This document shows, in pieces, positions 1 to 64,000 of a stretch of 64,000 bases of DNA. Where the stretch lies: positions 620,001-684,000 of the forward strand of contig NIVC01000099.1 of the NCBI GenBank assembly GCA_002269645.1, written 5' to 3'. The position numbers and the translations under genes are program-made. The stretch's first letter is position 1. Each line of letters starts with the position of its first letter. This DNA is from Macrostomum lignano (taxonomy: Eukaryota). Below the pieces are notes generated by a model. The model saw only the letters and a list, made by a program, of their open reading frames with translations, was not told the DNA's origin and made no database searches.

Positions 1-241
1 AAAGGAGCGCAGAGGGGGGGTAGCGCGAAGCACGAGTGATTTCATTGGCTGGCGAGAGAACTTAAAATTATCGATCGTGCCAATTTTATACGGTCGCGAG
101 AGAGGATAGCAAAATATACAGTGAATTAGAAATTGCCACAAAATCGTTGGGCATTACTACAAGTAAACGTCGCAATAAACGAATGGAAAAGTTTAGTTGA
201 AACGGTGAAACTGAAGGGTTGAAACTATAGAGAAACAGCAG

Positions 242-3200
242 TCCAACGGCCCTTTTCGGGACCACCTTAAACTGACAACGTCACAGAAAGCATCTGAATC
301 ACTGAATCTCTCTTATGAATCTCCTGGCCTGTACGTGATAACGAATGTTGCATCAAACTTTCACACTCAGTCTGAACGTCGTAGCCTGAGTGTACTAGTG
401 CAAAATCCAGTTCGACAGCTGATCTTACTAGCACCTAAATTTGTTGAGCTATTTTCTGTCAACTCAAGCTTTGAATTCTTTCATCCCGATCCTCAACCCA
501 CTAACGCAACATACCGGATAAAGTTTGGGAATATGACTGTTACAAAAAATCTTTCGGTGGAACCAGTCTGGCTGCCAATACGATGCTACCGGGATCTTTT
601 ACTGGAACCAGAGCTTGTGGAATTAACTTGTTGGAACTTGGTTTCTGCGAGGAATGTATCTAACGCCACTGTTCATTGCCAGGAAGCTGTGAATGGTCTT
701 GCCTGGTCGGGGCCTCTGGCTCTTCGGCGAGCAGAAGCCGGTTTTTATGTATTATCCGTGTTGTCCGGATCCTCTCTTCGGACTGGCATTGACTGCGGGG
801 ATGGTCGAATTCAATATCCTCCGAACGCGACAGGAAATATTTCTGTTCAGTATCCATCTGTAGGAAATTTTACCACCACCGTGTCTGTTTGGAATGACGT
901 CAGCAATAAGTCTGTCACTTTTGGTCCGATTGTTGTGCAGGAGGCTGTTCGAGGCCTAGTCCTAGAGTACAACTCCACCGTGCTTTACACACCCGCGGAG
1001 GTGCAGTTTCGTTTATCCAGCTCAGAGGTAGATTTGAACAACCTACACTGCGTGTTCAGCTGGGCCCAGTTCGGCTCTCGATACTTGTATGTGAGCAGCT
1101 TAAGCACTGTTGGCGAAGTGACACTTGCTCAAGTATTCACTAGAGCTGCATTGGGAGTGAGAAACTTCAGTCTGAACTGCTCTAATCTGATCTCATTTCA
1201 AAGCATTCCGATCACAGTTGACATTGTCCTTGACGCTGTGATCATCGGCAGCTTCCGAACCAATGGAACTACTTTGCTCTCCAACGCGACATACTTTTTT
1301 CTTAATATCACTCGCTTCGGCACAAACGGCTGCTTTGTGGTTGACTTTGGAGACTCAACAAATATCAGCTTTGGCGTGCCTGCATTATGCCAGCCGTACT
1401 CAGCATCACGTGGAATCAATTTCACTGCTATCTCCTATGAGAACATGTCGATCTCTTTCAGTCACATTTACCCACACCTCGGTGGGTTTTCTGCTACCGT
1501 GTTCGCCTTTAATCACGTGAGCAATGACACAGCCGAGACTCTGGCGACTATCATGGACTGGATGTGCGAGGCCCCACAGCTAAACTTCTCGCATTTCGGC
1601 GTCCAACTGGCCCAGTGGGACCCCAGCATGCCTTTGCAACAAATGAGATCGCAAGAAGTTCTAGTTAGCGGATTGCCTGAGCTGAACTGTTCGAAAACCG
1701 GTGCTACAGTGCGACGATGGCGAGTGGAAACTGTGACTGGCACCGTGACGAATCTCAGCTTCCCGGACTTACTCAGCTTTCGACTTCCGCCGCGCTCCCT
1801 CTGGTACGGCCTGTATAAGGTTGTGTTGAACTTGTCCATGGCGGAAGTGACACCTCCGGTTTCTGCAGAGTTTGCTTTCTATTTAAACATAACAAAAACA
1901 CCGATAAGCGTCAACTTTAGCAGCAGTTCACCTGTGTCTGTGGCTTATAATCGAACTGTTAGATTTGAACTGGACGCGCGTGATTGGGATGTAGAGGCCG
2001 GGAACTTGACTGCGATGTCCTTTCGGTGGATTTGCATGCAGCAATCAGAACTTAGTGCTGAGCACATGGCACTTGATGCCCAACTTGTCGTATGTTCTAC
2101 GAGTTGATGTCTTCAAGGACTCAAGATCAGCTTTTAGTGAGTGGACCATATTCCTGAGTCCCCAGGCCTTGCCAACAATACTAATTGGGTAAATTATATT
2201 CTCTTCTGTTTTTCAGATAATTTTCTTTGAATCGAATACCCTAAATCAGCTGATTATAAACCTATTTTCAGGTGCGTCAGCAACTGTGCTGTAAAAGTAT
2301 CTGCACGTATTCCCCTGGCTTACGAGGCATCCTGCAAAGAAAATTGCGGTACAAAATTTGATAACCTGTCCTTTACATGGGCCATGCGGCAGTTGCAAGC
2401 AGGCGGCTTTGAGGATTTGGCTGTTCTCACTGAATCGGGTGAGTTGCATCTCAAGAGAATTAACATAGTAACAGTTTGGTCACCGAAATCAGTTTTCAAC
2501 GAATTACTTTGAGAAGTAAAATCGACCCCATTCTTTGCAGGTTACACCAGCTCACGAATCGTTCGCAGAGAAAACACTTTGATCCAAGGTGTTGTTTATC
2601 TGGTTCAAGTGTCGGCATCAAGCTTCGCTCAAGAGGGTCCTTTCACTGTTTCAAAGACTTTTGTTGTTAATAAACCAGCCAGCGGAGGCAATTGCACGAT
2701 CGAGCCACGTGAAGGCATTGCCATGGAAACTAAATTCCGCATCTCATGCTGGAGCTGGGTGGAGTTTAATGTGACTGCATCCAGCTTGACTTACGAATAC
2801 CGCATCAGGCCCAAAGGAAACCTGCGCACTATTCTACTGTTCTATGGACCGACGGCTGTCTCTCCGGAGGTAGTACTTCCGGTCGGTTCTTCGACTCATG
2901 GGTACAAGACTGACGCCTACATAAATGTCGTTGACAGTTTAGGCGATAAAATTGCATTCATTTTCGATGTCACAGTAAGCACCCAATCTGCCTGCACTGT
3001 TTTGTTCAAATTCTTTAATTTCTTAATCGTTTTTAAGCATTCGCAAGCTTAGTAAATACTCTTACTCGTCCCGCTTCAGGTTTATCCGCCGGCAATTCCC
3101 GCATCTGAGCTTCTCGCGGGCATTTCGGACATAATGGACGGAACAAGTGATAAATTAAGCCAGCATTTGAAGAGTGGCAACCAGCAGGGAGCTGCCACCA

Positions 3201-6200
3201 CTCTTATGTGCTTGACGTCGGTAATGAACGCCAAGAATGAAGATGCTGAAGGAGCAAATGCTACGAGTGAAGAAAGGACGGCGTTTAATAGAAGAATGGC
3301 GGAGGTAAGTAGCATATGCGCTCAGATTTATCACTCACACATGGTTATTGAAAAGGCAATGATAACAAGCAGTTTTGGCACAAGCTAGTATGCAATATTA
3401 GCTAGTATTCTCACTATATTTTCAGCTGCGTACGAAGCTTGTCGAAGTGGTCGCCAATTTCAGCTTAAACTCTCCCGAGGATTTGGAGCAGACAAATGAC
3501 GTATTGAGGACAGCTTTCCCCCCTGACCGAACAGATCAGATTACGGTTAATGCGCAGGTAAGTACCTTTATTGCTGTAGCCAAGATACTTTCGGTGCTTT
3601 CCTTGGATACTTGAATCTGAATCTGTAAAAAGCTTATTTCACCCATTAAATGCTTGTCTCAGGAGCTCGGTGCTTCAAAGCTTCAAGAAGTTACGGATTC
3701 TTTTGGAAAATTTAAAGAAAAACTCCAAAAAGACGTGCAACCGCTTATGGGTTCAGGTAAGAGCAACAGTTATTCCTCCCTTTACGTTTTGTGTTATTAT
3801 AGGGTTAACAAATAGCTTTTCTATCGCGAAAGAACCATAAAACACGCAACACGAAACAGATATTGTGTTCACTGGCTCGAATATTTGGTCCGCATCTGAC
3901 GCCACTGCAAAGGCCAACAATGCCAACAACGAAAGCGCCTGCTCAAACTCAAGTCAGATAGATTGTCTTTCGACTACCCCAGCAACTGGAACCGAAGAGC
4001 TTAGCGCAAAAGTCAGAGGAGTAATAGAGTCTGTTCTCACAACTGTTGAATCTGTAACGGAAATTCTTCTCAACAGCTCGGGGTCCTATTCCATCTCCGA
4101 TTCCGCACTGTCAGTTCAGGGAGTTCGCCTTAATGGAAGCAACGATAGCGTTAGTTTTCAGTCGGCACTGGGTGACGCCAGTCTGCCACAGCTGAGCGGC
4201 TGCGACTCAGTTAAGGCTGTGTTCTCAGGCCGCAGCCCGTATGTGTGGCAACCGAAGACATCCGTTGCTTCGCCTGTCCTCATGATTGATAAGAGAGGCT
4301 GCCGCTCGCGTCGCGCTGCAGCGCCTTCCAGCTCGGAAAGTTTCACCTTCTCTTTACCTGCAACAGCTGTTGGCGAAAAAGCTGTGGTCAATGCTACCCC
4401 GACGGATCGGTGGCTGAGCTTTTATCACAGCGTTAATGTCACCTTTGGAGTCCTGGAGGTGACAGTGCTGCCAATCAATGTCAGCCACGCGCTACAGGTC
4501 TTTGTGCAGCTCGACCGCCTTCCGACGCCATTGGAGTATTTAATTAACGCTAGCCAAGGCTCGTTTTATCTACCTGCAGTTTCTAACGGTACCTATTTCA
4601 TCGGAGTCCAGCGAGACGGTTGCTACCGGGAGCCCAGCGGCGAGGTAGCCTCTTCTTGTCCTGACCCGAGCCTGTCCTACGAGTTTGGTCTATCTCAATA
4701 CGATTGTCTCGTCTGGGACGCTGTCCAGGAAATCTGGACGAAGCCTTCAACTGCTGGAGCTTCGTGCACTGTCGAAGCGTCCGATGTCCCAAATCGACCG
4801 AGGTTCGTCAGCAACCTCTTCGGTAGCCTTGGCGCGGGAATGAATGTATTGCCGAATCTCATCGATTTCGGCAAGCTGTTTGACAACTGGCAGGGAAAGC
4901 TGGCGGACAGCGCTGCAGTTGTCGGCACCGTGGTGGCTCTTTGGGTCATCTTCATCCCGATTGCTGTCTGGTTGCGTCGCGTTGACAATAAGGATAGCGA
5001 AAAGGTGAGACTGGATATTCTGCCAACATGCTTTGAACCGTTGATTCTTCGGAATTATAAAATTCGTCGTCAAAGTAAAAAGCAAACGCCTTTCTCGAAA
5101 AAAATTTCAGTTTAAGTATTTACCTCTGATCGACGATGCGAATGAAAAGTTTGTCTACAGGATTGACGTGTACACTGCCAGCGATAAAAGCAACGCTGGA
5201 ACCCGTATATGCCCGCTACTATCGGTTTCGGGTGAACTTCACAGAGAACCGCTGAGAGTTTTGTCTGATGGAATTTGACAGGTAAGATAACGATAGTGTG
5301 AAATCAACTGACTGAAACAGTGAAGTGAAAATTTATGACATTGTCAACTAACTTGTTTTTCAGAATTTTCAGCCGGGTGATATAAATCACTTCACAATGA
5401 CAACAGGGAAGCATCTGGGCGACATTCTCGAGATAGAATTTTCGCTTGAAGGACAGAAACCAATTTCTACGTGGATGCTGCAGAAAATAATTATCACGGA
5501 TTCGTTGTACAATGTCAGGTATGATTTCAGAATGATAACTTTGCTGGTTTCCTGATACTTGGTCAGCAAAAGTAATTTTTAATTTTTCAGTTACATCTTC
5601 AACTCATCCGAAACGATCCTGCCGTACCAAGAGCCTATTGCGATAGCATTGGCGAGCAAGGAACAGTTGGCATTCCAGCAGCGCTTTGTGAGGAACAATC
5701 TGTCGCGAAAGTTCCTCGACGATCACCTGTGGATGTCGGTAGTCAAGCGTAAAACTGACACGAACTTTTCTCGGCTGCAGCGATTTGGCGTCTGTTTCTG
5801 TCTGCTCTTCTTAACCATGATATCCAATGCCATGTTTTACGGTGTTGGGGAGGGGGGCCAGTCAGCGTCAGACACGATCACGATCGGACCGATCAAGCTG
5901 TCAGTCAACACCCTGTTCACGTCCATGCTGGGCGCTGTTGTTGTTGTGCCAGTTTCAGCTGCTGTCACTATTTTCTTTTTGAAGTCCAAAAGATCAGCAA
6001 GCAATTCCGCAACGCCCAGTTCTTCTCTTGAGAATTCAGATGCAATGAAAGAGTCCAGAGAGAAGTCGGAGAGTACTACAGAGGACGGGGTCTTTGATCT
6101 AGTGAGTAGTTTATTATCCGCATATACCGGTACTTAAACCCACATATTCACCCTTATTTCATTCGTTCCTAAATTTCATATCTTTGCCAATAGCAACCGT

Positions 6201-9200
6201 GAACTGCGGCACATCTGTAAAACCATTGCTTGACAGAAAAAAAATGCTTTTGAGGTGTCCAATCGGCGTTTGCTGATTGGTTGTAAACACCCACCCCAAG
6301 TCAACCCCCTCTGCACTGCACCCCTCCGCCGTGAGGTTTATATCACCTAGCTTTACTCAGCCTGCCTCACCTTTCTCGCGCTGCATGAAATTTTTTCTCC
6401 ATAGGTGCGTTTGTACTACAGATAGGTGCGGTTGGTACCATTGCTTAGTTATTTATTGAGTATCTATTACTTATTTTCCAAATTCATTCCAGCTTGAAAC
6501 CGGGATTGTTTATCGATCTAGAAAATCTGCTGATTCAAGGACGCCCAAATCCAAAGACTTTTCAAGTAACCCAGCCAGCACACCGCTGGTGCCACAGGTG
6601 AGCGAAATGCCGTCGACAGGATTCCAGCTGCCGCACTGGTGCCAGTACGTGGGCTGGGCGCTGGTTCTGGGCAGCATGCTCGGCGCCGGGGTCTTCCTCG
6701 TGTTCTACGCTATGCAGTGGGGCAAGGAGAAGTCCCAGCAGTGGCTTCTCTCCTTTGTGCTGTCGTTTGTTCAGACCGCGTTTCTAGTACAGCCGCTCAA
6801 GGTATGCAAGTCAACCTTTATCTATTTATCAAGCTAGTTGAGTTGTATTCAACTGTACGATCTTAGAAACTAAGCAAAAAATAACCACCGGGGAGCATTG
6901 TGGGCACCTTGGCACAACGCCTTCCGCAACATTGACCCACAATCAGTTGCCGAGGAAATTCTGTCCATTCCGCGGGACCCCTGAGCAAACATGACACTCA
7001 TGCTCACACAGGGTGTACACACTCTCTATACCTTGGGAATCGGCCCCCGTGGGTGCGAATCGCACGAAAACCTAGGCCAATTTTTCATACTAAGCTCAAA
7101 TTGAATGTGACCCTGGAATCGAACCAGGGCTCGCGGCACGGGAGTCAGATGCTAAGCTGCTCCTCCCATACGAAAGCTTAAGTCTCAACATTGTACAATA
7201 TTGAGGATCTCTTCTCTGACACCATCTATCCATCGTTTTTATTCAGTAGTTTCTTGCTCAAAAGCTCGCATAGCTTGCGTCCCAGACTTTTGAGAATCCG
7301 AAGTCCATGCTGTGATTGTGGCAAGGATGGCGTTATGAATAGGGGGTTATGATTAAAGGATTCAGCTAGGGTTATAGGGTTTTCACTCATTACGAGCGAA
7401 CTCAAGGTTGAACTCATTAAGCGATTAGTTGTACCATTTTTTGTCATTTTCAGGTAGCACTGATTGGCCTCGTCTTGATTGTGATATTTCGAAAAGACTA
7501 CGACGTTGAGAACTTCACCCTCATCCGAGTCAGGTACTTCAACGAAGAGCATCAGAGAGGTGAGCAAATATTTAAAATGTTTATCAGTAAATGTTTATCA
7601 GCCGCAACCGTTTATCAGTAGAAGCATTAAAATTATTGCTTTTTACTTTGACTTTTACTACGAGTTTGTGCACTTTGAGAGAACGTGCGCTCTTTGCATG
7701 CTTGTTGGAAGCACGAAGCAGATCTAAAGGACAACAACCAAAAAGATCTTGAAGAAACTCCTTGGAGAAGATCCAAGGACAGTTCCCGCTAACTTATAGT
7801 ATTCCTTGATTGCTCAAGGAATGTCTTTTCTATTAAAACCGAGCAACTCTGGCTAGAGATTGCGAGTGTTAGTTAACTACTCAAAAAGTGGTGGCTGCGT
7901 CTGTGTATTTATTGTCTGATATAGCAGAATTGCGTGCATTTTATTGAGTGCGGGTGAGGATGTGCTCAAGTAAGGGGAGTGGGGCCACAGATTTCGAACT
8001 GGATGTTCTCGAACTGCCTCTTTGCATGTAATATCTGAAATAACCACATTCAATTAGGCAGGCAGCTTCAAATGAAACAAACAATTTTTCAGAGGGCATC
8101 GCATTTCTATACGAACTCGAGGCCAAAGCTCGACAGAACCCGGTCCGCAAGGCTGCCATCAGCGCCACTGTGAAGCTGGTCCTCACCTTGCTGCTGCTCC
8201 TGCTTCAATACTGCATTTGCTACGGCAACATCGACCCTGGAACCTTCCGGCTACACGAAAGCATCAAGCAGCACTTGAACTACAAAGACCTGGTTGCCGT
8301 GGATGGAACTGCCACTGAGCTGTACAAAGTTATAAACTCCAGCATCTTGCCTGCTGTTTTCGCAGACTCCGCCTCGTTTCTGATCTCCGACGGATGCGGC
8401 TACCGTCTGAGCCGGCTGTCACTGCGCCAGCTGAGAAGGCCTCGCCAGCAACGCCAGTCGCCGTTCGTGAGCAGCACTGATGAAACCGGCTGCTTCCTGC
8501 CGGGCTGGACTGCCGCAGCTCCGTGCAACCTCTCGGCGTCGCCGCTTGAGCAGGCCTTCATGAACCGGCCTGACGGTGCGCCGTACTCGGGAATTCTAGC
8601 CGAATACCGAGGTGGCGGCTTTGTGGCCCTGCTGCCGGAAGGACTGGCACCGAGTCGAGCTTTCCTGGCCGAGCTGCAGCGCCTGGGCTGGTTGGACTCG
8701 TCCACCAGCTTGCTGGTCGTTGAGCTGGACTTGTTTTACTCGGACGTGAACCTGTTCACCGCGGTTGCCATGGCATCGGAACTCAATTCATTCGGCGGTG
8801 CTCACGCCAGCGAGCAGCTCCTTAGCACTAGGCTGTACCGCTACGTGGGTGCAGTGGGAGTCTTTGCATTGGTCTCAGAGATTCTAGCCGGCCTTCTATT
8901 GCTTCTGCGCATCGTTTTTCTGGCTATTCAGCTGCGAAACTGTCGCCAGTTTTGGGCCAACTTTGAGAACTGGCTGGACATGGGCGTCGTCATCTTTATG
9001 GTGGTCGCCTGCGTTTTCTACGGTCTCCGCACAGCCGGCACTGGCAGCGCTCTGGAGGCTGCGGTGAACGGAGGCCGACCGCAGCTACGCCAGCTGCTGC
9101 TGCTTAACGAATTCTTCTTTTACTCGCTCGGCTTCTCCTGCTTCCTTTTGCAGCTGTCGCTGCTGGGCCTCATCAGGTTCAGCGCCACCCTCGGCCACCT

Positions 9201-10209
9201 GCTCGGCACGCTGCGATCCTCGCTCAGCAAGTTGAGCTCTTTCGCCGTATTTTTCTGTGTCATCTTCTTCGCCTTCTGCTGGCTGATGAACCAGCTGCTC
9301 GGGCCGGTGCAGCTGCAGTTCAGCTCACCCCTTGGCACCATGTCAACTCTGTTCTCGGCGATGCTCGGCAAGTTCGACATGGCCACAGTCAGCCGCCATG
9401 GACTGCTCCCGAAGCTCGCGTTCTCTCTGTACGTCTCCTTCTTGATGTTCATTGTAGTCAACCTTTTCGTGGTCATTCTCAACGACAGTTACGAAGGGGC
9501 CAGGGAGCCAACGCAGAGCGGCGCCGGTGGCTCGAGCGACTTCCAGATCGTCCAGTTCGTTCTGCAGAGACTGCGCGACACTTTCGTTTCTAGTCGAGCT
9601 GCGGCGCCGAGTTACAAGGAGAGTAAAGGTAAAATTTCTGGAACTGAAATTTATCTACATGCAATATTCGGGATATGAACAGTTACACACAGTATAGTAT
9701 GTGCCTATCGGTAGTACCGATTTGTATTTTCCTATATCTTACGAGTATTTTCGTTGCAAAAATCTCACCTTTAAACGTGAAGAAATGAAGCTGCGATTCC
9801 GTTACGTTTATTGAAATTCCTTAACAGTAGCGCGCTTTATGTAAATGCCATTTCTGCTGGTCTGAATCCAATAGCTAGTTTAAGTTGTCTGTGATGAAGT
9901 CGTTTCCTAACCATCAACCTCTGAAATTCATTCAGACTTGGACGTCACCATCAACCGGCTGCACGCAAAGTTCGGCATCATTGATTCAATGCTCAGCAGC
10001 TACACTCTGGCGGACCGGAAGTGGGACAGCCAGATCTGCCTGAACTTGACGGGATCTCTGCATGGCGATTCGTGCAGCTGCAACAGCGGAAACAGCGTCA
10101 GATGTCGAAGGCACGACAGGCTGTTGAAGAGCAGCGATACGTGCTGCATAGAGCTGCAGCTGGAGGGCAGCAGACGGAACACATTGTGAACTGCTGCCGA
10201 ATGTGCTGA
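242..10209 (+). CDS. Polycystin-1-like (PKD1L family) gene: PKD/REJ ectodomain, GPS-region, TM1, PLAT, multi-TM polycystin channel domain; 5'-incomplete, with apparent reading-frame lesions
   Basis: Hand-spliced exons (GT-AG): ~242-2188 (frameshift near 2040), 2272-2438, 2541-2974, 3080-3304, 3426-3557, 3663-3756, 3860-5004, 5111-5281 (in-frame TGA 5276), 5364-5518, 5591-6101, 6493-6801, unresolved 6802-8057, 8058-9628, 9936-~10209. REJ-like motifs CVSNCAVKVS and GGNCTIEPREGIAMETKFRISC. PLAT motifs RIDVYTASDKSNAGT and HLGDILEI. PKD1-type DDHLWMSV...FSRLQRFGVCFCLLFLTMISNAMFY. Channel region YRGGGFV...LGWLDSSTSLLVVEL and FMFIVVNLFVVILNDSY. Confidence 0.85.
6877..7167 (-). mobile_element. tRNA-derived SINE in PKD1L intron
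   Basis: Minus strand has B-box GGTTCGATTCC in a tRNA-like head. Body shares TGTACAC(C)CTGTG..GAG and TGCTCAGG..CGGAATGG with the copy at 40035, and GAAGGCGTTG..GGTGCC with the copy at 33610. Confidence 0.65.
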
Positions 10210-10512
10210 CGGAGACAAGTGGCTGAAAGCGTACTTGATAAATAATTTATTTAGAAGTTGTTGAATGATTTTCCAGTTATTGCCTTAAAAACTGTCAAAG
10301 CATTGAAAGTTCTGCTGATCGCTAAATATTTCATTTATGGATGCTGCCGACTGTCGGAGCCTTCGCTGCAGCCGCTTAAGCCGCTGCTGCCCAGAGTTCC
10401 GCGTCTGGGATTAATCGAGGTGTTACTACGCAGTTTCTAAAAGCAGCAGATAACGTTTAAAATATTGCTTTATTTGTTTATACCTGAAGATCACAGCGCC
10501 TACTGTTATTTA

Positions 10513-10656
10513 AGGCTCGAACTTGCACTATAAAAACCCAAAGAAGACTCGTTCGCACCACAATCCGATTCGAGGCAAATTTTTGCGCGATCCTCAAGTT
10601 TGTACACACTGTACATCAGATTTTATGGTTGAATTGATTGCAGTGCGAACGAGCCT
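10513..10656. mobile_element. Small Harbinger/PIF-like MITE
   Basis: Termini AGGCTCG / CGAGCCT flanked by TTA on both sides. Internal IR AAGACTCGTTCGCACCACAATC (10544) pairs with GATTGCAGTGCGAACGAGCCTT (10636). Confidence 0.4.
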
Positions 10657-11364
10657 TTAATATGCGAATATATTTATTCTTGTGTATGTAAGCTTGTGTA
10701 TCGTGTTGCACTCGTAATGTCGTACTGTCGAACCGAATGCATTGGCATCATCACACTCAGATGTTGCTTAAAGATTTTCGCTACCCTTATTTTTTTTACT
10801 AATACTAAAATGATGCTGCATGTACTTATCTAATTTTTTTAATTTCAGCTAATTGTTAAAATCTATAATTTTTTAAAGCAAAATACAACTTCTCTGACAA
10901 ACCCGCTTTTTTGAAATGATAAAATACAACTGAAGGTCTTTTTGGTAAACTGTTTACTTTAAATTCCAAAAGAAGCCGCACACGTGCGGCATTTGACTCA
11001 TTTAGCTGACCTGCAGCCTGCAGCGGGCTCCGGTGCCGACGCTGCCCATTCTGCTAATCCTCGTCTCTCACGGGCATAGACCAAATTTCTCGACACCGGA
11101 GAGGCAGAAAGAGCTTTCCTCACTGCGGATTTTTCTTTTGAAGGTAGCACAATCCAACAAAACAGCCATGACCAAAGATTGTCATTTTGAGTGCAGCAGA
11201 GCGCGAGATGCTTCTGTTTGTGCCAGGATGCCTTCCACTGATTGTTTGATCCAAGAGAGATGACAACAGCAGTGTGGGGCGCGGGTGGAGCACAACAGGT
11301 CGCTTGGACAGACCAGGCCGGCGCCCTGATACAAAGCCGTGTAATCTAGCCTGCTAGCTGCAGC

Positions 11365-11600
11365 CGTCGGCGACTCCAGCTGGCAGGCCGCATCATCCGC
11401 GCCGAGTCGTACTGCTGCCTACAGCCGGTGCAGGAGGTGCTGCTGCTGACGCTGTACTGACCGGCGGGGGCAGGCCCGCACTCGGCGTTTGGTCGACTGC
11501 CTGCTGGCTGACGCCGGCACCCAGGATTCGGTCGGCGGCGGCACGTTCGTTCGCTACCTGGCCCTGAAGCGCGCCCTGACTCGTATTGTGTTGTTGCTTA
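11365..11600 (+). mobile_element. Degenerate 3' fragment of an RTE-like non-LTR retrotransposon
   Basis: GCCGTCGGCGACTCCAGCTGGCAGGCC...CAGCCGGTGCAGGAGGTGCTGCT...GTCGACTGCCTGCTGGCTGACGCCGGC aligns by eye with 50037-50255. Peptide VDCLLADAGTQDSVGG vs VDCLLADAGAPDSAGG. Ends in a TTG-rich tail. Confidence 0.85.
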
Positions 11601-12647
11601 GTTCTGGAAAAACAGAAGAGCTTAACTACATTTGTACTGCCCGAGTGCATGACATCAATGGTCGACAACACGGCCTTTTCTCGTACACAGATGCGATGCG
11701 ACAGCAGAAGGCATCGAAGCTGATGTGGGATTGAGTGAAACAGTGGATTTATGGGGCTGCCAATAATGCCAATTCTTGGTAACGAGGTAAAGTGAAAACC
11801 GCATTTATCGATCTTATGACGTGACCAAAGCATGGACAGAAATCCTGTCTGAGAAGGCAAGCCAGATCTCCTTTACGCCCAGTTCAGGGATGGTTTTTTA
11901 AGTTTTCTGAAAGCGAACTGCATCTGGATCTGGACGCCCATGTCTAACTGGCCGCCTTCTGGTGAAAATTCTCTGCTGGTAAAAATTCAAAAGAGCGACC
12001 GAAGAGGTCCAGGAAGGAGTTCATGCCCAGTGCATGAGTGCATTAAGTAAAGCGTAATTGATATCTACGAATATAATTTTTAAATAAAAATTGCTTGAAT
12101 CAGCTTACATGCAAATGCAACTTATTTCTTTTGAAGTGTTACTGCCTGTTTCTGGATATTTTACGAGATTGCATTGATTGAAAACAACGCTGGGTCAGTG
12201 TAGCGGTACAGCAATCATATCGTTCACTACAAATTATCAAACGGCCTATTTACAAAACAAATAATACCAATAGAAGTAAGTTTTAAACCAGCAGGGGCTT
12301 TATTGAATGAATTCTAATGACAGCGCTAGCATTATTCAGTGCATTAATATCTTAGCGGTGTAAATAATATAATAATGTGTTTAAACAATTCTATAAAAGT
12401 ATGAGATTCTTATACTCATTGACTAAGAAACGCCATTAGGTTTTCAATTTAAGTGAGTATTATGTCAATAATTATAGAAAAATAAAATTAAGTTAAATTA
12501 TATTAAGCTTTATTGTCAATAGTGATTATTTTAACTTTGTGACTATCCACGAAAGAGTCAGCTAATCAGCTTATTCACCATTCCATTTTAACATTCAAAT
12601 AACTTTTTTCTGCATTTAGAGAGACTACTTAATTTGAAAGCAGACTC

Positions 12648-18980
<6,333 letters not shown>

Positions 18981-19156
18981 AATTTAAACAAATCTTCTTT
19001 TTTGTTCGATAATGACGGGACGAATGCTTCTGCATTGCGTAGTGGCTGTGTTTTGTGAAACTCAATTTAGATCCGTGTTGTGGTTGCTGTTTGCTTTCTG
19101 CACTGCCGCTCCTGCTGTGGGTGGCGACTCACCCCGATTATTTGGAGGTGTGGGCA

Positions 19157-19315
19157 TAGAGGGCACTATTAGGGGGCATAGAGGGCACTATTAGGGGGGC
19201 ATAGAGGGCACTATTAGGGGGCATAGAGGGCACTATTAGGGGGCATAGAGGGCACTATTAGGGGGCATAGAGGGCACTATTAGGGGGCATAGAGGGCACT
19301 ATTAGGGGGCATAGT
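19157..19315. repeat. ~22-23-bp repeat (GGGGGCATAGAGGGCACTATTA) downstream of the CAMK4 stop
   Basis: Direct reading. Confidence 0.9.
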
Positions 19316-21321
19316 GGAAACTATTAGGGAGGCGTACCGGTAGAGGGGCATTAAAAGATGAGATATTAGACCAATAGCAGAGTATGGCACCCCGTTAGGA
19401 ATGCTGGGGAACAGAGAAGTGTTCTGCGGCGCCCCTTAATTTCCTAATTTTTAAGCTCTCCAAAGCACCACACTTCAAGCTCCGCGTGTTGTGGCTGACT
19501 TGCTTTCCCGCTTGTAGCAGAAATTTTTTGACTCCGTTCCGATTCCAAGCTTTTTATGAGGCTGAGTCGGTTTCTGAAGTCTCGCTTTTATCCGCTTCTG
19601 ATTTGGAGATATTTTTCTTAGAAGTTTATTAATAGAGCTTTCTGTTTTCATAGAAGTTTTGTGTATCAGTATTTTTAGTGTCGGCCTTGGTTGCTGATGT
19701 CTGATTGTTGCACAGACAAATTTTAAGATGACGGCAGTCCAGACTCCGCTAGTCAGGCGCTTTTTGTCTTTTCCTGTTTTTCGTCGACGTGCTTTTCGTC
19801 TGAATTTCGCGTTTTAATTTCAATAGCAAAAAACTTTATAATACCCGAACTGCACTACTGATTTTGTGCTGTGAGTAGAAATGTTTGACTTTTGCTTCGA
19901 AAAACGGTTTGAAAAACAGTGAATTTTATACCATCGGAATTAAAAAAACTTTTATGATCAAGAAAACACTTTTTGGTACCGGATGTGGCGAAATTTCAGA
20001 ATCATGTGATAACGAGCTGAAGACAATAAATTAGATATTTAATAATAAGAAGAGCAGAAAGTGTCGGCAGGCATAACAGTAGAGGTAAGTGAGAAGGGAT
20101 TGATATAAACTCGAGTCGGCCGGGTTGCCGGGGAGCTGAGACACTAAAAAGACCGCGATGTCATGGACAGCTGAAATATTGTTGAAGGACGCCTACTTCT
20201 AGTGCTCTTAGAACGTGCACTGCCAGAGCATTTAGTGGCCTAAAATGACCTAAAATATCTTTAAATAATTGCAAGTGTCATTTTAACGTACTGGTAAAAC
20301 AAAACTAAATGACAATATTTTATATAACAAACTCGATATGTGTTCGTTAATAGCCTTTTTGGGATTATAAAGAACTTTTAAAATATTTTGTTACTAGATA
20401 GTCGATTAAAAAATGTTTTTCATCCAGAGACTGTAAATTATAATAATTTAATTTGTATCTTATTTTTACTCAAACTTTAATTTAAATTTTAGGCAATTTT
20501 AAATTTTCGTTGGCATTCAATTTAATCGGATTTTAAATATATGACCTAATTATTTTTGAAAAGATGTACTTTTTCGAATTGGATTGTTAAATATCAGGTA
20601 AAGTAATTTAAACTGATATTTTGTATGCTTAAAATGATTATTTACTTTAAATTTAGATTAATAGCTCGAACTAGTCGAAAAATAAGTTGCTAAAGCATCT
20701 TTTGTTATTTTTCTCCTATATCGATTTATTTAAATTTCGATTTAACTCCATATAAAATATATAAACAGTTCTTTAAAGTCCCACGAGGCTATTAATATTA
20801 TAAACACATATTAAATCTGCTATATAAAAAATTTTCATTTGTTCTGTTTTACTGAGTGCAATCAAATGACACTTAAAATCAATTAGGATATTTTAAGCTA
20901 CTCGAACATAATTTAGTATGCTCCAATGACAAATTAATCAGCGTTGAGCAGAAAAAATGTCCTTGGTATGCTCTACTTGGCCAATCGGTTTTAGTCTATG
21001 GCGTAACCCCAATATTTCAGCGCCTTATTTCGAGAGTCCTTCTCTACTTCTCAATTATCCATGGCGGTTGGTTTAGTCACGAAAATGGCTTGGCTCGGTG
21101 TCCGTTCACCTTGGTACCGCGCGAAACATTTAAGTTGTTTGCCAGGGAGACAAGAAGGCCCCCTCTGACTATCGTTTCTGAGCATTTTCCAGGAAAAATG
21201 ATTCACGAGTTTCCCTAGGGGTGAAGGGATCAGAGGACTCCCTTGAGGTGCGTTCAGAGCGAGTGCTCAGAGACAGGAGAGCTGTCCGAAATGATGCCTG
21301 ATCTCTGCCGAGCACCGGGGG

Positions 21322-21513
21322 TCACACGAACCCGACCGACTTGCAGCTGCCTGCGGAGTCCTCGAACTCGACTCCGGCTGGCCTCGGCGAGAAATTGGCC
21401 GCTTGAGAACGCCGGCCGACCGCCGACGGTGTCGCTGGCGAACTTCGAAGGCAGCCGCCGTTGGCCGCGCCTCGAATCAACGGCGAATCGCTTTCGGAAA
21501 TTTCTGAAACACC

Positions 21514-21580
<67 letters not shown>

Positions 21581-24500
21581 GGAAGACAGCGAAGCTGCTG
21601 CTGCTGCCGGAAGCTTCCGTCCCTGCCGGCCGCTGCTGCTGCCGCTGCTGCCGGCGGGCTCAAGGAGCCGTTGGAAGATTTTCTTCTTTTGTAGTAGGAC
21701 TTGAAGTCCAGCTGTTGGGTGAACTCGGCCTCCTTCTTCTGCCGCTCGTATTTCCAGTTGTGCTCGATGACTGCGGATTGGAGTTGGCTGCTGCAGTTGC
21801 GTGTAAGTGTCACTTGAAGCTCCACTTGAACGGCCCTTTTAAGGTTAGATTAACACAATTTTCAAAACGAAAAGTTCTATTAACATCAATAGAGCTATAC
21901 TCGTAAGATGAAAGGTAAGACATATCAAAAGATGAACATTGGATCTCCCTAGCTTCTATTAAAAGCAGTAACAATTTTCGTTAAATATTTATTTTTTTAC
22001 TAGTTATTTATTAAATATTTATTTCGATATTGTCTTCCTATCGATTAACGAATGACGATGTGAAGCTGTCCAGAGATCAAATCCTTCATATGAAAGCTTC
22101 TTCCCATTGAATTCTGAGTAAATTTTGAGTAAACCCGGTTGCTCACACTGGTAGTTGGGGTTCCTCGGTGCCCACCAGAATCTCTCCCAGCACAGCAGCG
22201 CGGCGAAGAGCACGGCGAAGGCGAACGCCAGCACCAGCAGGTGCAGCTGGTTGGTGAAGAACAGCGACTTGGCGATGCCCTCCGGCGACTTCGGATCGTC
22301 GTACGGCTGAGGAGGCGGAATCGGAGTGACAGGAATCGGAGTGACAGGAATCGGAGTGACAGGAATCGGAGTGACAGGAATCGGAGTGACAGGAATCGGA
22401 GTGACAGGAATCGGAGTGACAGGAATCGGAGTGACAGGAATCGGAGTGACTAAGAATCGGAGTGACAGGAATCGGAGTGACAGGAATCGGAGTGACTAAG
22501 AATCGGAGTGACAGGAATCGGAGTGACAGGAATCGGAGTGACAGGAATCGGAGTGACAGGAATCGGAGTGACAGGAATCGGAGTGACAGGAATCGGAGTG
22601 ACAGGAATCGGAGTGACAGGAATCGGAGTGACAGGAATCGGAGTGACAGGAATCGGAGTGACAGGAATCGGAGTGACAGGAATCGGAGTGACAGGAATCG
22701 GAGTGACAGGAATCGGAGTGACAGGAATCGGAGTGACAGGAATCGGAGTGACAGGAATCGGAGTGACAGGAATCGGAGTGACAGGAATCGGAGTGACAGG
22801 AATCGGAGTGACAGGAATCGGAGTGACAGGAATCGGAGTGACAGGAATCGGAGTGACAGGAATCGGAGTGACAGGAATCGGAGTGACAGGAATCGGAGTG
22901 ACAGGAATCGGAGTGACTAAGAATCGGAGTGACAGGAATCGGAGTGACAGGAATCAGAGGAGCAGTGATGAGGCCGGGTGGCGTGATGCTAATGCAGGGT
23001 AAACTAGTAAAGCAGATTAATGAGAGGGGATGGCAAAGTCGCACGCAGAGGAGGCCTCAGAGCCGGTTCGTGCCCAAGTGGCTGTTCTGAGTATCCGCGC
23101 TCAGCAAACATCGCGGATCCTTTTCGTCTCGGGAGCAACACTTTTTGCATTGACGAGCAGCTCATTTCTTCATCTATTTAATCCTGCTCAGGCTCCGGAT
23201 GAAGCATGAGATGGAGGCTGCAACATCTGTTGCTTTCGCAGCAATTTCCGCTTCGAAGGCGAGCAATGAATGACGGGAATAAACAAAAACTGCTCAAGCC
23301 TCACTGTTGATTGGGTTGAGAAGCCAGTGACCAACCGGATTTTGCGGCTTCATTCAATAAGTTGAGTTGCCAAGCTAAACATGAAAGCTAAGGTAGCCTC
23401 GGTAGCTAAAAAGCTAAGGTGGGCATGGGAGATGAGGCTGCTAGGGTAGATGCAGCAGCTAAGTAGACCAGGTATAGTCAAGACAGCTGAGATGGACACG
23501 GAGTTCCAAGGTAGATTAGATAGCCTACGTATGTAGCTTTCGAAACATGGTAGCCAGGGTAGTTCAGGTAGCCAGGGTAGCCAAGGTAGTCAAAGTAGAC
23601 AAGGTGATCAAAGTAGCCAAGGTAGCCAGGGTAGCCAAGGTAGTTCAGGTAGCTAAAGTAGACAAGGTAGCCAAAGTAGACAAGGTAGCCAAAGTAGACA
23701 AGGTAGTCAAAGTAGCCAAGGTAGCCAGGGTAGCCAAGGTAGCTAAAGTAGACAAGTTAGTCAAAGTAGCCAAGGTAGCCAAGGTAGCCAAGGGAGTCAA
23801 AGTAGCCAATGTAGCCAAAGTAGCCAAGGTAGCCAAAGTAGACAAGGTAGTCAAAGTAGACAAGGTTGCCAAAGTAGACAAGGTAGTCAAAGTAGCCAAG
23901 GTAGCCAAGGGAGACACGGAAGAAAAGGTACCCAAAGTAGACAAGGTAGACAAGGCAGCCTATGTAGCTAAGTTAGCCCCTGACTCACCGCGTCGCTGCC
24001 CTGATGTTGCAGCCCTACAAGGTCCGCCAACACCCTATGCTGCCGGGTCACCAGCCAGTTGATGAGGCAGCCGGTGAGGCTGGATCGCAGCCTCGTCAGC
24101 AGCCCCCGCACAGACGGCCTCTTCAGCACCATCTGCAGCTTGACGCCGGCCACCTGCAGCGGGTGCTCCTGGCGCATGTGCAGGTACATGAAGTGCTCGA
24201 TCAGGGCGCCGTAGTGACGGGCGGCCCTGTTGCCATGGGAAACACCGGCAGCGTCACTGGCATTGGCCGAGGCCGGCGGTGATGAGGCTGGGTGGTCCTG
24301 CGGCGGCTCGCTGCCCGAGTGCTGCCAGGCCTGGCGGCCGAACAGCTCGTCCAAGGAGTTCACCGCTGGGTGAAGGGGTTTGGGGCGGGTCAGTCCGGGG
24401 AAATGGACGACTCAAAGTAGGACGGGCAGTGCTTCGTTCTTAGATAATCCTCGTTTCAAAATATTTCTTAGAAATTCTTAGAAAATCCGAAATATCTCAG

Positions 24501-27500
24501 TATCTCATTTAGTTCTCACTCAGTTCTCACTCTGTATCTCCCTCATTTCACTCAGTGTATCTCACTCAGTTTTCACTCGGTTTCTCGCTCAGTATCTCAC
24601 TCGGTTTCTCACTCAGTGTCTCACTCAGTATCTCATTCAGTTCTCACTAAGTTCTCACTCAGTATCTCCCTCATGTCACTCAGTTCTCACTCAGTATCTC
24701 ATTCAGTTCTCACTCAGTTCTCACTCAGTATCTCCCTCATCTCATTCAGTATCTCACTCAGTTTTCACTTGGTTTTCACTCAGTATCACACTCAGTATCT
24801 CCCTCAATATCTCCCTCAGTATCTCAGTATCTCACTCACTATCTTACTCAGTATCTCAGTATTTACCTAAGTGTCTAACTCGGCGTCTCAATCAGAATCT
24901 CACTCAGTTTTCATTCGGTATTTCACTCACTCAGTATCACACTCAGTATCTCACTCAGTATCTCACTCAGTATCGCACTCAGTATCTCACTCGGTATCTC
25001 ACTCAGTATCCCAGTATCTCACTCAGTATCTCTTAGTGTCTCTGTTTCCCATTTTGCTTCAATCAACTACCTTCTTCTTCTCGCCATTTTCCCGAGCTCT
25101 CTGCCTCCCAGACTCGGGCAGATGCTTCAGCAGAGCCTGTCCGCCTCCTGTCTCGCAGTTTTTGCGCAGTCATTTTATTTGTCTAATCTTTTATGTTTCC
25201 CAGACCGCAGAAGCAAATCAAGGACTGGCCTGGCAGCCAGGGAGCGTTTAGCAGAGAAAACTTTGCTGCTTTTACAATCCGACTGCGGAGCCTGTCTGCT
25301 AAATTTATGGCCCCGACAAGCCAAATACCAAAGTCTACCGGTGCAGCCGCTTACCGATGGGGTTCGAGCCGACTTCGTACACCAGTGTCTCCTCGAACGA
25401 GCCGTTCATCACCGTCATCTGCAGGTACCGGCCGGGGCCAGTGAAGGGAGGGGTTGGAGAGGCCGGCAGTGCTGTGCGATCTTTCAGTTTGCCCCGACAC
25501 GGATTCAGGGCTTCCAGGAATTGGTTGCTATGCTGGGTTCTTTGCGCGTGTAAATTATCGATATTGATGGGGAATCCCTTCGACAATATGATTTGGGAAT
25601 TCCCTCGACAATATGATTTGGGAATTCCCTCGACAATATGATTTGGGAATTCCCTCGACAATATTATTTGGGAATTCCCTCGACAATATGATTTGGGAAT
25701 TCCGTCGACACTATGATTTGGGAATTCCCTTCGCAAAAGTTATGTAATCCCTTTCACAATAGTAGGAAATCGCTTTAAAACGTTAACTGGGAATCCCTTC
25801 AACAGGAACCGCTTCATAATGGGAATCCATTTCGCTAGAGCAGTGGGGAATCCCTCTGACAAAAGTAGTGGGGAATCCCTTGGTTAATGGGAATCCCTTC
25901 GACAAGGATGGAGAATCCCTTTCGCAATAGTAGTAAGGAATCCCTTCGATAAGGTTAATGTGAAATTCCTTTCAAAAGATTAGTAGGGAAGCCCTTCGAA
26001 AAGTTAATGGGGAATCCCTTTTGCAAGATCAGTTGGAAATCCTTGGGTTAACGGGGAATCCGTTTTGCAAGAGTATTTGGGAATCTCTTCGACAAGGTTA
26101 GCTAGGAATCCCTTTATGCACGATTAATGGGGAATCCCTGCGTCAAAATATTTTAGAGAAGTGTCCTACTCAGTACTTTTGAGGAATTGAGGAGAAGATT
26201 CGAAGGCCTTTGTAAAAAAATATTTAGAATTTAGAAAATGTTTAGATTTTCAAAATGAAGAACAGGACAATTAGAACACGGAAACTAACATTGGCCTGGA
26301 ACAGTTTGGAGTCGTCAAACGACTGCGAGCTCTGGCCGAGCGCGGTGGTGATGCCAGCGGTGAACATGGAGGTGATCACCAGGCCGAAGCTGATCCACAG
26401 GAAGGCGAACAGCCTGCCGCAGATGGTCTTCGGCGAGCGGTCGCCGTAGCTGCGGGATTCGAAATCGGATGTCTGCTTTGGGGATCTCGGGTTGCTATGG
26501 GATATTTCTTGATTGGGGATCTCGGGTTGCTATGGGATATTTCCCGATTGGGGATGTCGGGTTGCTATGGGATATTTCCCGATTGGGGATCTCAGGTTGC
26601 TATGGGATATTTCCCGATTGGGGATCTCAGGTTGCTGTGGGATATTTCCCGATTGGGGAGCTCAGGTTGCTATGGGATATTCAGATTGATCAAGCAGCTG
26701 GCAGTTGCAGCCCCTCTGTGCTTGGGGAAAAACTTCGCCGTTGTAGGGGTTGGCTGCCAGCAGCTGACCTTAAATCATCTTCGGCTGCCTCGGGCAGCTG
26801 CGGAGCCCCCGGTGACCCCGGGATAGAAAACTTTCTCCACGCGACCCCGCGGTTAAACGAGTGAAGAATGGGCCAGGAATTCCCTTGCACCCTTCATTAT
26901 CCCATGGGATCCGTCACAGTTTTGGGCTGCGCACCGGCCGCTGCAGATTCTGCGCTGCACTGCTGAGGAATGCAGGAAAGGTGCAGGAATAGTAGCTAGG
27001 AAGAATAGATAGTGAGTAGACAGAGAGAGTAGACAGAGAGAGTAGACAGAGAGAGTAGACAGAGAGAGTAGAGAGTAGACAGAGAGAGTAGACAGAGAGA
27101 GTAGACAGAGAGAGTAGACAGAGAGAGTAGACAGAGAGAGAGTAGACAGAGAGAGTAGACAGAGAGAGTAGACAGAGAGAGTAGACAGAGAGAGTAGACA
27201 GAGAGAGTAGACAGAGAGAGTAGACAGAGAGAGTAGACAGAGAGAGTAGAGAGTAGACAGAGAGAGTAGACAGAGAGAGTAGACAGAGAGAGTAGAGAGT
27301 AGACAGAGAGAGTACACAGAGAGAGTAAACAGAGAGAGTAGACAGAGAGAGTAGACAGAGAGAGTAGACAGAGATAGTAGACAGAGAGACTAGACAGAGA
27401 GAGTAGACAGAGAGAGTAGACAGAGAGAGTAGACAGAGAGAGTAGAGAGTAGACAGAGAGAGTAGACAGAGAGAGTAGACACAGAGAGTAGACACAGAGA

Positions 27501-30500
27501 GTAGACACAGAGAGTAGACACAGAGAGTAGACACAGAGAGTAGACACAGAGAGTAGACAGAGAGAGTAGACAGAGAGAGTAGACAGAGAGAGTAGACGGA
27601 AACAGTAGACAGATATAGTAGACGAACAGAGAGAGTTGACAGGGAAAGTAGACAATGAGAGAAAACAGTAAACAGTAAACAGTAAACAGAGTAAAATACT
27701 GAGAATAGAGGTGAAGAGAAGTGTGACGCTCACGAATCCAAATGAGGGAAAGAAGAAACCTCGCGCTGAATGAATTTTCGGTAGAAAATAACAGCAGCAA
27801 TTCACCCCAGCGCGCAGGCAGTCCGCAGGCGCTGCAGAGGGCATTCATCCCCGGTTCAATGAGGTGCTTCAAGCAGGGTTGCCAGACACAGCAAATAGAA
27901 TGCCAGAATGCTTTGCAAAACGATATTTCTAAACTCACCCCACGGTTGTCATGGTGATGAAGGCCCACCAGCAGCCTTCCCAGAAGCCGCGCAGGAAGGG
28001 TCTGGGAAATTCCTGGGGATTTTTCAGCCGCTCCTGAAATCCGAGACGGGGGAGGGGAGAGGGGATGCGAGAGGCTGCGTTTGATGAAGAGGGAGCCGCA
28101 TGGGCTTGCGGAAATTGGCTGGGAGATGCCGCTGTTTCATGTCTATCTGAATGCTAATCAGTCAGTAAGCTGTTCTAACAGATAGTAAGCCTGTCTAACA
28201 GATAATAAGCCTGTCTAACAGGTAATAATCGTGTCTAACAGTTAATAAGCGTTTCTAACAGGTAATAGGTCTATCTAACAGTCAGCAAGCCTATCTAACA
28301 GTCAGCAAGCCTATCTAACAGTCAGCAAGCCTATCTAACAGTCAGCAAGCCTATCTAACAGTCAGCAAGCCTATCTAACAGTCAGCAAGCCTATCTAACA
28401 GTCAGCAAGCCTATCTAACAGTCAGCAAGCCTATCTAACAGTCAGCAAGCCTATCTAACAGTCAGCAAGCCTATCTAACAGTCAGCAAGCCTATCTAACA
28501 GTCAGCAAGCCTATCTAACAGTCAGCAAGCCTATCTAACAGTCAGCAAGCCTATCTAACAGTCAGCAGGCGCCAGTCCAGACCATGAGCCAGGCGATGAC
28601 CCCGGCGTAGGCGCAGGACACCAGGATGATGACCAGCAGCGGCCAGGCGTGAACCACGAAGTTCAGCTGCGAAATGCCGGACTGGTGCGACCGGATAGTT
28701 GGGTCCAGCCACACTGCGCCTGCGGCGGTGGGTGAGGTGCGCAGTGGAATTGGCGAATACTCTGGGGAGGGCTGATGTTGATTGAAATATAAGAGAGTGA
28801 CATTGACAATGGTACTTCGTACTGCACTGGTAGCGACATGTGAAGAGACACTTAAAATTGACACACACAGAGAGTGACATTAAGAGTGACACAGATAGTG
28901 ACATCAATAGTGACGCAGAGAGTGACATCGATAGTGACACAGAGAGTGACATCAATAGTGACACAGAGAGTGATATCAATAGTGACACAGAGAGTGATAT
29001 CGATAGTGACATAGAGAGTGACATCAACAGTGACACAGAGAGTGACACAAAGGGTGACACTGAGAATGGCATTGAGGGTGACATGCACAGGTACACTGAG
29101 AATGACATTGAGGGTGACATGTGAAGGTACACTGAGAATGGCATTGAGAGTGACATGCACAGGTACACTGAGAATGGCATTGAGAGTGACATGTACAGGT
29201 ACACTGAGAGCGGCTTCTAAATCGCTATGCACACAGAGTGAAAACTGGAGTGCCGGGTCGATAGAAATGATGAGGAGTGACAGAATTGAATCGCCCCAGT
29301 CAGACTTGTGCGCACAATGGGCCCCATTGTCTCGTTGCATTGCTGCTCGCACTTTAAATATTTGCCCAAGCAGCTTCCTAGCGAACGGCCGATAACTGGG
29401 GCAGCGCCGGGACCCGGGGGAAAGTCGTCGCAAGACGGCTCTGCCCCAGTGTTTCTCCTCTAAACAAAGTTAAGGACACGCGGATAACTGCGACCAAGGC
29501 GGGCGTGGGCCAGAGCCTGGAGCACCAATTCTTACCCTCATTTACAGACACCGGTCTGGTTCCTCATCTTATTAATTTGTCAAGCCTCCGCTTCGATTGA
29601 ACCCATAATTTGGTTTGCGCCAGCTTCATCTTAGTATCCAAGCTCGCAAACCAGATTCTTCTTTAAGGGCTCCATGACAGGCACCCGTGAGAATTTCAAG
29701 CCTGCATTGCGGGAGGGGGAAAGCCGAAAAATGGATAGGTACATGTACAGGTATAACTGTGGGTCTCCGACTGCCTCAGGCCAGGTGCATTGGACAAAGC
29801 CAGCTGATGACGCTGGGACTGAAGACCTTCGGGCAAGCGTGTCTGTTGCGATGAAAAAATGCATTTATCAGCTAATAAGGGCATCTAAGATCGATCTATG
29901 ATAGCCTACTCAGTGCAGTTAATCCACTATCATAAAAATGAGTTGTCGCTAGCCTAGGTTTCGGGTTAGGGTTAGGGTTAGGGTTAGGGTTAGGGTTAGG
30001 GTTAGGTAGGAGAGAATGAAGTGCAGTACCGGCGGATTACGACTACCGGGTTCCAATTGGCAAGGAGAGTGAGGAAGGGTACGTGTATGAATAATCTTTG
30101 TCTCATCAGGGATACCCGAGGGCTAGGGTTAGGGTTAATATGCGTTAAAATTAACTTACGTCATTTGGTCTCAAAGAAATCGTGAGCGTTTGTTTCTTAG
30201 AAAGACTCAAATCAGTATTAAAATCAACTTCTCCACTAAGAATGGACAAAACTCAACTCAACACTATCTGCTCATAAATCTAAAAATCGAATAATGCGTA
30301 TTCGAACTAGTCTAAAAGTACATTTTCAGCTGCGACATCAGCTTTATGGAGAGGAGTTTAAGCTTTCTGCAATAGCTGGGGGTAACCGAAATTGCCAGCA
30401 AAATATAACAAGCAGTCTGCATCCGCACTCGGTGGGGAGAAGCTGCAAAAACATTTCGCTCCGCTGCGGGCAGCGTGGATGTTTTTGCTTTTGCGTGCTG

Positions 30501-32605
30501 AACTTCCTACAGATTTTTGTACAGCATTGTTGACACCAGCAGTGTACAGCAGTGTACATCTGTGCATACCAGCAGTGTACAGCAGTGTACATCCGTGTAC
30601 ATCAGAGTGCATTCAATCCACACCAGTGTACATCCGTGTACATCAGGGTGCATTCAATGCACACCAGTGTACATCCGTGTACATCAGGGTGCATTCAATG
30701 CACACCAGTGTACATCTGTGCATACCAGCAGTGTACATTCAATGCAACAGAATTCCGTCGCCTCAGTCCAGTTGAGCAAGGCAGCAACAATACAGACTGA
30801 CCTCAATGGTTCGAATTCTCATTTCAAACGCGTGTGGAATAACTTTTTAATTTGAAATTCGAATTTTCAAACTGACCTTTCTGACTAAGCGGTCAAGTAA
30901 AGCGCATTGCAGCTGCTCTCTGCATCAGCCAATCAGGAATGTTGATGGAAATTCTTTATTGACAGTAAGGCTTAAGTATATGAATTATGGAATAAAAATA
31001 GTGGAAAAATATGAAACATGCCAACTTGTCTCGATAATTGGGTCGCTTGAAAGTTGAGAGTCCCAACTCGTGCATAAATTAAATAAATTTCCTGTCCAAA
31101 AATGGTTGCTCAGGAGATCCGATTTCAAGGCCTCAGACGGGTTAGAACTGGCGTGTGGGGTGCGTCGGGGGTTTCAAATATCGATTCTCGGTATGAACTC
31201 GGAAATAATTCAATCCTATCGTGGATTTATGACCCGCTTTGGGGAAATTCCGACTGTCTGTCAGCGGGTGAATTTTGAAAAGCAATAAATTTTTGCGTTT
31301 TCTGCTGCGCACATTCTGGACCAGTTTTTCCTTGTTTCAATTTGAAAAATATTCTGTTAAAATAAGATCTACTGGCTGTTTTTTCTGAATTCCTGAATTT
31401 GTTTTTCAAATTTTGGAAATAATTGATACAAAACTGGGGCACCGCAGTTCTGCACCCGCCACCCGCGGCGTCATGTCTTTTGCGCAGGTGTCAGGTGTGA
31501 ACTTCACAAAGGGCAATTTTCAGGGATGGATTTAGGTGATTCTCAGTGATAGATTGAGGCGACTCTCATTGATGGATTGGGGCGGTTCTTAGGGGCGGAT
31601 TGATGTGATGCTTAGGGGCGGATTGAGGTGATGCTTAGGGGAGGATTGAGGTGATGCTTAGGGGCGGATTGATGTGATGCTTAGGGGTGAATCGAGGTGA
31701 TGCTTAGGGGTGGATCGAGGTGATGCTTAGGGGCGGATTGATGTGATGCTTAGGGGAGGATTGAGGTGATGCTTAGGGGCGGATTGATGTGATGCTTAGG
31801 GGAGGATTGAGGTGATGCTTAGGGGCGGATTGATGTGATGCTTAGGGGTGAATCGAGGTGATGCTTAGGGGTGGATCGAGGTGATGCTTAAGGGCGGATT
31901 GATGTGATGCTTAGTGGAGGATTGATGTGATGCTTAGGGGCGGATTGATGTGATGCTTAGGGGTGAATCGAGGTGATGCTTAGGGGTGAATCGAGGTGAT
32001 GCTTAGGGGTGGATCGAGGTGATGCTTAGGGGCGGATTGATGTGATGCTTAGTGGAGGATTGATGTGATGCTTAGGGGCGGATTGATGTGATGCTTAGGG
32101 GCGGATCGAGGTGATGCTTAGGGGCGGATTGAGGTGATGCTTAGGGGTGGATCGAGGTGATGCTTAAGGGCGGATTGATGTGATGCTTAGGGGCGGATTG
32201 ATGTGATGCTTAGGGGCGGATTGAGGTGATGCTTAGGGGCGGATTGAGATGGTTCTCAGAGGCAGATTGACAGATTCGCAGGCTCAGACACTTTTGCAAG
32301 CCCTCCGTCCCGGTCTCACCCGGAGTGGTCACCACCGGCAGGAACTGGTGCTCGCTCAGCAGGCCAAACAGCGGCGCCTTCGCCACCGGCAGGCTGACAT
32401 TGCAGCCCCGGGTGACCCCGTCGCTCAGCAGGTGGCTCTCGCTGGCGAAGGCGCGATAGTGGAAGTCCAGCGGCTCGCCGCACTGCTGCAGGCCGGCCCG
32501 GGCCAGGTCCCAGAACACGCCTCGGAGCTGGCCGGCCACGGTGTCCGAGAACGGCGGGTGGCCGAAATAGCAGACGGTCAGATTCTCGCTGGCTGGCGAG
32601 CCCAT
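21322..32605 (-). CDS. Ionotropic glutamate receptor-like ligand-gated channel with K+-channel selectivity filter (GluR0/AvGluR1-like architecture), ~596 aa from the first visible ATG
   Basis: Minus-strand exons 32605-32320, 28719-28583, 28033-27939, 26449-26290, 25418-25355, 24365-23989, 22306-22149, 21835-21322 join in phase via GT-AG. S1-like CYFGHPPF...GVFWDL...[10 protein letters not shown]1 [23 protein letters not shown]. Pore [16 protein letters not shown]|[13 protein letters not shown]3 [23 protein letters not shown]2-like VMNGSFEE...GALIEHF. Terminal [20 protein letters not shown]. PolyQ tail. Confidence 0.85.
21520..21578. repeat. (CAG)n trinucleotide run encoding polyQ in the last exon of the minus-strand channel gene
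   Basis: (GCT)n on + strand; ORF 21322-21825(-) reads ~20 consecutive Q. Confidence 0.9.
22317..22955. repeat. 15-bp minisatellite (GGAATCGGAGTGACA)n
   Basis: Direct reading; starts ~10 nt from the acceptor at 22307. Confidence 0.97.
23547..23965. repeat. 9-bp-based degenerate repeat (GTAGCCAAG/GTAGACAAG)
   Basis: Direct reading; intronic. Confidence 0.9.
24497..25035. repeat. Degenerate ~12-bp repeat (TCTCACTCAGTA)
   Basis: Direct reading; intronic. Confidence 0.85.
25568..26140. repeat. 25-bp repeat (GGGAATTCCCTCGACAATATGATTT) decaying into GGGAATCCC-spaced units
   Basis: Direct reading; intronic. Confidence 0.8.
26480..26680. repeat. 35-bp minisatellite (GGGATCTCAGGTTGCTATGGGATATTTCCCGATTG)
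   Basis: Direct reading. Confidence 0.9.
27012..27596. repeat. 13-bp purine-rich minisatellite (AGTAGACAGAGAG)
   Basis: Direct reading; source of the [13 protein letters not shown] repeat ORFs. Confidence 0.95.
28185..28566. repeat. 20-bp minisatellite (GTCAGCAAGCCTATCTAACA)
   Basis: Direct reading; ends 15 nt from the donor at 28582. Confidence 0.95.
28868..29210. repeat. Degenerate AGTGACAC-based repeats
   Basis: Direct reading. Confidence 0.8.
29963..30006 (+). repeat. Interstitial telomeric repeat (TTAGGG)x~7
   Basis: GGG(TTAGGG)6TTAGG; a shorter run TAGGGTTAGGGTTAA at ~30123-30137. Confidence 0.9.
30540..30740. repeat. Degenerate CAGTGTACATC-based repeat
   Basis: Direct reading. Confidence 0.8.
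31590..32247. repeat. 23-bp minisatellite (GATGCTTAGGGGCGGATTGAGGT)
   Basis: Direct reading. Confidence 0.95.
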
Positions 32606-32797
32606 GTGCCTGTCTGTGTCTGTCTGTCCGTGTCTGCCTGTCTGTGTCTGTCTGTCTGTGTCTGTCTGTCCGTGTCTGTCTGTCTGTCTGTGTCTGTCTG
32701 TCCGTGTCTGTCTGTCCGTGTCTGTCTGTCCGTGTCGGTCTGTCTGTGTCTATCTGTCCGTGTCTGTCTGTCTGTGTCTGTCTGTCCGTGTCTGTCT
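32606..32797. repeat. Compound (TGTC)n microsatellite immediately upstream of the channel ATG
   Basis: Direct reading. Confidence 0.9.
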
Positions 32798-33609
32798 TGT
32801 CAATCAAGTTGGCCTACAGTCGGGCCCATCCTGTCTCAATTATATCTCTAGAGGGGGCGGCGAATTCATGGTGAACGGAACGAAAGCCGCACACCAAGGG
32901 CCTTCAAACCCTGCGCTTCTGCTTGGCTGGGGCTACGGTCATTGGCTCGAACTTGGCTTGGCCAATCAAATGAAGCGAGTTGGCAGTTAGGAAACTTCGG
33001 CTTCGGCTCCACTCGGCTGCAGCCCCCCGATGCTTCTAAGCCGCGACAGTCAATCAGGGGTGCGCCAGGTCACTTCTTCGTTCATTGAGGTGTCTTGCAT
33101 TTTAAAGCTGATTTTTTGACGAGAGATTTGCCAGAACTGGGCTTTGGGCAGAGTCAGATGTCAAATTAAGGCTTGAATGCTTGATGATGGGTCATGGCTG
33201 ATTGCTGCCCAGGAAGTCTTGCCAGAAATGCGACCGGCTTCTTTAAGGAGCAAATCCATAGCCTTTGAGTTGACTCCAGAGACTTGAAAATTGAACTTGG
33301 AGCTCGATTTTTCGAAGTAGGAAATGAATAAGCTTGTCTTGGAGATCAGATTACCCCAGCCAGCACTGAGTCCAGTTTAGAACGATTGCTCTAAAATCAA
33401 TCGCAACATTTCCAACTTAGAAATGCTAAAGTTCCCGCCGCGAAACCAGTGATCATGCAGCAAGTGGCAGCTTCAATACAACTCATATCCATAGCTCTCC
33501 ACTCTCTTCTCATCAGTCTTGCTTTCTGATTGTAATAAAAATTGTAACCACATGTATTGTAATATAATTTAGAGTGCATATAGTGTAACCCTAACTCTAA
33601 TGATTACAG

Positions 33610-33760
33610 GCGGGCTGCAGGCACCCTGACGCAACGCCTTCGGCGGCATCGACCCACGATTCCTGCATGAGCACACACAAGTGCCAATACTGTACTCAGA
33701 ACACGCACGGAATCGAACCAGAGACCATGGCGTGAGAATCAGCCATGAGCTGCACTACCC
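33610..33760 (-). mobile_element. tRNA-derived SINE (shortened copy)
   Basis: Minus strand B-box TGGTTCGATTCC. 3' part GTGGGTCGATGCCGCCGAAGGCGTTGCGTCAGGGTGCC matches the 6877-7167 copy. Confidence 0.6.
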
Positions 33761-34321
33761 ACTACACCTAAACATCATTGCTTTATGGCGAAGACTTTGC
33801 ACTAAGATAGAGATGAATACATGTACGTATCTCTAAACGGCTATTAAATCTGGATAACCTAGACTACTATAGTAATAACTTACCTGCACAGCAGTGCAGA
33901 CTATATCTAGTGTACACACTCACGGCATCGCTACAGCCCACACAACTTCATTAGCGGCAACAGCAGTCGCATTCTAATCTGTTTGCAATACCTAGACGAG
34001 TATTTCTGTTCTGCAGTAGCCATGCCAAAGCAATTTGCATTGATGGCGGTTTCTCTACGCTCAAGATTACGAGTATTCTCGTCTACTTAGCCGTTTTTTA
34101 TTTAATATGAATTTCGAATTCTCACAACTAATATCGGATACTTTTGGCTGAGTACAGCCATTGCTCGAACGTTTTTGACAGACTGAGACGGCGGATGAAT
34201 GCAGATGAAGGTTGGGGGCGTGAGGAAGCTGGATGACTGAGAGATAGGTAGCTCCGAGGTAAATTTGCTAGGATGGAGACTAAGAGGGTCGACAAGGATA
34301 AGTTAGCCAAGATTAAGAGGT

Positions 34322-35195
34322 AATCAAGAGTGAGAGGTAGTAAAGTGTGAGAGGTAGTCAAGAGTGAGAGGTAGTCAAGAGTGAGATAGGTAGTCAAGTG
34401 TGAGAGGTAGTCAAGTGTGAGAGAGGTAGTCAAGTGTGAGAGGTAGTCAAGAGTGTGAGAGGTAGTCAAGAGTGAGAGAGGTAGTCAAGTGTGAGAGAGG
34501 TAGTTAAGTGTGAGAGGTAGTCAAGTGTGAGAGGTAGTCAAGAGTGAGAGGTAGTCAAGTGTGAGAGGTAGTCAAGAGTGAGAGGTAGTCAAGTGTGAGA
34601 GGTAGTCAAGAGTGAGAGAGGTAGTCAAGAGTGAGAGAGGTAGTCAAGTGTGTGAGAGGTAGTCAAGTGTGAGAGGTAGTCAAGTGTGAGAGGTAGTCAA
34701 GAGTGTGAGAGGTAGTCAAGTGTGAGAGGTAGTCAAGTGTGAGAGGTAGTCAAGTGTGAGAGGTAGTCAAGTGTGAGAGGTAGTCAAGAGTGAGAGAGGT
34801 AGTCAAGTGTGAGAGGTAGTCAAGTGTGAGAGTTAGTCAAGAGTGAGAGTTAGTCAAGAGTGAGAGGTAGTCAAGAGTGAGAGGTAGTCAAGAGTGAGAG
34901 GTAGTCAAGAGTGAGAGAGGTAGTCAAGTGTGAGAGGTAGTCAAGTGTGAGAGTTAGTCAAGAGTGAGAGTTAGTCAAGAGTGAGAGGTAGTCAAGTGTG
35001 AGAGGTAGTCAAGTGTGAGAGTTAGTCAAGAGTGAGAGGTAGTCAAGAGTGAGAGGTAGTCAAGAGTGAGAGGTAGTCAAGAGTGAGAGGTAGTCAAGAG
35101 TGAGAGGTAGTCAAGAGTGAGAGGTAGTCAAGAGTGAGAGAGGTAGTCAAGAGTGAGAGGTAGTCAAGAGTGTGAGAGGCAGTCAAAAGTGAGAG
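34322..35195. repeat. 17-19-bp minisatellite (GAGAGGTAGTCAAGT/GAGT)
   Basis: Direct reading; lies downstream of the SGF29 stop. Confidence 0.95.
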
Positions 35196-35419
35196 GTCCA
35201 AAATTGCAGTTCAGAAAGATAAATTAAACAAAAGTACTCGGCAACCAGATCTCAAATTGGAGTTGAATTATTGCATTATGAGTATCATACACTGACTGTA
35301 GTTAAGTGCTAGAAAATAGTTGATGTATTATTTAAATACAAAACGCAACAAAATGTGTGTAGCAAGCGGTCCTCAATGACACAAAAAATGCTCATCGCAG
35401 TCCGATCGGACAGCAAAGG

Positions 35420-38400
35420 TCAGGCGTTCTGCTCATCGCGCAGGGGAATCACGTAGCGCTGCGGCACAGCCAGCGAGGGCGCGATGCCTTCAGGGTAAGA
35501 CGGGTCCTCGAAGAACAGCTGGTAGTCTTCGTGCACCGAGGTCGGCGGCTCGTCCACCAGGGCGCGGTAGAAGCAGGTGGTCTGCGGGTACAGGGCCAGC
35601 ACCATCTGGCGCGGCGGGAGTGGGCGATTCTCAGGGGCGGATTTGGCGATTCTCAGGGGCGGATTGGGATGATTCTCAGGGGCGGATTTGGCGATTCTCA
35701 GGGGCGGATTGGGATGATTCTCAGGGGCGGATTTGGCGATTCTCAGGGGCGGATTTGGCGATTCTCAGGGGCGGATTGGGATGATTCTCAGGGGCGGATT
35801 TGGCGATTCTCAGGGGCGGATTGGGATGATTCTCAGGGGCGGATTTGGCGATTCTCAGGGGCGGATTTGGCGATTCTCAGGGGCGGATTTGGCGATTCTC
35901 AGGGGCGGATTTGGCGATTCTCAGGGGCGGATTTGGCGATTCTCAGGGGCGGATTTGGCGATTCTCAGGGGCGGATTTGGCGATTCTCAGGGGCGGATTG
36001 GGATGATTCTCAGGGGCGGATTTGGCGATTCTCAGGGGCGGATTTGGCGATTCTCAGGGGCGGATTGAGATGATTCTCAGGGGAGGATTGGGATGATTCT
36101 CAGGGGCGGATTTGGCGATTCTCAGGGGCGGATTTGGCGATTCTCAGGGGCGGATTTGGCGATTCTCAGGGGCGGATTGGGATGATTCTCAGGGGCGGAT
36201 TTGGCGATTCTCAGGGGCGGATTGGGATGATTCTCAGGGGCGGATTTGGCGATTCTCAGGGACGGATTGAGATGATTCTCAGGGGAGGATTGGGATGATT
36301 CTCAGGGGCGGATTTGGCGATTCTCAGGGGCGGATTGGGATGATTCTCAGGGGCGGATTTGGCGATTCTCAGGGGAGGATTTGATGATTCTCAGGGACGG
36401 ATTTGATGATTCTCAGGGACGGATTTGATGATTCTCAGGGACGGATTTGTTGATTCTCAGGGGCGGATTTGGCGATTCTTAACGGGCGGATTGGGGTGAT
36501 TCTCAGGGGCGGATTGGGATGATTCTCAGGGGCGGATCTGGTGATTCTCAGGGGCGGATTGGGGTGATTCTCAGGGGCGGATTGGGATGATTCTCAGGGG
36601 CGCATCTGGTGATTCTCAGGGGCGGATCTGGTGATTCTCAGGGGCGCATCTGGTGATTCTCAGGGGCGGATTTGGGTGATTCTCAGAGGCGGATTGGGAT
36701 GATTCTCAAGGACGAGTTAAACACAAGTATAGCGCAAAATCAATTCCAAAAATTCAAATCCGGAACCTCACCTCGCCCTTTTTAAAGATCGCCTCCGGGT
36801 TGGTCTCCGGGTTGGCCTTCCACAGCGGCAGGGGAATCACGCTGGTCTTGGGCAGCGAGTGCCGCCTACAAGTCAAAATCCAGAGGCATCAGCTGAGTTA
36901 ATTCAATGCGTGTCGGGGCTTGAGATGCGATCGGTGGGTCAGACAGATTGACAGGAAGGCAAAGTAAACAGCGGCATGCTGGAGGCAGCGGCAGTGGCGC
37001 AAACCGTGATGATAGAAAAACTGAATCAAAATCTTCCCATGCGGACCAGGGACCTCTGGATGTCTGAACCAGGGACAGTCTCTCAGCAGGTAAGTATTTA
37101 GCGAAGGTTTGGGTCTGTTTCCTGTACAGGTTTCTAGAGATCCCTGGCGCAGAGATAGACATTTAACATAGGTATGGGTCTGCTTCCAGTCCAGGTTTCT
37201 AGAGTCCTTGGTGCAGGGGTAAACATTTAGCGAAGGTGTGGATTCTGCTTCCAGTCCAGGTTTCTAGAGGTCCTTGGTGCAGGGGTAAACATTTAGCGAA
37301 GGTGTGGATTCTGCTTCCAGTCCAGGTTTCTAGAGGTGCTTGGTGCAGGGGTAAACATTTAGAAAAGGTGTGGGCGTAAGCATTTAGCGAAGGTGTGGGT
37401 CTGCATCCAGTCCAGGCCTCTAAAAGTCCTTGGTGTGGGTAAGCTCAAGGGCAATAACAGACAGGCAATGCTTATGCACCAGAATCGATAGCATTAATAT
37501 AAAAAAGCAAATAAGTTGAGCAGCACGCTAACTGTGAGAGTAACAGGAGCAGTTGGACCTGTCGGTTACTATAGATATTCATTCAGAATTCTAAATTTAA
37601 TCTAAGTTTAGATTAATAACAATTTTAGTTCTAATTTTCAAGAGTTAACATCAAGGTAGCTTAGATAGAACTGAACTGTTTGGTTCAAATTGGCGCCAAA
37701 ACTGCAAGCATGCAATCCGTTTAAACAAACAAGCGCGTCAGATCAAATATTTATGCACAAGGAAAACTAGCTAGCTAAGTGACACAATTTTTTAGGCTAG
37801 TTAGTTTAACTATACTACTAAAACAGAGGAGTGAGCAGTAGCATATGCGGCACCAGATTATGACAAAAATATTTTCGAGATTGGTTAAATGCAACAGCGA
37901 ATGCACTTACTCCGGTCTGCTTTCCGGTTGAGGGACGAGTGAAGGGTGGAGCGGTTAGGAGTGAAATCAATGAGCTTTGCGTGTACATCATTGTTTGCTT
38001 AATTAAATATCATTCAGCCGTTAACTACATGAATCCGAAAATTATTATACTGCATTAAAAAAACTTGCACATGAATCTACTATAAGTAGCTGATTGATCA
38101 ACATGTTTGACTAGCAAGTGATGGGCGCCAGATAAAGCATGGAAACGGGACAGGGGTGCCAGATAAACCATGGAAACGGGACAGGGGTGCCAGATAAAGC
38201 ATGGAAACGGGACAGGGGTGCCAGATAAAGCAAGGAAACGGGACAGGAGTTTCCAGATAAAGCAAGGAAACGGGACAGGAGTTTCCAGATAAAGCATGGA
38301 AACGGGACAGGGGTGCCAGATAAAGCAAGGAAACGGGACAGGAGTTTCCAGATAAACCATGGAAACGGGACAGGAGTGCCAGATAAAGCATGGAAACGGG

Positions 38401-41400
38401 ACATGGGTGCCAGATAAAGCATGGAAACGGGACAGGGGTGCCAGATAAAGCAAGGAAACGGGACAGGAGTTTCCAGATAAAGCAAGGAAACGGGACAGGA
38501 GTTTCCAGATAAAGCATGGAAACGGGACAGGGGTGCCAGATAAATCATGGAAACGGGACAGGAGTGCCAGATAAATCATGGAAACGGGACAGGAGTGCCA
38601 GATAAATCATGGAAACGGGACAGGGGTGCCAGATAAATCATGGAAACGGGACAGGAGTGCCAGATAAACCATGGAAACGGGACAGGGGTGCCAGATAAAT
38701 CATGGAAACGGGACAGGGGTGCCAGATAAAGCAAGGAAACGGGACAGGAGTTTCCAGATAAAGCATGGAAACGGGACAGGAGTGCCAGATAAAGCATGGA
38801 AACGGGACAGGAGTGCCAGATAAAGCATGGAAACGGGACAGGAGTGCCAGATAAACCATGGAAACGGGACAGGGGTGCCAGATAAATCATGGAAACGGGA
38901 CAGGAGTGCCAGATAAAGCAAGGAAACGGGACAGGAGTTTCCAGATAAAGCATGGAAACGGGACAGGAGTGCCAGATAAAGCATGGAAACGGGACAGGAG
39001 TGCCAGATAAACCATGGAAACGGGACAGGAGTGCCAGATAAAGCAAGGAAACGGGACAGGAGTTTCCAGATAAACCATGGAAACGGGACAGGGGTGCCAG
39101 ATAAATCATGGAAACGGGACAGGGGTGCCAGATAAATCATGGAAACGGAACAGGGGTGCCAGATAAACCATGGAAACGGGACAGGGGTGCAAGATAAAGC
39201 ATGGAAACGGGACAGGGGTGCCAGATAAATCATGGAAACGGGACAGGGGTGCAAGATAAATCATGGAAACGGGACAGGGGTGCAAGATAAATCATGGAAA
39301 CGGGACAGGGGTGCAAGATAAAGCATGGAAACGGGACAGGGGTGCCAGATAAAGCATGGAAACGGGACATGGGTGCCAGATAAAGCATGGAAACAAGTGC
39401 AGTTGCATACACAGTGACACGCAGTTCGCCTGCGACAAGTGCCTGCCAACACAGACACAACTAGCCAAAAGCATGTCTAAACCAAAGACAAGAGCAGCAC
39501 ACAGCGAACTCACTCCTTGCCCTCCTCGGCATCCACATCGGCCACGTGGTAGCGGCCGTTGGTCCACTGGTACTTGATGACCTCAGCCAGGATCCAGTTG
39601 TCCTCGCCGTCCTCCCTCACCAGGGCGGCGATCTTGTCCCTGGGCTGGCAGATGTAAGACGGGTCGGGGGCCCGGGAGCCGCACAGCGGGGGCGCCTCGT
39701 GGCCGGGTTCGCCAACCCACAGCGGCAGGGTGCGGGCCGCCTCCTGCAGCAGCGACATCAGGACGCCGCGGCGGACCACCGTCGGTGCGCTGTACTTGCT
39801 GAGCGACTCCTTGAGCTCGCGAATTTCAACGATCAAGTCGAGAGCCTTTTTTAGGCATCTGAGGGGTAGAGATATTTTTAACTAACACTTAGTGCAGTTT
39901 ATAAGCCAGTTCGATAATAATAACGTGAGAGAGAATCGGAGCCACTGATCTCAGAACACGCACACGCTCACACAAGGTGTACACCCGATGAAAACGGTAC
40001 CCAAGACAAAGAAGAGTCTCAAAGTTACTTGCGTAGGGGGGCCGTAGCCGAGCGGTAGCGCAGCTGCTCAGGTGTGCCAGCGACCCAGGCTCGATTCCAA
40101 GTGCAGTCACATTAATTTGGGGCTGAATTGGAATCTCGACTTGGCTCTGCACGTGCAACTGACGGCCTTGAGAGCTAACCCCCCAAGGCGCAGAGAAGTG
40201 TACATGCCTAACGATAATATAAAGTTAGGGCCGCTGTACACTCCTGTGCGAGTGTGTGCCTGCGTACGTATCCGCGCGCTTTTATGCCTGCTCAGGAGAG
40301 TCGGCGGAATGGGCAGTAATGCCTCTCGCCGGTTGTGTGCCTGTCGCTTAAAGTGCGCCTCTAATAAAAAAAAGTTAATTGCGTTGTCCCAGAGTTGTCT
40401 TAAAGTCATTGCAGGCAACACAGGTAAAGCAGGAAAGAAGTGACTCAATACGACTCTAAAACGAGATGTCACGGTACAAGTCGCCAAAACGTCGTCAAAG
40501 AATCACTTGAGAGTCAATCTGAGGCTTTTTATTGTCTGCGACTCTGAAACGACTCTGGGGCCGTAGAGTCACGTCTGAGGCACACTCTAGGCGCTTTAAG
40601 AGGCTGGAATCCATTTGCGGGACAGCGGACCCGAATTTCCCATCATCAGACAGTGTGAACACTCTAGGCGCTTTAAGAGGCTGGAATCCATGTGCGTGAA
40701 GACCACGACAAGCCCAAGGCTGAGCTTCGTGCATACAGAAAGCAATGACTCTGCGGACTACTCAGCCCAAGCAGAAGACGTTGGCAAAGTGACTAAAATT
40801 AAACTGCTAAGACTGGAGACAGAGACTGTCGGGTCAGATTACAAGCACAATTAGCAAGTGAAGTACTCACTCCTGCTCAGTTTCCGCATCGTTCATGGCC
40901 TGCATGTAGAGAGCCTGCAGCTTGTTCTTGGTCTGCGATTGGACTGTTCAATGATAAATAACAGGGCGGGCGGTTAGACAGGGGCTTGCGTTGTGCACGG
41001 GAGTCTGACATTTGAGCACTCAGCAGAACTGGTCACACAGGAGTCTGACACTTGAGCACTCAGCAGAACTAGTCACACAGGAGTCTGACACTTGAGCACT
41101 CAGCAGAACTGGTCACACAGGAGTCTGACACTTGAGCACTCAGCAGAACTGGTCACACAGGAGTCTGACACTTGAGCACTCAGCAGAACTGGTCACACAG
41201 GAGTCTGACACTTGAGCACTCAGCAGAACTGGTCACACAGGAGTCTGACACTTGAGCACTCAGCAGAACTGGTCACACAGGAGTCTGACACTTGAGCACT
41301 CAGCAGAACTGGTCACACAGGAGTCTGACACTTGAGCACTCAGCAGAACTGGTCACACAGGAGTCTGACATTTGAGCACTCAGCAGAACTGGTCACACAG

Positions 41401-42553
41401 GAGTCTGACACTTGAGCACTCAGCAGAACTGGTCACACAGGAGTCTGACACTTGAGCACTCAGCAGAACTGGTCACACAGGAGTCTGACACTTGAGCACT
41501 CAGCAGAACTGGTCACACAGGAGTCTGACACTTGAGCACTCAGCAGAACTGGTCACACAGGAGTCTGACACTTGAGCACTCAGCAGAACTGGTCACACAG
41601 GAGTCTGACACTTGAGCACTCAGCAGAACTGGTCACACAGGAGTCTGACATTTGAGCACTCAGCAGAACTGGTCACACAGGAGTCTGACACTTGAGCACT
41701 CAGCAGAACTGGTCACACAGGAGTCTGACACTTGAGCACTCAGCAGAACTGGTCACACAGGAGTCTGACATTTGAGCACTCAGCGTCTCAGCAGAACAGC
41801 TCAGGATTGGTCACACAGCAGTCTGACACTTGAGCACTCAGCAGAACTGGTCACACAGGAGTCTGACACTTGAGCACTCAGCAGAACTGGTCACACAGGA
41901 GTCTGACACTTGAGCACTCAGCAGAACTAGTCACACAGGAGTCTGACACTTGAGCACTCAGCAGAACAGCTCAGGATTGGTCACACAGGAGTCTGACACT
42001 TGAGCACTCAGCAGAACAGCTCAGGATTGGTCACACAGGAGTCTGACACTTGAGCACTCAGCAGAACAGCTCAGGATTGGTCACACAGGAGTCTGACACT
42101 TAAGCACTCAGCAGAACAGCTCAGGATTGGTCACACAGGAGTCTGACACTTGAGCACTCAGCAGAACTGGTCACACAGCAGTCTGACACTTGAGCACTCA
42201 GCAGAATAGCTCAGGATTGGTCACACAGGAGTCTGACACTTGAGCACTCAACAGAACAGCTCCAGTTCACACAAAAGTCTGACACTTCTCAACATAAAAT
42301 CAAATGGCAAAATCTCCTCACCTCGAGACTCAGTCCTGACTTTTTCGCAGATTTTATTGATTGAGTCAATTGTGATGTCGCTGCTGTTCTTCTCTTTCTA
42401 GAAATGATGAGACCCATTAAAAATTAGCAGATTGGGCATTGGAATAAAAACGATGACATTCTAAGCACATGCTGAACTTACCACAGCCTTTTTCAATAAT
42501 GAATGCAGCTGTGCCAGCTTGTCCTGCAGGAGTTCTTCTTTCTGCTTGGCCAT
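35420..42553 (-). CDS. SGF29: SAGA-associated factor 29 (double tudor, H3K4me reader), 6 coding exons
   Basis: Exons 42553-42482, 42397-42322, 40943-40871, 39858-39514, 36865-36772, 35605-35420 in phase. Peptides RRGVLMSLLQEAARTLPLWVGEPG, DNWILAEV, DVDAEEGKERH, VIPLPLWKANPETNPEAIF, VLALYPQTTCFYRAL, FEDPSYPEG match known SGF29 motifs. Confidence 0.95.
35625..36705. repeat. 22-bp minisatellite (GATTCTCAGGGGCGGATTTGGC), SGF29 last intron
   Basis: Direct reading. Confidence 0.95.
37130..37430. repeat. ~66-bp degenerate tandem repeat
   Basis: GGTGCAGGGGTAAACATTTAG recurs at 37210 and 37276, and again one unit further on. Confidence 0.8.
38125..39392. repeat. 31-bp minisatellite (TGCCAGATAAAGCATGGAAACGGGACAGGGG)
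   Basis: Direct reading; ~41 units. Confidence 0.97.
40035..40370 (+). mobile_element. Full-length tRNA-derived SINE with A-tail and ~14-bp target-site duplication
   Basis: A-box-like TAGCCGAGCGGTAG, B-box GGCTCGATTCC, tail TAATAAAAAAAA. Flanks AAAGTTACTTGCGT (40021-40034) and AAAGTTAATTGCGT (40371-40384), one mismatch. Confidence 0.75.
41002..42290. repeat. 40-bp minisatellite (CAGCAGAACTGGTCACACAGGAGTCTGACACTTGAGCACT), SGF29 intron 2
   Basis: Direct reading; later units carry an added AGCTCAGGATT segment. Confidence 0.97.
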
Positions 42554-43175
42554 GTCAGACAAAATCTATTTGAATTCTAGCTTAGATGAAACTGTAAATT
42601 CCTGAAACTAAATGAAAATGTTAGACTTATGTTTTATCATGGTTACTTGACCTAACCTATAATAACAAAAATTTAATATAAAATATTCAATAACAATATC
42701 CTTATTTTATTAAGTAATTAAATATATCAACTTTTAAACTATTATATATTTTTTAATATGAATTTTGCCTGAATAAAAGTTTTTAGATTGTAACAAAAAC
42801 AAAAAATTATGATTTTTTCCTTTAGGCCAAAGAATAAAGGGTTGTTAGTTACTAAATATTTAAATACTAAAATGTATATATAACCTCTATTATTTTTTAT
42901 TGTTGAAAATTTTAGTATATAAAATAAGAGGCTTAGCCTTAGGCCAAAATATAGAAATGGCAATTTACTAAAATATACAAATTTTAGTTTTTTTTATTGG
43001 CACCTTAAAACAATTGCAAAATACAAAAGACTTTTCTGTTATATTAATTTATTAAAAAGTATATCAAAGCCTAATCATTATGCTTAATCTACTATTTAAT
43101 AGGACTAGGACTAGTTTTTATAAGCTCATTTAATATAAAGCTAAATGTATCATTAATTATTACCAATACAAAAAA

Positions 43176-43671
43176 GGCATAACTATGGTTGTGTTCGTTA
43201 TATTATTTCTTGTGTCGAATTTGTTCCAGCGCACGTAGAAATGGCTCGTTATATTATTTTAAGTTAAAAAAAGATGACCCACCACCAAAAAAGTTCAAAT
43301 TCGAGTTTGAAGTCACGAGAAAGATAATTAGACGGGATAATAGTGTGACACCCAGTAGAGAAAGTTGCCAAACACATTCTGTGGATTTAGACGGCGCCAC
43401 AGAAATTCCTGCAGATGAGTTTCAAATAGACCATCACTCGTCCCATACATGTTGCGAAACTTTGCCTTGCAATGCGCATATGTTCCCTCAATAGTGTTCG
43501 TATGAACCGTTGGGTCCTGGGGGTCCACAAAATGGAGCCAGTGGTTTACAGATGTGTGATTTGGCAGTGCATTTGTAGGAAGAGGAGCCGATGGTTGTCC
43601 AGCCATTTTTATGTAAGCTGGAACAAATTCAAAACAAGAAATAATATAATGAACGAAACCATAGTTATGCC
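43176..43671 (-). mobile_element. Non-autonomous Merlin (IS1016/ISXO2-like) DNA transposon with transposase C-terminal remnant
   Basis: 38-bp TIRs 43176-43213 and 43634-43671 (35/38 match, GG termini). Minus ORF 43328-43606 HTSVNHWLHFVDPQDPTVHTNTIEGTYAHCKAKF...HLQEFLWRR matches the ISXO2/Merlin motif VNH...F.DP..G.HT..IE..W..K. Flanks A-rich, TSD imperfect. Confidence 0.8.
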
Positions 43672-44087
43672 AAAAAAATCATTTGACACAATGTATCTTT
43701 TGTGTTATATATGCTGAGAGATATACCCTAACGGCCTAATATATATTGAAAAATGGTAAGACCCTTGTTGTATGCCAGGAAATCTTGGCATACATGTCGC
43801 CTTCTGAACTATGGGCCTTGAGTTCTTCTAGCAATAGGGCTACAATCAATGAGTTCAATTCATTATATTTATGGCTCTGGGATATCTTAAGGGAGGCTGC
43901 CTTCCTATTGGTATTAGCTTATTATATTGGCTTTGCATTTAAAGACAATTTATGCTAAAACTTACCAAAAACATAAGTGCAATTTTTTGTATGCTCAAAA
44001 GTGTCACAGTTTTTAAAGTCATTTCTATAAAAAGATAATAGGCCTATAGTTTATTGTTGTCCCAATGAAAGTCAAATAAATATTTTT

Positions 44088-44198
44088 GGTTATCTTCAAG
44101 TTTCGTTCGTTTAATTCCAACACCCACCCCCCACCACCCTTGAATAGAGGGCGAAATAATTCCGGAAATAATTAAACGAACGAAACTTGAAGATTGCT
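44088..44198. mobile_element. 111-bp Merlin-like MITE
   Basis: Perfect 25-bp IR ATCTTCAAGTTTCGTTCGTTTAATT (44092-44116 / 44170-44194). Identical 8-bp flanks ATATTTTT (44080-44087, 44199-44206). Shares GTTTCGTTC with the TIR of the 43176 element. Confidence 0.7.
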
Positions 44199-44629
44199 AT
44201 ATTTTTAAAGTTTTTCTTTTAGGCCTAGTTAATGAAAAAAAGAAAAAAATATTGAAGAAAAAGCCTTGGTGAACTAAGAACATTTGCCCATAGTCATAAC
44301 AGCATTAACTAGCATAATCCATAATATTAATCAAATTCTAATCTTACCAGCCACATTTAGTGACATTTTATTGAAAGTCTATTTCTCATATAAAAAACGT
44401 CAAATAATTCATTAGCAAAGAACACTGAAGCAAAGTACATTTTTATCGAAAATCTCGATCGATTAATTAGGCATGCATGTATATTATTTTAATTATTAAA
44501 TTAAACAAGTATACTCACTGAACTAAAATAATAATTTATATTTTTAATCTCACGCATTTGTTTCCCCATTGATATTCGCATTGATATTCAAATTTTAACA
44601 AAAGCAAAATACTAAAAGCAACCCGTAGC

Positions 44630-47600
44630 ATGAAACTTTTCACAGAGTAAACTGCAACCGTGAAACGACTATTGGTCAAGTTTCAGCTCGATATGTAACT
44701 TTGGCTCTGAGCAGGGGCGATTTTCGATGTGTTCCATTTAAAATACATGTGATTCCAAAATTCATATTGATATTCGAGTACAGGTACTTCTGCTTCACCG
44801 ATCTTGACGAAACTTTACACAGAGTAAACTGCAACCGTGAAACGACTATTGGTCAAGTTTCAGCTCGATATGTAACTTTGGCTCTGAGCAGGGGCGATTT
44901 TCGATGTGTTCCATTTAAAATACATGTGATTCCAAAATTCATATTGATATTCGAGTACAGGTACTTCTGCTTCACCGAGCTTGACGAAACTTTACACAGA
45001 GTAAACTGCAACCGTGAAACGACTATTGGTCAAGTTTCAGCTCGATATGTAACTTTGGCTTCAAGCAGGGGCGATTTTCGATGTGTTCCATTTAAAATAC
45101 ATGTGATTCCAAAATTCATATTGATATTCGAGTACAGGTACTTCTGCTTCACCGAGCTTGACGAAACTTTACACAGAGTAAACTGCAACCGTGAAACGAC
45201 TATTGGTCAAGTTTCAGCTCGATATGTAACTTTGGCTCTGAGCAGGGGCGATTTTCGATGTGTTCCATTTAAAATACATGTGATTCCAAAATTCATATTG
45301 AAATTCGAGTACAGGTACTTCTGCTTCACCGATCTTGACGAAACTTTACACAGAGTAAACTGCAACCGTGAAACGACTATTGGTCAAGTTTCAGCTCGAT
45401 ATGTATCTTTGGCTCTGAGCAGGGGCGATTTTCGATGTGTTCCATTTAAAATACATGTGATTCCAAAATTCATATTGATATTCGAGTACAGGTACTTCTG
45501 CTTCACCGAGCTTGACGAAACTTTACACAGAGTAAACTGCAACCGTGAAACGACTATTGGTCAAGTTTCAGCTCGATATGTAACTTTGGCTTCAAGCAGG
45601 GGCGATTTTCGATGTGTTCCATTTAAAATACATGTGATTCCAAAATTCATATTGATATTCGAGTACAGGTACTTCTGCTTCACCGATCTTGACGAAACTT
45701 TACACAGAGTAAACTGCAACCGTGAAACGACTATTGGTCAAGTTTCAGCTCGATATGTAACTTTGGCTCTGAGCAGGGGCGATTTTCGATGTGTTCCATT
45801 TAAAATACATGTGATTCCAAAATTCATATTGAAATTCGAGTACAGGTACTTCTGCTTCACCGATCTTGACGAAACTTTACACAGAGTAAACTGCAACCGT
45901 GAAACGACTATTGGTCAAGTTTCAGCTCGATATGTAACTTTGGCTCTGAGCAGGAGCGATTTTCGATGTGTTCCATTTAAAATACATGTGATTCCAAAAT
46001 TCATATTGATATTCGAGTACAGGTACTTCTGCTTCACCGATCTTGACGAAACTTTACACAGAGTAAACTGCAACCGTGAAACGACTATTGGTCAAGTTTC
46101 AGCTCGATATGTAACTTTGGCTCTGAGCAGGGGCGATTTTCGATGTGTTCCATTTAAAAACATGTGATTCCAAAATTCATATTGATATTCGAGTACAGGT
46201 ACTTCTGCTTCACCGATCTTGACGAAACTTTACACAGAGTAAACTGCAACCGTGAAACGACTATTGGTCAAGTTTCAGCTCGATATATAACTTTGGCTCT
46301 GAGCAGGAGCGATTTTCGATGTGTTCCATTTAAAATACATGTGATTCCAAAATTCATATTGAAATTCGAGTACAGGTACTTCTGCTTCACCGATCTTGAC
46401 GAAACTTTACACAGAGTAAACTGCAATCGTGAAACGACTATTGGTCAAGTTTCAGCTCGATATGTAACTTTGGCTCTGAGCAGGAGTGATTTTCGATGTG
46501 TTCCATTTAAAATACATGTGATTCCAAAATTCATATTGAAATTCGAGTACAGGTACTTCTGCTTCACCGATCTTGACGAAACTTTACACAGAGTAAACTG
46601 CAACCGTGAAACGACTATTGGTCAAGTTTCAGCTCGATATGTAACTTTGGCTTCAAGCAGGAGCGATTTTCGATGTGTTCCATTTAAAATACATGTGATT
46701 CCAAAATTCATATTGATATTCGAGTACAGGTACTTCTGCTTCACCGATCTTGACGAAACTTTACACAGAGTAAACTGCAACCGTGAAACGACTATTGGTC
46801 AAGTTTCAGCTCGATATGTAACTTTGGCTCTGAGCAGGGGCGATTTTCGATGTGTTCCATTTAAAATACATGTGATTCCAAAATTCATATTGAAATTCGA
46901 GTACAGGTACTTCTGCTTCACTGATCTTGACGAAACTTTACACAGAGTAAACTGCAACCGTGAAACGACTATAGGTCAAGTTTCAGCTCGATATGTAACT
47001 TTGGCTCTGAGCAGGAGCGATTTTCGATGTGTTCCATTTAAAATACATGTGATTCCAAAATTCATATTGATATTCGAGTACAGGTACTTCTGCTTCACCG
47101 ATCTTGACGAAACTTTACACAGAGTAAACTGCAACCGTGAAACGACTATTGGTCAAGTTTCAGCTCGATATATAACTTTGGCTCTGAGCAGGAGCGATTT
47201 TCGATGTGTTCCATTTAAAATACATGTGATTCCAAAATTCATATTGAAATTCGAGTACAGGTACTTCTGCTTCACCGAGCTTGACGAAACTTTACACAGA
47301 GTAAACTGCAACCGTGAAACGACTATTGGTCAAGTTTCAGCTCGATATGTAACTTTGGCTCTGAGCAGGAGCGATTTTCGATGTGTTCCATTTAAAATAC
47401 ATGTGATTCCAAAATTCATATTGATATTCGAGTACAGGTACTTCTGCTTCACCGATCTTGACGAAACTTTACACAGAGTAAACTGCAACCGTGAAACGAC
47501 TATTGGTCAAGTTTCAGCTCGATATGTAACTTTGGCTCTGAGCAGGAGCGATTTTTGATGTGTTCCGTTTAAAATACATGTGATTCCAAAAGTCATATTG

Positions 47601-47793
47601 AAATTCGAGTACAGGTACTTCTGCTTCACTGATCTTGACGAAACTTTACACAGAGTAAACTGCAACCGTGAAACGACTATTGGTCAAGTTTCAGCTCGAT
47701 ATGTAACTTTGGCTCTGAGCAGGAGCGATTTTCGATGTGTTCCATTTAAAATACATGTGATTCCAAAATTCATATTGATATTCGAGTACAGGT
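44630..47793 (+). repeat. 177-bp satellite-like array, left arm of the Foldback element
   Basis: Period measured directly (TTCATATTGA at 44761 and 44938). Confidence 0.97.
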
Positions 47794-50303
47794 GGAGGAG
47801 ATGGCGCAACGTGACACAGTGGTCATTCTCGGAGACCTGAACGCAGTTCTGCGTAGGTCCGAGCGATCGCTGTTTGTGACAGCGCGCGAGAACGGCAACA
47901 CCGGAGCGCTGGAGGACTTCCTGGAGAGACAGGACATGGTGTCGGCCAACACCAGATTCCGCAAGTCACCGGGCAGGCTCGCGACCTTCGTGGGCTGCAA
48001 GCAGAGGCGGCGGAACGCGCGCGGCCGGAACGCTACGCGGAGGCTGGCACAGCTCGACCACGTGCTTGTGCGCTTTCGTGAGTGCCGCCGCGTCACCAAC
48101 TGCCGCACCATTACGCCGCTGGCTCTGCTGTCCGATCATCGGCTGCTCATCTGCGACCTTCGACTTCGGGACCCGCTCTACCGTCCGCCAAAGCGGCCAC
48201 CGCGGCGCTACTACTGCGCGCTCAGGGACGCCGAGACGCGGCGTCGCTTTGCCGGTGCCTTTGTCACTGCGCTGGGCGACAAGTGTGGAGGAGCCGAGTA
48301 CGCGGAGGTGAGCGCTGCAGTTCGAGCCGCTGCGGAGCAAGCAGTCCCGCTGATGCGACCGGCCCAGCGCGGGCAGCCGGTCTGGCAGGACGACCCCGCG
48401 ATCGACGAAGCGAGGGAAGATCTGGAGAGGCTCCGTCTGAGTGGGCGGCAAACTCGCGAGGCGGAGGAGGCTCTGGCGGCTGTCTACCTGCAGCGGCAGC
48501 AGTCCGCTGTCGATGACGCCATCCAAGCCGTCTCTGCCGCAGGGCCCGATGCCAGAGGGCGCGTGGCCTGGTCCGTCATCAACACTCTGACGGGGCGAAA
48601 GCGGCGCATCGCGCTCAACCAAGCAGGCGACATTCCGGATGAGCGCAGGAACGAGCTGCGCGAGTTCTTCGCCGCCATTGTCAACGCGCCGCCCCCTCCG
48701 CTTCCAGAAAATCTGAGGCTGCCGCCGGAGACGCCGTTGCCGGCGGAGGAGAGCTTCAACGTTGCCCCAGTCAGCACAGCCGACGTTGTGAAGTTCGCTC
48801 GGCAGTCGCCGGGCGGCAAAGCGCTTGGTCCGGACGAGGTGCCCACCGAGGCGCTGCGGATCCACTGCGTGGCCACTGAGGTCGCCAGAGTGATGAACCG
48901 CGTGCTTTCCGGTGAGGTGGCGCCAAACGAATGGACCACGGCGCACATCGTCGCCATTCCAAAGAAGCCGGGCACCACCAAGCTCGAGGAGCATCGAGGC
49001 ATCTGCCTACAGTCCTGCGCCGCGAAGCTGTTCAACCGCATGCTGCTATCGCGGTTACAGCCTGTGCTGGACCCGTACCTGCGACCTGAGCAGAACGGAT
49101 TCCGGCCCCATCGCGGCACAGTGACGCAGATCCTGGCTCTTCGGCGAGTCATCGAGGAGGCGCGCATCCGCCAGTTGACCCTGATCCTGATCTTCGTCGA
49201 TTTCAGGAAGGCCTTCGACTCGGTCGTGAGGGACGCGCTCCCAGAGGTGCTCCGTGCGTACAACGTGCCAGACCTGCTGATTTCTGCTGTCATGGCGCTA
49301 TACCACGGCACGACGGCTGCTGTCTCAACACCGGACGGCCTATCGGATTTCTTCGAGACATCCTCCGGGGTGCTCCAGGGAGATACGCTAGAGCCGTTCC
49401 TATTTATTCTGGTGCTTGACTGGGTGCTACGGACTGCTCTGCCTTCCAACGACGACAGCTTCCTGCTGCGGCGACGCGTGGGTCGACGCCAACCGGAGAG
49501 ACGGCTCAGCGTGCTTGGCTACGCCGATGACCTCGCCCTCGAGGGCGCCCAACGACAGCTGGATAGACTGGTTGCCGTTGCAACGAGCGTCGGCCTGGTG
49601 GTCAACACGCAGAAGACCGTCGTGCTATGCGTGCCGGACGACACCGAGGCTGCAATCTTCTGCCGAGGCGCTGACGGACAGGCGAGTGAGCTTCCAAGAT
49701 GTCAGCAGTTCGTCTACCTCGGCGGTCTGGTTCCCGACGTCCGCGAGGATCTGCGGCGTCGCCGAGGACTTGCCTGGGCTGCCTTTCGTTCTATAAGGTC
49801 AGTCTTGCAGTCCGAGGCCCTACCGGACCGCCAGAGGGCGGCGCTGTTCCAGGCGGTGATCGAGACCGTCCTGTTATACAACGCCGAGACCTGGACGCTG
49901 ATAGACTCGCTCGAGGCTCAAGTCGACGCGGCGCACGCTGGCCTGCTGCGCGCCGCCTTCAAGATCGGCAACGAGCGAGTCACCAACACGGCGCTCTATC
50001 ATCGCGCCGGCCTGGCCCGTCCTAGCGATCTGCTGCGCCGTCGGCGACTCCAGCTGGCAGGCCACGTCATCCGCGCCGAAGCCTACTGTCCGGAGCCGGT
50101 GCAGGAGGTGCTGCTACTTACGTTGCAGGCACCCTACCGGCGGGGACAGGCGAGGACTCGGCGCTACGTCGACTGTCTGCTGGCTGACGCCGGCGCCCCG
50201 GACTCTGCCGGCGGTGCGGCCTTTGTTCGCGCCAAAGCTTCGAAGCGCGCCATCTGACGCTGCTTTTGCGAACTGGCAGCGTACTCTGTTGTTGTTGTTG
50301 TTG
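47794..50303 (+). mobile_element. 5'-truncated RTE-like non-LTR retrotransposon (partial AP endonuclease + reverse transcriptase ORF 47792-50257)
   Basis: EN motifs GDLNA, DHVLV, SDH. RT motifs GPDEVP, RGICLQSCAAKLF, EQNGFRPHR, FVDFRKAFDSV, GVLQGD, YADDLAL. Short 3' UTR ending in (TTG)n. Single-ORF structure with a microsatellite tail fits the RTE clade. Confidence 0.92.
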
Positions 50304-52025
50304 TTTGGAATCACATGTATTTTAAATGCAACACATCGAAAATCGCTCCTGCTCAGAGCCAAAGTTACATATCGAGCTGAAACTTGACCAATAGTCGTTT
50401 CACGGTTGCAGTTTACTCTGTGTAAAGTTTCGTCAAGATCAGTGAAGCAGAAGTACCTGTACTCGAATATCAATATGAATTTTGGAATCACATGTATTTT
50501 AAATGGAACACATCGAAAATCGCCCCTGCTCAGAGCCAAAGTTATATATCGAGCTGAAACTTGACCAATAGTCGTTTCACGGTTGCAGTTTACTCTGTGT
50601 AAAGTTTCGTCAAGATCGGTGAAGCAGAAGTACCTGTACTCGAATATCAATATGAATTTTGGAATCACATGTATTTTAAATGGAACACATCGAAAATCGC
50701 CCCTGCTCAGAGCCAAAGTTACATATCGAGCTGAAACTTGACCAATAGTCGTTTCATTGTTGCAGTTTACTCTGTGTAAAGTTTCGTCAAGATCGGTGAA
50801 GCAGAAGTACCTGTACTCGAATATCAATATGAATTTTGGAATCACATGTATTTTAAATGGAACACATCGAAAATCGCCCCTGCTCAGAGCCAAAGTTACA
50901 TATCGAGCTGAAACTTGACCAATAGTCGTTTCATTGTTGCAGTTTACTCTGTGTAAAGTTTCGTCAAGATCGGTGAAGCAGAAGTACCTGTACTCGAATA
51001 TCAATATGAATTTTGGAATCACATGTATTTTAAATGGAACACATCGAAAATCGCCCCTGCTCAGAGCCAAAGTTACATATCGAGCTGAAACTTGACCAAT
51101 AGTCGTTTCATTGTTGCAGTTTACTCTGTGTAAAGTTTCGTCTAGATCGGTGAAGCAGAAGTACCTGTACTCGAATATCAATATGAATTTTGGAATCACA
51201 TGTATTTTAAATGGAACACATCGAAAATCGCTCCTGCTCAGAGCCAAAGTTACATATCGAGCTGAAACTTGACCAATAGTCGTTTCACGGTTGCAGTTTA
51301 CTCTGTGTAAAGTTTCGTCTAGATCGGTGAAGCAGAAGTACCTGTACTCGAATATCAATATGAATTTTGGAATCACATGTTTTTTAAATGGAACACATCG
51401 AAAATCGCCCCTGCTCAGAGCCAAAGTTACATATCGAGCTGAAACTTGACCAATAGTCGTTTCACGGTTGCAGTTTACTCTGTGTAAAGTTTCGTCAAGA
51501 TCGGTGAAGCAGAAGTACCTGTACTCGAATATCAATATGAATTTTGGAATCACATATATTTTAAATGGAACACATCGAAAATCGCCCCTGCTCAGAGCCA
51601 AAGTTATATATCGAGCTGAAACTTGACCAATAGTCGTTTCACGGTTGCAGTTTACTCTGTGTAAAGTTTCGTCAAGATCGGTGAAGCAGAAGTACCTGTA
51701 CTCGAATATCAATATGAATTTTGGAATCACATGTATTTTAAATGGAACACATCGAAAATCGCCCCTGCTCAGAGCCAAAGTTACATATCGAGCTGAAACT
51801 TGACCAATAGTCGTTTCACGGTTGCAGTTTACTCTGTGTAAAGTTTCGTCAAGATCGGTGAAGCAGAAGTACCTGTACTCGAATATCAATATGAATTTTG
51901 GAATCACATGTATTTTAAATGGAACACATCGAAAATCGCCCCTGCTCAGAGCCAAAGTTACATATCGAGCTGAAACTTGACCAATAGTCGTTTCACGGTT
52001 GCAGTTTACTCTGTGAAAAGTTTCA
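50304..52025 (-). repeat. 177-bp satellite-like array, right (inverted) arm of the Foldback element
   Basis: Reverse complement of the 44630-47793 unit. Confidence 0.97.
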
Positions 52026-53093
52026 TGCTACGGGTTGATTTTAGTATTTTGCTTTTGTTAAAATTTGAATATCAATGCGAATATCAATGGGGAAACAAAT
52101 GCGTTTTAATCTCAGTAAAAGTCGAGATTTGAATTTTGGTTTTCAAATTTTGTTACATGTACTATAACTCATAAAAATAAAAACTTGAACTTATGTTCCA
52201 AAAAATAATATAACACTATAATGATAAATGAACATTTCTTTTCTTAAGCTTTATTTATGTTTAAAAATATGTTTAAACCAGAACTTCTCTTTCTATTTTT
52301 TCGCCAGTTTAAAAATAGAATAACAATTTCGGACTGTTTCTCTTATTATTTCTGAACTTATACTTTACGTGGTTACGTCGACTGCTTAAATTGTTGTCAG
52401 GCTCACCGTGTAGCGTTCGTGATTGTGAACTTGCTTAGACACCTGATAAGTCTTTAATTACATTTTTCAAGGATCATGCTCTTCGTCTTCGACAATCGAC
52501 TTCAATGGTTTCAATCAAACAGCATTGAATAGGCCTAGGCCCTACGACTGAAAAAAGACGACTTTTAAACTAGGCCTAGGCCCTATGTTCTTGTTGCAAG
52601 AATGAACTGTTGCCAAAGTTATTGGCGACCTTTAACACAAGTTCCAGAGTCAGACAAGGCATGAAAAAAGGGTTATCAATATTAAGTAATATACAATTGA
52701 TCACTTTTGGAGCTATAGGCCCTAGGCCTAATAGAAATGCATCGATAGACACTTGTGTTTGCAAGTGCGCAGGCAGTTAAACTTTGATCCTACATGAGCT
52801 GATGAGCAGCTGCTAGCTGCATAGAATACTAGAAACACATTTTCATGCTCATTGATGGGCATAGTTAGGCCTAGGCTTAACCTAACTTTATTAGGTTATT
52901 TGTTATTCTTTGAGATATAAAAGAGTTTTTGTTTTATGCAGTTTTGATTTTGCAGTTTATAATTTTGGCTCTGCCCAAGGTTGTCATATTCTATATTGTC
53001 ATATATAGTTTACAAGGAAAGCAACTAAACTAAATTATCTAAATTGTTATTAATATTAATCTCAGCATTTTATGCTGAATGAATATAAAGAAA

Positions 53094-53821
53094 GGAAGTG
53101 CTTATCCCCACAGTCCCGTGCTGATAATTCCAATTTTATCCACAGATCCATGTCAATAATTTCTAGCTTATCCCCACAGCAGCTTATTTAAAATAATAGC
53201 TGTCACCATTCAAGTCTATATAAGCCATGTCAATAATTACAATTTTAACCACATTTTAACCATAATTTTCAGCTTATCCCCATGGCTAAGATTGTTCAAT
53301 TGTTTGTGTTTAGTTTTGTGTATTGATGTTAAATTGATATTTTTATTATTATTAAAAATATTATTAGGCCCATAATATAGTTGAATTTTGCAAGTCTTAT
53401 TTCTCTCAATCCTTGAGATGTTTGGTTGTTCTAAGTAGGCCTAAAGCCAGCAGCTAAGCAAATATTTAAAATTAACCCTTTTAATGACAAAAAGTTTTAA
53501 CAAAGTACTTACTTGATGCTATTTAGTATTCAATATATATAGTTTATTTAGAAGATTTATAAAATAGTGAAAACAAAAAGATAGTTTTTGAACATATTCA
53601 TTTCATGGTTCTTTATTCCAATAAGCTACCATAAAGATAAGCTGGAAATTATTGACATGGATCTATGTGGATAAAATTGGAATTATTAACACGGCTTATA
53701 GACTTGAATGGTAGCAGCTATTTCAATAAGCTACCACGGGGATAAGCTGAAAATTATTGACATAGATCTGTGTGGATGAAATTGGAATTATCGGCATGGG
53801 ACTATGGGGATAAGCACTTCT
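53094..53821. mobile_element. MULE-like MITE with long imperfect TIRs
   Basis: GGAAGTGCTTATCCCCACAGTCCC pairs with GGGACTATGGGGATAAGCACTTC, and ~190 bp of internal arms also pair. Flanks ATAAAGAAA at 53085-53093 and 53822-53830 (9 bp, extendable to 10). Confidence 0.75.
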
Positions 53822-54409
53822 ATAAAGAAATGAATATAATATCTTATACCTTCTTTTTCCTACCTTCCTTCCAAATACAATTTCCTAAGTATAAGAAAGT
53901 GGCAAGTCTCTTCTTTAAAATGTCTTAAATTGCAATTAATTTTGTTTTATATTTTAAGAGATATATGTACACTTAAGTAGAGAGAAATTGGTCATAGACT
54001 TATAAAAGACCAAATAAGGCTAAACCAGTTATGTTAAAAAAAATCTTCACTGTTGCTTAATTTTGATCATTAGTCATCAAATAGATAGCCTTAGCCTATT
54101 CATTCAAAGACTAGGAAACAACATGCTATGCTATATTTATACTTTGGAGATCTAGGTGCAAAGCAGTTGATATTCTATTTTCCTTGGTAATTTCAAACTG
54201 CACATAGAGACAATTCTATTAGCACAATGGTAGTGAACAAGTTAGTAAACAAGTTCAGTCGTGGAAGAACAAACATGAACTAGAACTAAACTGACCAAAG
54301 GTCCATGCCAATGGCAACCTTGTCTTGGATATATTCTTGACGTGATTGATAAAGACTGTTATCAAAGTATCCATAAACTCTATCCTACTACTCCATTAGA
54401 AAGATAATG

Positions 54410-54670
54410 ATGAATAGGCAGGTAAACAAGTTTAAAGATAGAAGAACTGACATGAGTGAACATAATAAGGTTAGGATAAGATCTATGATACTGGCCTAAT
54501 GGATCACATTCTCAACTTAATCAATGAAGACTGCCACCAAAGCATCGACAAAATAGCCAATAGACTAGATTGTTCAGTCTAGATAGTTTACAAGTATTTG
54601 CAAAATATTATTCATGTCATGCTAAATGCCTATTGGGTTTCCTAATGGCTCATTAAGGATATGAAGTAGA
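54410..54670 (+). pseudogene. Degenerate mariner/Tc1 transposase fragment (HTH region)
   Basis: Broken translation QVNKFKDRRTDMSE... LINEDCHQSIDKIANRLDCSV*IVYKYL...LNAYWVS*WL resembles mariner RFKEGRT..D..R / ITIREIAEELG.S..TV..IL...ARWVP.L motifs. Confidence 0.45.
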
Positions 54671-56627
54671 TTGTCTATATAGAAGGCTTGTGTCTAGGCT
54701 CTGTAAGTCTATGACCGATCTTCCTTTACTCAAGTACACATATCTCTTAAAATATAGATCCAAATTGATGGCACTTTAAGTCATTTAAAAGAAAAGACTT
54801 GCTGCTTTCAAACAATACCAAACTTTTGTAAATGCAACTTACCAAACGTCTGCTACAAGTAAAACTAATACTACTTTCCGAATAATACCCTTATAAATAT
54901 GTGGTATATGCCTTTTTTGGTCAAATTTGTCATATTTAATTGTTTTAGTTTTATAGATTTGGTCAAGTTATAATATGACAATTTTGAATATAATGATTTT
55001 GACTGTACTCTATAATTTCTTATTCTTAATTTGATGATAATTTTAAATATACTTAAGGGATATAGGTCATTTTAGTGACAAGTCATTTTGGTGACAAGTT
55101 GCTTCTATGAGATAAGTATGACAGACATGCTCTACCTTATGGTAAAAATGAAAGATTCAAAGAGTTGAGCATTTTAGTGATAGTAGACACTTTAAAATAT
55201 CAGTTTGTAATCATTTTGTTAAAATTAAAGTTGTGTATAAGGGCTATTTCAAAAAGTCTATCAAAAAATAAATGCATATATAACTTAAAAAATAATCAAG
55301 CTAGGCCTACAATTATATATTGTTTTTGTGCAGATTGTTTTGAGTTTTTCCTAGAGTATTCAGATACAAACATAGAGGATCCTCCTTGTAAAAAGCCCAC
55401 CAAGAAAAACAAAAAATTATTCACCAAATTTGAAAAGCATACAAATATGAAAAATCAAGACTATATCTATGCAGTGTCTAAATAAAATGAAATGAATTAA
55501 CATTTTACTATTTTAGCAAACCCTGGAAATTTTAGGTTTCATATCAGTTAAGATTTTTAAGATAATTTTCTGCTTAAAAACCATAATCGCTGTTACCAAA
55601 AAGGTCTTTTTCTTGTCATTAGGCCCTAAAATGACTATAGACCTGCTCAAATACATAGGCATAGACCTAGCAATAGAAATCATGCACCTAGGCCAGTATC
55701 CATGCTTTGTAGTGCCTATGCTTTTGGAGTTTTAGTTGCTAGTCATTTTTTATCTGTTATTTTGTTATCCAAAGTGTCAACCCCATTAAAAAAAGTAACT
55801 TGTGCCATAGGTTGACATTGACAATCATTTTGTCTACTACCAGTTTGTCTACTATTTTTTGTCTATGATAATACAATATTATGGTGGCCAGAATGTGTGA
55901 CTGGCAAGTGCCAATGCAGTTACATTTGAAGCCTCCCCAACCTCCATCTAGCTATAATGGGATAGGTGCACTAAGCTAGTTGGCTCACTAAGCTGGGGGG
56001 TTGGCAAAGTCTATTGTGCCACCTTTTTGTACTTCCTTAGGCTGCTCAATCTTGTGCTATTTGTAAATCTAAATGAATGTACAAATTAGCTCTAAATCTT
56101 CATTGCCATTACATCTATTAAATTTAAACTTAAAACTATTAAACATAATATAGTCATTTTGTCTATCACAAAATATTAAATATAACATTTTTAGTGTTAA
56201 GACTCATCATAAGCTTATAATAAGAGAGGCCTAGTAGTTAGATAATAAACTTACTTTTTTATTGTTATAACTATTATAACAAAAATATTTGCATTCTTTT
56301 GTCTTATAATATCCACACCCAATGGTATGTATAACAAATGGTTTCACAGATGAGCAAATTGCAAAAAAAATAACTTTAGCTTTCTACAGCACAATCCTTA
56401 TATTCACTTCCGTTGTATGATACCCTAAATAGAAATTTTCTTTAATGTTTATGAATGTGCAAATTGTAAAACTCATTTTGTACTGTTCCCAAAATTCTAC
56501 TTGAAAATTTTCATTCCAGAAATAAATTCAAGGTTTTAAAGGGGCCAGTTTTAAAGAAAGCTTAATTTATCATAGCAGAAAAATCACTCAAGTACCAAAG
56601 CGCTAAGCCTCTGCTAACTAAAAGCCC

Positions 56628-58802
56628 ATGCCATTAGCAAGCGCGGCTCTAAAGCACCGCACTCAGTATCATGGCGGCGCCAGTGCCAGGCCTGGCAGCA
56701 CCGGGCGCGCCATTGCTGGCGCATCCAACTTGGCCAGACCCGTGCGAGATGAAGGTCTGAAAGAGAACAGGATTGCACCGCTGATGAGCTGCAATGCCGC
56801 AGCTGCTGGCAAGGAGAAGGCCCTGCAAGCTCAGCAGAAGCTGGCGCACGATCAGGTGGCGAGTCTCACTGCCCGAGTGAAGCAGCTTGAGCTGGAGAAC
56901 AGCAGCCTGCGCAGGTGCCTTGCTAATGTTAACAATTGTCGGGCCATGTTTATGGAGGTGCATTCTCAGGCTATCCTGTCGCTTGAGCACCTGTCAAAAT
57001 GTGTGCAGCTCAGCCAGTCTGCACTGGATGAGCTGGCTCTGGCCGCGCCACCAACCAAGGATGCGGCTGCTGCCGAGTCTCGTCTTCCAGTGGCTACCGC
57101 TGCCGCAACTGTCAGTCAAGATTTGCAGCCCCAATCCACTACTACTACTACTACTCAAAGTAGTGGTGAGAGCGGCGCAGCTGTTCCAAAATCTACTACA
57201 GCTGTGCTGAAGTCCCGTCGAACTGTTGTGATCGAACCGGCGCCTGGCCTTGCCGCATCGACTGAGTCCAGCAGCGAGTCATTAGTTATCAAACAGCAGC
57301 TGTCAAGGCAGCTGACGCCGCTGATGGAGTGCTCCGAGGCGGCTGGGAGGGCCAGCTTGAATTGCTCAGCGAGAGGATCCTTGCCGAATGATCAGGTCGT
57401 ATTTCTTGGGCAGGATAAGCCTCAACAACAACATCAGGATAAACCTCAACAACAACAGCAGGATAAACCTCAACAACAACATCAGGATAAACCTCAACAA
57501 CAACAGCAGGATAAACCTCAACAACAACAGCAGGATAAAACTCAACAACAACAGCAGGATAAACCTCAACAACAACATCAGGATAAACCTCAACAACAAC
57601 AGCAGGATAAACCACAACAACAGCAGGATAATCTGCAACAACAGCAGCTGAATCAGTCCAATCAAAGTCGGCATGAGAAGTCGCGCCACTCGCTGCCACA
57701 CGAGTCAATGGAAGTTCAGCAGGAGTTGAACCAGCTGCCAGAGATACCGGCGGAACAGAACAAACCCGCAGCTGGGTTGCAACGGAAGGCTTTGAAGCCG
57801 CAGCCGAAGCAGCGGCGGAGGCCTCAAAGGCGCAGTCAATTCGTTCGAAACCAGGAGCAGAAATCGCCAGTCCACCAGCGGTCAGCCGAAGAGCTTCAAA
57901 ACCCGACGGAGAACCCTTTCATCCCCCGACACCGGCTGGCTCGAACTCCGCCTAAGTGCGGCGCCGACACCAGCGCTGCTGCCAGCTGCAACGGCAACGC
58001 CACCTTCGACCAGCTGCCGCCGCTGTCACCGCCGTCTCCGCAGCCGCCGTCAGAGCCTCGGCCAGCGACGCTCTCGCCGACCTCATCGTTGAAGCTCATC
58101 GGCAAGCAGCTGGCGCCGTCCATACAGCAGACGCGCCCCGTCGCCAACCGCGCTGCTGGCAGTCACCAGCGTCGGGGAACCTTCGTCATCAACCAGCCTC
58201 CGCGATCTACAGCGACTACGTCGCCTCCCTCGCCGCCGCTACCTCCGTCGCCGCCAGCCATTGTCCTGGACGTCCGACACGCGCTTGTCTTGTCGCCGCC
58301 ACCGCATCCGAGGCTGTCAACCTTGCCTGATCAGCCGGATTTCGCCGAGCTTCCCGATTGGCCGGACACTGCTCGAGCCTCCGTGTCCACCGTGACGGGT
58401 GACGCGGCCGCTTGCTCCTTGACAGCGAAGGTGCTGACTCGCGAGCTGCGCGTTGCTCCCAGGCCCTCCCTGCTGCCGAAGCCCCTGCTGTCTCCGCCGT
58501 CCGCGGCGAAGACCAGCGCACCGCGCCGCTCGTCTCTGATGGCGCCGCCCGCCGCCGCTGCCGACGAAGCGCTCGCCGCCGCTGCCGACGAAGCGCCCGC
58601 CGCCAAGCGGCATCGCCGGAAGCAATCTTCAACCGCCACCACCGTCGCCTCGGCGGAATCGTCCGCTGCGTGCGCCGACCTGACCGGCGAGGCTGCCGCC
58701 GTCAACTTGTCAGCGCCTCTGCGGCCTCGCCGTCAACGAGCGGCGGCCGTCAACTACAAGGAGCCCAGCGTTAATACGAAACTGCGACGCTGCGACAAAT
58801 GA
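56628..58802 (+). CDS. sgo: Shugoshin-like protein (724 aa, single exon)
   Basis: N-terminal coiled coil (KALQAQQKLAHDQVASLTARVKQLELENSSLRRCL) and C-terminal SGO motif RPRRQRAAAVNYKEPSVNTKLRR. The middle is low-complexity. Confidence 0.8.
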   Translation: MPLASAALKHRTQYHGGASARPGSTGRAIAGASNLARPVRDEGLKENRIAPLMSCNAAAAGKEKALQAQQKLAHDQVASLTARVKQLELENSSLRRCLANVNNCRAMFMEVHSQAILSLEHLSKCVQLSQSALDELALAAPPTKDAAAAESRLPVATAAATVSQDLQPQSTTTTTTQSSGESGAAVPKSTTAVLKSRRTVVIEPAPGLAASTESSSESLVIKQQLSRQLTPLMECSEAAGRASLNCSARGSLPNDQVVFLGQDKPQQQHQDKPQQQQQDKPQQQHQDKPQQQQQDKPQQQQQDKTQQQQQDKPQQQHQDKPQQQQQDKPQQQQDNLQQQQLNQSNQSRHEKSRHSLPHESMEVQQELNQLPEIPAEQNKPAAGLQRKALKPQPKQRRRPQRRSQFVRNQEQKSPVHQRSAEELQNPTENPFIPRHRLARTPPKCGADTSAAASCNGNATFDQLPPLSPPSPQPPSEPRPATLSPTSSLKLIGKQLAPSIQQTRPVANRAAGSHQRRGTFVINQPPRSTATTSPPSPPLPPSPPAIVLDVRHALVLSPPPHPRLSTLPDQPDFAELPDWPDTARASVSTVTGDAAACSLTAKVLTRELRVAPRPSLLPKPLLSPPSAAKTSAPRRSSLMAPPAAAADEALAAAADEAPAAKRHRRKQSSTATTVASAESSAACADLTGEAAAVNLSAPLRPRRQRAAAVNYKEPSVNTKLRRCDK
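57410..57635 (+). repeat. 24-bp coding repeat (DKPQQQQQ)x~9 inside shugoshin
   Basis: CAGGATAAACCTCAACAACAACAG units read in frame. Confidence 0.9.
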
Positions 58803-58947
58803 TGGGGAAATTTATGCGTATTTGGCTTGGTTTTTCCTACCTCTGAGGCATCCCTACCGGAAATTTAACCATTGGATAATTGCAACTAATGGGATAATGT
58901 TTAATATCTAAACTAGTTTCATAGTAACAGATAGCTTTGATTTAATT

Positions 58948-59571
58948 GAGGATTCTGATCCCCATAGCTCAATACGAGAGCTGCAATCGTATCTGAGGAT
59001 TCTGATCCCCATAGCTCAATACGAGAGCTGCAATCAAATCTGAGGATTCTGATCCCCATAGCTCAATACGAGAGCTGCAATCATATCTGAGGATTCTGAT
59101 CCCCATAGCTCAATACGAGAGCTGCAATCATATCTGAGGATTCTGATCCCCATAGCTCAATACGAGAGCTGCAATCATATCTGAGGATTCTGATCCCCAT
59201 AGCTCAATACGAGAGCTGCAATCAAATCTGAGGATTCTGATCCCCATAGCTCAATACGAGAGCTGCAATCATATCTGAGGATTCTGATCCCCATAGCTCA
59301 ATACGAGAGCTGCAATCAAATCTGAGGATTCTGATCCCCATAGCTCAATACGAGAGCTGCAATCATATCTGAGGATTCTGATCCCCATAGCTCAATACGA
59401 GAGCTGCAATCATATCTGAGGATTCTGATCCCCATAGCTCAATACGAGAGCTGCAATCAAATCTGAGGATTCTGATCCCCATAGCTCAATACGAGAGCTG
59501 CAATCATATCTGAGGATTCTGATCCCCATAGCTCAATACGAGAGCTGCAATCAAATCTGAGGATTCTGATC
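58948..59571. repeat. 47-bp minisatellite (GAGGATTCTGATCCCCATAGCTCAATACGAGAGCTGCAATCATATCT)x~13
   Basis: Period measured from 58948 to 58995. Confidence 0.97.
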
Positions 59572-60180
59572 CTATCTCACTGTCAGTATCCGTATGAGAA
59601 GTTGAACTTATTTAGTCTGAATTCCAACATCTTGACTACAAGTCCGTACAGCTCTGTTTGCTATCCATCTCTGTATTTAATCTCTCTAGACTGCGTATGC
59701 AGTTGTAAACTGCAGGTGAATAACTGCAAAGTACGAGATGCAGTCACTTAATTAGTTGCAGTACTGTTGCAGTCTTTATTATTTGGCTTTATACTGCATT
59801 ACGCCAATTGTTTCAAAGCAATTTTAAATTTTCCTACTTTTTACACCTTGACACAATCATTATTTAAGCTACCAAGTAGTGTGCTTTGCAGCATTTCCAC
59901 ACATCCCATGCTTTATACAAAAGGTATTAATTTATTTATGCCATTTATCAGTTCATCAGCTCCGGTGCTAGACTGACCAACTATTATCTATGGCAACTAC
60001 TTTTACTCTAACCAGTCTTCACTTTGGTATGCTACGTATTAATAACCTAAATATATAGCTTGTCAACAATTTGCGTTTAAAAACTTTTCACATATAAGAA
60101 AGTGAAATGAGTTGTTTTTCGATAATTATATATATCTACTGAATTACTTATAAGACGGCTCTTCCACAAGTATCAATAGG

Positions 60181-61290
60181 TAACCCTCCCAGCTCCTCAG
60201 ATAGCCACCCTCCCAGCTCCTCAAACAGGCACCCTCCCAGCTCCTCAGATAGCCACCCTCCCGGCTCCTCAAACAGCCGCCCTCCCAGCTCCTCAAACAG
60301 CCGCCCTCCCAGCTCCTCAAACAGGCACCCTCCCAGCTCCTTAGATAGCCGCCCTCCCAGCTCCTCAAACAGCCGCCCTCCCAGCTCCTCAGATAGCCGC
60401 CCTCCCAGCTACTCAAACAGCCGCCCTCCCAGCTCCTCAGATAGCCGCCCTCCCAGCTACTCAAACAGCCGCCCTCCCAGCTCCTCAGATAGCCGCCCTC
60501 CCAGCTACTCAAACAGCCGCCCTCCCAGCTCCTCAAACAGCTGCCCTCCCAGCTCCTCAGATAGCCGCCCTCCCAGCTCCTCAGATAGCCGCCCTCCCAG
60601 CTACTCAAACAGCCGCCCTCCCAGCTCCTCAAACAGCTGCCCTCCCAGCTCCTCAAACAGGCACCCTCCCAGCTCCTCAAACAGGCACCCTCCCAGCTCC
60701 TTAGATAGCCACCCTCCCAGCTCCTCAGATAGCCACCCTCCCAGCTCCTCAAACAGCCGCCCTCCCAGCTCCTTAAACAGCTGCCCTCCCAGCTCCTCAA
60801 ACAGCCGCCCTCCCAGCTCCTCAAACAGCCGCCCTCCCAGCTCCTCAAACAGCCACCCTCCCAGCTCCTTAAACAGCCGCCCTCCCAACTCCTATATACT
60901 CAGACAGCCCCCCTCCTAGATACTCAGACAGCCCCCCTCCTAGATACTCAGACAGCCTCCCTCCTAGATACTCAGACAGCCTCCCTCCTAGATACTCAGA
61001 CAGCCTCCCTCATAGATGCTCAGACAGCCTCCCTCATAGATGCTCAGACAGCCTCCCTCATAGATGCTCAGACAGCCTCCCTCATAGATACACAGACAGC
61101 CTCCCTTATAGATACACAGACAGCCTCCCTCATAGATGCTCAGACAGCCTCCCTCATAGATACTCAGACAGCCTCCCTCCTAGATACTCAGACAGGCACC
61201 CTCATAGATTCTTAGACAGCCTTCCTCATAGATGCCCAGACAGCCTTCCTCATAGATGCCCAGACAGCCTTCCTCATAGATGCCCAGACA
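60181..61290. repeat. Two adjacent 24-bp minisatellites (CAGCCGCCCTCCCAGCTCCTCAAA, then TAGATACTCAGACAGCCTCCCTCC) upstream of MAP2K4
   Basis: Direct reading; the unit switches at ~60893. Confidence 0.92.
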
Positions 61291-61427
61291 GACAAAGAAA
61301 TCCTGCTCAATCCTCACAACTCAAACGCGAACTCCGCCCATCCTCCAGCCCAGTCCGTCCCCGAGCCCCCAGCGCGCAGCACCTCCACGCCAGCAACCGC
61401 CTCTCCACTGCACTCTGCGGCGCTCCC

Positions 61428-63739
61428 ATGGGCGACAAGAGCAAACTGCAGAAGCCCCGCTTCGAGCTGCCCATCGCGGCAGCGGCAGCCGCAGCGGCAG
61501 CGGCGGCGGCTGCTACGGCAGCAGCGACCGGCAACGACTGCCGCTCGGTGACCACCGGCCTGCAGCCGCAGCTGTCGTGCCTGTCCTCAATGCCGGCTGT
61601 CGGCAAGCTGAAGCTGCCGTCTCCGTCTGACAGCGACGCCTCGGCAACCGCCGACTCCGCCGCATCGCCGAATGTCGAGCGAGATTTCAGCGTCGACGAC
61701 CTTGAAGACCTCGGCGAGATCGGCCGGGGCGCATTCGGCACGGTGAACAGCATGCGGTACATCCCACTGGCATCCCGCTGGCCGTCAAGCGCATCCGGTC
61801 CACCGTGGACGAGCGCACGCAGAAGAACATGCTGGCAGAGCTCAGCATTGTTGTCAACTGCGACTGCGAGTTCATTGCCAAGTCCTACGGGGCCCTGTTC
61901 AAGGAGGGCGACTGCTGGATCTGCATGGAGCTGATGGACACCAGCCTGGACAAGCTGTACCGGGTGGTGTATCACCATCTCATGACTCACATTCCCGAGC
62001 CCGTGATTGCCTGGATTGCCTACTGCACTGTGTCTGCCTTGAACTACCTGAAAGAGCATCTCAAGATGATGCATAGGTAAGTTCAGTGGTTCTTGGTTTT
62101 TGGTTTCTCCAATGAGATATTGAAAATCCCAGATATTTACAATCCCTATTTAGATATTTGCAATCCATTCAGATATTTAAAATCCATATCCATATTCAGA
62201 GATTGCAAATCACATTCAGATAATAAAAATGTAAAATCCCCATTCAGATATTTGCAATCCCCATTCAGATATTTAAAATCCCCATTCAGATATTTGCAAT
62301 CCCCATTCAGATATTTGCAATCCCCATTCAGATATTTAAAATCCCCATTCAGATATTTAAAATCCCCATTCAGATATTAAAAATCCCTATTCAGATATTT
62401 ACAATCCCCATTCAGATATTGGAAATCCCCATTCAGATATTAAAAATCCCCATTTAGATGTAACCGCAAATACACATCCAGGTGTAAAGTACATAGAAAG
62501 GAATTCGCAATTAGCTGTAGTGTCTCTTCACCACAACCGCAGAGACGTGAAGCCCAGCAACATCCTGGCCGACCGCTCTGGCCGGGTGAAGCTGTGCGAC
62601 TTTGGCATCGCTGGCAACCTGGTGGACAGCATCGCTAAGACCCGGGACGCCGGCTGCCGGCCATACATGGCCCCCGAGCGTATCGACCATCAGCGAATGC
62701 AGGACGGCTACGATGTGCGCAGCGACATCTGGTCTCTGGGCATCTCCCTGTACGAGCTCTGCACCGGCCGCTTCCCCTACAAGCAGTGGAGCACCATGTT
62801 TGAGCAGCTCGAGCAGGTAAGCACTGGTGTCTTTGAGGGTGCACTGGTGTCTGAGGGTGCACAGGTAGCTTTGGTGACTCACAGGTAGCTTTGGTGACTC
62901 ACAGGTAGCTTTGGTGACTCACAGGTAGCTTTGGTGACTCACAGGTAGCTTTGGTGACTCACAGGTAGCTTTGGTGACTCACGGGTAGTTTTGGTGACTC
63001 ACAGGTAGCTTTGGTGACTCACAGGTAGCTTTGGTGACTCACAGGTAGTTTTGGTGACTCACAGGTAGCTTTGGTGACTCACGGGTAGTTTTGGTGACTC
63101 ACGGGTAGTTTTGGTGACTCACAGGTAGCTTTGGTGACTCACAAGTAGCTTTAGTGACTCACAGGTAGCTTTGGTGACTCACAGGTAGCTTTGGTGACTC
63201 ACAGGTAGCTTTGGTGACTCACAGGTAGCTTTGGTGACTCACAAGTAGCTTTAGTGACTCACAGGTAGCTTTGGTGACTCACATGTAGCTTTGGTGACTC
63301 ACGGGTAGTTTTGGTGACTCACAGGTAGCTTTGGTGACTCACAAGTAGCTTTAGTGACTCACAGGTAGCTTTGGTGACTCACATGTAGCTTTGGTGACTC
63401 ACGGGTAGTTTTGGTGACTCACAGGTAGCTTTGGTGACTCACGGGTAGCTTTGGTGACTCACAAGCAGCTCGGCAACTTTGCAGGTGGTAAAAAGCGACC
63501 CGCCGCGCCTGACGGACGACCGGTTTAGCGCCAACGCGCACAACTTTGTAAACTTCTGCCTGACCAAAGATGTGCAGAGGCGGCCCAAGTACCGGGCGCT
63601 GCTGCAGCACAGCTTCCTCACGTCCGGCCCGGATCGGGGGGCCTCCGCCAGCTTCTTTGACTTCGTTCTGACCAGCTGCGTGCCGGAGGGCGGCGCTGCC
63701 GGCGGCATCAACGAGCTGGTGTCCGCCCTGCGCATCTGA
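61428..63739 (+). CDS. MAP2K4: Dual-specificity MAP kinase kinase 4 (MKK4/SEK1)-like, 3 exons, with 1-nt frameshift
   Basis: Exons 61428-62076, 62543-62816, 63485-63739. Motifs DLEDLGEIGRGAFGTV, (L)AVKRIRSTVDE, YGALFKEGDCWICMELM, HRDVKPSN, CDFGIAGNLVDSIAKTRDAGCRPYMAPERID, YDVRSDIWSLG. One base is missing at ~61763-61765. Confidence 0.9.
62112..62458. repeat. 21-bp repeat (CCCCATTCAGATATTTGCAAT), MAP2K4 intron 1
   Basis: Direct reading. Confidence 0.9.
62861..63463. repeat. 20-bp minisatellite (ACAGGTAGCTTTGGTGACTC)x~30, MAP2K4 intron 2
   Basis: Direct reading. Confidence 0.97.
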
Positions 63740-64000
63740 GATACGCGCCGTTGTACTTTCTCCTTTTTTAGATATAGAACAGCTGACTGTGTTTCTGTTT
63801 AATCTCTTTCAAAGCATAGCCTGAATTTCGCCGGGTTTTTCTGCATGAATTCCCCTGAATTTACTTTGGCGTTTTTCTTGACCAAGATTTCCCCATAGTG
63901 AGACGAGGTCTCGATAAGTTAAACATGGAGAATTCCCTTCGGGATTTTCTATAGTTTTTCCAACCCTGTATTTCCGTATGAGATTCTCCAACTTCCAACT

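Follow-up and report, generated by a model that had tools for sequence, protein, structure and literature searches.

An intron-containing gene of Macrostomum lignano encodes an iGluR-superfamily core subunit with a K+-channel-type selectivity filter

Does the flatworm Macrostomum lignano have an iGluR-like receptor that carries the selectivity filter of a K+ channel, and what might such a protein do? The locus that raises this question lies in the window, by which we mean the whole 64,000-nucleotide stretch of contig NIVC01000099.1 that was analyzed.

The gene and its eight exons

Eight minus-strand exons between 32605 and 21322 joined in phase, as a preliminary description of this DNA had proposed, and gave a protein of 575 aa. 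Every acceptor was AG and every donor was GT, and the eight coding exons were free of frameshifts and stops. Among the matches of the spliced protein were an M. lignano protein (E 3.8e-221) and a full-length homologue (E 4.9e-46), so the gene is not a product of chance. The channel locus thus codes for a genuine M. lignano protein. The features are as follows, with junctions marked by a caret.

Exon 1, 32320 to 32605, minus strand: aa 1–96; ATG at 32605; donor G^GTGAGA, phase 1.
Exon 2, 28583 to 28719, minus strand: aa 96–141; end of S1 (PGAVWLDP beta-hairpin) and M1.
Exon 3, 27939 to 28033, minus strand: aa 142–173; M1–P linker, pore helix and filter half TTVG.
Exon 4, 26290 to 26449, minus strand: aa 173–226; rest of the filter (G)YGD, M3 and M3–S2 linker.
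Exon 5, 25355 to 25418, minus strand: aa 227–248; first S2 strand, NGS motif.
Exon 6, 23989 to 24365, minus strand: aa 248–373; remainder of S2.
Exon 7, 22147 to 22306, minus strand: aa 374–427; S2–M4 linker and M4.
Exon 8, 21322 to 21770, minus strand: aa 427–575, and TGA at 21324–21322.
Seven introns, within 21771 to 32319, minus strand: 376–3600 bp, each with at least one minisatellite array (TRF).

The gene had been described as an animal gene with introns, and its seven introns in a flatworm agreed with that. The introns had also been called minisatellite-filled; TRF found arrays in all 7 of them. These arrays give rise to long spurious ORFs that hide the channel gene. GC content was 64.5% in the exons versus 46.6% in the introns.

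Exon 1 encodes most of S1, with the first beta-strand, the family-conserved Cys42 and the FP/LPV motif. It was supported by a tblastn match to the paralogue P0001, and the same peptide was present in P0011 and P0096, two UniProt M. lignano models that contain the same exon peptides as the window (100% or 93–100% identity). In the AlphaFold model of the P0096 allele, this region had a pLDDT of 87–93. The exon 1/2 junction, TTPG^AVWLDP, agreed with the homologues, which read VLRTPGAVWLGP in P0001 and ESPGTLLI in P0012. Exon 2 has the weakest donor of the gene, GTCTGG, and P0011 and P0096 use the same donor. Exon 3, with the boundaries TTTCAG^GAG and GTGGG^GTGAGT, was 82% identical to P0001 by tblastn and gave a Pfam Ion_trans_2 match.

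The selectivity filter had been reported to be split by an intron, and the coordinates proved exact: a phase-2 intron at 27938–26450 divides it as TTVG^YGD. Exon 3 ends with ACC GTG GG^GTGAGT, stopping after the GG of a Gly codon, and exon 4 starts with CGCAG^C TAC GGC GAC (acceptor CCGCAG^C TAC GGC GAC; donor AAT^GTTAGT). In exon 4, M3 forms the inner helix and carries the glycine hinge; a 10-residue segment lies where iGluRs have SYTANLAAF.

Exon 5 contains Ser233, at the iGluR S2 Ser/Thr position, and the family-conserved acidic Glu235; hhalign paired its VMNGSFEE with bacterial VPGSTSEG. Exon 6 runs from a species-specific low-complexity insert to YGALIEHF, a YG-type strand and Cys347. Its Glu304 is at the position of the iGluR/GluR0 alpha-amino-binding acid, and its region in the allele model had a pLDDT of 79–93. 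The exon 6/7 junction GSDA^PYDD was also found in P0096. In exon 7, M4 ends at the family-conserved Glu414, with basic residues next. The exon 8 tail, predicted to be cytoplasmic, has one conserved motif and poly-Ala and poly-Gln runs; TRF marked (GCT)21 at 21516–21579 within this exon.

Other exon choices were discarded. An exon 8 acceptor at 21824 (CAAG^TG, long-ORF start ~21825) was dropped for CCGCAG^TC at 21770, because P0013 and P0096 read NPNY(Q/K)^F(I/V)E(H/R)NWKY. With the acceptor at 21770, the exon 7/8 junction starts NPNYQ^, in agreement with P0013, a paralogue, and with P0096, the allele model. Extra pieces of the UniProt models at 29298–29460 (where exon 2 would start earlier, at an acceptor near 28762) and 25601–25419 were rejected because they are absent from homologues and have pLDDT <50, and because direct junctions restore family colinearity. 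An extra S2 exon at 25178–25405 had no acceptor in the correct phase; exons 5 and 6 join directly in phase. The neighbor of the channel gene is SGF29, with its Tudor exon at 35605–35342.

Domain layout, fold and pore

Profile homology, predicted folds and a conserved M4 all supported the proposed layout of S1-M1-P(TVGYGD)-M3-S2 plus a fourth TM. The spliced protein reads S1-M1-P(TMTTVGYGD)-M3-S2-M4, without an amino-terminal domain. When the family was compared with bacterial GluR0-like proteins by hhalign, the probability was 100% and the E value 1.1e-40 over 307 columns, colinear from S1 through the pore to S2. S2 alone matched the bacterial GluR0-like S2 with E 3.2e-7 and a probability of 93%. 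The match of S1 alone was weak (E 0.005, probability 7.6%).

Pfam gave part of what the preliminary description expected. Ion_trans_2 was matched (2.6e-15), as was Lig_chan, whose 35.6 bits exceed the cut-off of 30.8; SBP_bac_3 had no match. The Lig_chan (PF00060) match spans M1–M3 only, and 11 of 12 family members match Lig_chan. Neither SBP_bac_3 nor Lig_chan-Glu_bd was detected by Pfam in S1/S2, also when S1 and S2 were searched in isolation. Searched against the PDB, the S2 family profile gave sub-threshold matches (E 0.018–0.23), the top four of which were all class-II binding proteins. No eukaryotic iGluR ligand-binding core appeared at E<=10 in that search, only bacterial binding proteins and the bacterial iGluR homologue 2PYY.

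AlphaFold models of the M. lignano allele P0096 and the homologue P0012 were used to analyze the fold. In P0096, S1, M1-P-M3, S2 and M4 were modeled at pLDDT 80–93. Its best PDB matches were AMPA-receptor LBD-TMD chains (E 3e-7, ~565 columns, TM ~0.40 on target), and the best matches of P0012 were such chains too. The global TM-scores of the models were low (0.18–0.42) because the relative placement of domains differs. M4 corresponds to a hydrophobic segment at aa 390–413, which is a helix at pLDDT 79–91 in the allele model; its terminal Glu is present in 97 of 122 members. An amino-terminal (LIVBP-like) domain is absent ahead of S1 here, and in relatives a signal peptide adjoins S1. These results showed that the product is an iGluR-superfamily subunit cut to its core module: a two-lobed S1/S2 domain with M1-P-M3 between the lobes, and then M4.

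The pore has a complete K+-channel filter, with a WW pore helix, TMTTVGYGD and the glycine hinge in M3. By our own reading, the spacing of this hinge is presumably equal to that in KcsA. The best PDB sequence matches of the protein were K+ channels, aligned across TTVGYGD. With two-TM K+ channels (KcsA, Lmo2059-type) it shares the pore helix, the filter and the inner helix (E 1e-7 to 1e-11); unlike theirs, its pore lies between binding-protein halves and is predicted to be inverted in the membrane. T[TS][VIL]GYGD was kept in ~140 of 157 family representatives (~90%), a strong conservation which suggests that the filter is under selection across the family. At the place of the M3 gate motif, the family consensus is xFTAxLTTxL, which retains T-A and L of SYTANLAAF and differs elsewhere. 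Basic residues follow M1 and M4, and by the positive-inside rule they are consistent with an extracellular S1. The conserved Cys42, the signal peptides of relatives and the ectodomains of the Nematostella members point to an extracellular S1 as well.

An animal family and its relatives

The family in animals is large, with 450 cluster representatives at E<=1e-30 and hundreds of 50%-identity clusters. It had been called a poorly characterized invertebrate family, and every named member is indeed an 'uncharacterized protein'. The named members are from corals and Nematostella, among them a coral protein of 531 aa, XP_058947967. In the Nematostella members, pentraxin, laminin-G, FN3, TSP1, CUB or Ig ectodomains precede the channel module. 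Every family-invariant residue is present in the M. lignano protein. In a quick NJ tree, the animal family was monophyletic versus the bacterial GluR0-like group. The introns, M4, flanking animal genes and the monophyly of the animal family spoke against bacterial contamination or recent horizontal transfer, and both were rejected. In the largest subgroup (P0017–P0025 type), one 47-kb ENA contig has a single-exon gene surrounded by ORFs without Pfam matches.

After the animal family itself, GluR0-like proteins were the next-best matches in sequence searches. GluR0 (Synechocystis slr1257) and bacterial GluR0-like proteins share with the M. lignano protein the order S1-M1-P-M3-S2, the lack of an amino-terminal domain, the TxVGYGD filter and an M3 end of FTAxIT(S/T)xLT. 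The M. lignano protein differs from GluR0 in having M4, a long predicted cytoplasmic tail, a eukaryotic origin and seven spliceosomal-type introns. Its S1/S2 was missed as SBP_bac_3 by Pfam, and the conserved ligand-binding Arg is absent.

Reviews up to 2025 name only bacterial GluR0 and rotifer AvGluR1 as glutamate-receptor relatives with a K+ filter (PMC12332018, PMC11479355). Our literature search for an account of an animal iGluR-like family with a K+ filter found none. In the passages on AvGluR1 in these two sources, this animal subunit of iGluR type has M4 and a TXVGYG K+ signature and is treated as connecting GluR0 to modern iGluRs, and it is described with the full eukaryotic architecture, including an amino-terminal domain (PMC12332018, PMC11479355). 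As far as those passages go, M4 and the K+ filter signature are shared with the M. lignano protein, and the lack of an amino-terminal domain sets the latter apart.

AMPA/kainate/NMDA iGluRs provide the best structural match (AMPA LBD-TMD), and they share an M4 ending in a conserved Glu and a Lig_chan match above the cut-off. In contrast to them, the M. lignano protein has no amino-terminal domain, and a K+ filter replaces the Q/R/N-type loop. SYTANLAAF is kept only in part, and sequence identity is 10–20%.

Proposed function and other readings

We infer K+ selectivity and ligand gating of the channel from its sequence. On balance, we lean towards the view that this core subunit with its K+ filter forms a directly inhibitory ligand-gated K+ channel. 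Four subunits would form a channel with iGluR/GluR0 topology: the clamshell would face outside, and the pore would be upside down compared with classical K+ channels. On binding of a small extracellular ligand, the clamshell would close, the M3–S2 linker would be pulled and the M3 gate would open. K+ efflux would then hyperpolarize the cell, making the channel directly inhibitory. A wider reading, which we hold tentatively and put at somewhat short of an even chance, is that the family is an ancient, undescribed animal clade of the iGluR superfamily, found in cnidarians, the flatworm and other animals. Such a clade would have retained the K+ pore of GluR0 type, acquired M4 and either lost or never had the amino-terminal domain, and its members would act as ligand-gated K+ channels that inhibit directly. 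In sea anemones, the module would have been wired to giant adhesion/ECM-type ectodomains.

A K+ filter occurs here in a large animal family that has M4 and lacks an amino-terminal domain, of which no member is known to have been studied. If the wider reading is true, no other living proteins would connect bacterial GluR0 and animal iGluRs more closely, and the family would amount to a new class of receptor that responds to a transmitter or cue. To our knowledge, fast inhibition by a ligand-gated K+ channel is not known in animal nervous systems; it would be a new signaling mode if function follows anatomy. In that case, the origin of iGluRs would also become testable, namely the order in which M4 and the ATD were gained and K+ selectivity was lost, and the ectodomain fusions of Nematostella would be a hint that extracellular matrix or cell contact gates such channels or sets their position. 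M. lignano is a model organism open to transgenesis, which makes knock-down and expression studies practicable.

Of the agonist triad positions, Ser233 and Glu304 are present in this protein and the S1 Arg is absent, with Lys76 nearby. Among 122 family members, Cys42 was conserved in 108 and the family-specific acidic residue at 235 in 110, and the alpha-carboxylate-binding Arg of iGluR/GluR0 had no conserved column. The S2 Ser position is split, with S/T in 50/122 and Arg in 55/122. Glutamate or any other amino acid is unsupported as the agonist because the canonical Arg is not conserved; with the S1 Arg missing and Ser233, Glu235 and Glu304 kept, classically bound glutamate is probably not the ligand. 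The missing Arg, the split Ser position, the acidic residue at 235, the failure to match SBP_bac_3 and the large adhesion/ECM-type ectodomains of the Nematostella relatives would also fit a K+ channel in which amino-acid binding to the clamshell has ceased to drive gating. The clamshell would then respond to another ligand (an amine, ion or peptide) or a partner protein, or serve assembly only, which would make the protein a modulated leak or adhesion-coupled K+ channel and not a neurotransmitter receptor. However, AlphaFold predicted the clamshell fold confidently, an acid occupies the S2 alpha-amino position (304) in 102 of 122 members, and both the M3–S2 linker and the FTAxITTxL gate region are similar to their counterparts in ligand-gated GluR0-like proteins; we consider this reading unlikely, with a real but minor chance of being right. 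A GYG filter is no guarantee of K+ selectivity: HCN channels are an example, and such filters can discriminate poorly between K+ and Na+. An inverted filter that passes cations non-selectively would make the protein an excitatory ligand-gated receptor. We regard this as very improbable; nothing is missing from the filter and its supporting residues (a WW pore helix, TTVGYGD and an Asp behind GYG), which are strongly conserved across the family, and K+ selectivity is reported for GluR0, which has this same inverted filter (PMC12332018, PMC11479355).

Two further readings concern the gene copy and its extent. Although the family is real, this copy might be one homeologue of the polyploid M. lignano genome that is decaying or truncated at its 5' end and yields no functional receptor. 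Relatives have N-terminal signal peptides immediately ahead of S1. Here the first S1 strand begins after only 7 residues, and a signal peptide was not found in this M. lignano copy, for which there is a sole 5' candidate:

Candidate 5' exon, 33935 to 33972, minus strand: MRLLLPLMKLCGL; putative signal-peptide start, judged from the sequence alone.

This exon is phase-compatible with an acceptor at 32610/32609, but it runs directly into a stop in this copy, and it is frameshifted by indels versus the P0096 allele. The low-complexity runs in the S2 insert and the tail are expanded, as decay would also allow. Against decay, the eight coding exons are intact with canonical splice sites throughout, all family-invariant residues are kept, the Met directly ahead of the S1 strand is also present in the paralogue P0001, and the strong exon–intron GC contrast is retained. 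A functional gene remains our preferred reading, and decay appears improbable. It is hardly credible that the channel exons belong to one long SGF29-channel fusion protein, as the database models would have it. P0011 and P0096 both join the SGF29 Tudor exon to the channel exons and are chimeric with that neighboring gene, but their joining paths are different and mutually incompatible. They include intronic pieces with pLDDT <50 that homologues lack, and they run on into unrelated minus-strand ORFs at 13.9–19 kb. SGF29 occurs in no other family member. The channel sequence is already in databases, inside these two mis-fused UniProt gene models.

Gene structure and database models

The window is eukaryotic in source class, and its ORF list consists mostly of long ORFs derived from minisatellites. 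Eight minus-strand stretches, spanning 32605 to 21322, could be spliced together in a single frame, with GT at every donor and AG at every acceptor. The predicted product is 575 aa.

Exons of the channel gene (window coordinates)
32605-32320, minus strand: exon 1, aa 1-96, most of S1
28719-28583, minus strand: exon 2, aa 96-141, S1 end and M1
28033-27939, minus strand: exon 3, aa 142-173, pore helix and TTVG
26449-26290, minus strand: exon 4, aa 173-226, YGD and M3
25418-25355, minus strand: exon 5, aa 227-248, S2 start
24365-23989, minus strand: exon 6, aa 248-373, S2 remainder
22306-22147, minus strand: exon 7, aa 374-427, linker and M4
21770-21322, minus strand: exon 8, aa 427-575 and stop, tail

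The GC content was 64.5% in exons versus 46.6% in introns. Tandem Repeats Finder detected at least one minisatellite array in each of the seven introns, and the filter glycine codon was split GG/C by the intron at 27938-26450. The preliminary description had thus been right about the eight in-phase exons, the split filter and the minisatellite-filled introns. Its coordinates for the intron that splits the filter also held; only the exon 8 acceptor was corrected, to CCGCAG/TC at 21770. The exon 8 junction, placed after NPNYQ, follows the reading of paralogue P0013 and allele model P0096; this reading ruled out the beginning of the long ORF as the acceptor. Intron 1 contains an interstitial telomere-like repeat, (TAGGGT)x8.7, equivalent to (TTAGGG)n, at 29955-30006.

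In UniProt, the spliced window protein matched the Macrostomum lignano protein P0011 (E 3.8e-221), which has stretches identical to the window exons. A second M. lignano protein, P0096, was recovered by the family profile. It was 93-100% identical to the window, exon by exon, and to judge from this identity is evidently another allele or homeologue of the gene. P0096 independently carries the junctions GSDA/PYDD and NPDYQ/FIEHNW of the window model. Both proteins are chimeric: they start with an SGF29 Tudor exon (35605-35342, minus strand) 2.7 kb upstream of the channel gene, incorporate intronic pieces of it and, at 13.9-19 kb (13920-19039), take in minus-strand ORFs that are unrelated. As the exon peptides lie within P0011 and P0096, databases already contain the sequence, though in wrong gene models that take their name from SGF29. 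The SGF29-to-channel bridge takes a different path in each of the two.

Pore, fold and topology

Pfam analysis over M1-P-M3 returned Ion_trans_2 (2.6e-15) and Lig_chan (35.6 bits, cut-off 30.8), both of which had been expected. SBP_bac_3, also expected, was not found, and S1 and S2 of the window protein gave no Pfam match even at E<=10. The nearest solved sequences were K+ channels, with the alignment running through WWAxxTxTTVGYGD.

The animal family profile was compared with that of 11 bacterial GluR0-like proteins, which carry SBP_bac_3. The alignment was colinear, began at the first S1 strand, ended with S2 and covered 307 columns (E 1.1e-40, probability 100%). The profiles were also split into S1 and S2 parts, with S1/S2 cross-pairs as controls. 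S2 against S2 gave E 3.2e-7 (probability 93%) and S1 against S1 gave E 0.005 (7.6%), whereas the controls gave E 0.42 (S1 against S2, 0.1%) and E 0.03 (S2 against S1, 1.7%).

Folds were predicted for two stand-ins of the window protein, the homologue P0012 and the allele P0096. The P0012 model had pLDDT >85 in the pore and S2. For P0096, pLDDT was 87-93 in S1, 83-92 in M1-P-M3, 75-93 in S2 and 79-91 in M4, and <50 in all spurious inserts. In Foldseek searches against PDB, the best 50 matches of P0096 were all AMPA-receptor LBD-TMD chains (E 3e-7, ~565 columns, TM ~0.40 on target). Those of P0012 were nearly all of this type, with two NMDA-receptor chains (E 3e-9, ~320 columns). The global TM-scores were low because the domains of a monomer model are not placed relative to one another as they are in solved tetramers. 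Sequence, profile and predicted fold agree and therefore support the layout S1-M1-P-M3-S2-M4, including the fourth TM, as originally claimed. The window protein has no room for an amino-terminal domain.

Four lines of evidence suggested an extracellular position for S1 and S2, matching that in iGluRs and GluR0. The nearest relatives have a hydrophobic N-terminus of 20-30 aa immediately ahead of the first S1 strand, Cys42 is kept in 108 of 122 members, M1 and M4 are each followed by basic residues, and S1 lies downstream of extracellular domains in the Nematostella fusions. No hydrophobic leader was found in the window protein, which starts only 7 residues before the first S1 strand; the paralogue P0001 also has Met at the equivalent position. 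The phase of a candidate 5' exon, MRLLLPLMKLCGL (33972-33935, minus strand), fits an acceptor at 32610/32609. Its short ORF (33982-33934) is followed immediately by a stop in the window copy and serves as a bridging exon in P0096; the region contains indels between the window copy and the allele behind P0096. Disruption of a signal-peptide exon could account for this ORF, as could an error of gene prediction.

The animal family and its ligand site

When 1.84 billion cluster representatives were searched exhaustively with the profile, 450 scored E<=1e-30. The best 150 of these all had E<=1e-68, were mostly 430-520 aa long and matched most of the profile. Every named member (corals, Nematostella) was uncharacterised, consistent with the poorly characterised invertebrate family proposed at the outset. 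Coral members are 531-533 aa in Montipora, Orbicella and Pocillopora and 489 aa in Stylophora. Nematostella vectensis members (P0195, XP_048579794; P0203, XP_001623142; P0234, XP_048584867; P0176, XP_048580338) are 720-4084 aa with a C-terminal channel module, and their N-terminal domains are pentraxin, laminin-G, fibrinogen-C, F5/8-C, MAM, FN3, TSP1, CUB or Ig. In these proteins, a channel with a K+ filter is coupled to an ectodomain of adhesion/ECM type. Several are labelled 'sidekick-1' or 'uncharacterized'.

The filter T[TS][VIL]GYGD was present in about 140 of 157 family representatives. In a quick NJ tree, the animal family was separated as a single group from the bacterial GluR0-like proteins; the window protein grouped with P0012, P0175, P0183 and P0239, with cnidarian clades adjoining. 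The largest subgroup was the P0017-P0025 type. P0025 is a single uninterrupted ORF on a 47-kb ENA contig (ERZ26222911, locus L001), so its lineage seems to hold intronless copies. The other ORFs around it had no Pfam matches.

Ligand-site residues were counted in 122 family modules and the 11 bacterial GluR0-like proteins. No conserved Arg column was found in the S1 region among the 122 modules, the bacterial group not being resolved in the same alignment; Lys76 of the window protein lies near the place of the iGluR alpha-carboxylate Arg. The S2 Ser/Thr position (Ser233) was S/T in 50 and Arg in 55 of the 122, and S/T in 11/11 bacterial proteins. At the alpha-amino-binding acid position (Glu304), D/E occurred in 102/122 and Asp in 8/11 bacterial proteins. 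Position 235 (Glu235) was D/E in 110/122 and not acidic in the bacterial group. By this census, the cleft looks preserved but does not resemble a classical site for glutamate; the idea of a cation-bearing ligand is speculative. Ser/Thr at the S2 position characterises the window gene, corals and P0012, and in Arg-type members Arg/Lys follows the S1 FP motif more often. The two types suggest different ligands per subgroup.

Predicted mechanism and neighbouring features

The window protein is predicted to work similarly to GluR0, which has the same inverted filter and for which K+ selectivity is reported (PMC12332018, PMC11479355). It is not a GluR0: it has M4 and introns, is animal, and shows no SBP_bac_3 in Pfam. 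It shares M4 paired with a K+ signature with the rotifer AvGluR1 but has no amino-terminal domain. The S2 profile of the family found no eukaryotic iGluR core in PDB. A literature search including broad metazoan iGluR phylogenies (PMC6307864, PMC12226733) found no such family described, its coverage being incomplete and an earlier description possible.

The gene structure, domain order, K+-type pore, M4 and conservation across the family are established, and the following scheme is predicted from them. Subunits would assemble as a tetramer, clamshell closure would act through the M3-S2 linker on the FTAxITTxL gate, and K+ efflux would hyperpolarise the cell. In rival readings, the clamshell could have a non-amino-acid or non-ligand role, the pore could be non-selective, or the copy at the window locus could be defective. 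The least likely rival is a genuine SGF29-channel fusion, as annotated.

Other features of the window
335-9678, plus strand: polycystin-1-like gene with large exons (PKD, REJ, Polycystin and PKD_channel cation-channel domains)
13517-15442, plus strand: Ser/Thr protein kinase exons, with incidental tblastn matches only
47792-50257, plus strand: non-LTR retrotransposon ORF with a reverse-transcriptase domain, GC ~65%
44701-47558, plus strand, and 50114-51955, minus strand: opposite-orientation arrays of a ~177-bp (59-codon) repeat
56628-58802, plus strand: 724-aa ORF with a C-terminal Shugoshin motif (Pfam 5.3e-9) and an internal QQQDKPQQQ repeat

The minus-strand ORFs of the chimeric models lie opposite the kinase gene. 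The retrotransposon ORF is flanked by the two repeat arrays, and an inverted satellite appears either to have received the element (44701-51955 region) as an insertion or to border it.
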